Shown: positions 1 through 64,000 of the stretch, in pieces
Layout of the letters: each line of letters opens with the position of its first letter
How positions within the stretch are numbered: the first letter of the stretch is position 1
Assembly (NCBI GenBank): GCA_028691515.1
Contig: JAQUZE010000005.1
Coordinates: 14,860 to 78,859, forward strand
Direction of reading: 5' to 3'
DNA length: 64,000 bases
From: Bacilli bacterium
GTDB taxonomy: Bacteria; Bacillota_I; Bacilli_A; ML615J-28; CAG-698
Made by a program: the position numbers and the translations under genes
The notes under the pieces: model-generated
Databases searched by the model: none
What the model was told of the DNA's origin: nothing
Seen by the model: only the letters and a program-made list of their open reading frames with translations

Positions 1-501
1 GAGTTTACAAAAGAAATGATACGCTTTCAAAAGGAGTATAAAAAGGGATCTTTTGTAAAAGGTATATATGTACATGGACCTTTTGGTAATGGAAAAACAT
101 TTATGATTTTAAAGCTTGCTAAAGCAATGGCAAAAAAATATCGTGTTGTTTTTGTCTATTATCCTGATTTAGTAAGAAAACTAAAAAGTTCTTTTGGTGA
201 TAGTGATTTTGAATATACAATTAATACTTTAAAAAAAGCAGATATTTTGTTTTTTGATGATGTTGGTGCAGAAAATACAACTCCCTTTATTAGAGATGAA
301 GTATTAGGAACGGTCCTTCAATATAGAATGTTTTCCAATCTGCCAACATTTATGACTTCTAATTTAAGTTTGGAAATGTTAAGGAAACATTTGCAAGAGA
401 CAAGTAGTGATGTTAATCATATGGCTGGGGATAGGCTAATTGAGAGAATAAGATATATGATGAATGAAATTGAATTAATTGATAAAAATTACAGATTATA
501 A
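1..501 (+). CDS. dnaI: Primosomal helicase loader DnaI, C-terminal part (5' end lies outside the window)
   Basis: Frame 1 is open from base 1. AAA+ loader motifs GPFGNGKTF (Walker A), FFDDVGAE (Walker B) and LPTFMTSN are present. The gene sits upstream of thrS, as in Bacillus. Confidence 0.8.
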   Translation, partial: EFTKEMIRFQKEYKKGSFVKGIYVHGPFGNGKTFMILKLAKAMAKKYRVVFVYYPDLVRKLKSSFGDSDFEYTINTLKKADILFFDDVGAENTTPFIRDEVLGTVLQYRMFSNLPTFMTSNLSLEMLRKHLQETSSDVNHMAGDRLIERIRYMMNEIELIDKNYRL

Positions 502-542
502 TAATTGAGATAAGTATTAAAAATTTGTAAATGGAGAAAATT

Positions 543-875
543 ATGTTTTGTAAAAAATGTGGTTCAAAAGTAGAACCAAATGATATTTATTGTAATGTTT
601 GTGGGAACAAGCTAAATTCAGAAAAAAACATTAATAGTATTAATGATTCTTCTGTTAGCATGTCAACACTTGCATTAATTTTTAGTTTTTTTATTCCTAT
701 ATTAGGGCTAGTGTTTGGAGCTATTGGCATAACAAGAGCTTCTCAATTTAAAAACTATAAAACAAGGAATAAGTGTATTATTGCAATTATTATTTCAATA
801 GTTATGATAATACTTAATTATTTGTTTTATGATAAAATAATGGCGATTTTATTAGAATATATAGAGACACAATAA
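543..875 (+). CDS. Zinc-ribbon membrane protein, function unknown
   Basis: N-terminal CKKCG...CNVCG zinc ribbon followed by two hydrophobic helices. A GGAGA SD lies 4 nt upstream of ATG 543. The ORF-track ATG 531 overlaps that SD. Confidence 0.6.
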   Translation: MFCKKCGSKVEPNDIYCNVCGNKLNSEKNINSINDSSVSMSTLALIFSFFIPILGLVFGAIGITRASQFKNYKTRNKCIIAIIISIVMIILNYLFYDKIMAILLEYIETQ

Positions 876-884
876 CATTTATAT

Positions 885-913
885 TTGACTAAATAAATAT
901 TATTGTGTATAAT
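885..913 (+). promoter_or_regulatory. Sigma-A type promoter for the thrS leader
   Basis: TTGACT (885-890), 17-nt spacer, TG-extended TATAAT (908-913). Confidence 0.6.
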
Positions 914-919
914 ATTTAA

Positions 920-1130
920 TATATTGCGAAGAAGTGGACAAGATTATTAATTATTTTATTTTAGAGAGTGCTTGTAAGGTGTAAAAGCATATAAATAATT
1001 TTTAATTACTACCATCGAGCTAACAACGAAAGATTGTTCGTAGCCGAGCGTTAATCGGAATGAGTGCAAGTCTTATAGGCTTGAAAAAGGTGGTACCACG
1101 TATAAGCGTCCTTTATTGGGTGCTTTTTTA
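920..1130 (+). promoter_or_regulatory. T-box riboswitch leader, Thr specifier
   Basis: Stem I motifs AGAGAG (963-968) and GGTGTAAA (978-985). Tandem Thr codons ACT ACC followed by A (1008-1014). T-box motif AAAGGTGGTACCACG (1086-1100). Terminator stem AAGCGTCC/GGGTGCTT (1104-1125) plus a T-run. Confidence 0.85.
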
Positions 1131-1148
1131 TTTTTAGGAGGGAAAATT

Positions 1149-3059
1149 ATGAAAATAAAATTTTTAGATGGTTCAGTAAAAGATTACAAAGATGGATTAA
1201 GTTCTCTTGATATTGCAAAAAGTATTTCTAGTAGTCTTGCTAAAAAGGCTGTTTATGCGATAGTTAATGGTAAAGATTATGATTTAACAAGACCTATTGA
1301 CACAGATGCTTCTTTTGAACTTGTTACTAAAGATGATGAGAGAGCGTTGGAATGTTTGCGTCATTCAGCTAGTCATTTAATGGCAAGTGCTGTTAAAAAT
1401 TTATATCAAGATGCTATTTTTGGTGTTGGACCTGCAATTGAAGAAGGATTTTATTATGATATTAATCCGGGTAATGATATTAAATTTGATGAAACTACAT
1501 TAGTTGTAATTGAAAAAGAAATGAAAAGAATTGCTTCTCAAGGTCTTTCTTTTGAGAGAATCGAGGTTGATAAGGAAGAAGCTCTTGATTTTTTTAGTAA
1601 TGATAGATATAAGCAAGAAATTATAAATGAATTACCAAAGGGTGAAATTATAACACTTTATAAACATGGCAATTTTGTTGATTTATGTAGAGGACCACAT
1701 GTTATTAATACTGGTTTTTTAAAACACGTTAAGTTATTGTCAGTTTCTGGAGCTTACTGGCGTGGTGATTCAAAAAATGAACAATTACAACGAATTTATG
1801 GTACTGCATTTTTTAGTAGTGAAGATTTAGAAAAACATTTAATTAATTTAAAAGAAAGAGCAGAAAGAGATCATAGAAAATTAGGTAGAGAACTTGATTT
1901 ATTTATGGTGAGTGAATATGGCCCAGGATTACCTTTTTGGCTTCCAAATGGGATGGAATTAAGAAAAACACTTGAGGATTATTGGTATAAAGTACACAGA
2001 AGAGAAGGATATAAATTTGTTCAAACTCCTATTATTTTAAATAGAGAATTATGGGAAGTTTCGGGGCATTGGTTTAATTATAAAGAAAATATGTATACTT
2101 TGAAAGTTGATGAAAATGATTATGCTGTAAAGCCAATGAATTGTCCTGGATGTATTTTAGTTTATAAAAATAGTATTCATTCATATCGAGATCTACCTTT
2201 AAAAATTGGTGAGTTAGGTTTGGTTCATAGATATGAAGCTAGTGGTGCTTTGAGTGGGTTATTTAGAGTAAGGTCATTTACCCAAGATGATGCTCATGTT
2301 TTTATGATGGAAAATCAAATTGAAGAGGAAGTAGGCAAATTAATCAAGTTATTTGATGAATTTTATACTACTTTTAATCTTTCATATCATATTGAGCTTT
2401 CAACAAGACCTGAAGATAAATATATTGGATCAATTGAAAATTGGGATAAATCAGAAAAAGCATTAGCAAAAGCTTGTGAACTTGTAGGGAAAGAATATAA
2501 AATTAATCCGGGGGATGGGGCTTTTTATGGTCCTAAACTTGATTTTAAGTTGCGAGATTCAATGAATAGAATCTGGCAATGTGGTACTATTCAATTAGAT
2601 ATGAATCTTCCAGAAAGGTTTGATATTACTTATGTTGCTGCAGATGGTAGTAAAAAAAGACCTATAATGTTACATAGAGCAATTTATGGATCAATTGAAA
2701 GAATGGTGGGAATTTTAGTTGAACATTATGGAGGAGCTTTTCCAACATGGATGGCACCTATTCAATTAAAACTAATTCCTGTGAATTTTGATAATCATGG
2801 TGAATATGTTAATAAATTAGAAAAAATATTTATTAATCATGATTTTAGATTTGAAAGTGATTATCGAGATGAAAAATTGGGATATAAAATTAGGGAATCT
2901 CAGATGAAAAAAATACCTTATCAATTAGTAATTGGGGATAATGAAGTTGAAGCTAATACTGTTACATTTAGAAAATATGGAGAAAAAACTTCAAAAACTT
3001 TATTAGTAGATGAGTTTATTAAACTTGTTGAAGAAGAAATTAAAAACAAAACGAAATAG
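1149..3059 (+). CDS. thrS: Threonyl-tRNA synthetase
   Basis: Full-length ThrRS-like translation with TGS domain, HSASHLMA editing region, class II core and anticodon domain. A GGAGGG SD precedes ATG 1149. The ORF-track start at 1116 lies inside the T-box terminator. Confidence 0.95.
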   Translation: MKIKFLDGSVKDYKDGLSSLDIAKSISSSLAKKAVYAIVNGKDYDLTRPIDTDASFELVTKDDERALECLRHSASHLMASAVKNLYQDAIFGVGPAIEEGFYYDINPGNDIKFDETTLVVIEKEMKRIASQGLSFERIEVDKEEALDFFSNDRYKQEIINELPKGEIITLYKHGNFVDLCRGPHVINTGFLKHVKLLSVSGAYWRGDSKNEQLQRIYGTAFFSSEDLEKHLINLKERAERDHRKLGRELDLFMVSEYGPGLPFWLPNGMELRKTLEDYWYKVHRREGYKFVQTPIILNRELWEVSGHWFNYKENMYTLKVDENDYAVKPMNCPGCILVYKNSIHSYRDLPLKIGELGLVHRYEASGALSGLFRVRSFTQDDAHVFMMENQIEEEVGKLIKLFDEFYTTFNLSYHIELSTRPEDKYIGSIENWDKSEKALAKACELVGKEYKINPGDGAFYGPKLDFKLRDSMNRIWQCGTIQLDMNLPERFDITYVAADGSKKRPIMLHRAIYGSIERMVGILVEHYGGAFPTWMAPIQLKLIPVNFDNHGEYVNKLEKIFINHDFRFESDYRDEKLGYKIRESQMKKIPYQLVIGDNEVEANTVTFRKYGEKTSKTLLVDEFIKLVEEEIKNKTK

Positions 3060-3067
3060 ATTTTTAG

Positions 3068-3101
3068 AAAAAGGCATATAGGACTTCTTGTTGCCCTTTT
3101 T
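3068..3101 (+). terminator. Rho-independent terminator after thrS
   Basis: AAAAAGGCA ... TGCCCTTTTT stem with one bulge, followed by a T-rich tract. Confidence 0.55.
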
Positions 3102-3148
3102 CTTTACTTAAAGAGGGAAAAAAGATATAATACATAATGAGGTAAAAT

Positions 3149-3910
3149 ATGGATATTAAATATAATAACAAAATAGAAAATAAAGATTTTCATCTCATAG
3201 GGTTAATTACTTTAATGGGCGGATATTTTTTATTTCCTTCTCTTCTTTATGTGATATTATTTTTTGGTGTGGAATTAATCACTCCAGTTACAGATAATTT
3301 AGATATTACTATTAAAATATTTGCTCGGGTAATTGCAGAATTACCAATTGCAATATTACTTATTTATTTTACTAGTAAAATTTTTAAATTAGATTTTCGT
3401 AAATTTAAAGAAAAGAAATTAAAGTCAATTCTATTAATTATAGGTGGTTTTATAGGAATATTTGTTGCAAATATTTTAGTTAACTTAATTTATACAAAAC
3501 TAGGAATTAATACTACTTCATCAAATGAGCAAGCAATTAATCAAATGTTATCTAATAAATATTATCCTGTTATTTTAATCGGAATAGTATTCTTTGCCCC
3601 TTTGATAGAGGAATTTATTTTTCGTAAATTTTTATTTGGAGTTCTTGAAGAAAAATATAATTGGAAACCGATTTTTTCAATATTAATTTCTGCTTCATTA
3701 TTTAGCTTAGTACATTTATTATCTGATTCTGGTATTGAATGGATATTTTTCTTTATGTATTTTCCTATGGCATTAATTCTTTCACTTTCTTATCATTATT
3801 CCAATCATAATATATTAATTCCCTTAGCAATTCATTTTATAAATAATTTGGTAGCATCAATATTTACATTAATACCTGTAGGAGCAATATGGCTAAATAT
3901 GATAAATTAG
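3149..3910 (+). CDS. CPBP (CAAX/Abi) family intramembrane glutamic endopeptidase
   Basis: Multi-pass membrane protein with the EEFIFRKF motif, a SLVHL-type His and HFINN near the C-terminus. A GAGG SD is present. Confidence 0.8.
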   Translation: MDIKYNNKIENKDFHLIGLITLMGGYFLFPSLLYVILFFGVELITPVTDNLDITIKIFARVIAELPIAILLIYFTSKIFKLDFRKFKEKKLKSILLIIGGFIGIFVANILVNLIYTKLGINTTSSNEQAINQMLSNKYYPVILIGIVFFAPLIEEFIFRKFLFGVLEEKYNWKPIFSILISASLFSLVHLLSDSGIEWIFFFMYFPMALILSLSYHYSNHNILIPLAIHFINNLVASIFTLIPVGAIWLNMIN

Positions 3911-4800
3911 TAAAAAAAGCAAAAAAATCTTTTGATGAAAAAAATTATTCAGATGCAATTTTATATTTTGAAGAGGCTTTTAATGAAAAGATTTTGTATG
4001 AAGATTTGTGGACACTAGGTATTGCTTATTATTTTTCTGATAGATATGAGGCAGCACTTGAATGTTTTAAAATTTTTGAAGAAAATCAGCCCCTAGATGC
4101 AAATGTTTTTCAGGTAATTGGAGATATCTATTTAGATTTAGGTAAAAAAGAATTAGGTTTAGAATACTTATTGAAAGCAATTGAGAATGGCAATGAAAAA
4201 GGTAATTATTTTAGAGTGGGTCTTATTTATAATGAATTAAAAGATGAAGATAAGGAATTTGAAGCATATAAAAAAGGTGTTTTAGTTGAACCAGATCATT
4301 TTTGGATGAATACAAATTTAGGTTCCCTATATGATAAACGTGGAAATCAAGAAAAGTTTTTAGAATATAGTTTACATGCATATGAAATTGATAAAACTCA
4401 AAAAGTGGTTAGTTATAACTTAGGAATTGCTTATGCAAATATGGGAGATTATGAGCAAGCAATTAAGTATTATTTGGAAGAAATTTCTAAAGAAGATGGA
4501 GTTATTGATGCTTACTTAAATTTGGGTTTAATATATCATTATCGTGATGATGGTAGGGAAAAGGCTAAGTATTATTATTTAAAGGGAATTGAAAAAGATA
4601 AAGATAATTCTTCTTTATGGTATAACCTTGGTTGTTTGTATGTTTTGGAAAAAGATTATAAAAATGCTAATAATTGTTTTCTGTATGCTTGTTTAAAGGA
4701 TTATAAAATATATGATTATTTATTGAAAGATACTGATACTGAGGATTATATAAAGAGTGTTGAATTTAAGGATGTAAAAAAACAGCTTGGCAAGGACTAA
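3889..4800 (+). CDS. Tetratricopeptide (TPR) repeat protein
   Basis: Repeated ~34-aa A/Y/L-patterned units such as LGIAYANMGDYEQAIKYY and LGLIYHY. An AGGAG SD is present. The start overlaps the end of the CPBP gene by 22 nt. Confidence 0.75.
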   Translation: MAKYDKLVKKAKKSFDEKNYSDAILYFEEAFNEKILYEDLWTLGIAYYFSDRYEAALECFKIFEENQPLDANVFQVIGDIYLDLGKKELGLEYLLKAIENGNEKGNYFRVGLIYNELKDEDKEFEAYKKGVLVEPDHFWMNTNLGSLYDKRGNQEKFLEYSLHAYEIDKTQKVVSYNLGIAYANMGDYEQAIKYYLEEISKEDGVIDAYLNLGLIYHYRDDGREKAKYYYLKGIEKDKDNSSLWYNLGCLYVLEKDYKNANNCFLYACLKDYKIYDYLLKDTDTEDYIKSVEFKDVKKQLGKD

Positions 4801-4810
4801 GCTGTTTTTA
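4781..4810 (+). terminator. Rho-independent terminator after the TPR gene
   Basis: AACAGCTT (4781-4788) pairs with AAGCTGTT (4799-4806), followed by a T-run. It spans the stop codon. Confidence 0.7.
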
Positions 4811-4862
4811 ATTGAATAATTTCGTTATATAATATATAATAATTAAAAAGGAATAGTAGAAT

Positions 4863-6161
4863 ATGAAAAATGTAAATATAATAGGAGCTGGACTTGCAGG
4901 TTGTGAGGCGGCATATCAACTTGCTAAAAGAGGGATTAAAGTAAAACTTTTTGAAATGAGACCTAAGAAAAATACTGAAGTTCATAAGACTTCTATGTTT
5001 TCGGAATTAGTGTGTTCTAATAGTTTTAGAGCTATTTCTTTAGAAAATGCTGTAGGTTTAATTAAAGAAGAAATGAGAATCCTCGATTCATTAATTATGA
5101 AAGCCGCAAACTATGCAAAAATAGAAGCTGGTGGGGCTTTAGCTGTTGATAGAGATATGTTTTCGTCTTTTATTACTAATTGGATAATGAGTAATAATAA
5201 TATTGAAGTTATTAATGAAGAAATTACAGAAATTACAAATGGTCCAACAATTATTGCTACTGGACCATTAACTAGCGATAGTTTAGCAGAATCAATTAAA
5301 GGTTTTTGTGGAGAAGATTATTTGTATTTTTATGATGCTATAGCTCCTATTGTTTTAGAATCATCAATTGATAAGGAAATAGCATATTTAAAAAGTAGAT
5401 ATGATATAGGAGAAGCATCTTATTATAATTGCCCGATGAATAAGGATCAATATAATGAATTTTATGATGAATTAATTAAAGCAGAAAGAGTTATGCCAAA
5501 AGAATATGAGCTTAAAGTGTTTGAAGGATGTATGGCGATTGAAGACATTGCTGAAAGAGGAAGACAAACATTGCTGTTTGGACCTTTTAAACCTGTAGGC
5601 TTGACAAATCCCAAAACAGGTGATATTCCTTATGCTGTTGTGCAATTAAGAAAAGATAATTTAAGCGGAACTTTATATAATATTGTTGGTTTTCAAACTC
5701 ATTTAACTTGGCCAGAACAAAAAAGAATTATTCGTATGATACCAGGATTGGAAAAAGCACAAATTGTAAGATATGGAATTATGCACAGAAATACTTTTAT
5801 TAAATCACCTGAAATTTTAAATGTATTTTATCAAACTAAAAAAAGAGAGGATTTATTTTTTGCAGGACAAATTACTGGTGTTGAAGGATATATTGAATCG
5901 GCTTCATCTGGAATGGTTGCGGGTATTAATATGTATAGATTCTTAATGGGTTTAGATTTGATTGATTTTACATCATTGACAGCAATGGGTTCTCTTCCTA
6001 ATTACATATCTACAAAAACTGGTAATTTTCAACCAATGAATGTTAATTTTGGAATATTTGCACCAATTAAAGAAAAGTTGAAAAAGAAAGAGAGAAAAGT
6101 TTTTTATTTAAATAGAAGTTTAAAAAAGATTGAAGAGATTAAGGTGATAATTGATGACTAA
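4863..6161 (+). CDS. trmFO: Methylenetetrahydrofolate--tRNA-(uracil-5-)-methyltransferase TrmFO
   Basis: N-terminal FAD fold [12 protein letters not shown] and full-length TrmFO/Gid-like sequence. Followed by xerC, as in Bacillus. Confidence 0.93.
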
Positions 6162-7068
6162 ACCAAAAGTATTTCAGGAGTTTAGAGATTTTTTAGAAAA
6201 TGAAAGAAGTTATTCAGCTTATACTATTAAGTCTTACATGAAAGATATAGCTGATTTTAATAATTATTTAATAAATAATGATTTTCCCCTATTTTTAGAA
6301 ATATCTAATAATGTTCCTAGATATTATTTGTCATATTTAAATCAAAAATATAAAGCTAAGTCAGTTAATAGAAAATTATCTTCGTTAAGAAGTTTTTATC
6401 GCTTTTTAGTTCAAAATGGTTATAGAGATAATAATCCATTTTTAGAAATAAATTCTATGAAAACTCCACAAGCATTACCTAAAAGATTGTATGAAGATGA
6501 GATTGAAAAATTGTTTTCTATAATTGATGTAAATACAGTAATCGGAATCAGAGATTACGCAATATTAGAAATGTTATATGGGACAGGAATCAGGGTTAGT
6601 GAATTGTGTGGATTAAAAATTCAAGATATTGATTTTTATAATAATAATATTATTGTTTTAGGAAAAGGTAATAAGGAAAGATATGTTCCGATTCATCAAA
6701 AAATTAAAAGTGCTGTTTATGATTATATACAGTATTCAAGATTAGACTTATTAAAAAATAATAAAAAAAATGTGCCTGAAGCGTTGTTTTTAAATTTTAA
6801 AGGTTTTCCTTTATTAGTTAGAGGAGTTAGAGTAATTCTTGATAAGCTTGCTGAAAAAGCAGGTTTAGAATTTAGTATTTCTCCCCACATGTTAAGACAT
6901 TCTTTTGCTACTTCTCTAATCGATAATGGAGCTGATTTAAGGAGTGTACAAGAGTTGTTAGGACATGAGAATTTGAGTACTACTCAAATTTATACTCATG
7001 TATCTAAAGAAGCTTTGAAGAAAGGTTATGATGCTTTTTTTCCAAGAAGAGATAAGGAGAAGAAATGA
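6154..7068 (+). CDS. xerC: Tyrosine recombinase XerC/XerD family (chromosome dimer resolution)
   Basis: Catalytic signature [10 protein letters not shown]...LGH...TQIYTH. trmFO-xerC synteny. ATG 6154 follows an AAGGTGA SD; the ORF-track TTG 6151 is less likely. Confidence 0.85.
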
Positions 7069-7526
7069 GAAAAAGAGGATTTGAAATAGTTAATGATAAG
7101 TTTTTAGAAGATGTTATAAAAGAAGATATCTTTTTACCGAAAAGAGCTACACACAATTCCGCGGGTTATGATTTCTTTTTACCAAGAAATATAAATATAA
7201 AACCAAAAGAAAGTATTAGTATAAAAACCTATATAAAAGCCTATATGGAAAATGATGAAGTTTTACTTATTTTTATTAGAAGTAGTATTGGTGTTAAAAA
7301 GAATTTGGTTTTGAAAAATATTACTGGTGTTATTGATAGTGATTATTATAATAATAGAGATAATGATGGAAATATTATTATTAATTTAATTAATAACGGA
7401 AATGAAGAGGTAAGTTTACTTCAGCATGAAAGATTTGTGCAAGGAATTTTTGTTAAATATTTAAAAGTTGATGATGAAGAATTTCCTAAGAAAAAAAGAT
7501 TAGGTGGTTTTGGGAGTACAGTGTAA
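7065..7526 (+). CDS. dut: dUTP diphosphatase (trimeric dUTPase)
   Basis: Motifs AGYDF, GVIDSDYYN and C-terminal RLGGFGST. ATGA overlap with the xerC stop. Confidence 0.85.
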   Translation: MRKRGFEIVNDKFLEDVIKEDIFLPKRATHNSAGYDFFLPRNINIKPKESISIKTYIKAYMENDEVLLIFIRSSIGVKKNLVLKNITGVIDSDYYNNRDNDGNIIINLINNGNEEVSLLQHERFVQGIFVKYLKVDDEEFPKKKRLGGFGSTV

Positions 7527-7568
7527 TATTCAATATAATTATGCGCGGTAATAATCACTAGTTTTATC

Positions 7569-7597
7569 TTGATTAATATATAAAATTATGTTATAAT
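7569..7597 (+). promoter_or_regulatory. Sigma-A type promoter for rpsB-tsf
   Basis: TTGATT (7569-7574), 17-nt spacer, TATAAT (7592-7597). This predicts a ~110-nt leader. Confidence 0.6.
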
Positions 7598-7712
7598 ATT
7601 CAAAGGCAATTAAAATACACACACTAATCGGAGACTGTCGTCAAGTGCACTATATGTGAGGCGGCAAGTTGTAGATGATAGTGGAGGCCAAACAAAAGAA
7701 AAAGGAGAATTT

Positions 7713-8843
7713 ATGTCAGTAATTACAAAAAATCAATTGCTAGAAGCAGGAGTCCATTTTGGTCACAATACTCGCAAATGGAACCCTAAAATGAAAGAGT
7801 ATATTTTTGGAGAAAGAAATGGTATTTATATCATTGACTTAGAAAAAACTGTAGAAGCAGTTAATAAAGCTTATAAAGCATTATTTACTATTGTTCAAAA
7901 TGGTGGGAGTGTTTTATTTGTTGGGACAAGAAAACAAATTCAAGATATTATTAAGGAAGAAGCAACAAGATCAGAACAATATTATGTTGATCAAAGATGG
8001 CTTGGTGGTACTTTAACTAATTATAAGAGTATTAGAAAAAGTATTTCTAGATTGTTTGAGATTGAAAGAATGTCTGAAGATGGAACTTTTGAAGTTCTAC
8101 CTAAAAAAGAAGTTATTTTGTTAAATAAAGAAAAAGAACGCCTTGAAAAATTTTTTAATGGAATTAAAAATATGAAAGGTCTTCCAGCTGCTATGTTTGT
8201 AATTGATCCAAAGAGTGAACATAATGCTGTTGCAGAGGCAAAAAGATTAGGCATTACTTTATTTGCACTTGTTGATACAAATTGTGATCCAGACGAGATT
8301 GATTATGTAATCCCTGGTAATGATGATGCAATTAGAGCTGTTAAATTAATTACTGCTACAATGGCAAATGCTGTTGTTGAGGCAAATGGGGGTTCACCTA
8401 TTGAAATAATATTTACTGATGAACCGACACCACAGGATGAAAGAAAACGTGGTGGTTATAAAGGAAAGAGCAATAAGCCTTATAATAGAAATAAGCAATC
8501 TTATAATAAAGAAAAATATAGTGGAGATAGAGTCAGAACAAAAACTTTAGATGCTATCGTTGTAGCTGCTGAAGATATTGTTTCAGATGATGAAAAGAAA
8601 GCAAACAAAAAAGCTAAGGAAGAAGCTATTGTTGAAGAAAAACAAGCTAAACCTAAAAATAAAATTGAAAAGCTAGAAGCAGTTGAAGAAGCAAAAACTC
8701 CTAAAAAGATTAAAGAACAAGTAATTGTTGAAGAAAAAAAAGAGAATGTTGAACCAGTTTTAGAAACAAAAGCTCCTAAAAAGGCTGCGAAATCTGAAAT
8801 TGAAGTTACAGTGGAAGAAGTTATAGAAACAGAGGAGAATTAA
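7713..8843 (+). CDS. rpsB: 30S ribosomal protein S2 with a long K/E-rich C-terminal extension
   Basis: The conserved S2 core starts at [18 protein letters not shown]. An AAAGGAG SD precedes ATG 7713. The tail from about 8391 onward is low-complexity K/E/P-rich. Confidence 0.95.
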
Positions 8844-8845
8844 TT

Positions 8846-9721
8846 ATGGCACAAATTACAGCTAGTCAAGTAAAAGAATTAAGAGAACGCACTAGTGCAG
8901 GAATGATGGATTGTAAGAAAGCTTTAGTTAATACTAATGGAGATATAGAACAAGCCATTATTTGGTTAAGAGAAAATGGAATTACAAAGGCAGCAAAGAA
9001 AGCAGGAAGAATTGCAGCTGAAGGAATTTGCAAAGTAGTTAATAATGATAAAAAGGCTGTCATTTTTGAATTAAATAGTGAAACGGATTTTGTTGCTAAA
9101 AATGATAAATTTCAAGTTTATGCTGCACAAATTGGTGATGCTATTTTAAATAGCCAAGCTTTAAATACTGAAGAGGCATTAGAAATAAAAGTAGATGATA
9201 AGACTTTAGCTGATTTAGTTATTGAAGCAACTGCTACAATTGGTGAAAAAATTTCTTTAAGAAGAGTTAATGTTTTTACTAAAGAAGAAGAACAAGAATT
9301 TAGTTCATATATTCATATGGGTGGTAAAATTGCTGTTCTAACAGTTTATTCTGGTTCTGAAGATGTTGCTCATGACATATGTATGCATATAGCTGCAATG
9401 AGTCCAACATATTTAGATGAGTCAGAAGTTGATGCTGCTCATATTGCTCAAGAAAGAATTATTCTTGTTGAAGAAACACGTAATGAAGGTAAACCAGAAA
9501 AAATAATTGATAAAATTGTTGATGGTAAAATTAAAAAATTATTAAAAGGTATTTGTTTGTTAGATCAACCATTTGTAAAAAATCAAGATCAAACAGTTGG
9601 AGAGTTTTTAAAAGCTAATAATACAAAAATTGCTAAATTTATACGCCTTGAAGTTGGAGAAGGAATCGAGAAAAAACAAGATGACTTTGCAGCGGAAGTT
9701 ATGGCAGCTGTTAACAATTAA
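8846..9721 (+). CDS. tsf: Elongation factor Ts
   Basis: N-terminal UBA-like ITASQVKELRERTSAGMMDCKKAL. rpsB-tsf synteny. Confidence 0.95.
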   Translation: MAQITASQVKELRERTSAGMMDCKKALVNTNGDIEQAIIWLRENGITKAAKKAGRIAAEGICKVVNNDKKAVIFELNSETDFVAKNDKFQVYAAQIGDAILNSQALNTEEALEIKVDDKTLADLVIEATATIGEKISLRRVNVFTKEEEQEFSSYIHMGGKIAVLTVYSGSEDVAHDICMHIAAMSPTYLDESEVDAAHIAQERIILVEETRNEGKPEKIIDKIVDGKIKKLLKGICLLDQPFVKNQDQTVGEFLKANNTKIAKFIRLEVGEGIEKKQDDFAAEVMAAVNN

Positions 9722-9724
9722 ATT

Positions 9725-9755
9725 AAAAAGGCACTTTTTTTTCAGTGCCTTTTTT
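9725..9755 (+). terminator. Rho-independent terminator after tsf
   Basis: AGGCACT/AGTGCCT stem extended by A/T pairs, followed by a T-run. An extended -10 TGATATAAT (9755-9763) for pyrH follows directly. Confidence 0.75.
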
Positions 9756-9784
9756 GATATAATATGAGTAGAAAGGGAATGAGT

Positions 9785-10519
9785 ATGAAAAGAGTAATTT
9801 TGAAATTGAGTGGAGAAGCACTAGGACATGAATCTAGAGCTGGAATATGTCCCGAAAAAGTAAATAAAATTGCTTTAGAAATAAAACAGCTTTATGATCA
9901 AAATGATGTTCAAATCGCTATTGTTGTTGGCGCAGGTAATATTTGGCGAGGGAAAGATGCTGAAAGTGCTGGAATGGAAAGATCTAGTGCTGATTATATG
10001 GGAATGATTGCAACAATTCTTAATGCTTTAGCATTACAATCTGCAATTGAAAAGTTAGGAATAGAAACAAGAACTATGACATCGTTAGAAATTCCTGCTG
10101 TTGCTGAGCCATATATTAGAAGAAAAGCTAGTGCTCATTTAGACAAAAATAGGTTAGTTATTTTTGGAGGTGGGAATGGTATTCCTTTCTTTACAACTGA
10201 TACTACAGCAGCTTTAAGAAGTGCTGAATTAGGAGCAGAATTAATTTTAATGGCAAAGAATGGTGTTGATGGTGTATATGATAGTGATCCAAGAATTAAC
10301 AAAGATGCTAAAAAGTATAATGTTTTGACACATCAAGAATTACTAGATAAGCATCTTAATGTTATGGATTTAACAGCTGCTACTTTATGTAGTGAAAATG
10401 ACATTGATATTCTAGTTTTTGATATGAATGTTCCTGGTAATTTTGCTAGAGCAGTTCATGATTATTCTATTGGAACCCTTATTACAAATAAAAAGAAAAA
10501 GGAGAAATACAATGCCTGA
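9785..10519 (+). CDS. pyrH: UMP kinase
   Basis: KRVILKLSGEAL, VVGAGNIWRG and the remainder of the PyrH fold. ATG 9785 sits 7 nt after AGGGA. Earlier in-frame ATGs (9764, 9779) overlap the promoter or SD. Confidence 0.93.
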   Translation: MKRVILKLSGEALGHESRAGICPEKVNKIALEIKQLYDQNDVQIAIVVGAGNIWRGKDAESAGMERSSADYMGMIATILNALALQSAIEKLGIETRTMTSLEIPAVAEPYIRRKASAHLDKNRLVIFGGGNGIPFFTTDTTAALRSAELGAELILMAKNGVDGVYDSDPRINKDAKKYNVLTHQELLDKHLNVMDLTAATLCSENDIDILVFDMNVPGNFARAVHDYSIGTLITNKKKKEKYNA

Positions 10520-11069
10520 AATGATTTTATTAGATGGTGAAGAAAGAATGCAAGGAGCAATTGAATCTTTAAAGAGAGAAATGTCCTTAATTAGAACAGG
10601 AAGAGCTAATCCTAGTGTTCTTAATGGAGTTATGGCTTCTTATTATGGTACTTTAACACCAATTAATCAAATTGCATCAATTAGTGCTCCCGAGGCTCAG
10701 CAATTGCTTATTAAACCATATGATAAGAGCTCACTTAATGATATTGTTAAAGCGATTCAATTAGCAGATTTAAATTTAAATCCTGTTAGTGATGGAACAG
10801 TTATTCGTATTAATTTTCCTGCTTTGACAACAGAGACACGTAAATTATTGTCTAAGGATGTAAAAGCCATTGCTGAAAATTATAAAGTAAATATTAGAAA
10901 CATAAGAAGAGATCTAATAGATCAATTTAAGAAGTTGGAAAAAAATAGTGATATTAGTGAAGATGATTTGCATAGGTATTCAGAAGATGCACAAAAATTA
11001 ACAGATAAGTATACTGATAAAGTTGATGAAGCTGCAAAAGAAAAAGAAGAATTAATAATGGAGATTTAA
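10512..11069 (+). CDS. frr: Ribosome recycling factor
   Basis: Typical RRF sequence (MQGAIESLKREMSLIRTGRANPSVL...). A GGAGAAA SD precedes ATG 10512. The ORF-track start 10428 lies inside pyrH. Confidence 0.93.
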   Translation: MPEMILLDGEERMQGAIESLKREMSLIRTGRANPSVLNGVMASYYGTLTPINQIASISAPEAQQLLIKPYDKSSLNDIVKAIQLADLNLNPVSDGTVIRINFPALTTETRKLLSKDVKAIAENYKVNIRNIRRDLIDQFKKLEKNSDISEDDLHRYSEDAQKLTDKYTDKVDEAAKEKEELIMEI

Positions 11070-11100
11070 TCCATAAATATAAATTAAAAAGGAGAGAAAA

Positions 11101-11658
11101 ATGGCATTTAAAGATTTTGAAAAATTAAAAGGTAGTAGAACAGAAAAAAATTTACAAGAAGCATATTCTGGAGAGTCTCAAGCACATGTAAAGTATATGT
11201 ATTATGCATCGCAAGCAAAAAAAGATGGTTATGTTCAAATAAGTAATATTTTTGAAGAAACAGCAAGAAATGAAAAGGAACATGCAAAATTATGGTTTAA
11301 ATTATTGCATGAAGGAAGAGTTCCTAAAACAACATTGAATTTACAGGATGCTGCTTCTGGAGAATTTTATGAATATAGTGATATGTATCCTGAATTTGCA
11401 AAAGTAGCAAGAGAAGAAGGGTTTGACGAAATTGCTTATTTATTTGATGGTGTTGCTGCTATTGAGAAAGAACATGAAGCTAGATATTTAAAATTATTAG
11501 AAAATATTGAAGGAGATTTAGTATTCTCTCGTGATGGTGATACAATTTGGCAATGTATTAATTGTGGACATATTGCAATTGGAAAAAAACCACCGATAGT
11601 TTGTCCTGTTTGTACTCATCCACAATCATACTTTGAAATATTAAATAGAAATTATTAA
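11101..11658 (+). CDS. rbr: Rubrerythrin
   Basis: Ferritin-like diiron ExxH motifs (EKEHAKLW, EKEHEARY) plus a C-terminal rubredoxin CxxC...CxxC (CINCG...CPVC). Confidence 0.9.
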   Translation: MAFKDFEKLKGSRTEKNLQEAYSGESQAHVKYMYYASQAKKDGYVQISNIFEETARNEKEHAKLWFKLLHEGRVPKTTLNLQDAASGEFYEYSDMYPEFAKVAREEGFDEIAYLFDGVAAIEKEHEARYLKLLENIEGDLVFSRDGDTIWQCINCGHIAIGKKPPIVCPVCTHPQSYFEILNRNY

Positions 11659-11660
11659 AA

Positions 11661-11686
11661 AAAGCTCTTTAAGAGCTTTTTTTTAT
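11661..11686 (+). terminator. Rho-independent terminator after rbr
   Basis: AAAGCTCTT/AAGAGCTTT inverted repeat followed by a run of T. Confidence 0.75.
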
Positions 11687-11777
11687 TATTACAGTTTGGA
11701 AAAAATAGTTTTTACTTTAATAATTATAGAAAAATTTACCTATTTATAGTATAATAATTAAAATGGAGAATATTGGT

Positions 11778-12494
11778 ATGAATATAGATAAAAATAAATT
11801 ACCTACACATATTGCAATTATTATGGATGGTAATGGTAGGTGGGCAAAAAGTAAAGGATTAACTCGTCAAGCTGGGCATAAAAAAGGTTCTGAAACTTTA
11901 ATCAATGTTGTTCAACAAGCAAATGAGTTGGGTATTAAGTATTTAACTGTTTTTGCTTTTAGCACTGAAAATTGGCGTCGTCCTAAAAAGGAAATAGATT
12001 ATTTAATGAATTTAGCTTCTAATATGTTTAATAGTCATAGAAATCAATTTAAAAAAATGAATATTAAGACAAATGTCATTGGTGATTTAACAAGATTACC
12101 TTATAAACTACAGGAAATAGTTAAAGATGTAATGTTTAGAAGTAAAGATAGGGATGGGTTAGTATTTACAGTTGCTTTAAGTTATGGTTCTAGAGAAGAA
12201 ATTGTTTCAACAACAAAAAAAATAGCTATGGATATTGTAAATAAAGAAATAGATATTAATGAATTAAATGAAGAATTGTTTAATTCTTATTTATATACAA
12301 ATAGTCTGCCTGATGTTGATTTATTAATTAGAACAAGTGGAGAAAAAAGAATAAGTAATTTTTTACTTTGGCAAGTATCATATAGTGAATTATATTTTAC
12401 TGATGTTTGTTGGCCAGATTTTTCAAGAGAAGAATTTTACAAAGCAATTAATTTTTTTGCAAAAAATGAAAGAAGATTTGGAGGACTTAAATGA
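11778..12494 (+). CDS. uppS: Undecaprenyl (isoprenyl) diphosphate synthase
   Basis: HIAIIMDGNGRWA, FAFSTENWRRP and IRTSGEKRISNFLLWQ. A GGAGA SD precedes ATG 11778. Confidence 0.93.
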   Translation: MNIDKNKLPTHIAIIMDGNGRWAKSKGLTRQAGHKKGSETLINVVQQANELGIKYLTVFAFSTENWRRPKKEIDYLMNLASNMFNSHRNQFKKMNIKTNVIGDLTRLPYKLQEIVKDVMFRSKDRDGLVFTVALSYGSREEIVSTTKKIAMDIVNKEIDINELNEELFNSYLYTNSLPDVDLLIRTSGEKRISNFLLWQVSYSELYFTDVCWPDFSREEFYKAINFFAKNERRFGGLK

Positions 12495-13396
12495 CTCCCA
12501 AAATAAAGAATTTTTTAATTAGAGCTGTAACTGGAGTGATATTACTTGCGATAATTATCCCTCTTTTAATTATTGAAGGTCCATGGTTTATGATTTTGGG
12601 CATTATAGGAAGCATAATTGCTACATTTGAAATGATAAATATGTTTGCATTGAAAGCTGAGTCTTTAAAAGTATTAAAGTATATAATTCCATTTTTTTCT
12701 GGAGTAATTGTATATTTGGCTGTAATAGCTGCAAAAAACAATAATTATTTTTGGTTATTTTTATCATTAATCATTGCAGTTATTATTTCTATGATTATAA
12801 TAATTTTTATAAAAAATTCTAAATCTTATGATTTTTCGAATATAGTAATGTCCTTATTATATTGTGGCGTGTTTTTTGGATTTGTTATAGCATTAAAATA
12901 TATTCCTGATTCAATAATTAATATTAACAATAGTAATGTAATTATAAATATTAAAGGTCCATGGAGTTTTGCATATATATACACAATAGTTTTATTTACT
13001 GATATGAGTGCTTATATGTTTGGAACTAAATTTGGCAAGCATAAATTATGCCCAACAATTAGTCCTAAAAAATCTATTGAAGGTGCAATTAGCGGATTAG
13101 TTTTTGGTAGTTTATTTGGTGCTGTGGCGTTATTTTTGTTTGGAATCATTAATTTAAAAACAGCAATGAACAATGAAATTTTAGTGTCAATTATTATTGC
13201 TATAAGTTTATCTTTAGTATTGAGTTTTGTTGTTCAAATTGGTGATCTTGTTGCTTCTAAATTCAAAAGGACATATGAGATTAAAGATTTCAGCAATATT
13301 TTACCAGGACACGGGGGAATAATTGATAGGTTTGATAGCCTTATATTAAGTGGAGCTTTGTTTTATATAATTATTCAAGTTATTATGATATTATAG
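12491..13396 (+). CDS. cdsA: Phosphatidate cytidylyltransferase
   Basis: Polytopic membrane protein with the CdsA signature SxxKR...KDxxxxxPGHGGxxDRxDS at the C-terminus. Confidence 0.9.
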   Translation: MTPKIKNFLIRAVTGVILLAIIIPLLIIEGPWFMILGIIGSIIATFEMINMFALKAESLKVLKYIIPFFSGVIVYLAVIAAKNNNYFWLFLSLIIAVIISMIIIIFIKNSKSYDFSNIVMSLLYCGVFFGFVIALKYIPDSIININNSNVIINIKGPWSFAYIYTIVLFTDMSAYMFGTKFGKHKLCPTISPKKSIEGAISGLVFGSLFGAVALFLFGIINLKTAMNNEILVSIIIAISLSLVLSFVVQIGDLVASKFKRTYEIKDFSNILPGHGGIIDRFDSLILSGALFYIIIQVIMIL

Positions 13397-13411
13397 ATTG
13401 GGATGAATAAT

Positions 13412-14563
13412 ATGAAAAATATATATTTGCTTGGAGCAAGCGGTTCTATTGGGAAACAAACATTGGATGTAATTTCGCGTTATCAGGATAAATTTGTTTT
13501 AAAGAGTTTCTCAGTTAATACTAACGTTTGTTTTGCAAAAGAAATAATTAAAAAATTTAAACCAGAAATGGTTTGCGTTGGTAATTATGAAGATATGGTT
13601 AAATTACAATTTGAATTTCCTGAAGTGTTGTTTTCATATGGAGATCAAGGATTAATTGATGTAGCTACATATTCAAGTGAAGATGGATATTTAGTTAATG
13701 CTGTTACTGGAAGTGTTGGATTACTCCCAACAATAGAAGCAATCAAGAAAAAAAGAGATATATTACTGGCAAATAAAGAAACACTTGTTATTGGTGGAGA
13801 ACTTATTATGCCTCTTGTAAAAAAATATAATGTTAATTTATTGCCAATTGATAGTGAACATAGTGCAATCTTGCAATGTTTACTTGCAGGTAAAAAGGAT
13901 GAAGTAAATAGAATAATAATTACTGCAAGTGGAGGAGCATTTAGAAATAAACAAAGAGAAGAGTTAAAATATGTTTCTAAAGAAGAAGCTTTAAACCATC
14001 CTAATTGGAAAATGGGGAGAAAGATAACAATTGATTCTGCTTCAATGATTAATAAAGCTTTTGAAGTAATAGAAGCACATTATTTATTTGATTTGCCAAT
14101 TAATAAAATAGAGACTATTATTCACAAACAATCAATTATTCATGGAATGGTTGAATATGTTGATGGAGTATTAATTGCACAGATGGCAATTCCAGATATG
14201 AGAATTCCAATTGAGTATGCTTTACTTTATCCAAATAGAAGTGAAAATGAATATAATAAAGTTGATTTTAAGCAAAATTTAGAGTTGAGTTTTGAAGAAA
14301 TAGATTTAAATAGATTCCCGTTATTAAAATTAGGGTATGAGGTAATTGAGAAAAAAGGCATTTTACCTACAATTTTTAATGCGGCAAATGAAGCAGCGGT
14401 AAAATTATTTTTATGTGACAAAATTAAGTTTTTAGATATAGAAGAAATTATAATTAGTAATGTTAAAGGCGCAAAAAATTTATCATCTCCAACAATTACT
14501 GATATAATTAGAGTAGATAAAGAGATTAAAGAAAAGATATTAAGAAAATATGAGGATAATTAG
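13412..14563 (+). CDS. dxr: 1-deoxy-D-xylulose 5-phosphate reductoisomerase
   Basis: LLGASGSIG NADPH motif, LANKE, DSEHSA, NHPNWKMG. An alternative start is ATG 13403. Confidence 0.92.
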   Translation: MKNIYLLGASGSIGKQTLDVISRYQDKFVLKSFSVNTNVCFAKEIIKKFKPEMVCVGNYEDMVKLQFEFPEVLFSYGDQGLIDVATYSSEDGYLVNAVTGSVGLLPTIEAIKKKRDILLANKETLVIGGELIMPLVKKYNVNLLPIDSEHSAILQCLLAGKKDEVNRIIITASGGAFRNKQREELKYVSKEEALNHPNWKMGRKITIDSASMINKAFEVIEAHYLFDLPINKIETIIHKQSIIHGMVEYVDGVLIAQMAIPDMRIPIEYALLYPNRSENEYNKVDFKQNLELSFEEIDLNRFPLLKLGYEVIEKKGILPTIFNAANEAAVKLFLCDKIKFLDIEEIIISNVKGAKNLSSPTITDIIRVDKEIKEKILRKYEDN

Positions 14564-16174
14564 ATGGAAACAGTTTTAGGAATTTTAGCATTTATTTTTA
14601 TATTAGGTTTAATAATTTCAATACACGAAGCAGGTCATTTCTTCTTTGCAAGTAGGGCGGGTGTGTTATGTCGTGAGTATGCAATTGGTATGGGGCCTGA
14701 AATTTTTAAAAAAAGAAAAGGTGAAACTCTGTATAAGTTGAAATTATTTCCTATTGGGGGATATTGTGCAATTGCTGGTGAAGAAGTTGAAGAAGATATG
14801 TTACAAGGCGTTGAAAAAGTGAAGTTAGGAATTAAAGGTGGAGAGATTACTGATATTTATTTAAATATTGATAATGAAAATGATGATAAAGTTTATAATT
14901 TAATTGAATATGATATTTTTGATTTAGAACAAACTGGCAAGCTTTTTATGAAAGTTGAGAAAGATGGAATTGTAAAAAAATATGCTGTAAATAGTCAAGC
15001 TTTTATTCATGATAAAAAATTACATATGCAAATAGCTCCATTTAATCGTACTTTAGGTTCTAAAAGTTTAGGTAAAAGAGCTTTAGTTATGTTTGGTGGC
15101 CCTATGTTTAATTTTATACTTGCTTTTTTAGTTTTTATAATAGTGGGATTATCTGTTGGATATATTGATTATAATAATAATCAACTATCGCAAGTTGAAA
15201 AAGATGGGCCTGCATATCGCGCAGGATTACAGGCTGATGATTATATTACTGAATTAAGTGTGGATGATTTCATTGTAGTTGTTGATAATGAAGGTAGCTG
15301 GGATGATATTGAGGATTTTTTCTTAGGATATATTGAGAGGGAATCTATAGAACCTGCAAGGATTACATATCTACGAGATGGAGTTGAACATATAAGTAGT
15401 ATTAATCCTATGTTTATTATTTATAATATGGGATTATACAGTGATGCTACCAAAGAAGATGTAATTATTAAAGATATTGATTATTCTGAAACTGAACTTA
15501 TGAATAATGTTGGTTTAAAGGTAAATGATAAAATTATTAAAATTAATAATAAGGACATTATTGCTTGGTCACAAGTTGCTAAGATAGCAAATGAATATAT
15601 TGGAAATAGTAATGTTGATGAGGAAAATATTTTGTCTTTTGTTGTTTTACGAGATGGTATTGAAAAGACAGTAGAAATTAAACCATATAGTAAGTCAGTG
15701 ATGGATAGTCAAAAAGATAATACAGGAAAGGTTATTCCTAATGCAGATGTTATTTTAGGAGTTACTCCAATTGTGAAGCATAGCTTTTTTGAATCTGTAT
15801 CTTTTAGTATAAATAAGACTGTTAATTCAACAACTTTAGTGTTTGATACCTTAGGGATGCTTTTTAAAAATCAAATAACTATTAGATCATTGTCTGGATT
15901 TGTTGGAATTGCAGATATGACTATTAAAATTACAGCTGGTGGAATAGTTAATTTATTAAGTTGGTTAGGATTATTAAGTGTAAATATTGGGCTAATGAAT
16001 TTATTGCCAATTCCTGCACTTGATGGAGGAAGATTAGTCTTTTTAGGTTATGAAGCAATTACAAGAAAAAAACCAAATCGAAAAGTAGAAACAGCATTAA
16101 TTTCAATTACTTTTATTTTATTAATGGGGTTGATAGTTTTTGTAACAATAAATGATATATTAAGATTGATATAG
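14564..16174 (+). CDS. rseP: RIP site-2 metalloprotease RseP/RasP with PDZ domains
   Basis: HEAGHF zinc motif, two PDZ-like segments, and C-terminal NLLPIPALDGG. Confidence 0.9.
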   Translation: METVLGILAFIFILGLIISIHEAGHFFFASRAGVLCREYAIGMGPEIFKKRKGETLYKLKLFPIGGYCAIAGEEVEEDMLQGVEKVKLGIKGGEITDIYLNIDNENDDKVYNLIEYDIFDLEQTGKLFMKVEKDGIVKKYAVNSQAFIHDKKLHMQIAPFNRTLGSKSLGKRALVMFGGPMFNFILAFLVFIIVGLSVGYIDYNNNQLSQVEKDGPAYRAGLQADDYITELSVDDFIVVVDNEGSWDDIEDFFLGYIERESIEPARITYLRDGVEHISSINPMFIIYNMGLYSDATKEDVIIKDIDYSETELMNNVGLKVNDKIIKINNKDIIAWSQVAKIANEYIGNSNVDEENILSFVVLRDGIEKTVEIKPYSKSVMDSQKDNTGKVIPNADVILGVTPIVKHSFFESVSFSINKTVNSTTLVFDTLGMLFKNQITIRSLSGFVGIADMTIKITAGGIVNLLSWLGLLSVNIGLMNLLPIPALDGGRLVFLGYEAITRKKPNRKVETALISITFILLMGLIVFVTINDILRLI

Positions 16175-16187
16175 GAGATGTAGTTAA

Positions 16188-17426
16188 ATGAAACAATCAA
16201 TGTTATTTGTACCTACTTTAAGAGATAATCCTAAGGATGCCGAGATTTCTTCTCATAGGATTTTACTTAAAGGAGGTTATATAAAGCAAGTCGCTGCAGG
16301 CGTTTACAATTATTTACCTTTAGGTTATAAAATTATTAAGAATATTGAAAATATTGTCAGGGAAGAAATGGATAGAATTGGTGCATCAGAATTACTGATG
16401 CCTTCATTACAACCAAAAGATTTATGGGTTGAGTCGGGTCGATGGGATGATTATGGAAAAGAGTTAATTAGATTAAGTGATCGTCATGATAGAGATTTTT
16501 GTTTAGGTCCAACTCATGAGGAAGTTGTTACTGAAATAATTAGAGATTATGTTACGTCTTATAAAAAGTTGCCTTTAGCATTATACCAAATACAGACAAA
16601 ATTTAGAGATGAATACCGTCCTCGTTTTGGAATAATGAGAGGTAGAGAATTTATCATGAAGGATTTATATACTTTTCATGCTGATGATGAAGATTTGGAT
16701 AAATGGTATTTAAAAGTAAGAGGAGCATATCAAAGAATTTTTGATAGATTAGATTTAACTTATAGGGTTGTCGGTGCAAATAGTGGTCAAATAGGTGGCA
16801 AGTCTAGTGAAGAGTTTATGGTTTTATGTGATATCGGGGAAGATAGTATTATTTATTCTGATGAATCAGAATATGCTGTAAATATTGAACTAGTAAACTT
16901 AAAAGAAGGTGATCCTTCTCCTGATGGTAAAGGGTATTTAAAAATTGCAAAGGGCATTGAAGTTGGCCATATATTTAAATTAGGAACTAAGTATTCTGAT
17001 TCAATGAAAGCAAATTTTATTGATAAAGATCAAAAAAGCAAAGCAATAATTATGGGATGTTATGGTATTGGGATTTCTAGATTATTGATGAGTGTTTTAG
17101 AACAACATAATTATGAAGATCATCCTTTGTGGCCAGAAGAGGTTACGCCTTTTAAAATTCATATTCTTCCTTTAGATAAAATTGATAGTAGTAATGAATT
17201 AATTGCTAGAGATCTTTATCTTCATTTAAATGAAAAATATGATTGTTTATATGATGATAGGGATGAAAGACCAGGGGTTAAATTTAAAGACGCGGATTTA
17301 ATTGGTATTAAGTATCGTATTATTGCAGGCAGAAAAACTAGTGATAAAATATTTGAATTTATTAATGTAGAAACTAACGAAAGATTTGAAATGTCAATGG
17401 AAGATATTTTAAAACTTGAGTTATAA
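16188..17426 (+). CDS. proS: Prolyl-tRNA synthetase, bacterial type, short form lacking the INS editing domain
   Basis: Bacterial-type N-terminus (MLFVPTLRDNPKDAEISSHRILLKGGYI) and class II motifs. Only 412 aa, versus about 570 aa for INS-containing bacterial ProRS. Confidence 0.9.
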   Translation: MKQSMLFVPTLRDNPKDAEISSHRILLKGGYIKQVAAGVYNYLPLGYKIIKNIENIVREEMDRIGASELLMPSLQPKDLWVESGRWDDYGKELIRLSDRHDRDFCLGPTHEEVVTEIIRDYVTSYKKLPLALYQIQTKFRDEYRPRFGIMRGREFIMKDLYTFHADDEDLDKWYLKVRGAYQRIFDRLDLTYRVVGANSGQIGGKSSEEFMVLCDIGEDSIIYSDESEYAVNIELVNLKEGDPSPDGKGYLKIAKGIEVGHIFKLGTKYSDSMKANFIDKDQKSKAIIMGCYGIGISRLLMSVLEQHNYEDHPLWPEEVTPFKIHILPLDKIDSSNELIARDLYLHLNEKYDCLYDDRDERPGVKFKDADLIGIKYRIIAGRKTSDKIFEFINVETNERFEMSMEDILKLEL

Positions 17427-17437
17427 GGAGGAGTTAA

Positions 17438-18574
17438 ATGAAAGGTTTTACAAATTGTAATATTTATGTAGAGGGTAAAGGAATAATTAAAACATCTTTA
17501 GAAATTAAAGATGGTAAAATTCATAAAATTGGAGATTTTAATGGCGGAAATAACCTACCTGATAATTTATATGTAATTCCTGGTTTTGTAGATCAACATG
17601 TTCATGGAGGGAATCATTCAGATGCAATGTATCCTACGCAAGAAGACATATTGAACATATCTAAAACTATTGCAAGTGAAGGAGTAACTTCATTTCTCGC
17701 TACAACAATGACTCAAAGTGAAGAAAACATTATTAATGCTTTAGAAAACCTAAAAACATATATTAAGTCAAAATATAAAGAAGGAGCTGAAGTTATTGGT
17801 GTCCATTTAGAAGGACCTTTTATTAGTAAAAAGTATAAAGGAGCTCAACCGGAAGAATTTATTGTTCCTTGTGATGTTGAAACATATAAAAGATATGAAG
17901 AAGCAAGTGGAGAAAAAATTAAAATTGTTACTTTAGCCTATGAAGAAAATGGTGAAGAATTAACAAAGTATTTAGTTAAAAAGAATGTTGTTGTTAGTTT
18001 GGGTCATACAGATGCAACTGCAAAAGATGTATTTGAAGCAGTATCAAATGGAGCAACTTGTGCTACACATTGTTATAACGCAATGAAAGGTCTACATCAT
18101 CGTGAAGCGGGCACAGTGGGGGCATCAATGCTGTCTAGTGATGTATATTGTGAACTTATTTCTGATTTAATTCATGTTTGTCCAGAAGCTATTCAAATTT
18201 TATTTAAACTTAAAGGAATGGATAAAATTATTTTAATTACAGATGGAATGGAAGCAAAGCATTTAAGCGATGGAGATTATAAATTAGGGGGGCAAACAGT
18301 TCATGTTATTGGAAAAGAAGCAAGACTTGATAGTGGTAATCTTGCTGGCAGTACTTTATATATGAATGAAGCTGTACGAAATATTAAAAATGTATTGAAT
18401 TTAACTATGGAAGAAGCGATTAATCTAGCAACAATAAACCCTTCTAAAAATATTAATGTATTTGATCAAAAAGGATCAATTAAAGTAGGGAAAGATGCGG
18501 ATTTTGTTATAGTGGATAAAGACTTTAATGTTTTTGAAACAATAAGAGGCGGTAATACTATATATAAAAAATAA
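17438..18574 (+). CDS. nagA: N-acetylglucosamine-6-phosphate deacetylase
   Basis: Amidohydrolase motifs PGFVDQHVHG, HLEGPF, GHTDAT and HCYNAM. Confidence 0.9.
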   Translation: MKGFTNCNIYVEGKGIIKTSLEIKDGKIHKIGDFNGGNNLPDNLYVIPGFVDQHVHGGNHSDAMYPTQEDILNISKTIASEGVTSFLATTMTQSEENIINALENLKTYIKSKYKEGAEVIGVHLEGPFISKKYKGAQPEEFIVPCDVETYKRYEEASGEKIKIVTLAYEENGEELTKYLVKKNVVVSLGHTDATAKDVFEAVSNGATCATHCYNAMKGLHHREAGTVGASMLSSDVYCELISDLIHVCPEAIQILFKLKGMDKIILITDGMEAKHLSDGDYKLGGQTVHVIGKEARLDSGNLAGSTLYMNEAVRNIKNVLNLTMEEAINLATINPSKNINVFDQKGSIKVGKDADFVIVDKDFNVFETIRGGNTIYKK

Positions 18575-18597
18575 GAGGGAATCCTCTTATTTTTTTA
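18571..18597. terminator. Bidirectional terminator between convergent nagA and udk
   Basis: ATAAGAGG/CCTCTTAT stem flanked by an A-run and a T-run. Confidence 0.7.
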
Positions 18598-19207
18598 ATA
18601 TATTAAGTATTTTTGAAACTATAATATCAATTGCAATTAAATTTTCTCCACCTTCTGGAATAATAACATCTGCAAAAACTTTAGAGGGCTCAACAAATTG
18701 TTCATGCATTGGCCTTACAGTTGTTAAGTATTGGTTAATAACTGAGTCTACACTTCTCCCTCTTTGATTTGTATCTCTTAGAAGTCTTCTAATAAAACGA
18801 ATATCATCAGGGGTATCAACAAACAGTTTGATGTCGAACATTTTAAGTAATTTGCTAATTGCAAAGATCATTATACCTTCAACAATAATAATATTACTTG
18901 GTTTAATAATGACGCTTTCTTTTGCTCTTGTATGATTGACAAAATCATAAATTGGTTTTTGAATTTCTTTACCAGCTTTTAGATCTTTTAAGTGTTTAAT
19001 TAATAAGTTTGAATCATATGCTGATGGATGATCATAATTAACCTTTTTTCTTTCTTCTAAAGGTATTTCATCTTGTTTTTTATAGTAGTCATCTAATCTA
19101 ATAACGGCAACAGAGCCATATGTTTCTGATTCCCGTTTAATATTAAGGGCAACTGTAGTTTTGCCAGATGCAGTGCCTCCTGAAATTCCAATGATTGTAC
19201 AGTTCAT
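18587..19207 (-). CDS. udk: Uridine kinase
   Basis: P-loop GISGGTASGKTT, DDYYK and NYDHPSAYD motifs. An AAAGGGGGA SD is present. Confidence 0.92.
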   Translation of the reverse strand: MNCTIIGISGGTASGKTTVALNIKRESETYGSVAVIRLDDYYKKQDEIPLEERKKVNYDHPSAYDSNLLIKHLKDLKAGKEIQKPIYDFVNHTRAKESVIIKPSNIIIVEGIMIFAISKLLKMFDIKLFVDTPDDIRFIRRLLRDTNQRGRSVDSVINQYLTTVRPMHEQFVEPSKVFADVIIPEGGENLIAIDIIVSKILNILKK

Positions 19208-19288
19208 AATTTCCCCCTTTCGTTTATTATAACAAAAAAATAATTAGTTATGAATGAATTTTTGAAATAATATGTTATAATATTGTTT

Positions 19289-19963
19289 ATGGATAAATTA
19301 ATAGTTAACATTTTAATAACTTTTGCAATAAGCTTGGCTTTTATAGGATTGATTTATTTTATTTTAAATAAAGCGTTTATTAGAAAAGGAATCAGAACGA
19401 GATTTTTTATAAATCTTTTTTTTGGTTTATTTTTATTTTTTATATTTGTCATAAGTTTTGTTGTTGATTATAAAGGTGGAAATATACTTGGTTATTATAG
19501 GCATCTTGTTTTAATCATTGTTTCATTTATATATCCGTTTATTATTTTATTATATTTCATTAAAAGAATAAAATATACTAATATTAGAATAATTAGACCA
19601 AAAACTAATAGAAATAATAATCTTTTTTTATATATTCTTTTTAAATATAAAGAAGGTTATTTGCTTATAAGAAAAAAGGATTTATATCGCGGCTATATTT
19701 ATAAAATTAAAAAAAGTTTTCATGATGAAGCATTAGAAGAAGTATTTACAAAATTGTCTTTTGATGTTATGAAAAAGCAGTATAGAGGTAAAATAAACAA
19801 TAAAGGGAAAATTTATTATTGCTATTTAATTAATGTTGAAAATATTATTTCTGGCTTTGAAGAAATAAACATGTATGAATTGGTTAATCTAAAAGTTGAA
19901 GATTTTGATAAGCAAGCAATATTATCAATAATATTAAAGGAAGATTTTAATATAAGCATATGA
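19289..19963 (+). CDS. Hypothetical membrane protein (4 TM helices plus a ~110-aa soluble C-terminal domain)
   Basis: Long ORF with hydrophobic N-terminal helices. I recognise no family. ATG 19289 lies 7 nt after a TG-extended TATAAT, so the mRNA may be leaderless. Confidence 0.5.
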   Translation: MDKLIVNILITFAISLAFIGLIYFILNKAFIRKGIRTRFFINLFFGLFLFFIFVISFVVDYKGGNILGYYRHLVLIIVSFIYPFIILLYFIKRIKYTNIRIIRPKTNRNNNLFLYILFKYKEGYLLIRKKDLYRGYIYKIKKSFHDEALEEVFTKLSFDVMKKQYRGKINNKGKIYYCYLINVENIISGFEEINMYELVNLKVEDFDKQAILSIILKEDFNISI

Positions 19964-19966
19964 AAA

Positions 19967-19995
19967 AAACGAGGATGATTTATTTCTCGTTTTTT
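19967..19995. terminator. Bidirectional terminator between the membrane-protein gene and hflX
   Basis: AAACGAG/CTCGTTT stem flanked by an A-run and a T-run. Confidence 0.6.
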
Positions 19996-21236
19996 GATTC
20001 TGATATAAGATTATACATTTTATTATCTACTTTTGCTTTAATGTATATTCCTTCATCCCCATAAGAGATTTCGAGAATTTCATAATTTGTGATTAAATCA
20101 TCAACAATTTTTACATTGTTATAGCTGAAAGTATTTTCGATTAAGTACATATCTTCAAACAATTTATCTTCCATTAATTTTATTAAATGATTTAAGTTAG
20201 TTTTAGTTTTTGCACTAAATCTAATTATATTTTCATATGTATCTTCTATAAAGAAATGTTCTTTTATCAAATCAATTTTATTAAAAACATATATTTTAGG
20301 AATATCTTTATCAACTAAATCTTTTAAGATATTATTAGTTACTTCAATTTCTTGTTTATATAAAGTGCTTGTAGAATCTACAAGATGAAGAATTAAATCA
20401 GCCTCTTTAATTTCTTCTAAAGTGGATTTAAATGAATCAAGAAGAAATTTAGGCAAATGTTTTACAAAGCCAACGGTGTCCGTGACAAGAACGTGGTAAT
20501 TTTCTAATTTAATAAGTCTTGTTGAAGTATCTAGAGTTGTAAATACTTTGTTTTTTTCTGCAACTTCTTTTAGACTGTTTGAATGTTCTAAAAGAGCATT
20601 TAGAGTGCTTGATTTTCCGCTGTTAGTGTACCCCACTAAAGCTACAACTTTTATATTATTCTTCTTTCTATTGATTCTTTGAGTTTTTCTCGCTTTAATT
20701 ATTTGTTTTAATTCTTTTTTTAATGCAATAATACGATCATTAATATTACGTTTTTCAATTTCTTTTAATGTTTCACCACTACCCCGACTTTTAAGTACTC
20801 CACTTGAACCAGCTTGACGAGATAAATTTCTTTTTAATCCAGCTAGACGAGGCAGCAAGTAAGATAGAGTTGCAATTTCAACTTGTAATTTTGCTTCTCT
20901 TGTTTTAGCTCTTCGATTAAATATTTCTAAGATGATATATGTTCTGTCGTAAATATCTTTATCTGTTGCTTTCTCAATATTCAGAATTTGCATTGGAGAT
21001 AGTTCATCATTAAAGATTATGCAATCAACGTTATGATATGCAGCTAATTCTTTTAATTCCTTTACTTTTCCTGTGCCAATATAGTATTTTGGATTGATTG
21101 ATTTAATGTTTTGTGTAATTGTATCTAGAATTTCAATTTCACACGCTTCACAAAGATTTTTTAATTCTTCTAACTCTTTAATGAATATATCATCTAATTG
21201 ATTGGTATTAGCACCAACAATAATTCCCTTTTCCAT
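19980..21236 (-). CDS. hflX: GTPase HflX
   Basis: HflX N-domain followed by a G domain (GYTNSGKSS, DTVGF, NKID). ATG 21236 is preceded by AAAAGGGTGA. The ORF-track start 21317 adds 27 aa with no support. Confidence 0.9.
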   Translation of the reverse strand: MEKGIIVGANTNQLDDIFIKELEELKNLCEACEIEILDTITQNIKSINPKYYIGTGKVKELKELAAYHNVDCIIFNDELSPMQILNIEKATDKDIYDRTYIILEIFNRRAKTREAKLQVEIATLSYLLPRLAGLKRNLSRQAGSSGVLKSRGSGETLKEIEKRNINDRIIALKKELKQIIKARKTQRINRKKNNIKVVALVGYTNSGKSSTLNALLEHSNSLKEVAEKNKVFTTLDTSTRLIKLENYHVLVTDTVGFVKHLPKFLLDSFKSTLEEIKEADLILHLVDSTSTLYKQEIEVTNNILKDLVDKDIPKIYVFNKIDLIKEHFFIEDTYENIIRFSAKTKTNLNHLIKLMEDKLFEDMYLIENTFSYNNVKIVDDLITNYEILEISYGDEGIYIKAKVDNKMYNLISESKNEK

Positions 21237-21302
21237 AGTATCACCCTTTTCTATTATAGCTATTATAACACAATTTATAGTTGTTATTTGCACCAATAAT
21301 AT

Positions 21303-21338
21303 TTTTTTAAAAAACACCTAGATTATTAAATCTAGGTG
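21303..21338 (-). terminator. Rho-independent terminator of nrdJ
   Basis: On the - strand, CACCTAGA/TCTAGGTG stem followed by TTTTTT. Confidence 0.7.
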
Positions 21339-21355
21339 CTTTGTTGATTATTAAA

Positions 21356-23884
21356 TTATAAACCACATTTTAATTGTGCATTACAATTAGTACATGTGTT
21401 ACAGCCACCTATGTTTTCAACAATGCCCTCATTACACAATGGACATATATCTCCGACTTCAACACCTATATTTCTATTAGATTTACTTGAAGGTGGATTA
21501 ACATCATATTGTTCTTTTTTAACGGTTTTTTCTTCAATTTCAATTCCAAGATCTTGAAGTTCAACTTGTTTAGGAAGATCATCTTCTTTTTTAAGTGTAA
21601 GCACTTGGGTATCTCGACTACCATCAACATAAACAGTACCACCTTTAGCATTGCCTTTATAAAGGCGCATATATAATTTTTCAACATCTTCAACTGTATA
21701 ATCTTTTGGTGCATTAACTGTTTTGGAAATAGATGAATCTACCCATCTTTGAATTATACATTGAACATCTGCGTGTTCATCAGCAGTAAGTTCCATTGCA
21801 TTAACGAAAATATCTGGAAGGTTATCATGGCTATATTCAGGGTTGTGTTCTAAATATTTATTTACAACTTCAGCCTTAACTTCCATGAATTTACCTAATC
21901 TACCACTTCGGTAATATTTAAAAGCAAAATATGGTTCTAAGCCTGTTGATACTCCGACCATTGTTCCAGTTGATCCTGTTGGAGCAATTGTAAGTAAATG
22001 AGAATTTCTAATTCCATGTTCTAAAATTTGATTTCTAATATGTTTAGGCATTTTTTTCATAAAACCAGATTCAATAAACTTTTGCCTTGAACCATATTGA
22101 TCAAGAAAAGGGAAACTTCCTTTTTCTTTTGCTAACTCAATTGATTGTTCATAAGAAGAAGTGGCAATAAATTCAAATAATTTATCAACAAATTTATTTG
22201 CTTTAGGACTGCCATATCTTAAGTTACAAAAAATAATTAAATCATGAAGCCCCATGACTCCAAGACCAATACGTCTTTCTCCAAGAGCCTGTTTTTTATT
22301 TTCTTCTAAGAAGTATGTTGTCTTATCGATTACATTATCTTGCATACGAACCGCAACTTTTATTGTTTTATATAGTTTTTTCCAATCTACATCAAGTTTT
22401 TCCCAATTAATCATATTTGCTAAATTGATAGCAGCAAGATTACAAACTGAATATGGAGCTAGTGGTTGTTCACCGCAAGGATTAGAACAAACTACTTTTT
22501 GTCCATATGAAATAGCATTGGTCATATCATTAGCATTATCAATAAAAAATATACCAGGTTCTGCTGAATAAGTTGCACAAATAGAAATTAAATTCCATAA
22601 TTCTTTTGCTTTTAATGTTTTGTATGTTTTTACTCTATATCCCATTTTTTCCCATTCTCTAACGTCTCCACAAGCTTGCCATTTTTCATCATAAGCTGCT
22701 TTTTCGCCTTTAGAGTAATTATCTGTATCAGGGAACTTTAATTGATAATCTAAGTCATGTTCTACAGCATACATAAATTCTTTTGTAATCGCAACAGATA
22801 TATTAGCTCCACTTAAAAAATCAGGATTATTAACAGAGTATTTTCCTCCTTGACTTAAAATTTCTCTTGCTTTTTGCAAAGTGTTCTTACTAATATTACC
22901 AGGATTTATTTCTTCCATTTCAATTATAGTTTCATACATTTCTTCTTCTTCACTAGAAAGAGGTGTGAATTTTAATTTGTCTTTTGCTTCTTTTAATATT
23001 TCTTCATCTGTTAAATTATCAATTAAAAATAACAATATTTTTGGGTTTTGCATTTTACTTATAATAAATTTAATAATATCTGGATGCCAGTCTGCAAGCA
23101 TAATCATTTGTGCTCCACGGCGACTACCGCCTTGTTCTACCAGATGAGTAAGCGTTGATAAATCATTAAGCCATGAAACTGATCCACTTGATTTTCCACT
23201 AACGCCTTTTGCAAGAGAATTTTTTGGTCTTAAAGTAGACCCATTAGTACCTACTCCACCACCTCTAGACATTATTTCCATAACTTGTTGACGATGAACA
23301 CTTATTCCTCCACGAGAATCATGAATAAAAGGCATAACAAAACAGTTAAAAAAAGTAACTGAAGTATTAGATCCCGCTCCAAATAGAACTCTACCTGCAG
23401 GGACTAAATTCATTTCGTTTAATTCAGAATAAAATTGATTAACTCTATCAAGAGTTTCACCATGTGCAAGGTTATTAGCAACTCTATGACAAATTTGCTC
23501 GTAAAAAAGCTCTAATGGTTTATCAACTTCCATTATTTGCTTTTTAATAAGATTATTTGCGTCTAATTCATTGCTCATAGTAATATATTCATCTTCTAGG
23601 CGGATGAAAGCATCAGTGCCGTCTATTTTTTCTATATAGCCAATTCCTCTTGTTGGGAAATTTGGATCTTCTTTAATTACACAGACAACTAAATCTCCAA
23701 CGCTAATAGTTTGGTGATTTATATCTTTTTGGGCATATCTATCAAGTAGAACCATTCTTGATACACTTGAAAAGGATTTTGTCATTTTTTCTGTATCAAT
23801 CAAGAATAAATGAGGAAAATAGTCTTTAATATTTTGATTTAATCTTTCTATTAATTGTTGTGAATATAAATGGTTTACTTGCAT
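21356..23884 (-). CDS. nrdJ: Adenosylcobalamin-dependent (class II) ribonucleotide reductase with a C-terminal Cys-rich zinc-finger tail
   Basis: Single large RNR chain with SNPCGEQPL active-site motif and TIAPTGS; no nrdB/nrdF partner nearby. The C-terminus is CPLC...CNTCTNC...C. Confidence 0.88.
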   Translation of the reverse strand: MQVNHLYSQQLIERLNQNIKDYFPHLFLIDTEKMTKSFSSVSRMVLLDRYAQKDINHQTISVGDLVVCVIKEDPNFPTRGIGYIEKIDGTDAFIRLEDEYITMSNELDANNLIKKQIMEVDKPLELFYEQICHRVANNLAHGETLDRVNQFYSELNEMNLVPAGRVLFGAGSNTSVTFFNCFVMPFIHDSRGGISVHRQQVMEIMSRGGGVGTNGSTLRPKNSLAKGVSGKSSGSVSWLNDLSTLTHLVEQGGSRRGAQMIMLADWHPDIIKFIISKMQNPKILLFLIDNLTDEEILKEAKDKLKFTPLSSEEEEMYETIIEMEEINPGNISKNTLQKAREILSQGGKYSVNNPDFLSGANISVAITKEFMYAVEHDLDYQLKFPDTDNYSKGEKAAYDEKWQACGDVREWEKMGYRVKTYKTLKAKELWNLISICATYSAEPGIFFIDNANDMTNAISYGQKVVCSNPCGEQPLAPYSVCNLAAINLANMINWEKLDVDWKKLYKTIKVAVRMQDNVIDKTTYFLEENKKQALGERRIGLGVMGLHDLIIFCNLRYGSPKANKFVDKLFEFIATSSYEQSIELAKEKGSFPFLDQYGSRQKFIESGFMKKMPKHIRNQILEHGIRNSHLLTIAPTGSTGTMVGVSTGLEPYFAFKYYRSGRLGKFMEVKAEVVNKYLEHNPEYSHDNLPDIFVNAMELTADEHADVQCIIQRWVDSSISKTVNAPKDYTVEDVEKLYMRLYKGNAKGGTVYVDGSRDTQVLTLKKEDDLPKQVELQDLGIEIEEKTVKKEQYDVNPPSSKSNRNIGVEVGDICPLCNEGIVENIGGCNTCTNCNAQLKCGL

Positions 23885-24039
23885 AATATCATCCTTTCAT
23901 TATTTAAATATACTTTTTATATTATAACATACAAAAACCTATTTGTGACTAAAAAAAACAATGAAAATATTTTCTTTTAGTTTTCAAATAATAGTAAGTT
24001 AGATAAACTTAAATTAATTATACTTTTTTAGCTATTTTT

Positions 24040-24048
24040 TGATATAAT
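24040..24048 (+). promoter_or_regulatory. Extended -10 promoter ahead of the 24070-33320 gene string
   Basis: TGATATAAT lies 21 nt upstream of ATG 24070, followed by an AGGGAG SD. Confidence 0.5.
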
Positions 24049-24069
24049 AATACAAAGGGAGAACTTTAT

Positions 24070-27000
24070 ATGATTGCAGGCTCAAATAAAAAAATCAAAC
24101 TAGAAAAACATGCTAATTATCTTAAAGATATTTTTTCAACAAGCCCTTATATTGAATTAGGCAATATTGATTACAAAATTATGGAAAGAATCATCAATTT
24201 TGAAAAAATAGATATTGAAGAATTGGCTGATTTTAAATTACAAAATAGTAATGTTACTAATTTTAATATTGAAAATGATGAATTACAAAATATTATTCCG
24301 TATTTATTTTTATTAAATACAAACAAGAAAAATAAATCTTATAAAATTTTTTTAACATATGGATTGTTAACTTATAAAAATGAAGAAGGCAAGGAGGTTT
24401 TTTCGCCTATTATTTTAATTCCAGTTAATCTATTTTTTGAGGATGAAAAAGTATATATTCAAAAATTTAGTAGAGCAATTATTAATACAGTGTTAAATAA
24501 AGATTTAGAGAAAATACTTTCTGTTGAACGAAAAAGAATATTAAATATATCATCAGCTGATAATTTCAATAATCTTTATTCAATGGATAAATATATATTA
24601 TCAATGGCTTCAATTCCGGGTTTTGATGTTAAATTAGAAAATTATTTAACTGTTGGGGAAACTATTGAAAAAGATATTAAAATTGATCATAACAGATTTC
24701 CTATTACAAGAGCTCATGAAGCTCATTTAAATGATAAATATTATACTTCACATAATAATTTAGTTTTTCTTTTTTTAATGAATAAACGTCAAAGAGAAGC
24801 ATTACTTAATGCTGTTGAAAATAATAATTTTGTTATTGTCGGGCGCATGGGAACAGGGAAAACTACGACTCTTATAAATATATGTTTAGAAAAAATTAAA
24901 GATGGTAAAAGAGTATTATATGTTTCAAATAGAGATGAAACTTTAAATCAAGTAAGCAAATATTTTGAAGATAATAATTTGGAAAATTATATTGTTAATT
25001 TTTCTAATTCATTTTCGAGTTTTTACTATGGAGAAGCTGCTCCATATACTAAAAACCCTCCGATTATTAATAATAATATTCCTAATTTGTTAGAAAAATA
25101 TGAAGTTATTCAAGAATATGAAAAAATATTTTATTCAAAAATTTTAGATAATAGATATCTTGAGGTGCAAAATGAACTTAATTTCTTATCATTAAAGCCA
25201 ACAAAGGCTCTTAATATTGATGATCTTGACAAATTATATAAAGCTGATTTTTTGAAAGTAGTTAAAGGATTAGAAATAGTTGAACATAATAGAAAAACTG
25301 TTAAATGTATTTTTGAATCATTATGGAACGAAATCCCCTTAACAAATAATATAAAAAGCAGAAAAGAAATTTTAAATCTTATTTATGCTATCCATAGATC
25401 TTTTAAAATATTAGAATCTGAAAAAGAGGTTTTAGAAAAGGATTTTGGAATTGTTCAAGTATTAAATTTAGCTATGTTAAGAAATATTATTAGAACTATT
25501 AAACGTTTAACTATTGGTGATATTCCTCAAAGTTGGAAACAAAAAGGTTTTGCAAAATATTTATTAGCTGAAAAATTATATGCTGATTTAAAAAGAGAAA
25601 TAAACAATTTACAAGAAGCAGAATACCATTTAGATAATACTTATCATGATTTAAATAAAATTAAAATAAATAATGAAATTGTTAATGCTTTAGGAACATA
25701 TTATAGTGAAGATGATTTTGAGAGAATTGATAGTTTATTATTAAAAAGAAAAGATCTTGTATTATTAGCTAATAAAGCTTCATATAATAAAGAATTATTT
25801 GAAAATAGTATTACTGTAATTCAGAAATCACTTAATATGAAGTTAGTATTAAATGTAGAAGATATTAATTTTTTAATTGAATTTTCTCTTTTTTTGAAAA
25901 ATATTAATATTACTGAAACACAAGCTCAGGTCGCACTCAATAAAAATCATAATAATATTGTTCAAGAAATGACGCATATTCAAAATGAGTATATAGAAAG
26001 AATTAAAACAATTAAGAGATTTGAAAAAAATTATCCGAATGCTAATTTTAAACAATTAGATACTTGTTTGGAAATATTTAAAAGTGGATATTTTAATAGG
26101 GAAAATAAAAAACTTTTGTCTGCATTTATTTCTGATAAAAGAAAATTTAATAAACCTCTTTTTATTGAAGAAATAAGTAATGATATTCAAAACACAATTA
26201 GAAATATAGAGATAATAGAAGAATTAAAAAAAAGGTATTTTATTTTATCTAATTTAAATATTGAAGATTATGAAGAAGATTATAAAAATATTTCTTTAAT
26301 AATTGATTATTTAGAAAAAATCAAAGGAAGTAAATATATAAAAGGTGTTTTGCATTTATTTAAGAAAAATGAAAAATTAGGAAATACACGATTTATTAAA
26401 ATAGAAAATTCATTTACAAACTTTTTATCATCATATCGAGAATTTCAAAATATGAATTTGATATATACAAATTATGGTTTTACTTTAAATCAGCATTTTA
26501 TTGGTTATTATTATGAAATTATTAAAATTAATCAATATTTACAAAAATTATTTTCTTCAAATGATCGCTTAGCTTCTGTTGTTAATGATGAATCTTTAGA
26601 TTATATTTCATTTAAAACTTATTTAGATATTAGGGATTCTCAAAATTTAATTTGCTCCATAAATGAATCATTAAAAAATAATGATATCTATCGAGAAATA
26701 TATGGAGAAATGTATAACGAAGGATTAAGCAACATTAATGCAATTAGTCGAGTTATTCAAAATTTTGGTAATTATATTAAATGTTTTAATGAAGATAAGG
26801 ATGTTATCGAATCATTAAAAATTGATGTAAGTTTTAAGTTGGGGAACCATCTTAATCGTTGTTTAGAAGTTAGTGATGAGATTAACATTTTATTCCAAAA
26901 TTATAGTAAAATATTTAAATTTGGAGTTACAAAATTTTTGTATGCTGACTATAACGAGACTATTGAATATATGAGTAGTTTATTAAGGTCAGAAGATGAA

Positions 27001-28404
27001 TTAATAGCTTATCTTAATATTATTGAGGGATTAAAACCATTGTATGAGAATAATTTAAATAAATTAGTTGATTATATTGTTAATTTAAAAGAAAAAGACA
27101 CTTTAATTAATGATTTTAAGTATTCATATTATTTAAATTTACAAAATTTATTTTTAAGTAAATATGAAAACATTAACAATTATATAGAAATTCAAAAACA
27201 ACTTGAAGAAATTGTTGAGTTAGAAGAAGAAATTACTCAAAATAAAACTTTTAATATAGTTAATTACATAAGAAAATATAGTGGAAATAAATATAGTATT
27301 CATAATATTAAGGAATTAGATTATATTTCTTATTTAAAAAGAACAAAAAATATAAAAAATTTAGTTCTTACTCCAACATCAATTGTTAATCATTATTTAG
27401 ACATTAATGATTTTGATGTAGTTATTATTGATGATGCTCATTTATTGCATGCTAATGAGTATAACGAAGCAATTAAGGGAAAACAAGTTATAATTTGTGG
27501 TGAATTACAATTACAAAGTGTGGCTTCTAATAATTTAATTTGTAGAATGAGAAGTAATGCAATTATTAATATGAATTATAGATTTATTCCATCGCCTAAA
27601 AATCTTTTGAATAATATGGAAGGATCTAGAGGGGTTATTAAGAACACATTTAGTGCAAATAAAGGTATAAAAATAATTAATACTTCAATATTAGAGTTTA
27701 TTATTAATTTATATATTGAAAATATTAATTTAAAAGTAAATATATTTGTGAAAAGTTTTGATAATCAAAAGCAAATATATGAACAGTTGACAAATTTATT
27801 TGTTGAAAGAAAAATTTCTAAAAAACAAATAATTGATATTTTCACAAATAAATTGAATATAGTTGACTTAAGTCTTGGTTATCTATATCATTCGGATTAT
27901 AATATTATTTATTTAGAAGATTATTTTGATTTTTATTTTGAGCCTTTAATTCATAATATGATTGATTATATGTTGCAATGTACAGAAGAGTTAATTATTT
28001 ATGATTCAAGAAATTATTTAAAACAAATAAATTTTGCATTTGTTGATATTTTAAACAGAATAATTGAAAATAGTGACAAGAAAATATTTAATAATAAGAT
28101 AATTAATAAGAGTGTTCTTGGATTAGGAAAATTATTAATTAGTAAAGGATATAAAGTTTTTTCGGGACATGATGATTTTAGTCTGACTTTAGAAAAAGAT
28201 GATAAAATGTATGGTGTGTTATTGTTTTCTGATTATTTGAGAAACAATTATGAAATACTTAATCAATATAGAGATTATTATAGTGTGTTTAAAAAGAATA
28301 ATTTTAAAGTAATAATAGTTTGGGTTAATTCTGAAAATAATAATCTTGATAAAATTGCAAGCAAAATTATAAAGGAGATAAATGATGGGGAAAACAATAA
28401 CTAA
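24070..28404 (+). CDS. Giant (1444 aa) degenerate SF1 (Upf1/DNA2-like, DUF4011-type) helicase-like P-loop protein
   Basis: Walker A GRMGTGKT (nt 24841-24864). Walker B-like VVIIDDAH (from nt 27421) lies ~860 aa later. Degraded helicase motifs GELQLQ and NYRF follow. The N-terminal PIILIPV segment is DUF4011-like and the C-terminal region is endonuclease-like but degraded. Confidence 0.6.
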   Translation: MIAGSNKKIKLEKHANYLKDIFSTSPYIELGNIDYKIMERIINFEKIDIEELADFKLQNSNVTNFNIENDELQNIIPYLFLLNTNKKNKSYKIFLTYGLLTYKNEEGKEVFSPIILIPVNLFFEDEKVYIQKFSRAIINTVLNKDLEKILSVERKRILNISSADNFNNLYSMDKYILSMASIPGFDVKLENYLTVGETIEKDIKIDHNRFPITRAHEAHLNDKYYTSHNNLVFLFLMNKRQREALLNAVENNNFVIVGRMGTGKTTTLINICLEKIKDGKRVLYVSNRDETLNQVSKYFEDNNLENYIVNFSNSFSSFYYGEAAPYTKNPPIINNNIPNLLEKYEVIQEYEKIFYSKILDNRYLEVQNELNFLSLKPTKALNIDDLDKLYKADFLKVVKGLEIVEHNRKTVKCIFESLWNEIPLTNNIKSRKEILNLIYAIHRSFKILESEKEVLEKDFGIVQVLNLAMLRNIIRTIKRLTIGDIPQSWKQKGFAKYLLAEKLYADLKREINNLQEAEYHLDNTYHDLNKIKINNEIVNALGTYYSEDDFERIDSLLLKRKDLVLLANKASYNKELFENSITVIQKSLNMKLVLNVEDINFLIEFSLFLKNINITETQAQVALNKNHNNIVQEMTHIQNEYIERIKTIKRFEKNYPNANFKQLDTCLEIFKSGYFNRENKKLLSAFISDKRKFNKPLFIEEISNDIQNTIRNIEIIEELKKRYFILSNLNIEDYEEDYKNISLIIDYLEKIKGSKYIKGVLHLFKKNEKLGNTRFIKIENSFTNFLSSYREFQNMNLIYTNYGFTLNQHFIGYYYEIIKINQYLQKLFSSNDRLASVVNDESLDYISFKTYLDIRDSQNLICSINESLKNNDIYREIYGEMYNEGLSNINAISRVIQNFGNYIKCFNEDKDVIESLKIDVSFKLGNHLNRCLEVSDEINILFQNYSKIFKFGVTKFLYADYNETIEYMSSLLRSEDELIAYLNIIEGLKPLYENNLNKLVDYIVNLKEKDTLINDFKYSYYLNLQNLFLSKYENINNYIEIQKQLEEIVELEEEITQNKTFNIVNYIRKYSGNKYSIHNIKELDYISYLKRTKNIKNLVLTPTSIVNHYLDINDFDVVIIDDAHLLHANEYNEAIKGKQVIICGELQLQSVASNNLICRMRSNAIINMNYRFIPSPKNLLNNMEGSRGVIKNTFSANKGIKIINTSILEFIINLYIENINLKVNIFVKSFDNQKQIYEQLTNLFVERKISKKQIIDIFTNKLNIVDLSLGYLYHSDYNIIYLEDYFDFYFEPLIHNMIDYMLQCTEELIIYDSRNYLKQINFAFVDILNRIIENSDKKIFNNKIINKSVLGLGKLLISKGYKVFSGHDDFSLTLEKDDKMYGVLLFSDYLRNNYEILNQYRDYYSVFKKNNFKVIIVWVNSENNNLDKIASKIIKEINDGENNN

Positions 28405-28960
28405 GAGATTCTTTTTTGATTTTTTAAGAACTGTAAAAGAAGACCCTCATCGTTATCTATATATTAAAAATGCACTTATGAGATTTAAAAAAGAAGGTTT
28501 TGATATTAACACTAAAAATCCCAATGGAAAAACTCTTTTACATATAGCTGTTACATTAAATGAGAATAAGTTATGTAAGTTGTTGTGTAAATTAGGAGTA
28601 ATTATTGATTTAGCTGATGACTTAGGCAATACCCCCTTACATCAAGCTGTAGCTGAGAATAAAATTAGAATTGTAAAAACGTTAGTTACAGCTGGAGCAG
28701 ATGTGAATTTGGGAGCTGAGCAAGATCAAACGCCTTTACATTTAGCTGTAATTAATGGAAATTTAGATATCATCAAGTATTTGGTTAATAACAATGGAGA
28801 TATTCTTTTAGTCGATGAAAAAAATTTAGACTCAATTGATTATGCAGTTGATGAAAGAGATGCAAATATTGTAAATTACTTTTCAACAAAAATTGACATT
28901 TCTAAAAAAAGATTGGAACATATTGATAGGATTATGAAAGGTGAAGATTATGAAAGATAG
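28382..28960 (+). CDS. Ankyrin-repeat protein
   Basis: Three to four ANK repeats (NGKTLLHIAV..., LGNTPLHQAVAENKIRIVKTLVTAGADVN, DQTPLHLAVINGNLDIIKYLV). An AAGGAG SD is present. The start lies inside the 3' end of the giant gene. Confidence 0.85.
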   Translation: MMGKTITKRFFFDFLRTVKEDPHRYLYIKNALMRFKKEGFDINTKNPNGKTLLHIAVTLNENKLCKLLCKLGVIIDLADDLGNTPLHQAVAENKIRIVKTLVTAGADVNLGAEQDQTPLHLAVINGNLDIIKYLVNNNGDILLVDEKNLDSIDYAVDERDANIVNYFSTKIDISKKRLEHIDRIMKGEDYER

Positions 28961-29753
28961 ATTTCAGGAAATTATAAATATTTTACAGACAAGAGTTGGG
29001 ACACCATTAGGAATAGTTACTTTAATAATTGATATTTTATTAGTTATAGTAATTATATTTATTTTAGCAAAGTTAATAAAAGGTAAGATAAAATTATCTA
29101 TTTATTTTACAACAATAATAACTTTGGGGTTTTTGTTTGCTATTGGTTATTTTTTTGAGATTGTTTTAATTACTAAATTTGTAGAGTTATTATTTATATT
29201 AGGTGTTGTAATGTTGATTGTAGTTTATAATCAAGATATACGCTATTTTATGGAAGGAAAAATGGAAGTTAACAAGGTTGATAATATTTTTTCTTCAAAA
29301 CAAGAAAAAGATGATATTATTAAAATAATTAGTTCTGCAGTGAAGGAGTTATCTGATAAATCTGTTGGTGCATTAATAACTTTTGAAAGAGAAGATAGTT
29401 TACATAATATTATTCTTAATGCAATTCAAATTGATTCAAAAATTACTCATGAACTTATAACAACTATTTTTACTCCTGGAACAGCTTGTCATGATGGTGC
29501 AATGATTATACGAAGAGATAGAATAGTTTGTGCTGGAGCGTATTTACCAACAACTGAAAAATATAATGTGCCTACTTTTCTTGGAACGAGACATAGAGCA
29601 GCCATTGGTATTAGTGAAAGATATGATGCAGTTACTATTGTGGTTTCTGAAGAAACAGGAAATATTAGTATTACAGTAGACGGAGTAATTACTTTAGATA
29701 TTACTATTGAACGTTTAGAAGAATTATTGGATAAATATCTATTAAATAAATAA
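28950..29753 (+). CDS. cdaA: Diadenylate cyclase CdaA (DacA)
   Basis: Three N-terminal TM helices plus a DAC domain ([35 protein letters not shown]). The start is ATG 28950 or GTG 28941; both lie inside the ankyrin gene. Confidence 0.92.
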
Positions 29754-29776
29754 TTATAAATAAGGAGGAAAGATAT

Positions 29777-30130
29777 ATGAGAATTGCTTTAATTGCCCAT
29801 GACAAGAAAAAAAGTCAAATGATTGAATTTTGTAAAAAAAATGAACAATTTTTAAGCGAACATATTCTTGCAGCAACAGGACAAACTGGACATTTAATAA
29901 TGGAAAATACTAGTTTAAAAGTACATTGTTATAAGTCAGGACCACTTGGAGGAGATCAAGAAATTGGGGCACAAGTTGCTAACAATGCTATTGATTTAGT
30001 TATTTTCTTTAGGGATCCTTTGACTGCTCAACCACATGAGCCAGATGTTTCAGCATTATTAAGGCTTTGTGATGTTTATGAGAAGCCTCTTGCTACTAAT
30101 GTTAGTACGGCTACAATGATTATCAGATAG
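29777..30130 (+). CDS. mgsA: Methylglyoxal synthase
   Basis: [22 protein letters not shown] and [21 protein letters not shown] closely resemble Bacillus MgsA. Confidence 0.93.
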
Positions 30131-30140
30131 GAGAAAAATT

Positions 30141-31640
30141 ATGACAGTAAATACTTATTACATTTTATTATCTATACTGTTTTCTTTAATATCTATTGCA
30201 ACATTTATTGTTGTTGCAACTTTTTCTAAAAAACTCACTTTTTTTAGTTTATTTTCTACAGTAATAGGTATTATTGGATATAATATTGTTTTTGTTTTTA
30301 GAGAACTAGAAACAATACAATTTTTATCTCAAAATCTTTGTTTTTGGACTTTCCTTGGAGGAATGATATTTTTAGTGATTAATTTAATACTGGTTCTTTT
30401 TGCAGTTAGAATTCATTCAAAGAGAAAAAAGCTTATTTTTTCTGCAAAAGAAAAATATTATAATAAATATTTTTGTTTACTAGCTAAAAACGATAATATG
30501 CTATTATTTAATCATAAAATTAAAAAAATATTGTCTAATGAACAAAATATAACAAAAAGAAAAGATATTTATAAATTATTAAAAAAAGCAGATAAGCCAA
30601 AGTTTAATTTATTTGTTGAAAATAATAATGTTGTATTTGAGTTAGAAAAGAAAGATTTATTTTATAAAGAAAAATTGGTTGGTTTTGCATATGTTGGTTC
30701 ATATGATTTATTGACAAAAATATTAACTGATTATGAAAGAAAAGAAGAAAATAAAGGTTTTAATAAATCTTCAAGTCAATTCTTTAATTTATCATTTGAT
30801 ATGTCTAGTGAAACAGTTATGTACTTTGATTTTGAATTGGGTAAATATGTTTTATCAAATTATATGAAAGAGTTATTGAATGAAAAAGACAATTATTTAT
30901 CTGAGGAAAAATATCAAGAAAAAATAGTTTCAAGTGATTTAGTAATTTATTTAAAGAAAGAATATCAAAGTGAGTTTATTAATAAGTATGAATATCGTGT
31001 TAAAACTGAAAAAGGAATTTTAAAATTTGAAGAATTAGTATATAAAGATAATAATAAAAATTATGATATTATTAGACCTTCTAGTAGATCCCATACAGAA
31101 GTTAATTATTTATCTAAAACTAATTTAAAAGAAGATATCGAAAAATATTATTCAAATAATTCAGAATTTATATTTATATATATTGATTTAAAGACTATAA
31201 CTAAAACTTTAGTTTTTGATAAAGAATTGGGTGATTTATTAACAAAAAATTATTTTATACTTTTAAAAGATAAATATTTAGATAATAAAGTCTATAGGCT
31301 TGAGAATAATCAATTTGCATTTTTACTAAATATAGATGAAGGGACTAGAATTAAAACAGATTTAGAAAACAATTGTTCATTGTTAACTTCAATGGAAATT
31401 ATGTTAGATAATGAGAAAATATTAATTGAGAATGTAGTTTCCTTTATTTATGCTAATGATATAGAAGAAAAAACCGCAGATAATTTAATTAGAATTGCTA
31501 TTAATGAAATTTATATGATTAGAGATTCTGAGAATACTGAGTTATATAGTATTTATCAAGTTCCAAAAAAGGATGAAGAATATAAATTTGAAGATATGAT
31601 AATTGATCTAAATGATGATGATTTAGATGAATTCCTATGA
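30141..31640 (+). CDS. Membrane protein with a C-terminal degenerate GGDEF-like domain
   Basis: Three to four N-terminal TM helices. The C-terminal ~160 aa follow the GGDEF-domain pattern, but the signature reads RLENNQFAFLL instead of RxGGDEFxxLL. Confidence 0.6.
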   Translation: MTVNTYYILLSILFSLISIATFIVVATFSKKLTFFSLFSTVIGIIGYNIVFVFRELETIQFLSQNLCFWTFLGGMIFLVINLILVLFAVRIHSKRKKLIFSAKEKYYNKYFCLLAKNDNMLLFNHKIKKILSNEQNITKRKDIYKLLKKADKPKFNLFVENNNVVFELEKKDLFYKEKLVGFAYVGSYDLLTKILTDYERKEENKGFNKSSSQFFNLSFDMSSETVMYFDFELGKYVLSNYMKELLNEKDNYLSEEKYQEKIVSSDLVIYLKKEYQSEFINKYEYRVKTEKGILKFEELVYKDNNKNYDIIRPSSRSHTEVNYLSKTNLKEDIEKYYSNNSEFIFIYIDLKTITKTLVFDKELGDLLTKNYFILLKDKYLDNKVYRLENNQFAFLLNIDEGTRIKTDLENNCSLLTSMEIMLDNEKILIENVVSFIYANDIEEKTADNLIRIAINEIYMIRDSENTELYSIYQVPKKDEEYKFEDMIIDLNDDDLDEFL

Positions 31641-32167
31641 TAAAAGCAGAATTAAGAACAAAAATGAAAATGGTAGAATTAGATAATTCTACTAAGTTAA
31701 TATATGATAAAGCAATTAATGATTTTTTAGAGAAATTATTATTTAATTATGAGAAAATAGCAGTATTTAAAGCTTTAGAATATGAAGTTAATATTGATCA
31801 AACAATTAATAGATATATTAATAAAAAGAATATTTATTTACCTGTTGCGAAAAAGAAGTTAAGATTTTATAAATATTCTTTAGATACTAAATTAATAAGA
31901 AGTAATTATAATGTTATGGAACCTACTTGTTCTACAGAAATTTCTATTAATGATTTAGAAGTTATCGTAATACCTTCTTTAGCAATTAACAAAAAGGGAT
32001 ATCGGTTAGGTCATGGAGCTGGATATTATGATAAGGCTTTAAAAGATTTTAAGGGATTAAAAATTGGAGTTATTTATAGTTATGGTTTTATAAATGATGA
32101 ATATCAAGAAAATCATGATATGAAATTTGATATTGTTATTACTGAGAAAGAAATTATTAGAATGTAG
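31637..32167 (+). CDS. 5-formyltetrahydrofolate cyclo-ligase
   Basis: Characteristic C-terminal motif VIPSLAINKKGYRLGHGAGYYDKAL. ATGA overlap with the upstream stop. Confidence 0.8.
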   Translation: MIKAELRTKMKMVELDNSTKLIYDKAINDFLEKLLFNYEKIAVFKALEYEVNIDQTINRYINKKNIYLPVAKKKLRFYKYSLDTKLIRSNYNVMEPTCSTEISINDLEVIVIPSLAINKKGYRLGHGAGYYDKALKDFKGLKIGVIYSYGFINDEYQENHDMKFDIVITEKEIIRM

Positions 32168-32175
32168 GTGATATT

Positions 32176-32844
32176 ATGTTTGATGTTGTTATTCTTGCTT
32201 CGGGAGGATCAACAAGATTTTCAGCAAAAGTCAACAAAATGTTGGTAACTTTAAAAACACGACCATTATTTTTAATATCAATTGATAAGTTTTTAAAAAT
32301 AAAAGATTGTGAGAATATAATATTAGTTATTAGCAAAGAAATAGAAGAAAATGTTATTTCAATTCTTACTAATTTAGAAATTATTGATAAAGTTAAATTA
32401 GTAATTGGTGGAGAAAATAGACAAGATAGCGCATTTAATGGTTTAAAAGAAGTGAGTAATGAAATTGTTTTGTTTCATGATGCAGCTAGGCCTTTAACTT
32501 TAAGTAGTGATATTAATCGGGTTTATGAAGAAGTTAAAAAGCATCGGGCAGCATTTTTAGCTAGTAAATCCACTAGCACAGTAAAAATGGTTGATGGAAA
32601 AGTTGTAACTATCGATAGAGAACATATCTTTTTTTCTGAAACACCTCAAGGAGGTTATGTGAAAGACTTTAGGAAAGCTTATGAGAAAGCTATTAAAAAA
32701 CAATTTAATGGTACAGATGATATGATTTTACTAGAGAAGTTTTTAAAAATTAATCCTTCACCAGTTTTAAGTAGAAATAAAAATATCAAAATAACTACTA
32801 TTGAAGATTATCAATATGCTAGATATTTAATTGGAGATAAATAG
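32176..32844 (+). CDS. ispD: 2-C-methyl-D-erythritol 4-phosphate cytidylyltransferase
   Basis: VILASGGSTRF, HDAARP and ETPQG motifs. Followed by ispF. Confidence 0.88.
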   Translation: MFDVVILASGGSTRFSAKVNKMLVTLKTRPLFLISIDKFLKIKDCENIILVISKEIEENVISILTNLEIIDKVKLVIGGENRQDSAFNGLKEVSNEIVLFHDAARPLTLSSDINRVYEEVKKHRAAFLASKSTSTVKMVDGKVVTIDREHIFFSETPQGGYVKDFRKAYEKAIKKQFNGTDDMILLEKFLKINPSPVLSRNKNIKITTIEDYQYARYLIGDK

Positions 32845-33320
32845 TGGAAATTAAAATTGGACATGATTCGGATACTCATCCTTTAAAAAAAGGAAAGGTT
32901 TTATATTTGTGTGGTATTAAAATACCCTATGATAAAGGTCTAGAGGGGCATTCTGATGCAGATGTTGTATTACATTCTGTTGCAGGATCAATAATTGGAG
33001 CTTTAGGATTGGGTGATTTAGGAACATTATTTAAGGATGATAATCCTGACTATAAAGATATTAGATCTGATTATTTTATTTACAAAGTTAATGATTTGAT
33101 GAAATTATATGGTTATAAGATTAATAATATTGATATTACTATATATATAGAAAAACCAAAGATTAATGAATATATAATTAATATGAAGGACCACCTTGCT
33201 AATTTACTGAATATTTCAAATGATAAAATTAATATTAAAGCAACTCATTTAGAAGGATTAGGTTTTATTGGAAGAGGTGAAGGAGTTACAGCTGATTCAG
33301 TAGTTCTTTTAATAAAATAA
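32844..33320 (+). CDS. ispF: 2-C-methyl-D-erythritol 2,4-cyclodiphosphate synthase
   Basis: IGHDSDTH, GHSDADV and LGDLG motifs. GTG start overlaps the ispD TAG stop by 1 nt. Confidence 0.88.
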   Translation: MEIKIGHDSDTHPLKKGKVLYLCGIKIPYDKGLEGHSDADVVLHSVAGSIIGALGLGDLGTLFKDDNPDYKDIRSDYFIYKVNDLMKLYGYKINNIDITIYIEKPKINEYIINMKDHLANLLNISNDKINIKATHLEGLGFIGRGEGVTADSVVLLIK

Positions 33321-33384
33321 GATAGCATATTAGTCTTAATATTATAAAAAAAATAGTATAATTGTTGTAAGGAGTGACTAATTT

Positions 33385-33630
33385 ATGAATATTGAAGAAA
33401 AAGAAAAAAAAGTAAGGTTTATTTTAGATAAGGTTAGACCATATATTCAAAATGATGGTGGCGATGTTGAGTTTGTAAGAATAGAAAATGGTATTGTTTT
33501 TGTTAAAATGCTTGGTGCTTGTGTTGGTTGTGCGAGTGTTGATGTTACGTTAACAGAGGCAATTGAGACGATAATATTAGAAGAAGTACCTGGTATAATT
33601 GGTGTTGAACAAGTATTTGATGATTTTTAA
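33385..33630 (+). CDS. NifU C-terminal domain (Nfu-type) Fe-S cluster carrier
   Basis: 81 aa with DGGDVEFV...GACVGC, the typical Nfu CxxC motif. Confidence 0.85.
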   Translation: MNIEEKEKKVRFILDKVRPYIQNDGGDVEFVRIENGIVFVKMLGACVGCASVDVTLTEAIETIILEEVPGIIGVEQVFDDF

Positions 33631-33647
33631 AAATTATTTATTATAAT

Positions 33648-33677
33648 AAAACTGGAATATTTTATATTCCAGTTTTT
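33648..33677 (+). terminator. Rho-independent terminator after nfu
   Basis: Perfect 13-bp stem AAAACTGGAATAT/ATATTCCAGTTTT with a 3-nt loop and T-rich 3' side. Confidence 0.8.
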
Positions 33678-33744
33678 ATATTTATAAATTTTCGATATTT
33701 ATTATATATAATAAATGTGTTATAATTAAGTTAGGAGATGTAAT

Positions 33745-34185
33745 ATGAAAAGAAAAATTATTAATAATCAAAATAATCAAAGAAAAGCCATTGGTAATAT
33801 TGTTTTTAAGATAATGGTAGGAATAGCTGTTGTTATAGTTTTTGGAACTTTCTTTTTTTTAACTGCTCCTGAAGGAGCAAGTGATGAAGAACTTGTTGAA
33901 ATTACTAAGTATCGACATTTGGTTTCATTTGCTATTTTTGCTGTTTTACTACCATTTGCTTCTATTTTTTGGGAAATGATGGGTGGCATTTATGATAGCA
34001 ATAAAATTATTCTTAAAATTGTAGTGTGTTCTTTAGTTGCTGTTGGTGGAGGATTAGTTTCATTACTTACTTGGGATGCTTTAGTTGTTGAAATATCAAT
34101 GTATATTTCTTTGTTGTCTTTAGTTTTTTCTTTGATTCCAACAATAAAACCTGAAGAAGTTAAGGAGTTGAGGGAAAATGGTTAA
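33745..34185 (+). CDS. Hypothetical membrane protein (4 TM)
   Basis: Hydrophobic ORF with an AGGAG SD. I recognise no family. Confidence 0.5.
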   Translation: MKRKIINNQNNQRKAIGNIVFKIMVGIAVVIVFGTFFFLTAPEGASDEELVEITKYRHLVSFAIFAVLLPFASIFWEMMGGIYDSNKIILKIVVCSLVAVGGGLVSLLTWDALVVEISMYISLLSLVFSLIPTIKPEEVKELRENG

Positions 34186-34513
34186 AAAAGGAGATATTTT
34201 AAATGGAGAAATTTCTAATATTGTTGGATATGGAGCTTTTGTAAAAACAAAGGACTATGATGGTTTAATCCATATTTCTGAAATTTCTGATAAGTTTGTT
34301 AGAAATATTCATGATTTTTTGAGCATTGGACAAAAAGTGAGAGTTGAAGTTTTAGATGTAGATGAGAATAGCAAACAGCTAAAATTGAGTTTTAAATCTG
34401 TTAATAAAACTAGAGGTATTAAAGTTTCTGTACCAGAATATAAAATAGGTTTTAAATCTTTAGAGGAGAAAATCCCAGAAATGATTAATGAGTTTAAAAA
34501 AAATAGCTTTTAA
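34178..34513 (+). CDS. S1 RNA-binding domain protein (YabR / general stress protein 13-like)
   Basis: S1/OB motif GDILNGEISNIVGYGAFVK...GLIHISE. Confidence 0.8.
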   Translation: MVKKGDILNGEISNIVGYGAFVKTKDYDGLIHISEISDKFVRNIHDFLSIGQKVRVEVLDVDENSKQLKLSFKSVNKTRGIKVSVPEYKIGFKSLEEKIPEMINEFKKNSF

Positions 34514-34619
34514 AAGTTATTTTTTTAATTTGTCTTGAAGAATATGATATCTAGATGATATGTTTTTAATGAATTTTATAAGGGTATATGATATAATACC
34601 AAAGGAGAATAGTGAAAAA

Positions 34620-35072
34620 ATGAAAAAAGAAATAATTATAAATTCAATAGAAGATACTATTGCTTTAGGAGAAAAACTCGGGAAAGAGTTAAATAAAAAT
34701 ATGGTTGTTTGTCTTGAAGGAGATCTAGGTGCAGGGAAAACTACATTTACGAAAGGAATTGGAAAAGGACTTGATATATGTGAAATTATTAATAGTCCTA
34801 CCTTTGTAATTATGAAAATTTATAATGGAAGATTACCATTATATCATTTAGATGTTTATCGACTAGATAATGAAAGCGGAGATGATTATTTAATTGAGTA
34901 TTTTGAAGCTGGAGGAGTTTCTGTTATTGAATGGGCTGATAATATATCTGATCTATTGCCTGCAGATTTTTTAAAAATTAGTATTTTTGATATGGGGGAT
35001 AAAATGAGAAAATTTGTTTTTGAAAGCACAGGATATATTTATGATTTACTATTAGAAAGAGTGGAGTTATGA
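34620..35072 (+). CDS. tsaE: tRNA t6A37 biosynthesis ATPase TsaE
   Basis: GDLGAGKTTFTKG P-loop, SPTF and YHLDVYR motifs. An AAAGGAGAA SD precedes ATG 34620. The ORF-track start 34560 has no support. Confidence 0.9.
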   Translation: MKKEIIINSIEDTIALGEKLGKELNKNMVVCLEGDLGAGKTTFTKGIGKGLDICEIINSPTFVIMKIYNGRLPLYHLDVYRLDNESGDDYLIEYFEAGGVSVIEWADNISDLLPADFLKISIFDMGDKMRKFVFESTGYIYDLLLERVEL

Positions 35073-35653
35073 AAATATTAATTATTGATACTTCAACAAA
35101 ATTTCTTTATGTTTCTCTAACAATTGACAATTTAGAAGTTTTTAAACATATATTAGAAGGTAAAAATAATCATTCTGAACATCTAATTCCAATTATTACT
35201 AAAGCTTTACAAGAAAATAATATTGGAGTTGGGGATTTAGATAAAATTATCGTAGGTAAAGGTCCTGGTAGTTATACCGGTTTAAGAATTAGTATGACTG
35301 TCGCGAAGATGTTTGCTTGGTCTAAAAAAATAGATTTGTATGCTATTTCGAGTTTAGATATTATTGCTAGTGGTTATTTTAAAAAAAATGGGATTTATGC
35401 AATTAAGAGTTTTGCTAAATATAATTATATATATGATAAAATTGTTGAAGTTAAAGAAGGAAATATTAATATTTTAACTAATGATGAGTTTTCTCTTGAA
35501 AGTGATTTTGATGAAAGAATTAAGGGTTTTGATTGTTTTATAATAAATGAAAATAACTACATTTATGATGTTTTTAAAATAATTGATTTAGCGACTGATA
35601 AGTGTGTAGATATTCATTCTCTAGGTCCCAATTATTTGAGGAAAGTTTTATAA
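35069..35653 (+). CDS. tsaB: tRNA t6A37 biosynthesis protein TsaB
   Basis: ILIIDTS...GKGPGSYTGLRI motif. tsaE-tsaB-rimI-tsaD synteny. Confidence 0.88.
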   Translation: MKILIIDTSTKFLYVSLTIDNLEVFKHILEGKNNHSEHLIPIITKALQENNIGVGDLDKIIVGKGPGSYTGLRISMTVAKMFAWSKKIDLYAISSLDIIASGYFKKNGIYAIKSFAKYNYIYDKIVEVKEGNINILTNDEFSLESDFDERIKGFDCFIINENNYIYDVFKIIDLATDKCVDIHSLGPNYLRKVL

Positions 35654-36120
35654 TGAAATATGAAATAAGAGAAATGAATGTAGATGACATTTACGCTGTT
35701 ATAGAAGGTGAAGAAGAAGTATTTGGTAAAAGTTTAGGCTTTGATTTTTTTTATCAAGATTTAAAATTAAATCCTTTTGCTTATTATTTTGTTTTAGATA
35801 TAAATGGAAGCGTTGAAGGTTATTTTGGTATTTATATTAGTGATTATATGGGGGATATAATAAACTTTTATGTTAGAAAAAAGTATCAAAAGTTAGGATT
35901 TGGAGGCTTGCTTTTAGATTTTATTATTGAATTGTGTGAAATGAGTAATTGTAAAAGTATAAGTTTGGAAGTAAGAAAAAGCAATACAAAAGCTATTTGT
36001 TTATATGAAAAAAGGGGATTTGTAGTTTCTCGTATGCGAAAAAGTTATTATGATGATGGTGAAGATGCGGTTGTGTACATTAAGTATTTTGAGGTGAAAG
36101 ATGATAGTTTTAGGGGTTGA
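35653..36120 (+). CDS. rimI: Ribosomal-protein-alanine N-acetyltransferase (GNAT)
   Basis: GNAT motif RKKYQKLGFGGLLL. TAATG overlap with tsaB. The ORF-track start 35602 lies inside tsaB. Confidence 0.85.
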   Translation: MKYEIREMNVDDIYAVIEGEEEVFGKSLGFDFFYQDLKLNPFAYYFVLDINGSVEGYFGIYISDYMGDIINFYVRKKYQKLGFGGLLLDFIIELCEMSNCKSISLEVRKSNTKAICLYEKRGFVVSRMRKSYYDDGEDAVVYIKYFEVKDDSFRG

Positions 36121-37063
36121 AACAAGTTGTGATGAAACAGCTGTAAGTATAGTTGTTAATGGAAAAGATGTTCTTTCTAATGTTGTTTATTCACAAATAG
36201 CTATTCATAGTAGTTATGGGGGAGTTGTCCCTGAAATAGCAAGTAGACATCATGTTTTAAAAATTACATATGTTTTTGAACAAGCATTAAAAGAAGCTAA
36301 GTTGGAGGCAAAAGATATTGATTTAGTAGCTGTTACTTCACATCCAGGATTAATTGGCTCTTTATTTGTGGGAATTAATGCTGCAAAAGCTTTTGCTTAT
36401 GCCAATGATATTAAATATGTTGAAGTAAATCATTTAACCGGACATATTTATGCTAATTATATTGAGAGTGATTTTTATTTTCCTGTTTTAGCTTTAGTTG
36501 TGAGTGGTGGACATACAGAATTAATTATTATGAAGGATCATTATCAGTATGAATTATTAGGACAAACTTTAGATGATGCTGTTGGTGAAGCATATGATAA
36601 GGTTGGTAGAGTTATGGGACTTCCTTATCCAGCTGGTAAAGCTCTAGATGATTTAGCTTTTACTGGTAAGGTAACTTATGATTTACCATTTGTTTACCTT
36701 GATAAAGATTCCTATGAATTTAGTTTTAGTGGATTAAAAAGTGCTGTTTTAAATGTTGTTAATAAAGCTAATATGAAAAATGAAGAAATAAATTATGCTG
36801 ATTTAGCTGCTTCTTTTCAAAATAGTGTAGTTACTGTATTGGTAAAAAAAACCATTAAGGCTGCTATTAACCATAATATTAAGCATATAGTGGTTGCTGG
36901 TGGAGTTGCTGCTAATAGAGGTTTACGAAAAGCTTTATATAATGCTGTAGAGTCATTACCGGGAATTAAACTAACTTTTCCTAGTATGAAATATTGTACT
37001 GATAATGCAGCAATGATTGCGGTTAGCGGCTATTTCAAATATTTGGCTGAAACTGGCAAATAA
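36101..37063 (+). CDS. tsaD: tRNA N6-adenosine threonylcarbamoyltransferase TsaD
   Basis: LGVETSCDETA, VNHLTGH, SGGHT and VAGGVAAN motifs. Confidence 0.93.
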   Translation: MIVLGVETSCDETAVSIVVNGKDVLSNVVYSQIAIHSSYGGVVPEIASRHHVLKITYVFEQALKEAKLEAKDIDLVAVTSHPGLIGSLFVGINAAKAFAYANDIKYVEVNHLTGHIYANYIESDFYFPVLALVVSGGHTELIIMKDHYQYELLGQTLDDAVGEAYDKVGRVMGLPYPAGKALDDLAFTGKVTYDLPFVYLDKDSYEFSFSGLKSAVLNVVNKANMKNEEINYADLAASFQNSVVTVLVKKTIKAAINHNIKHIVVAGGVAANRGLRKALYNAVESLPGIKLTFPSMKYCTDNAAMIAVSGYFKYLAETGK

Positions 37064-37073
37064 AAATATTGTG

Positions 37074-37102
37074 TTGATTTTAGAACATATTTTTGATACA
37101 AT
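37074..37102 (+). promoter_or_regulatory. Sigma-A type promoter for the LRR lipoprotein gene
   Basis: TTGATT (37074-37079), 17-nt spacer ending in TG, TACAAT (37097-37102). Confidence 0.55.
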
Positions 37103-37138
37103 ATTTAATAGTAAGATATATACTCACAAGGAGGCAAT

Positions 37139-38155
37139 ATGAAATTATTTAAAAAAATTTGGCTTCTAGCTTTGTTTTTTGTAACAGCTATATTTTTAGT
37201 AGGTTGTGGTTCAAGAACTTATAATGCAGAAGAAACTGGTATAAAAAACGATGGAGTTTTTAATTATAAAGTAATAGAAAATAAAGCAGAAATTATAATT
37301 GTTGATGAAACAACAGGAATTGAAAGAACAGAAATTGTTGACGATAATTTTATAATTATTGTAAATTTAGTTAATCAACAAAAAGATGTTGTTGTTCCTG
37401 ATACAATTGAAGGGCTTCCTGTAAGAGAAATTGCTGATTTTGCTTTTTATGAATATTATAAACTTATTGGTTTAATTACGATTCCAAGAAGTAAATTAGA
37501 GACTATAGAATTACCAAATACTTTGCAAAAGATTGGAAAATTTGCTTTTTATCAAGCAAGGAATTTAAAATCTGTTATATTGCCTGCAAGTTTAAAAGAA
37601 CTTTCAGAATCAGCTTTTGCAGGTGCTAATAAACTTACTTCATTTACTATTAATAGAACAGAAAGTGAATATAAAGAATATGCTAGTAATAGTTCGGATT
37701 TAGATCCAATAATTATTACAGGTGGACGAGATGCTTTTGTTGGAGATTTTTTCACTTTAGAGGCTACTGAGCCTGTAAGTTGGGAATCAAGTAATCCTGG
37801 AACAGCAGCAATAGATCCTGATTCAGGTAGAATTACAACTCGAAGTGTCGGTATTTATACAATTACTGCTAAATCAAGACAAACTAATAAAGTATCAACA
37901 GTTACAATGGAAGTAATTCAAGAAGATTTAACAAATAAATTAGCTTTTAAAGATAAAGCAATGGATAGATTAAATAAATTAGAGTCTTTAGTTTTAAATG
38001 TAAAAAGTCCAGAATTACTTGGAATGACTGAAAATTTTTTAAAACTTAATAGTAATGTAAAAATTTATGTTCCTGAAGAATCTGTTAGTTTTTATAAAAA
38101 TCATAAAATTTTTAAAATATATGCTGATTCAATTTTTCCCATTGTAGAAAATTAA
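37139..38155 (+). CDS. Surface lipoprotein with BspA-type leucine-rich repeats and a Big_2 (Ig-like) domain
   Basis: Signal peptide with lipobox LVGC. LRR_5-like units (IADFAFY..., IGKFAFYQARNLKSVILP..., LSESAFAGANKL). Big_2-like SWESSNPGTAAIDPDSGRITTRSVGIYTITA. Confidence 0.75.
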   Translation: MKLFKKIWLLALFFVTAIFLVGCGSRTYNAEETGIKNDGVFNYKVIENKAEIIIVDETTGIERTEIVDDNFIIIVNLVNQQKDVVVPDTIEGLPVREIADFAFYEYYKLIGLITIPRSKLETIELPNTLQKIGKFAFYQARNLKSVILPASLKELSESAFAGANKLTSFTINRTESEYKEYASNSSDLDPIIITGGRDAFVGDFFTLEATEPVSWESSNPGTAAIDPDSGRITTRSVGIYTITAKSRQTNKVSTVTMEVIQEDLTNKLAFKDKAMDRLNKLESLVLNVKSPELLGMTENFLKLNSNVKIYVPEESVSFYKNHKIFKIYADSIFPIVEN

Positions 38156-38180
38156 AAACCTTTTTAAAAGGTTTTTTTTA
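38154..38180 (+). terminator. Rho-independent terminator after the LRR lipoprotein gene
   Basis: AAAAACCTTTT/AAAAGGTTTTT inverted repeat followed by a T-run. The stem is AT-rich and therefore weak. Confidence 0.55.
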
Positions 38181-38245
38181 TTGCAATAAGCAAATTTATT
38201 AGTATTAAGTGATTTATTTAGTGATTTTTAAAAAATATAAATTGA

Positions 38246-38274
38246 TTGAAAAGAATAGTAATTTTTGTTATAAT
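38246..38274 (+). promoter_or_regulatory. Sigma-A type promoter for the 38344-45994 operon
   Basis: TTGAAA (38246-38251), 17-nt spacer with TG at 38266-38267, TATAAT (38269-38274). Confidence 0.6.
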
Positions 38275-38343
38275 AAATTAAAGAATGAAATTAATGGGAA
38301 TTAGTAAATATAATTTTAATTAATTAGAATTGAGGAGAATATT

Positions 38344-39954
38344 TTGAAATTATTCACAACTTTTAATTTTGATATAATTATAATTATTATTGCATTTTTT
38401 GGAGTAGTAATAGGAATTTATCGCGGTCTATATACGCAGTTAAAAAAAACAGCCTCCCTTACAATTCCATTAATAATATTATATTTTTTATTGCCTGTTA
38501 TTAGTAAAAATGCAATTAGTAATGATAAATTTGTTAATTTTGTGAAGTTATTTCTTTTCTCTAAGTTAGAAGCGCATATATATTTGATAATAAATTTATT
38601 TATTGGAATAATACTATATATTGGTTTTGCAATTATAATTTATTTAATTTTTAATTTATTTCAGAAAAAAGATATTAATTATTATTTATTAAATAAAAAG
38701 ACAATTGGAAGAGTTATTGCACCGTTTATTTCTCTTCTTTCTTCATATATAATTGTGTTTATGGTATTGTTTGTTTCAAGTCCTTTTGTAAATGATACAA
38801 ACACAAAGATTTCTGCTTTTTTAGAAGACAATACATTATCAATTAATGAAATTGGAACTATTCATCAATATAAAAATAAGTTTTCTTTAGAATTTGTACA
38901 AGCTAAAGAATTATATGAATATGTTTCTTCTGATAATATTTTAGAAAGTTTTAAATATTATGATTTGTTAGAAGCATCTATTAATGAAATTGAAAATAAA
39001 TTAACAGATATTTATGATGATTTACATGAAGATTCTAAAGATCTTCTTAGAAACGAAAAAACAGTAAATAAATTAATTGAAGAAAAAGAAGGAAAATATA
39101 TAATTGATCTTATTTTGAAAATAGAAAAAAAACATGAGAATTTTGATTATATAAAAAATAAAAGAAATTACATAATTGATAATATTGGTTTTATTAAGAT
39201 AATGAATAGTGATTTTTATGAAAAAAACGATTATATGATTTTGAAAACAATTGATGAATATGAAGTGTTAAAAGAGAATTTTGTTACTAAAAATTCATTA
39301 AATAAATTTAATATAATGGTTGATTACTATAAATTTTATTCCAACAATAAGGAATCTTTACAAAGCATAGCTGGCTTGAATGATGTTGATATTTATACAT
39401 ATCAACAAAAATTAAACAATATATTTTCAAATAATTCATTGATTTATATATATATTAATGATTTTAATATTCAGTATGGAAATAGCGACAATCTTTTAAT
39501 GCAAAAACTATGTGATTTGTTTAATCAAGTTATAAAATATAAAGATAAATTTTTAGAAATTGATGAAAATATGAATTTTGCAAGTAGGTTTGTTTTTGCG
39601 AAAAATTACAATAATTGGTTTGTTAATCAAGAATGGTTATATAGACCTTTAGTTAATGGCTATTTTAATGATGCACTTCTTAATGTAAATAGCAATGTTA
39701 ATTTATTATTCAAAGAAATATTATTTGTTTCTTTATTGCCCGAATATAATTTGGAAAATACAATTGATAATAATGATATTGATGTTTTTGTTAATAATTT
39801 AAAAACATTGATTGCAAAAAACATTTTATATTCAAGAGATTCAACAATTATTTTAAATCAATTATTGGTTGATAATCTTTTTATAGATAAATTATTAGAT
39901 AAAGAATTAATCAGTTTTGATACTGTACAGTATGCGAAAGGATTAATTGTGTAG
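38344..39954 (+). CDS. Membrane protein: CvpA-like N-terminal 4-TM domain fused to a ~380-aa helical domain of unknown function
   Basis: TTG start 5 nt after a GAGGAG SD. The N-terminus FDIIIIIIAFFGVVIGIYRGL resembles the CvpA family. I recognise nothing in the remainder. Confidence 0.55.
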   Translation: MKLFTTFNFDIIIIIIAFFGVVIGIYRGLYTQLKKTASLTIPLIILYFLLPVISKNAISNDKFVNFVKLFLFSKLEAHIYLIINLFIGIILYIGFAIIIYLIFNLFQKKDINYYLLNKKTIGRVIAPFISLLSSYIIVFMVLFVSSPFVNDTNTKISAFLEDNTLSINEIGTIHQYKNKFSLEFVQAKELYEYVSSDNILESFKYYDLLEASINEIENKLTDIYDDLHEDSKDLLRNEKTVNKLIEEKEGKYIIDLILKIEKKHENFDYIKNKRNYIIDNIGFIKIMNSDFYEKNDYMILKTIDEYEVLKENFVTKNSLNKFNIMVDYYKFYSNNKESLQSIAGLNDVDIYTYQQKLNNIFSNNSLIYIYINDFNIQYGNSDNLLMQKLCDLFNQVIKYKDKFLEIDENMNFASRFVFAKNYNNWFVNQEWLYRPLVNGYFNDALLNVNSNVNLLFKEILFVSLLPEYNLENTIDNNDIDVFVNNLKTLIAKNILYSRDSTIILNQLLVDNLFIDKLLDKELISFDTVQYAKGLIV

Positions 39955-39958
39955 ATAT

Positions 39959-40930
39959 ATGCATAATAAAAAAATAAAGGTTTATGATGAAGTAAACGGT
40001 AATATAATTAGTGTAGATGAAAAGAGTGCGCAAACAAAAAGTGAAGTTGACCAAGTTTTGGGAGATAAATATCAAACTCTGTTATTTTTAAAATCAAATC
40101 CATTTTTTTATAATCATGACATGGATAAGGATAAAGTAAAATCTTTAGAAGAATATATAGTTATTTATAAGAAAAGAGAGAATTCATTTGGAGAATTTAT
40201 TCATAGTAGTGATTTTAGTAAAAAAGAAAAAATAAAAATAATTAAAAAAAGTTTTAAATTTTGGAATAAGGATTATAATAAACAAAGAAAAGAAAGTGTG
40301 TCTAAAGGCTCTAATGCTTTAAAAGCGGTAGAAATCGCTGATATTAAAAAGTTTTCTTTTCTTCAAACATTTTTGTTGTTATTAGGGTTTATAATTTTGG
40401 TTATTACTATTAATATAGATTCTCAATTATGGGTTTCTTTTAAGAATATAAATCTGGGATTTTACTTATATGAAAAAATAACAAAATTATTTAATATTGC
40501 TTGGATACCTATTGTTGGGACGATAAGTTTATATTTGTTTGTAATTACTCTATTATATTTATTATTTTATAACGAAATTATTAAAAACTATAAATCTCAT
40601 TATAAGGAAAATTCAAAGATTATAAATAGAACTAAAAGTAATTTAAAGAAGGAACAAAAGAAAAACAGTAAAAAAAGTTATAATTATTATATGAACAATG
40701 TAAAAAAAGGTAAATTGGTTTTCCCTGGTGTGAAAATTAAAGATGTTGCACCTGGAGTTTTAAATCTTGATTTTTATAATCAAGTAAGTGAAGAAATAGT
40801 GCAAAAAACAGGCAAAATAAAAAAACGCAAATGGTTTTTTGTTGCTAGTAAATACTTATTTTTAGCTCTTTGTTTGTTAAGCTTTGTATTTATGATTGGA
40901 GCTATAGTATTCCAAATAATTATCGGTTAA
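39959..40930 (+). CDS. Hypothetical membrane protein (soluble N-domain, 3 central TM, basic linker, C-terminal TM)
   Basis: ORF abuts the upstream gene: stop TAG 39952-39954, ATG 39959. I recognise no family. Confidence 0.5.
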   Translation: MHNKKIKVYDEVNGNIISVDEKSAQTKSEVDQVLGDKYQTLLFLKSNPFFYNHDMDKDKVKSLEEYIVIYKKRENSFGEFIHSSDFSKKEKIKIIKKSFKFWNKDYNKQRKESVSKGSNALKAVEIADIKKFSFLQTFLLLLGFIILVITINIDSQLWVSFKNINLGFYLYEKITKLFNIAWIPIVGTISLYLFVITLLYLLFYNEIIKNYKSHYKENSKIINRTKSNLKKEQKKNSKKSYNYYMNNVKKGKLVFPGVKIKDVAPGVLNLDFYNQVSEEIVQKTGKIKKRKWFFVASKYLFLALCLLSFVFMIGAIVFQIIIG

Positions 40931-40942
40931 TAGGAGGGTAAA

Positions 40943-43693
40943 ATGGAAACAAAAAAGAATGAAAAAAAATTAGTTATCAAAGAAACTGAAAAAAAGACAG
41001 TAAACAAGGACAATAAAAATGTAAAACCAATTTCAAAAAAAGTTTCTAAAACGCCTCTTTCTAAGGAAGATGACCTAAGAGAAAAACTCGCTAAAGCAAG
41101 TGGGAAATCTGTTGATGAAGTAAAAGCTAAAAGTAATGCCAAGAGTAATAATGTAGCTAGTGATTATGATAAGGTTATGGCAAGAAATAAAGCCTTAAAA
41201 GAGGTTCATGAGAAAATGGATAGAGATAATAGTCCTGATGTTTCTCAAGATAAACTTGATTTAGATAAAAAAGAAGTTAAAAATGATAAATTTTCATCAA
41301 ATATTATAAGTGAACAAGAAAAAATAAAGAAGTTTGAAAACAAAACTAAAAGATTACAAAACTCTAATAATAAATTAAAAAAAGAATTATTAGAATTAAG
41401 TGAAAATAAAAAAACTTTAGATGAATCTTTATCAGAAATCAAAAAACGACTTGATGAAGAAGAAAAATACCTTAAAAATTTAGAGGTAACAAAAGCGGAG
41501 TTGGAAAATAATTTAAAAAGTATTTCTTTAGAAAGTAAGAATTATCGTAATATTGCTGAAAAAAGCGAAGAAATGACTAAAAAAGTTGAGAAACAATTAA
41601 AACAAGAAAAAAAGAAGGTTAAGCAATTAAAAGAAGAAATATTAGCATCTAAAGCACAAATTGATGAATTAAATAAATCTTTACAATTACAAAATAGTAT
41701 CAAGGAAGAAACTGTTAGTAAAGATGAGTTTGCTGAGTTAAAAGTTCTAATCAAAGAAAAAGAGAAAGAAATTAGAGCAAAAGAAAGATTAGTAAGTAAT
41801 AGGGATAAAAAAATTGAAAAGATTACTGAAGATCTTAAGGATAAGAAAAAAGAGTTACGTTTAGCAAATAATAGAAATAAGAGATCTTTGAAAAAGATTG
41901 ATGATTTAAATCTTTCTTTAAAACAAATAAATAAAGATTTAAATGCTGCAAATAGATTAGAGAAGAAGTTAACTAATAGTTTAGAAAAACAAGAAGAAGA
42001 ATATAAAAAAGCAGAAGCAACAATTGCCAAAGAATTTTTAAGATTAAAATCTAATTTTGATAAAGAAATAAATAATTTTAAAACAGAGCTTTCTAAAAAG
42101 GAAAAACAACAAGTAATTATTAATGAAGACAAAGATATTATTAATAAATTAAAGCGTGATTATGAAGAAAAAGAGAAAGTTTACCAGGATAATATTTTTA
42201 AATTAGAGAATAAAATATTGATTTATGAAGATGAAATTAAGAAATTAAAATCTGTTTCACCTTCAGGTATGGTTGTTGATATTATGCAAGAAATTAAAGA
42301 AGAAGTTGTAAAAAACCGAGAAATCATGCAAAATATTTCTATTGAAAAAGATAGTACAGATGTAATTGACGAATCTTTAAATTATCAGCAATTAATTGAT
42401 GTTAAAGAAAAAGAATTAATAGAACTACAAAATACTAATAGAAATTATATGGATGAAATTGAAGAATTATTGAAAGAAATTCATATTTTGAATAAATCAC
42501 TGCAAGAGTTAAATGATAGAATTAATGGTATTTCTGAAAAAGATATTCAAAATGTTGATTTCAAAAGGAATATTTTTGAAATTAGAGAAAGAAAACGCGA
42601 ATTAATTTCTAGAGAAAATGAAGAGTTAGAATCACATGAAAATTTGATGGCAAATTTAAGTGAAAGAATTAATCAAAAGAAAGCAGATATTGAAAGTGTA
42701 AAAAACGATATATTACAAACTCAAGAAGAATTTAAGAGCAAAGCAAATAAATCTTATTCTGATAAATTAGAGTACGAAAAGCAAATGCGAAAATTGAATT
42801 ATACACTTGATTTACATGAAGTAAGATTAAATGAGCTTTCTACTGATGAAAAAGAAAGAATAAAAAATAAACATCAAGTATTTATTGATGATTATAACAA
42901 AAGGATGAAAGAATATAATATATCTGAGCAAAAGCTTATTGAATATTATTTAGGTAAAACACGAGAGGAAGTTATTTCTAAAGAAGATGAGAAATTATAT
43001 AGTGAACAGGAAAAAGAAAAAGAACTTCTTACTCAAAAACTTGCTTCTTTAAAACAATCACAAAAGACAGTTTATAAGAAAATTCAAGAACTTAAAGAAG
43101 AAATTTTTGGATTAAGACAAGCTTTAGAAGAAATAAATAATCCTTTTTATAGTGATTATGAAGATTCCAAAGAGTTTGTTTTAAATGATGTTGAAACTAA
43201 GTTAATGCAGTTGGAAAAAGAATATGCAATTTATCAAGAAAAATTACAAATTTTAAATGATAAAAAAGCATCGCGTTTTAATATTAGAAATAAATTGTTA
43301 ATGAATGAACAGATTATATTTGATTATGCTAAGTTATTTAGTTATTTGAAAAAGGCTGATTATCTATATAGACAAAATCAATCTAAACAGATAAATTTAA
43401 ATTCTGAATTAAGTTTTGGGGAGAAGGCAAACTTAAATAAGGAGCAAATAAAAAATGAGATTAGTGCTCTAGATAAAGAACAAACTAGATTATATAGAAA
43501 TATAGAAGAGAGCCGAGCACAATTAAGTAGAATCAAAAATCATGAAAAAGTGAGTTATTTTATTGAATTAGAAAGTAGTATTGCGAGATTAAAAATAATT
43601 GAAGAAAACTTGATTAATAAAATTAATGAAACAAAAAATAGTATTAGTGATGCAAAGCAGGAGTTAAATATTTTAAAAACAGGAAATTATTAA
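40943..43693 (+). CDS. 916-aa K/E-rich coiled-coil protein, function unknown
   Basis: An AGGAGGG SD is present. Heptad-like K/E/L/N composition runs almost end to end. No P-loop and no TM segment. Confidence 0.6.
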   Translation: METKKNEKKLVIKETEKKTVNKDNKNVKPISKKVSKTPLSKEDDLREKLAKASGKSVDEVKAKSNAKSNNVASDYDKVMARNKALKEVHEKMDRDNSPDVSQDKLDLDKKEVKNDKFSSNIISEQEKIKKFENKTKRLQNSNNKLKKELLELSENKKTLDESLSEIKKRLDEEEKYLKNLEVTKAELENNLKSISLESKNYRNIAEKSEEMTKKVEKQLKQEKKKVKQLKEEILASKAQIDELNKSLQLQNSIKEETVSKDEFAELKVLIKEKEKEIRAKERLVSNRDKKIEKITEDLKDKKKELRLANNRNKRSLKKIDDLNLSLKQINKDLNAANRLEKKLTNSLEKQEEEYKKAEATIAKEFLRLKSNFDKEINNFKTELSKKEKQQVIINEDKDIINKLKRDYEEKEKVYQDNIFKLENKILIYEDEIKKLKSVSPSGMVVDIMQEIKEEVVKNREIMQNISIEKDSTDVIDESLNYQQLIDVKEKELIELQNTNRNYMDEIEELLKEIHILNKSLQELNDRINGISEKDIQNVDFKRNIFEIRERKRELISRENEELESHENLMANLSERINQKKADIESVKNDILQTQEEFKSKANKSYSDKLEYEKQMRKLNYTLDLHEVRLNELSTDEKERIKNKHQVFIDDYNKRMKEYNISEQKLIEYYLGKTREEVISKEDEKLYSEQEKEKELLTQKLASLKQSQKTVYKKIQELKEEIFGLRQALEEINNPFYSDYEDSKEFVLNDVETKLMQLEKEYAIYQEKLQILNDKKASRFNIRNKLLMNEQIIFDYAKLFSYLKKADYLYRQNQSKQINLNSELSFGEKANLNKEQIKNEISALDKEQTRLYRNIEESRAQLSRIKNHEKVSYFIELESSIARLKIIEENLINKINETKNSISDAKQELNILKTGNY

Positions 43694-44346
43694 TGAATAT
43701 AAAAATAGATGCAAGTATTAAAAATATATTATCAAGTTTTAGCATTTGTGCTGTAAAAATGGATGTTATTTATGATGATAAAGGTTGCCTTGATGAGTTG
43801 ATTAAAAACGTTGAGAAGAAGGTTTTTAATAAATATACTTTAAAAGATGTTTTAAGTATTCCTTTAATTAAAGAAGCAAGAGATGGGTATAAAAAAATGG
43901 GTAAGGATCCAAGTAGATATCGTCTTAGTTGTGAATCTTTATTAAGGAGGATTGTTAAAGGGAACAATCTTTATAGGATTAACAACTTAGTTGATATTGG
44001 GAATGTATTATCAATTGAGATTAACAGAAGTGTTGCAGTGTTAGATTATGATAAAATTGTTGGTGATATAGTAATTAGAATGGGAACAGTAAATGATGAG
44101 TATTATGGTATTGGGAGAGGATTAATTAATGTTTCTAATATACCTGTTTATGAAGATGAAGTTTCACCATTTGGTTCGACTACCTCTGATACCGAAAGAA
44201 CAATGATTACAAAAGATACAAAAACTATTTTATTATTTATAATATATTTTAAAGAGGCCGAGTATGAAGATGACTTTAATCTGGCTATTTCGTTATTTGA
44301 AAAATATGCTAGAGCCAAAAATATAGAAAGTAAGTATATAACATGA
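43693..44346 (+). CDS. Stand-alone B3/B4 tRNA-binding domain protein (PheRS beta-subunit B3/4-like, COG3382-type)
   Basis: Motif block GKDPSRYRLSCESLLRRIVKGNNLYRINNLVDIGNVLSIE matches the B3/4 family pattern as I recall it. TAATG overlap with the coiled-coil gene. Confidence 0.65.
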   Translation: MNIKIDASIKNILSSFSICAVKMDVIYDDKGCLDELIKNVEKKVFNKYTLKDVLSIPLIKEARDGYKKMGKDPSRYRLSCESLLRRIVKGNNLYRINNLVDIGNVLSIEINRSVAVLDYDKIVGDIVIRMGTVNDEYYGIGRGLINVSNIPVYEDEVSPFGSTTSDTERTMITKDTKTILLFIIYFKEAEYEDDFNLAISLFEKYARAKNIESKYIT

Positions 44347-44356
44347 GGGAAAAGAT

Positions 44357-45994
44357 ATGATGAATGAAACATCAAATTTTATAAAAACAATAGTTCAAAA
44401 TGATATAGAAAGTGGAAAAGTAAAAAATGTAATTACTAGATTTCCTCCAGAACCTAATGCATATTTGCATATTGGCCATGCGAGAGCAATTATTACTGAT
44501 TTTGAAATTGCAGAAGCGTTTAATGGTGAAACTAATTTACGTTTTGATGATACAAATCCAGCAAAAGAAGATGAAGAATTTGTTGATGCAATAATCAATG
44601 ATATAGAATGGTTAGGGTATCATCCTAAAAAGATTTGTTATGGGTCTGATTATTTTGATACTAAATATGAGATGGCAATTAGATTAATTAAAAAAGGATT
44701 AGCTTATGTGGATGAGCAAACTCCAGAAGAAATTGTTGCTAATAGAGGTAATTTTAATGAATCTGGTAAAAATTCTCCATGGAGAGATCGTTCTATTGAA
44801 GAAAATTTAGAATTGTTTGAAAATATGAAAAACGGAATGTATAAAGAAGGAGAAAAAGTATTACGAGCAAAAATTGATATGTCGAGCCCTAATATTAACA
44901 TGAGGGATCCAATTTTATATCGTATTTTATTTATGCATCATCATCGTCAAAAAGATAAGTGGTGTATTTATCCGATGTATGATTTTGCCCATCCGTTACA
45001 AGATTCAATTGAAGGAGTGACACATTCACTTTGTTCAATTGAATTTGAAAATCATCGTCCTTTATATGATTGGGTTGTAAAAGAATGTGAAATGGAGCAT
45101 GTTCCTCAACAAATAGAATTTGGAAGATTGAATATAGAAAATACTGTTTTAAGTAAAAGATATCTACGTGAACTTGTTTCTTTAGGTTTTGTTGAAGGAT
45201 ATGATGATCCAAGAATGCCAACTTTAGTTGGATTAAAGAGAAGAGGATATACGCCTAGTGCTATTAAAAATTTTGTTAAGGCGAGTGGATTATCTAAAGT
45301 CAATTCAACAATTTCTCTTTCAATGTTAGAACATTTCGTTCGTGAAGATTTAAAATTAAAAGCAAAAAGAATTATGGCTGTTACTAATCCTTTATTGTTA
45401 ATTATTGATAATTATGAAGAAGGAAAAGTTGAATATGTTGAAGCGATCAATAATCAAGAAAATCCCGAATTAGGGGAAAGACTTATGGCTTTTTCTAAAT
45501 ATTTATATATTAATAAAGATGATTTTATTTTAGAAAAACCAAATAAAAAATGGAAAAGATTAGCATTAAATGTTGAAGTGAGGCTGATGTATGCTTATTT
45601 TATTAAAGCTGTAAGTGTTGATTATGATGAAGATGGCAATATAGAAGCTGTTCATTGTACATATGATCCTGAAACTAAATCAGGAAGTGGTTTTGATATT
45701 AGAAAACCAAATGGAACATTGACTTTTGTAGAAAAGACTACAGCAAAAAAAGCACTTTTTAATATTTTTGAACCACTGTTTATTGAAGGAAGTGAAGGGA
45801 AAGATTTTAAAGATAGAATTAATCATAATTCTTGGTATACATATGAAGGTTATGTAGAAAAAGCTAAAGATGAATTTAATGAATTGGAATCTTTTCAATT
45901 TATTAGAGATGGATATTATACAGTAGATAAAAATTCTAATAATGACAATCTAATATTTAATCAAACAGTTGCTTTAAAGTCATCATTTAAATAA
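44357..45994 (+). CDS. glnS: Glutaminyl-tRNA synthetase
   Basis: TRFPPEPNAYLHIGHA (HIGH), VLSKR (KMSKS), CIYPMYDFAHP and HSLCSIEF. Collinear with E. coli GlnRS, including the beta-barrel anticodon domains. Confidence 0.9.
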   Translation: MMNETSNFIKTIVQNDIESGKVKNVITRFPPEPNAYLHIGHARAIITDFEIAEAFNGETNLRFDDTNPAKEDEEFVDAIINDIEWLGYHPKKICYGSDYFDTKYEMAIRLIKKGLAYVDEQTPEEIVANRGNFNESGKNSPWRDRSIEENLELFENMKNGMYKEGEKVLRAKIDMSSPNINMRDPILYRILFMHHHRQKDKWCIYPMYDFAHPLQDSIEGVTHSLCSIEFENHRPLYDWVVKECEMEHVPQQIEFGRLNIENTVLSKRYLRELVSLGFVEGYDDPRMPTLVGLKRRGYTPSAIKNFVKASGLSKVNSTISLSMLEHFVREDLKLKAKRIMAVTNPLLLIIDNYEEGKVEYVEAINNQENPELGERLMAFSKYLYINKDDFILEKPNKKWKRLALNVEVRLMYAYFIKAVSVDYDEDGNIEAVHCTYDPETKSGSGFDIRKPNGTLTFVEKTTAKKALFNIFEPLFIEGSEGKDFKDRINHNSWYTYEGYVEKAKDEFNELESFQFIRDGYYTVDKNSNNDNLIFNQTVALKSSFK

Positions 45995-46010
45995 CTATGA
46001 GGAGGAATAT

Positions 46011-48098
46011 ATGCTAAATTTATTAAATGATAAGCAAAAAGAAGCGGTTTTAAGAACCGAAGGTCCCGTGATTATATATGCAGGGGCTGGTTCAGGAAAA
46101 ACAAGGACTTTAACTTATCGAATTGCTTACATGATCGAGTATATGAATATTCCTCCTTTTAATATACTTGCTATTACTTTTACAAATAAAGCAACTAATG
46201 AAATGAAATTCAGATTATCTGAAATGCTTGGGAATAAGTTAAAAGAACTTACAATTTCAACATTTCATTCTTTTTGCGTAAGAATATTGAGAAAAGAAAT
46301 AAAAAAATTAGGATATGAAAATAATTTTTTTATTTTGGATGATGAAGATCAGTTAAAAATTATTAATGAAATATACAAAGAAGAAAATTATAATAAATCT
46401 TTTATATCACCAAAACAAATGCAAAACAAATTAAATTATTATAAATGCCACGATATTAAAGCAGATACTGAAATGGAAATTTCAATTTTAAGGTCATATG
46501 AAAGAAAAACAAAAGAATATAATTCTTTAGATTTTCAAGATTTATTGATAAAAACAAGAGAATTATTTGCACATTTTCCCCGAGTTTTAGAAAAATATCA
46601 AGAAAAGTATAAATATATTTTAATTGATGAGTTTCAAGATACAGATAATATACAATATGATATTATCAAAATGTTAGCAAATAAATACAAAAATATATTT
46701 GTTGTTGGAGATGATGATCAAAGTATTTATAGTTTTAGAGGTACGAATTTTAAAAATATGCATTTTTTTAAAAAAGATTTTGAAGGTTGTTTTACAGTTT
46801 ATTTAACACAAAATTATCGTTCAACTCAAACTATTTTAGATGGTGCTAATAAATTAATCTCTCATAATGAAAATAGAGAGGCTAAAGAGCTTTTTTCTAA
46901 TATTGAAGGTAGTAAATACGATGTGACAATATTTCAAGCATACAACGAAAAAGAGGAAGTTGATTATGTTTTAGATGAAATTTCAACTTTAAAAAATAAA
47001 GGTTATAAACATAAAAATATTGCTATTTTATATAGAAATTCTTCAATTCTTAGAAATTATGAATTAGGAATGATTCACAGAAAGTTACCATATAAAATAT
47101 ATGGTGGAATTTCTTATTTGAGAAGAATGGAAATTAAAGACGCTATTGCATATTTAAAGCTATTGGTTGATGATAATGATTTTTTTAGCTTAAAAAGAAT
47201 TATTAATGTTCCTGTAAGGAATATTGGTTTAACTTCTGTTTATAAATTAGAGCTTATTAAAAGAGAAAAAGGATACAATATTTTTAACTTGATTGAAAAT
47301 TCTTTAGAAGTATTAACTGAGGCAAAGTATAAGAGTTTATTAGAATTAAAAAAAATAATAGTCAAATATAAATCAAAATTAGAACAGGATTCATTAGTAA
47401 ATATTTTTTCAAATTATTTAACTGAAATAGGATATTATGATTTTTTAAAAGGGATAGATGATAATATTGATAGGGTTGATAATTTAAATGAATTTAAATC
47501 TATTTTATATACTATGGATGAAGAAGATCTTGATTTAAATAATAAAGAGAAACTATTGAGATTTTTTGATGAAGCAACACTTTCAGATAATATTACAAGA
47601 AAAACAAATAATAATGGAATTTTATTATCAACAATTCATTCAGTAAAAGGCTTGGAATTTGATGTAGTGTTTCTAGTTGCTATGGAAGAAGGGATTTTTC
47701 CTAATCCTTATCGCTTTGTTACCGAAGAAGAAATTGAAGAAGAAAGAAGAGTAGCGTATGTTGCTGTTACTAGAGCTAAACAAAAATTGTTTTTAACAAA
47801 TTCAAAAACAAGATTATTATATGGCAATACTAAAAGAAATTCTGTATCTAGATTTTTGCTTGAATTTACAGGTGAAAATAATAATTCAAAAACAAGTACT
47901 TTTTTAGAGGCTGAGCCACATAAGTTTTTTGATGAGAGGGAAGAGTTGGTGTTGCAATCAGGAGATAAGGTTTTAAATCTTAAATATGGAGAAGGAACAG
48001 TACTTAAGATTGAAAAAGATATTGCTCAAATAGTATTTCCTAAAAGTGGAGTTATTACAAAATTTTTAATTGATTCTAAATTTTTAAAGAAAATATAA
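46011..48098 (+). CDS. pcrA: ATP-dependent DNA helicase PcrA/UvrD
   Basis: SF1A motifs AGAGSGKT, IDEFQDT, VGDDDQSIYSFRG, QNYRST, TIHSVKGLEFD and VAYVAVTRAK. Confidence 0.92.
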   Translation: MLNLLNDKQKEAVLRTEGPVIIYAGAGSGKTRTLTYRIAYMIEYMNIPPFNILAITFTNKATNEMKFRLSEMLGNKLKELTISTFHSFCVRILRKEIKKLGYENNFFILDDEDQLKIINEIYKEENYNKSFISPKQMQNKLNYYKCHDIKADTEMEISILRSYERKTKEYNSLDFQDLLIKTRELFAHFPRVLEKYQEKYKYILIDEFQDTDNIQYDIIKMLANKYKNIFVVGDDDQSIYSFRGTNFKNMHFFKKDFEGCFTVYLTQNYRSTQTILDGANKLISHNENREAKELFSNIEGSKYDVTIFQAYNEKEEVDYVLDEISTLKNKGYKHKNIAILYRNSSILRNYELGMIHRKLPYKIYGGISYLRRMEIKDAIAYLKLLVDDNDFFSLKRIINVPVRNIGLTSVYKLELIKREKGYNIFNLIENSLEVLTEAKYKSLLELKKIIVKYKSKLEQDSLVNIFSNYLTEIGYYDFLKGIDDNIDRVDNLNEFKSILYTMDEEDLDLNNKEKLLRFFDEATLSDNITRKTNNNGILLSTIHSVKGLEFDVVFLVAMEEGIFPNPYRFVTEEEIEEERRVAYVAVTRAKQKLFLTNSKTRLLYGNTKRNSVSRFLLEFTGENNNSKTSTFLEAEPHKFFDEREELVLQSGDKVLNLKYGEGTVLKIEKDIAQIVFPKSGVITKFLIDSKFLKKI

Positions 48099-48128
48099 GT
48101 ACATTTTTAAAAAATGTACTTTTTTTTA
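48098..48128 (+). terminator. Rho-independent terminator after pcrA
   Basis: AGTACATTTT/AAAATGTACT stem followed by a T8 run. Confidence 0.75.
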
Positions 48129-48186
48129 ACATTTACCAATAAAAGTAAGGTTTCAAACGTATAGATAGTGTATGGAGGATAATAAT

Positions 48187-49401
48187 ATGAAAAATATTAA
48201 AAAAATTGTTTTAGTTTTAGTTTTGGGAATTATTAGTTTGGTGTTTTTTGGTTGTACTGTAAATGAAACACAAAATGTATTTACTGATAGTAAAGATGTA
48301 ATTGCTTTTGAAGCTATGTCTGGTGTTGAGTTATTAGCTACTGGTGATGAAGAAATGCCATTGGTTGGACCTGTTAATGATTTAGTTGAAGAATCTGCAG
48401 TTGAAGAAGAAGTTGATGTTCTTAATAAATATTTAGGAATAATGGAAAAATATTTAAAAACTGATAATGGACTTAGTATTTCAGAGGAAATATCAGATAA
48501 GGAAGAATATGAAAAATTAGTTATTATTAGAACTGTAGATATGACAGGGGCAGAATTAGAATATTATTTATATTATAATGAAATAACTATTGAAGAAGAA
48601 ACAGATGAAGTAGAAGAAACAGATGAAGTAGAAGAGACTGATGAAGTAGAAGAGACTGATGAAGTAGAAGAGACTGATGAAGTAGAAGAGACTGATGAAG
48701 TAGAAGAAACAGATGAAGTAGAAGAAACAGATGAAGTAGAAGAGACTGATGAAGCAGAAGAAACAGATGAAGTAGAAGAGACTGATGAAGCAGAAGAGAC
48801 TGATGAAGTAGAAGAAGATGAAGAAAAAGAATATTTAATTGAAGGAATATTAATAGTTAATGAAATTGAATATACTTTAGAAGGATTTAGAGAAGTCGAA
48901 GAAGACGAAGAAACTTTAATGCTTATGGCTAAAGTTGATGAAAACAATTTTGTTAGAATACATTATGAAATTGAAGAAGACGAAAGAGTTTTTAATTATT
49001 TTGTAAAAGAAGACGGAATTGTTACTAGAACAAAAGTAAAAGTTGAAGAAGAAAATGACGGAATTAAAGTTCAACTTTCATTTGTTGAGGGAACAGCAAA
49101 AGGTAATTATAGTTTTAAAATGTCAACTGATGATGATGGTGTTGAAGTCATTAAAGTAAAATATACTCTTAGATTAGATAATGAAAAAACTGAAGAAGGT
49201 CATATTCATATTTATGTAACTATTAATGAAGAAACTGGAGAAGTTGTTTATGATTATAAATTATTTGATAATGGGAACAAACTAAAGAATGAGATGAAAA
49301 AACATAGAAGAGGACATCACGGAGAAGTTCCTGAAGATTTTCAAGGGGGAAATGATCAAGATAATGGATCTGGAAATACTAATGGTGGAAAAAGATTTTA
49401 A
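48187..49401 (+). CDS. Acidic repeat-containing lipoprotein, paralog of the downstream anti-sigma ectodomain
   Basis: Signal peptide with lipobox FFGC. A GGAGGA SD lies 7 nt before ATG 48187. Contains (ETDE[V/A]E)x12. Shares collinear motif blocks with the ORF at 49996-51270. Confidence 0.7.
   Translation: MKNIKKIVLVLVLGIISLVFFGCTVNETQNVFTDSKDVIAFEAMSGVELLATGDEEMPLVGPVNDLVEESAVEEEVDVLNKYLGIMEKYLKTDNGLSISEEISDKEEYEKLVIIRTVDMTGAELEYYLYYNEITIEEETDEVEETDEVEETDEVEETDEVEETDEVEETDEVEETDEVEETDEVEETDEAEETDEVEETDEAEETDEVEEDEEKEYLIEGILIVNEIEYTLEGFREVEEDEETLMLMAKVDENNFVRIHYEIEEDERVFNYFVKEDGIVTRTKVKVEEENDGIKVQLSFVEGTAKGNYSFKMSTDDDGVEVIKVKYTLRLDNEKTEEGHIHIYVTINEETGEVVYDYKLFDNGNKLKNEMKKHRRGHHGEVPEDFQGGNDQDNGSGNTNGGKRF
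48598..48813 (+). repeat. In-frame 18-nt tandem repeat, 12 copies, encoding ETDE(V/A)E
   Basis: Direct reading shows two unit types, GAAACAGATGAAGTAGAA and GAGACTGATGAAGTAGAA, in the order 2-4-2-1-1-2. Two units carry GTA>GCA. Confidence 0.95.
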
Positions 49402-49475
49402 TAAATCTAAATTTGCAAAAACTATTAATCACAAATAAATTTATGATATAATAACTCTGCTAAGGAGTTAGGAAT

Positions 49476-50003
49476 ATGTTAGATTATGATAGTTATGTAG
49501 ATGATTTAATTTTAAAAGATGAAGAAGCTTTTAGAATAATATATGATGATACTAAAAATGCCGTTTTTGGTATCATCATTTCTGTTGTAAAAGATAGGAA
49601 TCTTGCAGAAGATGTTATGCAAGATACATATATTAAAATGATTAAATCGATTAGAATATATAAAAGAAATGGTAAGTTTATTAATTGGCTTTTAACAATC
49701 GCAAAGAATCAAGCTATTGATTATTATCGTAAACGAAATAAAGAAGTTCTACTTGATTATAATGATGAGACTAATGAGCCTTTATTAAAAGATGATAATA
49801 ATTTTACTTTTTCATTAGAAACTAACAGATTGTTAGATTTGCTTAGTGATATAGAAAGAGAAATAGTTATTTTAAAGATTGTTAATGATTTTAAATTTAG
49901 AGAAATTGCTGAGTTTGTGGGTAAGCCTTTAGGTACAGTATTGTGGATATATAATAAAAGTATTAAAAAAATGCAAGAAGCAGAAGGGAGTAATAATGAT
50001 TAA
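49476..50003 (+). CDS. ECF-type sigma-70 family RNA polymerase sigma factor
   Basis: Region 2 (DVMQDTYIKMIKS...NWLLTIAKNQAIDYYRKR) and region 4 HTH (EREIVILKIVNDFKFREIAEFVGKPLGTV). Confidence 0.85.
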   Translation: MLDYDSYVDDLILKDEEAFRIIYDDTKNAVFGIIISVVKDRNLAEDVMQDTYIKMIKSIRIYKRNGKFINWLLTIAKNQAIDYYRKRNKEVLLDYNDETNEPLLKDDNNFTFSLETNRLLDLLSDIEREIVILKIVNDFKFREIAEFVGKPLGTVLWIYNKSIKKMQEAEGSNND

Positions 50004-51270
50004 AAGAAAAGAATTAAAAGATAAGATTAAAAATGATATTTATCAGAGTACTCCTGATGTTTTTTCAAAGATTAAATTAGATCAGATTGCTGTTGACCCA
50101 TATCAGGAAAAAGAAATAAATAGAAAAAAATTTAAAATTAGTTATAAGCATGCTTTTTCTTCATTGATTACTTTAGTTTTGGTTTTTGTGGTAGTGGTAT
50201 TGATAGCTAAACCAAGACAGGAAATAATTCCTGAACCAGTATATAATTATTCGCCTCTAGATTCAAGCGAAGAGGTCTATGCTGTATCAAGTGTAATAGC
50301 TACAAATTTATTTTTAGCTTCCTTTTCGGATAATGATAATCTCTCTTTAAATGAAAATGTTAATGAAATGTTGATTGATTCACAATATGATAATTTAAAT
50401 AAAGTTTTAAATTCAATTGAGTCTTTAATAAATAACAAACAAAAAAATAGTATTGTTCAATTAAAATCAGATGATAATAATTATGAGTTTTTACTTGAAA
50501 TTAGCTCTGTTGATTTAATGATGTTTGAAGATACTTATTATTTATATTATAATGTTGTTGAAGAAGATTTATCATTGCTTAAATTTAAAGATGATGATAA
50601 TGGTAGAGGAAAAGACGATGACGAAGAAGATGATGAAGATTATGATAAAGAACATGAATATGAAGAAGAAAAAGATGATATAACAAAAGATATTAAAGAT
50701 CTAGATGATACAATTAATGGAGTTGTTAAATTAAGAATAGAAGGAAAAATAATATATAAAAACAATCCAAATTTTAATTATATTGTTGAAGGAATGATTT
50801 TAGATAATAAAAATATCGAAAAAATAGTTTTTGATGTGTATGAAGAAAATAATTTAAATAATTATATAAGAATTATTCAATCAGAAAACAAAGATAAACA
50901 GATATTTATTTTTGAAGAGTTTAGTGATGCTATTTTAATTTCTAAAAACTATATGGTTTTAAAAGTTGATGAAGATAATGATTATTCAGCTGATTTAATA
51001 GTTGTTGATTTAATTAGTGATTTAATGTCTAAATATGAAATTTCAAAAGATTTTGATGATAACGAAATGGAAATAGAGTATTTAATATTATTTAGTGGAC
51101 AGATGGAAGAAGGCGAGATTGAAGTAAATATTATAAAGGTTGGAAATCAATACCAATATAATTATAAGACTAAGAATGAAAAAGGGAATAGTGATCATAA
51201 GGAAAAGAGATTTAGATTTAGTGGTGAGTCTCATTCCGGGGAAGGACCTTTAGTTTTCACTTCTGTTTAG
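49996..51270 (+). CDS. Putative single-pass anti-sigma factor with a ~340-aa extracytoplasmic domain
   Basis: Overlaps the sigma gene by 8 nt. ~55-aa cytoplasmic N-terminus, one TM (LITLVLVFVVVVLIA), and an acidic-insert ectodomain. No HxxxCxxC zinc motif seen. Confidence 0.65.
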   Translation: MIKRKELKDKIKNDIYQSTPDVFSKIKLDQIAVDPYQEKEINRKKFKISYKHAFSSLITLVLVFVVVVLIAKPRQEIIPEPVYNYSPLDSSEEVYAVSSVIATNLFLASFSDNDNLSLNENVNEMLIDSQYDNLNKVLNSIESLINNKQKNSIVQLKSDDNNYEFLLEISSVDLMMFEDTYYLYYNVVEEDLSLLKFKDDDNGRGKDDDEEDDEDYDKEHEYEEEKDDITKDIKDLDDTINGVVKLRIEGKIIYKNNPNFNYIVEGMILDNKNIEKIVFDVYEENNLNNYIRIIQSENKDKQIFIFEEFSDAILISKNYMVLKVDEDNDYSADLIVVDLISDLMSKYEISKDFDDNEMEIEYLILFSGQMEEGEIEVNIIKVGNQYQYNYKTKNEKGNSDHKEKRFRFSGESHSGEGPLVFTSV

Positions 51271-51280
51271 AAAAAAATAT

Positions 51281-51311
51281 AAAGAAGCTAATAAATTAGC
51301 TTCTTTTTTTA
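51281..51311 (+). terminator. Rho-independent terminator after the anti-sigma gene
   Basis: AAAGAAGCTA/TAGCTTCTTT 10-bp stem, 6-nt loop, T-run. Confidence 0.8.
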
Positions 51312-51352
51312 TTTTCGTTTTAATCAAAAAGGTTTATAAATAAGCCTCTTTA

Positions 51353-53361
<2,009 letters not shown>

Positions 53362-53369
53362 AGGTTTAT

Positions 53370-56192
53370 ATGCAAAAATATATAGATATTAAAGGGGCTC
53401 GTTCTAATAATTTAAAAAATGTTAGTTTGAAAATACCCAAAGAAAAATTAATAATTATGACTGGGTTATCGGGTTCTGGTAAGTCTTCTTTAGCTTTTGA
53501 TACTATTTATGCTGAAGGACAGAGGAGATATATTGATAGTCTTTCTGCTTATGCTAGACAGTTTTTAGGTAATATTGATAAACCAGATGTAGATTATATA
53601 GGGGGACTTTCTCCAGCAATTTCAATTGATCAAAAAAGCACTCATAATAATCCTAGATCTATTGTTGGCACAGTTACAGAAATTTATGATTATTTAAGAC
53701 TATTATATGCTAGAGTAGGAAAAGCTTATTGTCCTGAGCATAATGTTCTAATTTCTGCTCAAACTATTACTCAAATGGTTGATAAGATATATGAATATGA
53801 ACAGGGTTCAAGATTTATTATATATAGTCCTATTGTTTGGGGACAAAAAGGAAGCCATGAAAAAACAATTGAATTAATAAAAAAAGAGGGGTTTTCAAAG
53901 GTTAGAATTGATGGTTCTGTTTTTGATTTAACAACAGATGAAATAAATTTGGAAAAAAACAATAAACATAATATTGATATAGTTATAGATAGAATTAAAA
54001 TTAGAGATGATATTAGAAGTAGAGTATATGATTCTTTAGAAACAGCTTTAAAACTAGGAGATGGAAAAGTAACAGTAGATATTAATGGAGAAGAAAAAGT
54101 TTTTAGCGAATTGCTTGCTTGTCCATTTTGCGATTTTTCTATTCCTAAATTAGAACCAAGATTATTTTCGTTTAATTCTCCTTTTGGAGCTTGTGATGAG
54201 TGTAATGGGCTTGGTGTTTTACAAAAAATTGATATTAATCTTTTAGTTACTAATCCTGAAAAATCTATTAGAAAAGGTGCTATAAAGTATTTAAAAAACC
54301 TTGTTGATACGGAAAATATCGAGTGGCAAACTTTTAAACAATTGGCTGATTTTTATAAAATTGATTTAAATAAACCATATGAAGAATTATCTTTAGAAGA
54401 ACAAGATATTATATTGAATGGTTCTAAAGAACCAATTAAATATGTGCTTCATACTAGAGGAAATAATACATATCAAAAAACTCAATATATTGAAGGTGTA
54501 GCTACTTTAATTGAAAGAAGATATATGCAAACAACTTCTAATGCTGCAAGGGATTATTATAATTCATATTTATCTGATTTTACTTGTCCCAAATGCCAAG
54601 GTAAAAGATTATCAAAAGAAGCATTGGCAGTTAAAATTGGTGGAATTAATATTTTTGAAATGATAGATTTATCTATTAAAGATTTATATGTTTTTTTAAG
54701 CAATTTAGTTTTAAGTGAGAATGATACAAAAATTGCTGATTTAGTTTTAAGAGAAATTAAATCTAGACTTGAGTTTTTAATTAACGTTGGTTTAGATTAT
54801 TTAACATTATCAAGACAAGCAGGATCTTTAAGTGGCGGTGAGAGTCAAAGGATTAGGCTTGCTACACAAATAGGATCTAAATTAACTGGTGTGCTGTATG
54901 TTCTTGATGAGCCATCAATTGGTCTTCATCAACGGGATAATGCTAGATTGATTAAAGCTTTAAAAGAAATGAGAGATTTAGGTAATACTTTAATAGTTGT
55001 TGAGCATGATGAGGAAATTATGAGAGAGTCTGATTATATTATTGATGTTGGACCTTATGCTGGAATTCATGGTGGAGAAATTGTTGCTGCTGGGACTCTT
55101 GAAGAAGTGATGAATAATGAAAATAGTATTACAGGAAAATATTTATCTGGAAAAATGAAGATTAAAATTCCTAAAACGAGACGTAAAGGGAATGGCAAGT
55201 TTTTAACTATTAAAGGTGCAAGATGTAATAATCTTAAAAATATTGATGTTAGTATTCCTGAAGGAACACTAACTTTAGTTACTGGTGTAAGCGGCTCTGG
55301 TAAGAGTAGTCTTATAACAGAGATTTTATGGAAAGCAATGAGTAGAAAATTATATCGATCAAAATTAGTTCCAGGAGAGCATGATGATATTTTAGGTATT
55401 GAAGATTATGAAAGAATCATTGCTATTGATCAATCACCAATAGGAAGAACACCAAGAAGTAATCCTGCAACTTATACTGGTGTATTTGATCATATAAGAG
55501 ATTTGTTTGCAAGTACTGTAGAAGCTAAGATGAGAGGTTATAAAAAAGGAAGATTTTCTTTTAATGTTAAGGGTGGCAGATGTGAAAGATGTCAAGGTGA
55601 TGGTGTTATTAGAATAGCAATGCATTTTTTACCTGATGTATATATTCCTTGCGAAGAGTGTCGTGGTAGCAGGTTTAATAGAGAAACATTGGATGTTAAG
55701 TTTAAAGGCAAAACCATTGCTGATGTATTAGATATGACTGTTGATGATGCATATATATTTTTTAAAAATATTGCAAAAATAGAAAATAAATTAAAAACAT
55801 TGGTTGATGTTGGATTAGGATATATTAAATTGGGTCAAGCTTCAACAACTTTATCTGGGGGTGAAGCCCAAAGAGTAAAGCTGGCTAGTGAGTTGTATAA
55901 AAAAATTACTGATAAAACTATTTATCTTCTTGATGAGCCGACTACTGGTCTTCATTCAGACGATGTTATGAGGTTGATGGATGTTATACAGTATATTGTT
56001 AATAATGGTGCAACTGTTGTAATAATTGAACATAATTTAGATATTATTAAGAGTGCTGATTTTGTAATAGATTTAGGTCCTGAAGGAGGAAATGCTGGAG
56101 GAGAGATAGTAGCTTCTGGTACACCAGAGGAAGTAGCTTTAAATTCTAAATCTTATACAGGAATGTATCTTAAAAAAATTTTAAATTTATGA
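53370..56192 (+). CDS. uvrA: Excinuclease ABC subunit A
   Basis: Two ABC modules (GLSGSGKSS, GVSGSGKSS, LSGGESQR, LSGGEAQR) plus zinc-finger Cys clusters. Confidence 0.95.
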   Translation: MQKYIDIKGARSNNLKNVSLKIPKEKLIIMTGLSGSGKSSLAFDTIYAEGQRRYIDSLSAYARQFLGNIDKPDVDYIGGLSPAISIDQKSTHNNPRSIVGTVTEIYDYLRLLYARVGKAYCPEHNVLISAQTITQMVDKIYEYEQGSRFIIYSPIVWGQKGSHEKTIELIKKEGFSKVRIDGSVFDLTTDEINLEKNNKHNIDIVIDRIKIRDDIRSRVYDSLETALKLGDGKVTVDINGEEKVFSELLACPFCDFSIPKLEPRLFSFNSPFGACDECNGLGVLQKIDINLLVTNPEKSIRKGAIKYLKNLVDTENIEWQTFKQLADFYKIDLNKPYEELSLEEQDIILNGSKEPIKYVLHTRGNNTYQKTQYIEGVATLIERRYMQTTSNAARDYYNSYLSDFTCPKCQGKRLSKEALAVKIGGINIFEMIDLSIKDLYVFLSNLVLSENDTKIADLVLREIKSRLEFLINVGLDYLTLSRQAGSLSGGESQRIRLATQIGSKLTGVLYVLDEPSIGLHQRDNARLIKALKEMRDLGNTLIVVEHDEEIMRESDYIIDVGPYAGIHGGEIVAAGTLEEVMNNENSITGKYLSGKMKIKIPKTRRKGNGKFLTIKGARCNNLKNIDVSIPEGTLTLVTGVSGSGKSSLITEILWKAMSRKLYRSKLVPGEHDDILGIEDYERIIAIDQSPIGRTPRSNPATYTGVFDHIRDLFASTVEAKMRGYKKGRFSFNVKGGRCERCQGDGVIRIAMHFLPDVYIPCEECRGSRFNRETLDVKFKGKTIADVLDMTVDDAYIFFKNIAKIENKLKTLVDVGLGYIKLGQASTTLSGGEAQRVKLASELYKKITDKTIYLLDEPTTGLHSDDVMRLMDVIQYIVNNGATVVIIEHNLDIIKSADFVIDLGPEGGNAGGEIVASGTPEEVALNSKSYTGMYLKKILNL

Positions 56193-56220
56193 TATAATAT
56201 TATATCTATTTAGGGGTGAT

Positions 56221-56811
56221 TTGGTGAAAGATAAAAATAATAATGAAATTGAAGAAGAGAAGAAAAATATAAATAAAGATTCCGACACTAAAGATGATAA
56301 TTTTAAAAAAAGAATTGAAGCAAACAAAAAATTTATTGAAGAAATTAAAAAAACACAAGAAAGTAATAAGGAAGATAATACTAATATTATTTTTAAACTT
56401 CCTAAACAAACTTTTGTTAATTTTTTATTTACTTTACTTATAAGTGTAGTAATTGATTATATTTTATTTATTTCAATTACTGGTTATAAGCCTTGGCTTG
56501 AAGTTGAACCACAAAATAAATTTCTTTTATTTTTTACAATATTTACTGTTAGTTTTTCAGTATTAGATACAGTCTTAAGAAATGTTATGTTAAGATTTTT
56601 TCCTAAGATTGTGTTTATGAGTGGTGGAACTATTAATATTTTAATAACAGTGATAGTTTTTATAAGTTGTAGTTTTATACCAAGGATAACTTTAGTATCT
56701 CATTTTGATGTAATTATAATTATTATGCTTTTATTAATTGCAAGAAGTATAATTAATTATTATATAAATAAAAAGATTAACCTTATAGTTATTAAGAAGA
56801 GAAAGAAGTAG
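56221..56811 (+). CDS. Hypothetical membrane protein (acidic/basic N-tail plus 4 TM; possibly DUF360/YvlD-like)
   Basis: TTG or GTG start after an AGGGGTGA SD. Four hydrophobic helices. Its position before lgt echoes the Bacillus yvl region. Confidence 0.45.
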   Translation: MVKDKNNNEIEEEKKNINKDSDTKDDNFKKRIEANKKFIEEIKKTQESNKEDNTNIIFKLPKQTFVNFLFTLLISVVIDYILFISITGYKPWLEVEPQNKFLLFFTIFTVSFSVLDTVLRNVMLRFFPKIVFMSGGTINILITVIVFISCSFIPRITLVSHFDVIIIIMLLLIARSIINYYINKKINLIVIKKRKK

Positions 56812-56818
56812 TGAAGAT

Positions 56819-57703
56819 ATGAACTATATACCACAAATTTTAGCATTACCAAACCACATAGATATTTTTGGATTAAAAATTACTTTTTATGCGATTTGTA
56901 TTATTATTGGAATGTTTTCAGCTTATTATTATGGGCTTAGAATTGCTAAAAAAATTGGCATAAATGAAGATGACTTATTTTGGGGATTTATTATTGGTGT
57001 TGTAGTTGGTGTTTTGGGCGCAAGAATATACTATGTTATTTTTTCTTGGGCTGATTATAAAGATAATATAATTAAAGTGTTAGCTATTAATGAAGGGGGA
57101 CTTGCAATTCACGGAGCTTTAATAGCTGCGGGTATTTTTGCAGTTATTTATGCTAGAATTAAAAAGCTTGATTTGTTAAAAATAATTGAAGTTCTAGCTC
57201 CTGGATTTTTAATAGGGCAAACAGCAGGAAGATGGGGGAATTTTTTTAATCAAGAGGCTAATGGTGGCGAAGTTACAAGAGGGTTTTTAGAAAAAATTCA
57301 TATTCCTGAATTTATTATTAATAATATGTATTTTCGAGATAAAGTGACTGGTATTGTGGGTTATTTTCATCCAACATTTTTCTATGAATTTTTATGGAAT
57401 ATGTCAGGATTACTTGCTATTATTCTTATTAGAAAATTGTGGAAAAAATATTGGATGGGGGATGCCGGTATATTTTACTTAATATGGTATGGTATTGGAA
57501 GATTCTTTATTGAAGGATTAAGAACTGATCCACTTCCAGTAAATATTTTTGGATTGGAATTATTACAAGCTCAAGTTATTTCTGTAATTATGGTTTTTGT
57601 TGGTATAGCATTATTAGTATTAAGAAGAATTTTTAAATATAAACCAATTTCTTTTATGGAAATTATTGAGGAAAATAAGGTTGAAGTTACATTAAAGGAG
57701 TAA
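56819..57703 (+). CDS. lgt: Prolipoprotein diacylglyceryl transferase
   Basis: Lgt signatures YAICIIIG, GARIYYV, GGLAIHGA, GRWGNFFNQE and GRFFIEGLRTD. Confidence 0.93.
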   Translation: MNYIPQILALPNHIDIFGLKITFYAICIIIGMFSAYYYGLRIAKKIGINEDDLFWGFIIGVVVGVLGARIYYVIFSWADYKDNIIKVLAINEGGLAIHGALIAAGIFAVIYARIKKLDLLKIIEVLAPGFLIGQTAGRWGNFFNQEANGGEVTRGFLEKIHIPEFIINNMYFRDKVTGIVGYFHPTFFYEFLWNMSGLLAIILIRKLWKKYWMGDAGIFYLIWYGIGRFFIEGLRTDPLPVNIFGLELLQAQVISVIMVFVGIALLVLRRIFKYKPISFMEIIEENKVEVTLKE

Positions 57704-57706
57704 ATT

Positions 57707-58612
57707 ATGTACGATGTTTTGATAATTGGTGGAGGACCAGCAGGTATGACTGCAGCTATTTATGCCGCCAGAGCAAATACAAAGGTAGCAATGATTGAAT
57801 ACAGCGCTCCAGGGGGCCAAATGGTAAATACATTTACCATTGATAATTATCCAGGATTTACTTCAATAAATGGTGCAGATTTATCTTTGCAAATGCTTAA
57901 TCAAGTTATTGAGTTGGATGTAGAATTTATTGCTGATCAAATAGTTAGTCTTAAGAGAGATAGTAATAGCAACTTTATATTAAAAGGAACAGAAAATGTT
58001 TATTCTGCAAAATCAGTTATTATTGCAACTGGAACGAAAAATAAAAATTTGGGTGTTTTAGGTGAACAAAAGTTTGATGGAAGAGGAATAAGTTACTGTG
58101 CTGTTTGTGATGGAAATTTATATAAAGATAGAGAAGTTGCTGTAGTGGGTGGTGGAAATTCTGCTTTGGAAGAATCTATTTATTTATCTAGTATTGCAAG
58201 CAAGGTATATATAATTCATAGACGAAATGAATTCCGTGGAGATCAAAAATATGTTGAAAAACTAAAGGAAATTAATAATGTTGAGTTTGTTTTAAATACA
58301 GTAATTACTGAATTTAAAGGAAGTGAAATTTTAGATTGTTTGAGTTTAAAAAATGTTTCAACAAATAAAACTTCAGAATTAAAAGTTGCTGCTTGTTTTG
58401 AATATGTTGGTCAAGATCCAAATACTTCTTTTGTTAAGGATTTAGGAATTACTAATGAATTTGGCTATATTATTGTAGACGAAAATTGTGAAACTTCAAT
58501 AAATAAATTATTTGCTGCTGGAGATGTAATTGAAAAAAATATTAGACAGATTACAACAGCTGTAGCTGATGGATCAATTGCTGCCCTAAATGCTGTTAGA
58601 AAAGTGAATTAA
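57707..58612 (+). CDS. trxB: Thioredoxin-disulfide reductase
   Basis: GGGPAG FAD motif, redox-active CAVCDG, GGGNSA NADPH motif. Confidence 0.93.
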   Translation: MYDVLIIGGGPAGMTAAIYAARANTKVAMIEYSAPGGQMVNTFTIDNYPGFTSINGADLSLQMLNQVIELDVEFIADQIVSLKRDSNSNFILKGTENVYSAKSVIIATGTKNKNLGVLGEQKFDGRGISYCAVCDGNLYKDREVAVVGGGNSALEESIYLSSIASKVYIIHRRNEFRGDQKYVEKLKEINNVEFVLNTVITEFKGSEILDCLSLKNVSTNKTSELKVAACFEYVGQDPNTSFVKDLGITNEFGYIIVDENCETSINKLFAAGDVIEKNIRQITTAVADGSIAALNAVRKVN

Positions 58613-58613
58613 T

Positions 58614-59555
58614 ATGTCATTTGCCAGTGAAATCAAGAAAGAGATTGCGGCAAGCCCTCTAAATAAAAAAGATTCATATGCTGAATTGTATGCAATTATT
58701 CTTTTGAAAAGTTCTTTTGTAATATCAAAAAATAAATTAAATTTAGTTTTTCAAACTAAGCATAATTTTCTTGCGAGAAGAATTAGTTCATTATTTAATG
58801 AGGTTTTTGGCTTAAAAGTTGATATTATTTTAAAGAGTCAAAATAAACTTGATAAGAAATCTTTATATATTATTTCTATTATTGATGATACTCAAGAAAT
58901 ATTAAAAAAATTTAAAATCATTAATGATGATTTATTAGTTATTAAGACTATTAATGATGATATCATAATTGAATCGGAACAAAAAATTGCATTTTTAAGA
59001 GGAGCTTTTTTATCTAGAGGTTCTGTAAATAATCCGGAAACAAGTAATTATCACTTAGAAATTGTTTGTGAGCAAGAATATATTGCACTTAAAATAAAAA
59101 GTTTATTGATTGAAGTTGGTATAGAAGCAAATATTATTAAAAGGTCTAAGGGTTATGTCGTATATCTTAAAAAATCAGAACATATTGGTGATTTTTTAAA
59201 ATATGTTGGTGCTTTTAATAGTTTATTTAGTTTTGAGGATATTCGCATTAAAAAAGATTTAAATAATTATGTTAATAGGATGATTAATTGCGATGTAGCA
59301 AATGAACAAAAAGTTTTAAAAACAGCAGAAGCGCAATTAAATGATATTAATTATATTAAAGAAAAAAGAGGGTTTTTGAATTTATCACAGAGATTGCTTG
59401 ATGCAATTATTTTAAGAAATACGTATCCAGATGATTCTCTATCCTCGTTAAGTGAAAAATCTGAAGATACAATTGGCAAGTATGTTTCAAAATCGGGATT
59501 GTCACATTGTTTTAGTGATTTAAGAAAAATAGCATTGGAAATTAAAAACAAATAA
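58614..59555 (+). CDS. whiA: DNA-binding protein WhiA
   Basis: FASEIKKEI N-terminus, LAGLIDADG-derived middle domain (FLRGAFLSRGSVNNPE), C-terminal HTH. Confidence 0.88.
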   Translation: MSFASEIKKEIAASPLNKKDSYAELYAIILLKSSFVISKNKLNLVFQTKHNFLARRISSLFNEVFGLKVDIILKSQNKLDKKSLYIISIIDDTQEILKKFKIINDDLLVIKTINDDIIIESEQKIAFLRGAFLSRGSVNNPETSNYHLEIVCEQEYIALKIKSLLIEVGIEANIIKRSKGYVVYLKKSEHIGDFLKYVGAFNSLFSFEDIRIKKDLNNYVNRMINCDVANEQKVLKTAEAQLNDINYIKEKRGFLNLSQRLLDAIILRNTYPDDSLSSLSEKSEDTIGKYVSKSGLSHCFSDLRKIALEIKNK

Positions 59556-59638
59556 TTTTCTTGTATAAATGAGCAAAATTTAGTATAATATTCTAAGTTA
59601 GAAAGGGTATTTTGTAGTAGTTTGCAAAAGGTATATAT

Positions 59639-60160
59639 ATGAATACAGCAAGAGAAAAAAAAGTAAATTATAAAGCAATAATACTATGGGTAGCGTTAGG
59701 GATTTTAACCATAACTTTTTCAGTAATTATGGGCATAGAATTATATACGCGATCATTAAGGCCTAATACAGTAACTTCAGCAGATTTTTATTCAATGGAA
59801 GAGACTGAGTATTATGTTTATGTTTATGGTAGTGTAGAGCATGAAAATGAAGTGTCTCTTAGTTTAGAAGAACATATAAATAACTATTATCAATTTATAA
59901 TAAGAAACTCTAAAAATGAAAAAAGTATACCTTTATTTGTTTTTGATATTGATCTTCCAGATAATCAGAAATTTGTTGATGATGAGAAAGCTGAAAAAGT
60001 AAGTAATACTGACAATATTGATGATTTGAATTTTGTTAGTGGAAGAGTTCCAACTTTATTAGTAATAAAGGGAAGTAAAGTGTCAAGACAAATTGTCGGA
60101 ATGAATGAAATAAAAGATTTCTTTGCAATTAAAATTAATGAAATTAAGAAATCGCAATAA
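59639..60160 (+). CDS. Membrane-anchored thioredoxin-fold-like protein lacking a CxxC motif
   Basis: One N-terminal TM. The C-terminal VPTLLVIKGSKVSRQIVG resembles the cis-Pro/beta-strand region of thioredoxins. There is no Cys in the ectodomain. Confidence 0.45.
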   Translation: MNTAREKKVNYKAIILWVALGILTITFSVIMGIELYTRSLRPNTVTSADFYSMEETEYYVYVYGSVEHENEVSLSLEEHINNYYQFIIRNSKNEKSIPLFVFDIDLPDNQKFVDDEKAEKVSNTDNIDDLNFVSGRVPTLLVIKGSKVSRQIVGMNEIKDFFAIKINEIKKSQ

Positions 60161-60176
60161 GCTGTTAAATAATAAC

Positions 60177-60205
60177 TTGACTTTTAGTTTTGTTTATTAT
60201 AAGAT
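60177..60205 (+). promoter_or_regulatory. Candidate promoter for the tRNA pair
   Basis: TTGACT (60177-60182), then either TATAAG (15-nt spacer) or TAAGAT (17-nt spacer). It lies ~15-20 nt upstream of tRNA-Ser. Confidence 0.45.
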
Positions 60206-60220
60206 TAAACGGCTTAAAAT

Positions 60221-60311
60221 GGAGTAGTACTCAAGTGGCTGAAGAGGTGCCCCTGCTAAGGGTATAGATCGGGTAACCGGTGCGAGAGTTCAAATCTCTC
60301 CTACTCCGCCA
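60221..60311 (+). tRNA. tRNA-Ser (anticodon GCU), class II long variable arm, CCA encoded
   Basis: Manual fold: acceptor GGAGTAG/CTACTCC, anticodon stem TGCCC/GGGTA, loop CTGCTAA, long variable arm, T-arm GAGAG-TTCAAAT-CTCTC, discriminator G plus CCA. Confidence 0.9.
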
Positions 60312-60312
60312 T

Positions 60313-60388
60313 GGCCCGTTGGAGAAGCGGTTAACTCATATGCCTTTCACGCATACATTCATGGGTTCAAGTCCCATACGGGTCACCA
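60313..60388 (+). tRNA. tRNA-Glu (anticodon UUC), CCA encoded
   Basis: Manual fold: acceptor GGCCCGT/ACGGGTC, anticodon stem TATGC/GCATA, loop CTTTCAC, T-arm ATGGG-TTCAAGT-CCCAT. Starts 1 nt after tRNA-Ser. Confidence 0.9.
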
Positions 60389-60392
60389 GTTT

Positions 60393-60425
60393 TAGAGTTG
60401 ATATTTTTTATCAACTCTATTTTTA
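60393..60425 (+). terminator. Rho-independent terminator after the tRNA pair
   Basis: TAGAGTTGATA/TATCAACTCTA 11-bp stem, TTTTT loop, followed by a T-run. Confidence 0.8.
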
Positions 60426-60441
60426 TTAGAAAGGGAAATAT

Positions 60442-61986
60442 ATGGCTAAAAAATTAATTGAATTAAAAAATATTTATAAATCTTTTGATGATGAAATAGT
60501 TGTAAAAGATTTTAATTTATATGTTAATAAAAATGAATTTGTTACTTTGGTTGGTCCATCTGGGTGTGGAAAAACTACTACACTTAGAATGATAGGGGGG
60601 TTTGAATTTCCTGATTCAGGAGAAATTATATTAAATGGTGAAAGAGTAAATGAAATACCACCTTACCATCGTCCAATTAATACGGTTTTTCAACGTTATG
60701 CCCTTTTCCCGCATCTAAATGTATTTGATAATGTTGCTTATGGTTTGAGAAATTTTAATAGAGTTTTTGAAGATGTAAAAAGTAATGTTAGAAAAAGTTA
60801 TGAAAAAGAAAAAAAAGAACTTTTAAAAAAAATTCAAGATAAAAATATTAGTAAAGATGAAAAATCAGAGAGTAAATATCGTCTTAAAGAAATAAAATCA
60901 GAGATTAAAGAAAAAATTTCTAATGAGAAAGAAAAGTTATATGAGACTAATCTTGCTTCAATCGAAAAAAGATATGACAAAAAAGAAAAAGAACTTTTAA
61001 GTAAAATTGAAGATTTAGAAAATAATACAGTTAGAATTGAAAAAGCAAATGAAGAATTAGAACAATTGGAAGATAAAATTCATGAAGAAACTATTGGTAT
61101 GAAGAAACTAGAAAAAGCTAAAGTTTTGCAAAAATATAATAAAGAATTGTTAACTTTAAGAAAAATAGCTTATCAAGAAGATATTGATGATTTATATAAA
61201 GAATTAAAAATTGTTTATAAATATCGTTCAGATGAAGAGAAATCAGCAAAATCATTAATGATGAGTAAACATCACATTAATGAAGCTGTTTTAGATGCTC
61301 TAAATTTAGTAAAGTTATCTGGATATGAAAATAGAAAGATATCTAATATGTCTGGAGGGCAACAGCAACGAGTTGCTATTGCTAGGGCAATTGTGAATAA
61401 ACCAAAGATTTTATTGCTTGATGAACCTTTAGCTGCTCTTGATTTAAAATTAAGACAAAATATGCAATATGAATTAAAAGAAATGCAAAGAGAATTGGGT
61501 ATTACATTTATTTATGTTACTCATGATCAAGAAGAAGCACTTACTATGAGTGATATTGTTGTTGTTATGGATAATGGTGAGATTCAGCAGATAGGTACTC
61601 CTCAAGATATCTATAATGAGCCTAAAAATCGATTTGTAGCGAGTTTTATAGGTGAAAGTAATATAATTAGGGCTAAATATAAAACTCCAAAACAAGTGGA
61701 ATTTATGGGTACAGTTTTTGATTGTACAGATGAAAATTTTAAAAATGGGGAAATTTGTGATGTTGTTATAAGGCCTGAAGATTTTGATATTGTTCCTTTA
61801 GAAGAAGCTAAATTGAAGGGAATTGTTGATTCTATTATTTTTAAGGGAGTTGTGTATGAAATATGTGCAATTATTCAAGGAAAAGAATTTGTTATTCATA
61901 AATATGAGAAGTTTGAAGTTGGTGACGAAATAGGACTTACTGTTGATCCTTTTGAAATCCATTTAATGAAAGTAAAAGAATCATGA
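60442..61986 (+). CDS. potA: Spermidine/putrescine ABC transporter ATPase PotA with a ~170-aa coiled-coil insertion
   Basis: GPSGCGKTT, Q-loop VFQRYALFPH, MSGGQQQR, LLLDEP, THDQEEA and a C-terminal TOBE-like domain. The K/E-rich insertion lies between the Q-loop region and the signature motif. Confidence 0.9.
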   Translation: MAKKLIELKNIYKSFDDEIVVKDFNLYVNKNEFVTLVGPSGCGKTTTLRMIGGFEFPDSGEIILNGERVNEIPPYHRPINTVFQRYALFPHLNVFDNVAYGLRNFNRVFEDVKSNVRKSYEKEKKELLKKIQDKNISKDEKSESKYRLKEIKSEIKEKISNEKEKLYETNLASIEKRYDKKEKELLSKIEDLENNTVRIEKANEELEQLEDKIHEETIGMKKLEKAKVLQKYNKELLTLRKIAYQEDIDDLYKELKIVYKYRSDEEKSAKSLMMSKHHINEAVLDALNLVKLSGYENRKISNMSGGQQQRVAIARAIVNKPKILLLDEPLAALDLKLRQNMQYELKEMQRELGITFIYVTHDQEEALTMSDIVVVMDNGEIQQIGTPQDIYNEPKNRFVASFIGESNIIRAKYKTPKQVEFMGTVFDCTDENFKNGEICDVVIRPEDFDIVPLEEAKLKGIVDSIIFKGVVYEICAIIQGKEFVIHKYEKFEVGDEIGLTVDPFEIHLMKVKES

Positions 61987-62801
61987 AAAAGTTTGCAAAA
62001 TTATCGCTTCCATATTTGTTTTGGATGGTTCTTCTTGTAATTATTCCATTATTATTAATGATTGTTTTGGCTTTTTTAGATATTCAAGGACTTGATTTTA
62101 AGAATGCTTCTTTTTCTTTAGATAATTTTAAAACTACTTTCACATCAGTTTATATAAAAGCTTTTTTTGAAAGTATTAAATTTGCTTTTATTACAACAAT
62201 TATTTGTATTTTGATTGCATATCCTTCTGCTTATTTTATTTCTAGGTCAAATTTAAAGTTTAAAGGTTTAATATTAGTGTTATTTATACTGCCTATGTGG
62301 AGTAATATGTTGCTTAGAATTCAGACTTTAAATAGAATGTTGCTTCCTGAGGGATTTATGAATGAAGTTTTTGGTTTTAGTTCTAATATCGCTGGTACTG
62401 ATTTTTCTGTGGTTTTAGCGATGGTAATGTTATATTTACCATTTATGGTTTTTCCAATTTATACAGTTTTAGAAAAAATAGATTATTCATTAATTGAAGC
62501 TAGTCAAGATTTGGGAGCTAATAATAGAAAAACATTTCAAAAAGTCACTTTTCCTTTATCTTTAAAGGGGATTGCTAGTGGTGTTATTATGGTATTTTTA
62601 CCTTGTGCAACAGGTTTTACTATTCCAGAGATTATGTCTGGTGGTAATATGATTTTGATAGGAACGATTATTGAGCAAAAGTTTAAACAAGGTGTTAGTT
62701 ATAATGTTGGTAGTTTAATTTCAATTGTAATAATTTTAATTATCTTTTTGGGCATTTACTTGATTGGTAAATTTGATGCTGAAGGAGAAACTCTATTATG
62801 A
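61983..62801 (+). CDS. potB: Spermidine/putrescine ABC transporter permease PotB
   Basis: Six-TM permease with EAA-type loop (IEASQDLGANNRKTFQKVTFP). ATGA overlap with potA. Confidence 0.88.
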   Translation: MKKFAKLSLPYLFWMVLLVIIPLLLMIVLAFLDIQGLDFKNASFSLDNFKTTFTSVYIKAFFESIKFAFITTIICILIAYPSAYFISRSNLKFKGLILVLFILPMWSNMLLRIQTLNRMLLPEGFMNEVFGFSSNIAGTDFSVVLAMVMLYLPFMVFPIYTVLEKIDYSLIEASQDLGANNRKTFQKVTFPLSLKGIASGVIMVFLPCATGFTIPEIMSGGNMILIGTIIEQKFKQGVSYNVGSLISIVIILIIFLGIYLIGKFDAEGETLL

Positions 62802-63658
62802 TGAAAATAGTAAACGTTAGTAAGCAAAGAAAGTTATTAATTAATAAAATTTTAAAAGTTTCATTTGTTGCTTTAGTTTTATTGATTTTGTATTTACCAA
62901 TAATTTATATTATGGTTCAGTCTTTTAATAGCGATGGGACAGGAACACATTTTCAAAGTTTTACTTTTAAATGGTATAAAGAGATGTTTTTTGACTCAGA
63001 TCTTATGAGGGCTATTAGAACAACGTGGTCTATAGCTATTATATCAACATTATTAAGTACTGTTTTAGGAACATTATTTGCTATTGGAATAAATTCATTA
63101 AATAAAAAAAGACGCAAACAAATGATATTGCTTAATAACATTCCAGTTATTAATGCAGATATTGTTACTGGAGTTTTCTTGATGTTAGTGTTTCAAATTT
63201 TAGGAAGATTTATTGGCTTTGAATATCCATTAGGATATTTTACAATGTTAATTGCTCATATATTTTTTGGTATCCCTTATGTTGTTTTAAGTGTATTACC
63301 TAAATTAAATGAAATTAACCCGAATTTATATGATGCAGCGTTAGATTTAGGTTCAACCCCAACAGATGCTTTGAGGAAAGTAATTATTCCTTCGATTGCA
63401 TCAGGAATTATGGCCGGAATGCTTTTAGCATTTACAATGAGTATTGATGACTTTGTAATCTCTTATTTTACAACAGGATCTGGAGTTTCTAATTTTTCTA
63501 TTTGGTTATATGCAAATAGAAGGGCAATTAGGTTTAATACTTGGCCAAAAGCTTATGCTTATAATACTATTATTTCTATTGGTACTTTAACAATATTAAT
63601 AGTATATAATATCATTAAGTATAGAAAGAATAAAAAGAAAGGGTTTAGTGATTTTTAA
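62798..63658 (+). CDS. potC: Spermidine/putrescine ABC transporter permease PotC
   Basis: Six-TM permease with EAA-type loop (YDAALDLGSTPTDALRKVIIP). Overlaps the potB stop. Confidence 0.88.
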   Translation: MMKIVNVSKQRKLLINKILKVSFVALVLLILYLPIIYIMVQSFNSDGTGTHFQSFTFKWYKEMFFDSDLMRAIRTTWSIAIISTLLSTVLGTLFAIGINSLNKKRRKQMILLNNIPVINADIVTGVFLMLVFQILGRFIGFEYPLGYFTMLIAHIFFGIPYVVLSVLPKLNEINPNLYDAALDLGSTPTDALRKVIIPSIASGIMAGMLLAFTMSIDDFVISYFTTGSGVSNFSIWLYANRRAIRFNTWPKAYAYNTIISIGTLTILIVYNIIKYRKNKKKGFSDF

Positions 63659-64000
63659 ATGAAAAAGTTATTTGGATTTATTACATTTTTTGTAGCGTTA
63701 TTTATTATTAGTGGTTGTTCAAGTCAAGAAAAATTATATGTTTTAAATTGGGCACAATATATTAATGAGGATTTAATTGAAAAATTTGAAGAAGACAATA
63801 ATGTAGAAGTTATTCTAGATGATACTGCTGATTCAAATGAAATTATGTATACAAGAATAAAAAATAGTACTCAACCATATGATATAGTTATTCCAAGCGA
63901 TTATATGATTGATAGACTTAGACAAGAAGATTTATTAGAAAAGATTGATTATGACTTGCTTTCAAATTATAGTGAATCAAATTTTGATAGTAAAGTAGTT
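63659..64000 (+). CDS. potD: Spermidine/putrescine-binding lipoprotein PotD, N-terminal part (continues past the window end)
   Basis: Absent from the ORF track because no stop falls in the window. ATG 63659 follows the potC stop directly. Lipobox ISGC, then LYVLNWAQYI typical of PotD. The frame is open to base 64000. Confidence 0.85.
   Translation, partial: MKKLFGFITFFVALFIISGCSSQEKLYVLNWAQYINEDLIEKFEEDNNVEVILDDTADSNEIMYTRIKNSTQPYDIVIPSDYMIDRLRQEDLLEKIDYDLLSNYSESNFDSKVV

Follow-up and report, generated by a model that had tools for sequence, protein, structure and literature searches.

What partners does a diadenylate cyclase have when its gene is the last in a chain of three overlapping genes, and the two preceding genes encode a 1444-aa helicase-like protein and an ankyrin-repeat protein? 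This question is raised by a locus from a clade of uncultured low-GC Bacilli, whose public records carry the names Acholeplasmatales, Acholeplasmataceae, 'Tenericutes' or 'Bacilli bacterium'. A preliminary description of this DNA had proposed that the ankyrin protein may be a replacement regulator or adaptor of the cyclase, CdaA, and could tie the large protein to it. We analyzed a 64-kb stretch of DNA (the window) together with related loci, each spanning at most about 20 kb. The features of the region are as follows.

24040-24048, + strand: extended -10-like element TGATATAAT, read in the sequence, 21 nt upstream of the giant gene ATG
24070-28404, + strand: giant gene, 1444 aa, from ATG 24070 to TAA 28402-28404
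28385-28960, + strand: ankyrin-repeat gene (ANK), 191 aa (192 from ATG 28382), ending with TAG 28958-28960; Pfam Ank_2 E 2e-24, Ank E 2e-20
28950-29753, + strand: cdaA, membrane-anchored diadenylate cyclase, 267 aa; Pfam DAC (PF02457) E 3e-39
29777-30130, + strand: mgsA, methylglyoxal synthase, 117 aa; TIGR00160 186 bits, above cutoff
30141-31640, + strand: 499-aa membrane protein, PAS-like/degenerate GGDEF-like, from family alignment and hydropathy
31637-32167, + strand: MTHFS gene (Pfam/NCBIfam), with an ATGA overlap with the 499-aa gene
32176-32844, + strand: ispD (Pfam/NCBIfam)
32844-33320, + strand: ispF (Pfam/NCBIfam)
33385-33630, + strand: NifU-like gene (Pfam/NCBIfam)
33648-33676, + strand: first strong intrinsic-terminator-like hairpin, with a 13-bp stem, located after the NifU-like gene (terminator scan)

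The giant, ANK and cdaA genes run stop into start on the + strand, as the preliminary description had reported, and both the list of open reading frames and the sequence itself bear out this chain. Possible start codons for ANK are ATG 28382 and ATG 28385, downstream of AGGAG at 28373-28377, such that the overlap with the giant gene is 23 or 20 nt depending on the start chosen. For cdaA, either ATG 28950, with AAAGGTGA ahead of it at 28937-28944, or GTG 28941 could be used, giving an overlap with ANK of 11 or 20 nt, respectively; the former is preferred by orthologue alignments. GGGAG is a possible ribosome-binding site for the ATG of the giant gene, and mgsA starts 23 nt past cdaA, behind AAGGAGG.

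The element at 24040-24048 had been described as the sole sigma-A-like element ahead of the chain. The element is present, but promoter-like matches in this region of 26% GC number 127, against 134 expected from shuffles, which leaves both the element and the idea of a single promoter without statistical support. Consensus-like promoter sites are also found within the 3' end of the giant gene (27787-27815 and 27863-27891). The claim that no terminator lies between 24070 and 33320 needs similar amendment, as the terminator scan revealed one weak hairpin with a T-run at 30196-30219, within the 499-aa open reading frame, although the first strong hairpin is indeed the one at 33648-33676. Across the region, 7 terminator-like sites were observed versus 2.3 expected. 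The MTHFS gene, ispD, ispF and the NifU-like gene (31637-33630) are probably co-transcribed, with no terminator between them.

Conservation of the giant-ANK-cdaA linkage

Homologs of the giant protein were collected from 23 species-representative genomes (21-41% identity). The giant, ANK and cdaA genes are adjacent on a single strand in 23/23 of these, and 5 further contigs carry the identical order. An ANK-anchored search of metagenomes placed cdaA next in 67/67 loci with enough downstream sequence, and a giant-type open reading frame ending at the ANK start in 53/53 with enough upstream sequence. Clustering reduces the 101 orthologue loci to 55 groups at 80% identity and to 19 at 60%, and no ANK orthologue apart from cdaA appeared among the loci recovered. 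The preliminary description had allowed that ANK and the giant gene might be unlinked from cdaA in relatives; we looked, and the opposite was seen, with the order invariant in all recovered loci. The junctions are tight as well, falling between -1 and -20 nt for giant/ANK and between -17 and +19 nt for ANK/cdaA, each in 21 of the 23 related loci.

The surroundings of the trio are reshuffled. Upstream, the flanking gene is RNR, hflX or a ClpB-like gene; downstream, mgsA is present in about half of the loci and the MTHFS gene in about a third. On L044, one of the 5 further contigs, NUDIX and MBL-fold genes precede the trio and hydrogenase genes follow it, where hflX/RNR and ispDF would otherwise stand, so the trio moves as a unit. 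A trio that stays constant while its flanks change, with one relocated copy, supports a functional unit. Median identities are 45% for ANK, 46% for CdaA, 35% for IspD and 31% for the giant protein, so that ANK is conserved equally to CdaA and above both IspD and the giant protein. Identity correlations among the three trio proteins are no stronger than those with ispD or ispF. No ANK-DAC or giant-ANK fusion proteins were seen in searches that are poorly suited to detect them.

Such a linkage could also arise if the giant protein and ANK work together as a machine of their own, perhaps acting on nucleic acids or the chromosome, with cdaA merely on the shared transcript; the gene order would then reflect co-expression or frozen arrangement and say nothing about control of the cyclase. 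The giant protein could be the only partner of ANK, and their genes overlap by a more constant length (-8 or -20 nt in most loci) than that seen at the ANK/cdaA junction. Housekeeping operons of small genomes often mix functions, and mgsA, the MTHFS gene and ispDF occur in this same string. In addition, gene order from hflX to tsaD is broadly shared throughout the clade, so the linkage could partly be inherited order in small, slowly rearranging genomes. However, cdaA is attached in every locus while other neighbors vary, including L044 and all of the metagenome loci, and the start-stop overlap or near-contact between ANK and cdaA is conserved. We regard an independent machine as possible but rather doubtful, and consider it a somewhat better than even prospect that giant, ANK and cdaA together form a conserved, vertically inherited, translationally coupled unit, specific to this clade, in which ANK is a dedicated interaction partner.

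The downstream membrane protein and the CdaA cyclase

For the 499-aa protein encoded past mgsA, the apparent layout is 3-4 N-terminal transmembrane helices, then a PAS-like stretch (YRxxTxxGxxxFEE) and, at the C-terminus, a degenerate GGDEF-like domain. This last label, given in the preliminary description, is undetectable in the window protein alone, which lacks any Pfam match and carries ENNQF at the GGDEF position, a position that varies among orthologues. It does apply at the level of the family, in which 5/11 orthologues match GGDEF (PF00990, best E 1.9e-5) and 2/11 match PAS_3. Assignment of the window protein as a GGDEF diguanylate cyclase was rejected, as the GG[DE]EF motif is missing along with the Pfam match. 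Nearly all related loci encode a homolog, 390-545 aa long, in the interval from cdaA (or mgsA) to ispD, and an HMM of the family recovers most of the intervening open reading frames (E 1e-142 to 2e-6).

Given this placement, the membrane protein might itself be the main regulator of CdaA, standing in for CdaR, with ANK and the giant protein peripheral. It combines a sensor-type PAS region with a GGDEF-like fold, it is membrane-anchored as CdaA is, and where mgsA is missing its gene abuts cdaA directly (e.g., L029 and L043). Against this role, it is missing beside the relocated trio of L044, about half of the loci have mgsA inserted between its gene and cdaA, and the family is only 18-25% identical (alignment A2), with versions of about 400 aa that lose the GGDEF-like end. 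That it is the main regulator seems unlikely to us, though the idea is compatible with ANK being a dedicated partner in a coupled trio. Its position is conserved almost as well as that of the trio genes, and as a CdaA partner it is equally plausible, a point underweighted in the preliminary description; it probably belongs to the CdaA module as well.

The cyclase itself is most similar to CdaA. It scores 181.1 bits with TIGR00159 (CdaA), just under the equivalog cutoff of 188.8, and this model beats CdaS by 38 bits; the CdaM model gives 122.7 bits against a cutoff of 225. The protein matches the catalytic domains of CdaA/DacA in the PDB (E 3.5e-38), and a near-full-length cyclase chain (9g69, 292 aa) aligns to residues 18-264. 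HDGA and GTRHRAA are present, with HDG and RHRAA invariant among 23 orthologues. [quoted passage not shown] Assignment as DisA was rejected (29.7 bits versus a cutoff of 201), and the chain ends straight after the DAC domain.

The preliminary description had also stated that cdaR and glmM do not follow cdaA, and this is confirmed in the window and in all related loci. A Pfam scan of window open reading frames of at least 120 aa revealed no YbbR or phosphoglucosamine-mutase gene, and neither cdaR nor glmM adjoins cdaA in about 100 related loci. Instead, cdaA is followed by mgsA, the membrane PAS/degenerate-GGDEF gene, the MTHFS gene and ispD, and similar classes follow it in about 60 related loci; a canonical cdaA-cdaR-glmM operon at this locus is thereby ruled out. 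It is improbable that the present cdaA is a second, accessory copy, with a canonical operon elsewhere in the genome and nothing replaced. Nothing speaks for this directly, though the score is slightly under the equivalog cutoff. CdaA is the top NCBIfam model by a wide margin, and the 120 closest homologs, which seem to come from this same clade, have a single domain and are 228-271 aa long. Moreover, no phosphohexomutase active-site motif was found in the 1.4 Mb of window and related loci, which is local and redundant sequence.

The ankyrin protein and the giant ATPase

The ANK protein comprises a basic N-terminal helix region, three canonical repeats, a capping repeat (DYAIDE) and a tail at the C-terminus. 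Its orthologues, of which we aligned 24 (37-50% identity), share the TLLH/TPLH repeat signatures. Family-specific invariant residues include D144, E145, D152 and E157, and for E112 and E114 conservation is 90% or higher; presumably these acidic residues fall outside the generic ankyrin consensus. Hydropathy revealed no transmembrane segment, indicating a soluble protein. A literature search returned no paper connecting ankyrin proteins to diadenylate cyclases.

The giant family appears to be confined to this clade: all 64 full-length homologs come from Bacilli/Acholeplasma-like MAGs. In the loci recovered, the family always has ANK and cdaA alongside. In domain order, the protein has a DUF4011-like N-terminal domain (about residues 90-230), an Upf1-like SF1B core, and, at the C-terminus, some 100 aa of alpha/beta fold. 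Like IGHMBP2, Sen1/Senataxin, DNA2 and Aquarius, it retains motifs Q, I, Ia, II (in a DD form), III and IV on a fold of two RecA-like domains, and its insertion site likewise falls between motifs Ia and II; here, the insertion is enlarged to about 750 all-helical residues. Motifs Q, I and Ia are recognizable as Q241, GTGKTT (261-266) and VLYVS, with Q241, G258, G263-K264-T265 and Y284 invariant; L283 and S286 are retained at a level of 90% or more. Motif II is IIDDAH (1118-1123), with DD in place of DE and D1121-D1122 invariant; motif III is GELQ from 1144 and motif IV is YRF (1170-1172). At the positions where we presumed motifs V and VI to lie in the RecA2-like part, no QG, TRA or arginine-finger pattern was seen in an alignment of 24 sequences, and sequence matches to PDB and Pfam entries do not extend over this region.

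Matches of the giant protein to Pfam and NCBIfam are only partial. PDB profile matches to IGHMBP2, DNA2 and Sen1 are limited to motifs I-Ia and II-III, the IGHMBP2 match over the Q/I/Ia region having E 5e-11. An AF2 model of residues 245-1444 (pLDDT 85.9) contains the two RecA-like domains, and Foldseek with this model returned Senataxin, IGHMBP2, DNA2, Aquarius and Upf1 with a best E of 2.6e-5 (2.6e-5 to 1e-3 over 310-430 columns for Senataxin, IGHMBP2, DNA2 and Upf1). The N-terminal region appears homologous to a bacterial DUF4011 helicase (hhalign against the DUF4011 helicase P0065, 97.6% probability over residues 91-322), although Pfam DUF4011 scores only 16.5 bits, under the cutoff of 22.2. 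A full-length DUF4011 helicase of the PDC-S37/ProA type is ruled out: NCBIfam ProA matches residues 239-306 alone (E 1.8e-16; 58.8 bits versus a cutoff of 1500), PADLOC PDC-S37 matches residues 241-529 (E 6e-18), and, unlike in those helicases, AAA_12, MTES_1575 and DUF3320 gave no matches. The protein also lacks hydrophobic segments, which indicates that it is soluble. We read the giant protein as a strongly modified SF1B ATPase of the Upf1-like type. The unrecognized motifs together with the helical insertion make an ATP-binding switch or scaffold, possibly still nucleic-acid-binding, the more likely role on sequence and model grounds than that of a processive helicase.

The partial PDC-S37 and ProA matches, a match of ANK to the PADLOC candidate PDC-M72A, and papers mentioning DUF4011 that, by title and abstract, include work on defence hotspots and mycoplasma ICEs could be taken to mean that the trio is an anti-phage defence system with a nucleotide cyclase as signal generator and the giant protein as its helicase, but this is highly improbable, as the giant matches are restricted to the P-loop region and far under family cutoffs, the cyclase is an ordinary membrane CdaA without a PADLOC match, no mobile-element or defence-island context was seen, and the same housekeeping neighborhood recurs in almost every locus of the clade, with identities that track core genes.

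Comparison with known systems and a proposed role

The present locus resembles the cdaA-cdaR-glmM operon of B. subtilis and L. monocytogenes (dacA-ybbR-glmM in S. aureus) in its transmembrane-anchored CdaA with a cytoplasmic DAC domain and DGA and RHR motifs, and in having the partner genes in one transcription unit with tight junctions. It differs in that the partner genes lie upstream of cdaA, not downstream, and encode an ankyrin protein and a 1444-aa Upf1-like ATPase instead of a YbbR-domain membrane protein and a phosphoglucosamine mutase.

DisA, which scans DNA and is paired with RadA, offers a conceptual parallel, in that a DAC enzyme would be associated with a protein of nucleic-acid-dependent ATPase fold. 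The analogy depends on putative nucleic-acid binding by the giant protein, which may instead be an ATP-dependent switch or scaffold and not a DNA scanner. Unlike DisA, the cyclase here is membrane-bound and of the CdaA type, and it has neither the linker nor the HhH domain of DisA; the ATPase resembles SF1B proteins and not RadA/RecA; and a separate ankyrin protein would provide the link. Another system for comparison is CdaM of Mycoplasma pneumoniae, which has one transmembrane helix and, to our knowledge, no cdaR and glmM neighbors. The window cyclase, with about three transmembrane helices, scores far higher as CdaA than as CdaM, and CdaM has no described ANK or giant partners. CdaM is a DAC enzyme from a wall-less relative in the same broad lineage (PMC5508000).

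Of the preliminary interpretation, the linkage of giant, ANK and cdaA stands, being invariant in relatives, and the adaptor role is still one that we infer. As ANK and the giant protein are soluble, they are presumably cytoplasmic, on the side of the DAC domain in the CdaA enzymes that have been studied. From gene order and conservation, the binding target of ANK would be the giant protein or the cytoplasmic DAC domain of CdaA, if not both, and c-di-AMP synthesis might thereby be controlled through the nucleotide- or ligand-bound state of the giant protein. There is precedent for a soluble protein encoded in the operon regulating CdaA, and, as with GlmM in the canonical operon, at least one soluble cytoplasmic partner here could reach the DAC domain (PMC8573169, PMC6368335). 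The locus is a variant form of the CdaA operon and not the canonical one, and its conserved trio suggests, at the level of sequence, a novel candidate partner set for the c-di-AMP enzyme CdaA.

Gene order and expression signals around cdaA

Three overlapping plus-strand genes had been reported in the preliminary description. They encode a 1444-residue Upf1-like (SF1B) helicase-like ATPase (hereafter the giant protein), a small ankyrin-repeat protein (ANK) and a CdaA-type diadenylate cyclase. This arrangement, here called the trio, was borne out by both the ORF list and the raw sequence, and its features and surroundings are as follows.

24070-28404, + strand: giant gene (ORF list and raw sequence)
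27787-27815, inside the giant gene: hexamer pair TTGACA-17-AAAAAT
27863-27891, inside the giant gene: hexamer pair TTGACT-17-TATCAT
28382 or 28385, + strand: ATG start of ANK, preceded by AGGAG and overlapping the giant gene through its TAA by 23 or 20 nt
28941, + strand: alternative GTG start of cdaA (20-nt overlap with ANK)
28950, + strand: ATG start of cdaA, preceded by AAAGGTGA (11-nt overlap with ANK)
28958-28960, + strand: TAG stop of ANK (raw sequence)
23 nt after cdaA, + strand: mgsA, tightly spaced downstream
10 nt after mgsA, + strand: gene for a 499-residue membrane protein, tightly spaced downstream
Overlapping the 499-residue protein gene by 4 nt, + strand: MTHFS gene
8 nt after the MTHFS gene, + strand: ispD
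Overlapping ispD by 1 nt, + strand: ispF
64 nt after ispF, + strand: NifU-like gene
33648-33676, downstream of the gene string: first strong terminator-like hairpin

The promoter-like element TGATATAAT does lie at 24040-24048, as had been claimed, but its count as the single promoter is unsupported: promoter-like matches in the window occur at the level of shuffled sequence (127 found, 134 expected), and therefore the number of promoters cannot be stated. The string had also been described as free of terminators. This holds for strong hairpins, none of which lies within the string ahead of 33648, but not for one weak site at 30196-30219, within the 499-residue ORF. Two near-consensus sigma-70-type hexamer pairs lie in the 3' end of the giant gene, approximately 500-600 nt upstream of ANK, and could drive a separate ANK-cdaA transcript, although such matches occur at chance frequency.

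The window has a GC content of ~26%, a strong bias toward plus-strand genes and core genes typical of Bacilli, including thrS, rpsB-tsf-pyrH-frr-uppS-cdsA-dxr-rseP-proS, tsaEBD, pcrA-like, ligA, uvrA, lgt and whiA. Immediately ahead of thrS (1116-3059) is a T-box leader (920-1116) that scores 96 bits and exceeds the gathering score, an arrangement that is ordinary for Bacillota and supports the taxonomic placement. At the window edge, the ORF at 16-501 matches IstB-like IS21 helper ATPases (E 2e-11), which suggests an IS21-type element or remnant. Three consecutive large ORFs lacking a Pfam match (536, 327 and 916 residues; 38344-43693, together with 37139-38155) occupy the part of the window that is lowest in GC (0.20) and most AT-skewed, directly after a BspA-type leucine-rich-repeat protein, and may encode lineage-specific surface or structural proteins. 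Proteins identical to the window CdaA are encoded on contigs of the NCBI metagenome-assembled genomes (MAGs) GCA_028681715.1 and GCA_028705585.1 and in several JGI and ENA metagenome assemblies, all with the same gene layout. The clade is known from metagenome assemblies only, originating from biogas or fermentation reactor, activated-sludge and gut samples.

Conservation of the giant-ANK-cdaA trio

We collected 64 homologues of the giant protein, nearly all of full length (about 1400-1445 residues); wherever a source name was given, it was that of a MAG labelled Bacilli or Acholeplasmataceae. In NCBI the giant protein bears the title 'MAG: DEAD/DEAH box helicase family protein [Bacilli bacterium]'. 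When an alignment of 24 of these homologues was used to query one genome per GTDB species, true homologues (21-41% identity) were recovered from 23 genomes, labelled Acholeplasmataceae, Acholeplasmatales, 'Tenericutes bacterium', 'Bacilli bacterium' or Coprobacillus sp. CAG:698, along with a few evident mislabels. The possibility that the genes would prove unlinked in related genomes was not realized: tblastn with the window proteins placed giant, ANK and cdaA adjacent, in the same order and on one strand, at 23 of 23 loci. With start codons assigned by a simple RBS rule, the giant/ANK junction measured -1 to -20 nt and the ANK/cdaA junction -17 to +19 nt, each in 21 of the 23; the exceptions were the related loci L020 (truncated ANK), L027 (split giant gene) and L012 (uncertain cdaA start). 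The ANK of L020 (4309-4863) is shortened by an internal stop, and the giant gene is split both in L027 (10001-13994) and in a further locus, L045 (8001-12250). These defects could reflect assembly or frameshift errors in the MAGs, or true decay.

Four further trios were reached through the most distant giant homologues (L043, L044, L045 and L126) and one through a CdaA homologue (L041). The trio of L044 is flanked by NUDIX and metallo-beta-lactamase-fold genes on one side and a hydrogenase cluster on the other, with no hflX, ribonucleotide reductase or ispDF gene beside it, and yet its three genes meet in one overlap of 1 nt and one gap of 2 nt. This foreign neighborhood, combined with tight junctions, indicates that the trio moved, or was retained, as one unit. 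An ANK-led metagenome scan returned 75 orthologue loci, which partially duplicate the genome loci. In these, cdaA followed ANK within 450 nt at all 67 loci with at least 500 nt of downstream sequence, and a giant-type ORF ended at the ANK start at all 53 loci that offered 700 nt or more of upstream sequence, as judged from an adjacent tblastn match (47), an N-terminal match plus a 1440-1495-codon open frame (4) or an open frame to the contig edge alone (2). The 101 orthologue loci form 80, 55 and 19 clusters at 95%, 80% and 60% ANK identity, respectively, and no ANK orthologue was seen away from the trio among the genome and metagenome loci. The best 120 CdaA homologues are 44-100% identical and apparently all belong to the same clade. 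Gene order and conservation show the trio to be a conserved, co-inherited and translationally coupled expression unit.

The genes around the trio vary. Upstream lies a ribonucleotide reductase gene, hflX, a ClpB-like gene or others; downstream, about half of the loci carry mgsA and about a third MTHFS. The gene groups that do remain side by side in these loci, ispD-ispF and tsaE-tsaB-rimI-tsaD, are known to work together and serve as an internal control. No gene of the region is more conserved than the ribonucleotide reductase of the window (842 residues, 21356-23884, minus strand, divergently oriented), with 72-77% identity within the clade; only some of the genomes have it upstream of the giant gene. 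The genes ispD and ispF, separate and overlapping in the window, are fused into a single gene in the lineages that diverge most (L043, 14833-15939; L126, 9573-10673). Near the trio, L041 (18929-19573) and L043 (19822-20296) also encode proteins with the Spore_YunB domain, which is associated with sporulation. If these contigs belong to a lineage without wall or spores, such genes would be unexpected, and one may ask what kind of envelope the organisms have; for L041, the cdaA-ANK region is the sole tie to Acholeplasma-like labels.

One locus, L042 (GCA_900198705.1), appeared to have cdaA without ANK or the giant gene, but it is an N-joined scaffold whose 100-N gap falls approximately 100 nt upstream of cdaA, making it uninformative. 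A word-based search for ANK homologues found no ANK-DAC fusion, returning six orthologues and generic ankyrins only. A phmmer search of ANK against 1.8 billion representatives was dominated by giant multi-ankyrin proteins and is thus of no use as a fusion (Rosetta-stone) test. Mirror-tree-style identity correlations were not discriminating; every gene of the region co-varies with phylogeny.

Features of the encoded proteins

The window CdaA matches the DAC domain (E 3e-39) and scores 181 bits against TIGR00159 (cutoff 188.8); the domain calls for MgsA, MTHFS, IspD and IspF are clear. Its hydrophobic N-terminus (residues 14-98) holds about three transmembrane helices, the HDG and RHRAA (within GTRHRAA) motifs of the DAC domain are invariant across 23 orthologues, and it aligns with solved CdaA/DacA catalytic domains (E 3.5e-38). 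It looks like an ordinary CdaA, catalytically intact and active. By model scores it belongs to none of DisA, CdaS and CdaM; relative to the canonical CdaA operon, the trio is the same in its cyclase and differs in its partners.

ANK (Ank_2, E 2e-24) begins with a basic region, continues with three canonical repeats and a capping one (DYAIDE), and ends in a C-terminal tail; no hydrophobic segment was found. In the orthologue alignment D144, E145, D152 and E157 are invariant and E112 and E114 at least 90% conserved, acidic positions that we take to fall outside the generic ankyrin consensus. ANK orthologues share a median of 45% identity with the window protein, on a level with CdaA (46%) and above IspD (35%) and the giant protein (31%). 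For a repeat protein of 190 residues this is unusually strong conservation, and it fits a fixed binding partner. Since ANK and the giant protein lack transmembrane segments, both presumably reside on the cytoplasmic side, as does the DAC domain in studied CdaA enzymes.

The giant protein is soluble. A PDB-sequence profile search matched IGHMBP2 (E 5e-11), DNA2, Sen1 and Upf1 at motifs Q-I-Ia and II-III only, and hhalign tied residues 91-322 to a classical DUF4011 helicase (97.6% probability). In the family alignment G258, G263, K264 and T265 of the GxxGTGKTT P-loop are invariant and the motifs IIDDAH (DD, not DE), GExQ and YRF are present, with no motif V or VI pattern seen. An AF2 model of residues 245-1444 (pLDDT 85.9, pTM 0.55) shows RecA1 split by a ~750-residue all-helical insertion, followed by a RecA2-like alpha/beta domain and then, at the C-terminus, by a further alpha/beta domain of about 100 residues. 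Over 310-430 aligned columns, Foldseek matched this model to Senataxin, IGHMBP2, DNA2, Aquarius, Sen1, Upf1 and nsp13, with E 2.6e-5 for the best of them. For the N-terminal DUF4011-like domain model (pLDDT 76), not even the best PDB fold match was significant (E 0.19). The last ~100 residues were considered as a decayed nuclease fold of the DUF559/MTES_1575 type, but the motif spacing behind this was seen by eye alone and no tool supported it. In our reading, the giant protein is a descendant of DUF4011/Upf1-like helicases that retains nucleotide binding and perhaps hydrolysis, and that has probably lost canonical translocase chemistry while gaining a large helical scaffold.

A fourth gene is also conserved: in nearly all related loci, a plus-strand ORF of 390-545 residues lies between cdaA (or mgsA) and ispD, and an HMM of the 499-residue protein family recognizes most of these ORFs (E 1e-142 to 2e-6). 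Members have 3-4 N-terminal transmembrane helices and a PAS-like motif (YRLxTxxGxxWFEE), and longer versions carry a GGDEF-like domain without the GGDEF motif, so that the earlier label of a degenerate GGDEF protein is right at the family level. The soluble part comes after a positively charged stretch behind the last helix and is probably cytoplasmic, whereas the YbbR domains of CdaR are extracytoplasmic. The protein is a candidate second partner of CdaA; a gene of this type is missing beside the relocated trio of L044. Across the related loci L011-L126, short ANK proteins (under about 178 residues, no C-terminal tail) mostly accompany a ~400-residue membrane protein without the GGDEF-like end, with mgsA beside them in 2 of 30 lineages. 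Long-ANK lineages mostly have a ~500-residue membrane protein, with mgsA in 26 of 54. The association of ANK tail with GGDEF-like domain could be plain phylogeny or true co-variation.

A possible mode of cyclase control

Elsewhere in the Bacillota, GlmM, a soluble protein encoded in the cdaA operon, attaches to the DAC domain and prevents formation of the active head-to-head oligomers (PMC8573169, PMC6368335), with Arg126 of B. subtilis CdaA as a GlmM-contact residue (PMC8573169). By analogy with GlmM and from gene context, we somewhat favor a reading in which ANK would serve as dedicated adaptor or inhibitor by binding to the DAC domain, the giant protein or both, such that the nucleotide- or ligand-bound state of the giant protein would set c-di-AMP output. 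More tentatively, all three proteins may form one signalling complex, in which the remodelled helicase-like ATPase would be the sensor of some nucleic-acid or nucleotide cue and would gate c-di-AMP synthesis by membrane-bound CdaA through its dedicated ankyrin adaptor, replacing the cell-wall-linked CdaR/GlmM control in this clade labelled Acholeplasma-like. The evidence for conservation is strong and the partners are unexpected; the mechanism is drawn entirely from gene context. In the main rival reading, which we judge less likely than the favored one, the giant protein and ANK would form a separate machine and cdaA would just share their transcript. That a canonical operon is hidden elsewhere in the genome appears improbable. 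A defence system is very unlikely: the PADLOC (PDC-S37) and NCBIfam (ProA) matches to the giant protein that would suggest one are partial and far below family level, and the genes sit in a vertically inherited core housekeeping context.

To our knowledge, the CdaR/GlmM pair is the one case in which control of CdaA is understood; it links the cyclase to the supply of cell-wall precursors. Full-text searches of the published literature found no link of ankyrin proteins to diadenylate cyclases and no work on c-di-AMP signalling in Acholeplasma-type organisms, and a recent study of the S. mutans DacA interactome names no helicase or ankyrin partner (PMC13289029). This clade keeps a normal CdaA and always pairs it with two quite different proteins, which points to a second, unexplored mode of cyclase control with a nucleic-acid-type ATPase as its unexpected input. 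Because each of the three proteins lends itself to heterologous expression, the hypothesis is testable although the organisms are uncultured. If true, the trio would form the counterpart of DisA/RadA on the basis of CdaA and, to judge by our literature searches, would provide the first case in bacteria of a second-messenger cyclase regulated by an ankyrin protein. A bacterial ankyrin protein that is no secreted effector would also gain a concrete role open to testing, as would the helicase-like proteins of 1,400 residues, an orphan family.

Follow-up and report, generated by a model that had tools for sequence, protein, structure and literature searches.

A predicted lipoprotein paralogous to the putative anti-sigma ectodomain in a probably autoregulated ECF sigma operon of an Acholeplasma relative

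Among bacterial signalling systems, ECF sigma factors with their anti-sigma partners rank as the third large class, and, to our knowledge, the cue and the sensor domain are not known for most ECF groups. In the sigmaE-RseA-RseB, sigmaW-RsiW and sigmaV-RsiV systems, as in the locus described here, the gene of the ECF sigma factor is followed by that of a co-translated single-pass membrane partner; sigmaE-RseA-RseB and other systems that work by regulated intramembrane proteolysis (RIP) also share with this locus an ECF-type promoter for autoregulation, predicted in the present case, and an RseP-type site-2 protease encoded in the genome, and the E. coli rpoE operon likewise encodes a further extracytoplasmic protein. 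In C. thermocellum sigmaI-RsgI, the outer domain of the sensor is homologous to the controlled product (CBM/GH modules), and the same logic holds for BlaR1/MecR1, with a penicillin-binding fold in BlaR1. CpxP is an envelope protein induced by its own pathway, a two-component system, whose sensor it damps, and mollicute surface lipoproteins of the Vlp/Vsa type are size-variable and carry in-frame tandem repeats. Finally, RsgI and PBP1 of B. subtilis are described as having extracytoplasmic disordered regions that probe peptidoglycan gaps (PMC9732909).

The window (the whole 64 kb stretch of DNA that was analysed) contains a three-gene unit in the order lipoprotein, ECF sigma factor and putative anti-sigma factor, all on the + strand, in a genome of ~26% GC. 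The closest named relatives of the host are Acholeplasmataceae and Mycoplasmatota, a group known as wall-less. The genes and the features inside them are:

48187..49401, + strand: lipoprotein gene, 404 aa (ORF; AF2 pLDDT 80, pTM 0.73; family HMM E=1e-95)
48594..48815, + strand: 18-nt tandem repeat, 12.3 copies with 93% matches, encoding 12 x ETDE(V/A)E (repeat scan and translation)
49476..50003, + strand: ECF sigma factor gene, 175 aa (Pfam Sigma70_r2 5.7e-15, Sigma70_r4_2 4.6e-6)
49543..49579, + strand: 17-bp hairpin within the coding region of sigma, with a T-rich run behind it (-22.6 kcal/mol, z=-5.5)
49996..51270, + strand: putative anti-sigma factor gene, 424 aa (AF2 pLDDT 82, pTM 0.72; family HMM E=9e-68)
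50560..50700, + strand: acidic insert (~residues 189-218, low confidence) and helix 219-234 of the putative anti-sigma factor (AF2, family alignment)

Several features set this unit apart from the described systems. Its additional protein is a lipoprotein, encoded first and paralogous to the sensor ectodomain, whereas RseB is LolA-like and unrelated to RseA; moreover, unlike in RIP-type ECF systems, the ~50-aa N-terminal segment of the membrane partner matches no ASD, zf-HC2, RskA or DUF4179 model. In contrast to sigmaI-RsgI and BlaR1/MecR1, the sigma factor is of the ECF type and not sigmaI, and the presumably regulated homolog is a neighbouring single-domain lipoprotein; the ectodomain has no homology to the CBM/GH modules of RsgI or to BlaR1 domains, and L014 is the one related locus named with an RsgI_M-type partner. 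CpxP, unlike the lipoprotein, is not a sensor-domain paralog. The tandem repeat, in frame and almost perfect over 12 x 18 nt, recalls the Vlp/Vsa type, but it is a loop insert in a conserved folded domain, and no phase-variation switch was seen. As described for RsgI and PBP1 (PMC9732909), a disordered outer segment is carried both by the putative anti-sigma factor and by a second envelope protein of the pathway, although the loops here are strongly acidic, lie inside a folded domain and occur in a bacterium whose relatives belong to a wall-less group.

The lipoprotein and the ectodomain of the putative anti-sigma factor are true paralogs, as the original prediction had claimed from collinear blocks in the two translations. 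BLASTP with compositional adjustment aligned them over 69 aa at 38% identity (E=1e-7). In Smith-Waterman comparisons with 500 shuffles, after removal of the inserts, the N-terminal and C-terminal blocks reached z=11.7 and z=5.9, and no shuffle (0/500) matched the real score; cross-block controls (N block against C block) gave z values of only 0.9 and 1.7. Profile alignment of the two ortholog families with hhalign was collinear over 313 columns (probability 98.7%, E=2.3e-16), and the equivalent gene pair of another genome (31% GC) aligned over 344 aa at 36% identity (E=3.5e-43). Both window proteins are biased in composition and the genome is AT-rich, which could have produced the resemblance as an artefact of low GC and of D/E/K/I/N-rich sequence; the adjusted BLASTP, the shuffles, the cross-block controls, the hhalign result and the 31% GC pair refute this explanation and leave it vanishingly improbable. 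The identity of the two window proteins is only ~22%, and a search for DNA-level identity between the genes, as a sign of recent duplication, returned just short AT-rich or acidic-codon matches.

According to the AF2 models, which share one topology, the common domain consists of two helices and ~15 beta strands. A single family HMM retrieved both architectures, in 1082 clusters (50% identity) at E<=1e-3, and a third word-indexed protein search with a 147-sequence alignment made almost no additions. Pfam and NCBIfam scans of both window proteins returned no family for the ectodomain; the domain profile found nothing relevant among PDB sequences (sole match, a de novo NTF2 protein, E=0.026), and a literature search for an architecture in which a lipoprotein and an anti-sigma factor share a domain found nothing specific. 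Foldseek gave no match of either AF2 model to the PDB at E<=0.001, so the fold offers no clue to the ligand; the best TM-scores (~0.2-0.4) were to up-and-down beta proteins (VDAC, OspA, FABP, avidin, nitrobindin). A LolA, lipocalin or OspA fold was dropped on this Foldseek result, as was an RseB/MucB (LolA-like) domain, for which there was no Pfam match and no LolA/RseB among the top 50 Foldseek matches. This large outer domain, undescribed so far and with no Pfam, NCBIfam or PDB counterpart, defines a family unnamed in databases, with >1000 clusters at 50% identity and two membrane-anchored forms.

Lipid anchoring of the free copy is predicted from the protein itself and from a further gene of the window:

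56819..57703, + strand: Lgt, prolipoprotein diacylglyceryl transferase (PF01790 7.5e-58)

The ORFs agree with the coordinates previously given for the lipoprotein and for the third gene. Behind a signal peptide with a lipobox, the lipoprotein has two helices and three strands, then the acidic loop, and after it twelve more strands. In one relative, cytochrome-b5-like modules of the heme/steroid-binding kind are fused to the lipoprotein. Its N terminus (MKNIKKIVLVLVLGIISLVFFGC) places the cysteine of lipobox FFGC, on which the claim of lipid anchoring had been based, at residue 23 counted from the 48187 start, and the orthologs have LFGC, LFSC or LIGC. Translation probably does not begin at the upstream ATG (48172), because the RBS GGAGGA lies at 48174-48179 and orthologs begin MKNIKK. 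The predicted signal peptide ends in a lipobox whose Cys is at +1, and the genome encodes Lgt; the product has the attributes expected of a bacterial lipoprotein, and lipobox proteins can be lipidated in this host since Lgt is encoded. Transcript evidence consisted of assembled contigs only (run X25, labelled RNA, was excluded for its flat, DNA-like coverage); three metatranscriptomes had contigs with the lipoprotein gene and 0 contigs with sigma or anti-sigma genes, which is weak evidence for the reading of the module proposed below.

The second gene encodes a sigma factor that scores 68.3 bits with TIGR02937, the general ECF model (cut-off 42.9), and the presence of only regions sigma2 and sigma4 identifies it, as far as sequence can tell, as an ECF (group 4) member of the sigma-70 family. 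No equivalog cut-off of a named ECF subgroup (SigW, SigV, SigM, SigX, SigY, BldN, others) was reached in NCBIfam, the best equivalog matches below cut-off being PRK12513 (84 bits, cut-off 206) and SigY (80 bits, cut-off 194). The main text of the 2021 ECF re-classification makes no mention of Tenericutes or lipoproteins (PMC7826278).

The start of the third ORF overlaps the sigma stop by 8 nt, and at every other locus the two genes overlap or are separated by a gap of 0-2 nt. The third protein has an N-terminal cytoplasmic helix (residues 4-18), a TM segment at ~50-70, in line with the TM anchor of the original prediction, and the ectodomain paralogous to the lipoprotein. Being encoded next to the sigma gene, single-pass and N-in, with a large outer C-terminal domain, it is by context a putative membrane anti-sigma factor. 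The segment ahead of the TM measures ~50 aa and contains one helix. A Pfam scan of the window protein was empty at E<=1, as was one of 42 further members of the family at E<=0.1, and a profile of the N-terminal 48 aa retrieved nothing from PDB sequences at E<=10; since neither Pfam nor the PDB offers a known anti-sigma domain that resembles this segment, the label "anti-sigma" rests on context. A four-helix class I anti-sigma domain (ASD, zf-HC2, RskA) was rejected, there being no Pfam match and a single confident AF2 helix (4-18) before the TM. The DUF4179/RsiV type, which has PF13786 at the N terminus and a lysozyme-binding ectodomain, was rejected too, with no Pfam match in the window protein or in the 42 relatives and none of the N-terminal profile in PDB sequences.

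One protease gene of the same 64 kb window lies outside the coordinates of the three-gene module:

14564..16174, + strand: RseP/RasP-type site-2 protease with Peptidase_M50 and PDZ domains (M50 1.9e-61, PDZ_6 5e-9)

Its product might cut the putative anti-sigma factor within the membrane; no site-1 protease was identified.

The gene order lipoprotein/sigma/anti-sigma was found in nine independent loci with unrelated flanking genes, and the duplicated arrangement is therefore conserved across different neighbourhoods (a genome-collection scan, limited by its pattern step, had yielded just 4 loci). The "Tenericutes bacterium MO-XQ" (CP017948) is a candidate for a carrier of the triad in culture. 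In the window, the triad is accompanied by the following signals:

48099..48127, + strand: terminator-like hairpin GTACATTTTT/AAAAATGTAC followed by T8, right after the pcrA stop (read from the sequence)
48136..48163, + strand: ECF-type promoter candidate CCAATA-N16-CGTATA, with no second exact match anywhere in the 64 kb
49444..49452, + strand: extended -10 TGATATAAT of a promoter of housekeeping type, inside the 74 nt that separate the lipoprotein and sigma genes
51281..51306, + strand: intrinsic terminator, an 11-bp stem followed by a T run, at the operon end (terminator scan)

If one mismatch is allowed, chance alone should produce 0.9 matches to the ECF-type motif over the 64 kb. The consensus CCAAYA-N16-CGTNTA stands upstream of the lipoprotein gene in 8/9 triad loci (L001, L002, L004, L007, L008, L010 and L016 besides the window), once per locus and with an invariant spacer of 16 nt; extra matches of L010 and L011 to a relaxed pattern ([CT]GT) were taken as probable chance. 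The conserved -35, the CGT-containing -10, the fixed spacing and the position 5' of the sigma operon are those of an autoregulated ECF promoter, which would most likely be read by the module's own sigma factor. At the equivalent place to the second promoter, TGnTAnAAT occurs in the same seven loci, making eight with the window. The hairpin at 48099..48127, unlisted by the terminator scan, whose limit its stem of <3 G-C pairs misses, probably shields the module from upstream transcription.

We tentatively read region 48136-51306 as a single ECF sigma module, insulated and autoregulated, in a bacterium akin to Acholeplasma (Mycoplasmatota). Its first induced product would be a lipid-anchored version of the module's sensor domain, which would probably damp the response; our confidence in this reading as a whole falls a little short of even. 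In the basal state, the housekeeping promoter of the spacer would supply sigma together with its translationally coupled single-pass membrane partner, whose short N-terminal helix would hold sigma. Upon induction, a cue acting on the large ectodomain would cause the partner to be removed, most likely by regulated intramembrane proteolysis with the RseP-type protease of the window performing the final step. The freed sigma would then read the CCAATA-N16-CGTATA promoter, giving first the free, lipid-anchored copy of the sensor ectodomain and, by read-through, more sigma and anti-sigma. Because of the common fold, the lipoprotein most likely binds the extracellular cue of the sensor; it would both deal with this cue and titrate it off the sensor, as a built-in negative feedback, and its long acidic loop would be a recurrently expanded, disordered polyanionic appendage. 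The domain family is thereby placed in a conserved circuit of three genes for which a promoter is predicted, and a testable hypothesis follows, in which the sensor is subject to feedback from a free, induced copy of its own outer domain.

The positions of the two promoters also bear on whether the lipoprotein might instead be an obligate co-sensor, capturing the cue and presenting it to the anti-sigma ectodomain, required for induction and acting as positive feedback. Its gene is the first after the ECF-type promoter and would rise with sigma, as such a role would have it; however, an uninduced cell would make the sensor and little co-sensor, because the housekeeping promoter is 3' of the lipoprotein gene, and at L009 a sigma/anti-sigma pair works without a nearby lipoprotein gene, which makes this alternative very unlikely. 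The original prediction had left the choice between co-sensor, decoy and competitor; the conserved linkage and the ECF-type promoter fit a decoy or competitor, but the variant locus L014 and the orphan lipoprotein genes point to a function beyond these.

At L014, the lipoprotein is kept in the operon although the anti-sigma partner has an RsgI_M ectodomain, and L012 and L013 are orphan lipoprotein genes. Titration of a paralogous sensor is not the lipoprotein's only role, because the L014 partner has a different ectodomain, and some data (L014, the orphans, and the greater number and conservation of the lipoproteins) indicate that it also has a function of its own. The same loci argue against an RseB-like partnership, in which the lipoprotein would bind the anti-sigma ectodomain, forming a heterodimer by way of an interface inherited from a homodimer, and shield it from the first protease cut or expose it, the regulation being protein-to-protein and without a shared ligand. 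Two paralogs of one fold, placed next to each other on one face of the membrane and encoded by co-transcribed genes as in rpoE-rseABC, would suit such a partnership; in a neighbour-joining tree of the ectodomains, moreover, which may contain rate artefacts, the anti-sigma ectodomain of one lineage groups with lipoproteins (86% bootstrap), a kinship that would keep interfaces compatible. The low identity of the window proteins and the lack of homology to RseB or LolA speak against it, and we consider it unlikely. Anti-sigma ectodomains are not monophyletic in this tree (1% bootstrap), which, like the 86% grouping, fits a possible history in which sensors received the domain from lipoproteins more than once.

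Among the best 150 of the 1082 clusters, ~100 are lipoproteins and ~41 anti-sigma-type, and the lipoproteins are better conserved than the anti-sigma forms (mean identity 34% vs 25%). These figures, L014, the orphans, a loop expansion specific to lipoproteins and in-frame repeats reminiscent of size-variable mollicute surface lipoproteins would all be expected if the lipoprotein were what the regulon chiefly makes to protect or remodel the cell surface, for instance as a polyanionic coat, with the ectodomain re-used and no cross-talk between the two. We find this improbable: a domain of ~300 aa has been kept in the sensor across many lineages and seemingly copied in more than once, and such retention and repeated copying would be puzzling if the sensor had no need of that binding property as well. 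The damping of the response by a free sensor-domain copy remains our preferred reading. An extension of it, which we regard as rather doubtful, is that the two-helix, ~15-strand domain is a new ligand-binding fold underlying the main surface-stress sensing of Acholeplasma-like wall-less bacteria, in a "sensor-mimic" circuit where the prime target of sigma is a lipid-anchored sensor-domain copy that buffers the inducer, and where duplication or gene conversion time and again replaces the sensor copy with sequence from the lipoprotein gene. In hosts without a cell wall, the usual envelope-stress cues (peptidoglycan, lipopolysaccharide) are inapplicable, and the ligand, once found, would reveal what wall-less cells monitor at their surface.

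The repeat of 12 x ETDE(V/A)E had been reported correctly: it is exact, arises from the 18-nt tandem repeat and spans 72 aa in the lipoprotein loop between strands 3 and 4. Both inserts lie between a conserved YYN strand and an IEG strand, in agreement with the claim that they occupy the same position; they are nevertheless probably independent acquisitions and not one shared insert, because loop length is class-specific and the AF2 models of the inserts differ. Family-wide, the lipoprotein loop has a median of 42 aa with 44% D/E (100 proteins), while the anti-sigma loop has a median of 16 aa (44 proteins) and reaches 57-74 aa only in the window's own clade; a long acidic loop is thus general among lipoproteins and rare among anti-sigma proteins. 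In the AF2 models, the anti-sigma insert is partly disordered and partly a confident helix (219-234), whereas the lipoprotein insert is wholly of low confidence. Short-read metagenome contigs break at the 18-nt array; in the anti-sigma gene, a repeat with a 12-nt period occupies 50612-50657, and one run contained a 12-nt deletion variant at 50612. The hairpin within the sigma ORF (49543..49579) is kept in the 60% ortholog of L016, where one G-U pair is changed to A-U.

The lipoprotein, ECF sigma and putative anti-sigma genes lie together between pcrA and ligA, in a window of ~26% GC:

46011-48098: pcrA, left flank of the three-gene unit
48099-48127: hairpin with T8, 5' boundary of the unit
48172/48187-49401, + strand: lipoprotein ORF
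48594-48815: 18-nt repeat array of the lipoprotein gene
49476-50003, + strand: ECF sigma gene
49996-51270, + strand: anti-sigma ORF, its start overlapping the sigma stop by 8 nt
51281-51306: terminator, 3' boundary of the unit
51373-53361: ligA, right flank of the unit

Translation of the lipoprotein most likely starts at 48187, because GGAGGA is present at 48174-48179 and MKNIKK opens all orthologs; the N terminus of this first ORF carries a lipoprotein signal peptide (MKNIKKIVLVLVLGIISLVFFGC). The sigma protein contains Sigma70_r2 and r4_2 and passed the general ECF model TIGR02937 (68 bits vs 42.9) alone, with none of the named ECF subgroup models reached. Identical or near-identical matches to the anti-sigma protein came from MAGs labelled 'Bacilli bacterium', relatives at 62-64% identity carry the label Acholeplasmataceae, and the metagenomes containing the sequence derive from landfill, sludge, manure and digester.

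Consistently with the original prediction, BLASTP, shuffling and profile alignment all identified the lipoprotein as a paralog of the anti-sigma ectodomain. The block preceding the insert matched at E=1e-7 (BLASTP with compositional adjustment). When both inserts were cut out, the halves compared separately and one partner shuffled 500 times, the real score was reached by 0/500 shuffles (z=11.7 for the N-terminal and 5.9 for the C-terminal halves), and mismatched halves gave z=0.9 and 1.7. Profile alignment of the two ortholog sets yielded 313 collinear columns (probability 98.7%, E=2.3e-16), and the counterpart pair of 'Tenericutes bacterium MO-XQ' aligned with 36% identity over 344 aa (E=3.5e-43). 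Since the lipoprotein and anti-sigma genes have no identity at the DNA level, the duplication is old.

AlphaFold2 (AF2) models of both window proteins, built with 147 sequences, were confident (anti-sigma, pLDDT 82, pTM 0.72; lipoprotein, pLDDT 80, pTM 0.73) and supported a shared domain, with one order of elements: membrane anchor, two ~20-residue helices, three strands, a loop and twelve long antiparallel strands. The merged alignment, used in an exhaustive HMM search, recovered 1082 cluster representatives at E<=1e-3 (752 at E<=1e-10). Among the best 150 of these 1082, ~100 carry a lipobox between residues 13 and 29; in ~41, a TM helix comes after an N-terminal segment of 45-60 aa (consensus MKxKxIKxxI...P....KIDL). 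The domain has no model in Pfam or NCBIfam and no sequence relative in the PDB, and is thus an undescribed family; Foldseek of the AF2 models gave no match at E<=0.001, returning generic beta-meander proteins only (TM-scores 0.2-0.4). Its near-invariant positions (Ser, Asn, Gly, Gly, Tyr) bear no hint of a catalytic site, which suggests a binding domain.

Both acidic inserts do occupy a common position, the loop between the conserved ...YYN and ...IEG... strands, and the 12 x ETDE(V/A)E reported for the lipoprotein is exact, being coded by 12.3 copies of the 18-nt unit. Across 147 aligned family members, this loop had a median of 42 aa (maximum 101) and 44% D/E in lipoproteins (n=100); in anti-sigma-type proteins (n=44) the median was 16 aa and the loop was generally neither long nor strongly acidic, loops of 57-74 aa being confined to the window's own clade. 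AF2 assigned low confidence to the whole of the lipoprotein insert; in the anti-sigma insert low confidence covers ~30 residues, after which a helix (219-234) is modelled confidently. Given the survey and the models, the two inserts are best seen as separate expansions of one permissive, already acidic loop. Lipoproteins of other lineages carry different repeats there (e.g., PVTEE or ETDEVDE), and many anti-sigma forms have an acidic C-terminal tail instead. The 18-nt array was the break point of short-read assemblies in every run examined; the exact 404/409-aa lipoprotein was absent from a collection of 5.8 billion proteins that holds the adjoining anti-sigma protein at 100% identity. The DNA coding the anti-sigma insert also contains a repeat with a 12-nt period (50612-50657), and a contig from one public sequencing run (X25) has a 12-nt deletion at 50612, so this insert is polymorphic in length.

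The duplicated arrangement proved to be conserved: lipoprotein, ECF sigma and paralogous membrane protein were found in nine independent loci with differing flanks [the window; L001 (=L006); L002 (=L003, L005); L004; L007; L008; L010; L011; L016 (=L017)], L016 being the syntenic ortholog of the window locus at ~60% identity. Two members have unusual architectures. L010 encodes a 579-aa anti-sigma-type protein (5001-6740) whose C-terminal beta part is doubled (HMM positions 153-357 repeated), and L011 a 550-aa lipoprotein (2759-4411) with two cytochrome-b5-like modules (heme/steroid-binding type) between lipobox and shared domain, a possible hint at the type of ligand.

In a neighbour-joining tree of 18 ectodomains (289 HMM-aligned columns; a simple method, open to rate artefacts), only 1% of bootstraps recovered the anti-sigma copies as a single clade; a core group of them had 82% support, and the L001 and L007 anti-sigma copies clustered with the lipoproteins of those two genomes (86%). 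Moreover, mean identity across genomes was 34% for lipoproteins vs 25% for anti-sigma copies. These groupings, together with the greater conservation of the lipoproteins, suggest that the sensor copy may have arisen from the lipoprotein more than once.

Other loci carry parts or variants of the arrangement. L009 has a sigma/anti-sigma pair without a lipoprotein gene; L012 and L013 (4001-5125, record AFNU02000014, which we take to be Haloplasma contractile) have lone lipoprotein genes without an adjacent sigma gene. L014 (177-3327) shows a variant order, sigma, partner and family lipoprotein, in which the partner has the N-terminal motif of the anti-sigma family and RsgI_M as its middle domain. 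L014 and the orphan genes show that the lipoprotein does more than imitate a sensor paralogous to it. A role as obligate co-sensor seems improbable, and one as pure effector without any cross-talk, unlikely. The whole domain has repeatedly been kept or regained in the sensor, which argues that the two proteins would have one binding property in common.

The regions 5' of the lipoprotein genes are otherwise unalignable and share CCAA(T/C)A, exactly 16 nt, and CGT(A/T/C)TA, ~25-50 nt before the start codon. This motif occurs once per locus in the window (48136-48163, the only copy in 64 kb), L001, L002, L004, L007, L008, L010 and L016; L011 has CGTATA with a weak -35 only. ECF promoters are recognised by fixed spacing and a -10 with an invariant CGT, and CCAATA-N16-CGTATA would be read by the unit's own ECF sigma. 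L014 has an ECF-type CCAACA-N16-CGTTAT 5' of its sigma gene. The L012 orphan has a promoter-like CCAACA-N16-TGTTTA (4951-4978), which would permit control in trans; the L013 orphan showed no such motif. In eight loci the lipoprotein-sigma spacer contains TGnTAnAAT, a housekeeping-type extended -10 (49444-49452 in the window). As no terminator lies in the window's spacer, transcription from the ECF-type promoter is expected to continue into the sigma gene, which would amount to positive autoregulation. Three metatranscriptomes held contigs of the lipoprotein gene and none of sigma/anti-sigma, weakly suggesting that lipoprotein mRNA is the more abundant.

The sigma ORF itself contains, 67 nt past its start, a hairpin (17-bp stem, 3-nt loop; 49543-49579; -22.6 kcal/mol, z=-5.5) and, after it, a T-rich stretch. 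The hairpin is retained in L016, where a Gly-to-Ser codon change turns one G-U pair into A-U; loci further removed show no evident counterpart. It could serve for attenuation or stability, or simply result from the YDDT...GIII codons.

As a tentative first choice, we propose that an induced, lipid-anchored copy of the sensor domain binds the sensor's cue and lowers the signal. The membrane protein would sequester sigma until a surface cue led to its removal, with RseP performing the last step; freed sigma would then read the CCAATA-N16-CGTATA promoter, whose first and probably most abundant product, the lipid-anchored copy, would both handle the cue and reduce the signal. The window encodes an RseP-type protease and Lgt:

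14564-16174: M50 site-2 protease with PDZ domains, RseP/RasP-type
56819-57703: Lgt

The surroundings of the protease look like the usual uppS-cdsA-dxr-rseP-proS cluster, its neighbours being named from ORF N-terminal sequences and the protease alone by domain scan. The proposed circuit behaves as known ECF modules do, and its logic is akin to that of RsgI and BlaR1, in which the sensor domain is homologous to a regulated product, and to that of the induced envelope modulators RseB and CpxP. The lipoprotein falls outside RseB, and a direct RseB-like heterodimer is a doubtful account of its role; the anti-sigma protein falls outside the class I and DUF4179 anti-sigma domains. We found no description of this architecture in the literature: a circuit of known type rests here on an undescribed domain family.

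Elsewhere in the window, a 1444-aa ORF (24070-28404) with DEAD/ResIII helicase, Schlafen-type helicase and STAND-NTPase-like matches lies in a stretch of 20-22% GC, below its surroundings (low GC spans 24-32 kb and 38-40 kb); this may be a mobile island or one devoted to defence. At 37139-38155 the window encodes a second lipobox protein (MKLFKKIWLLALFFVTAIFLVGC), which carries BspA-type leucine-rich repeats (LRR_5).
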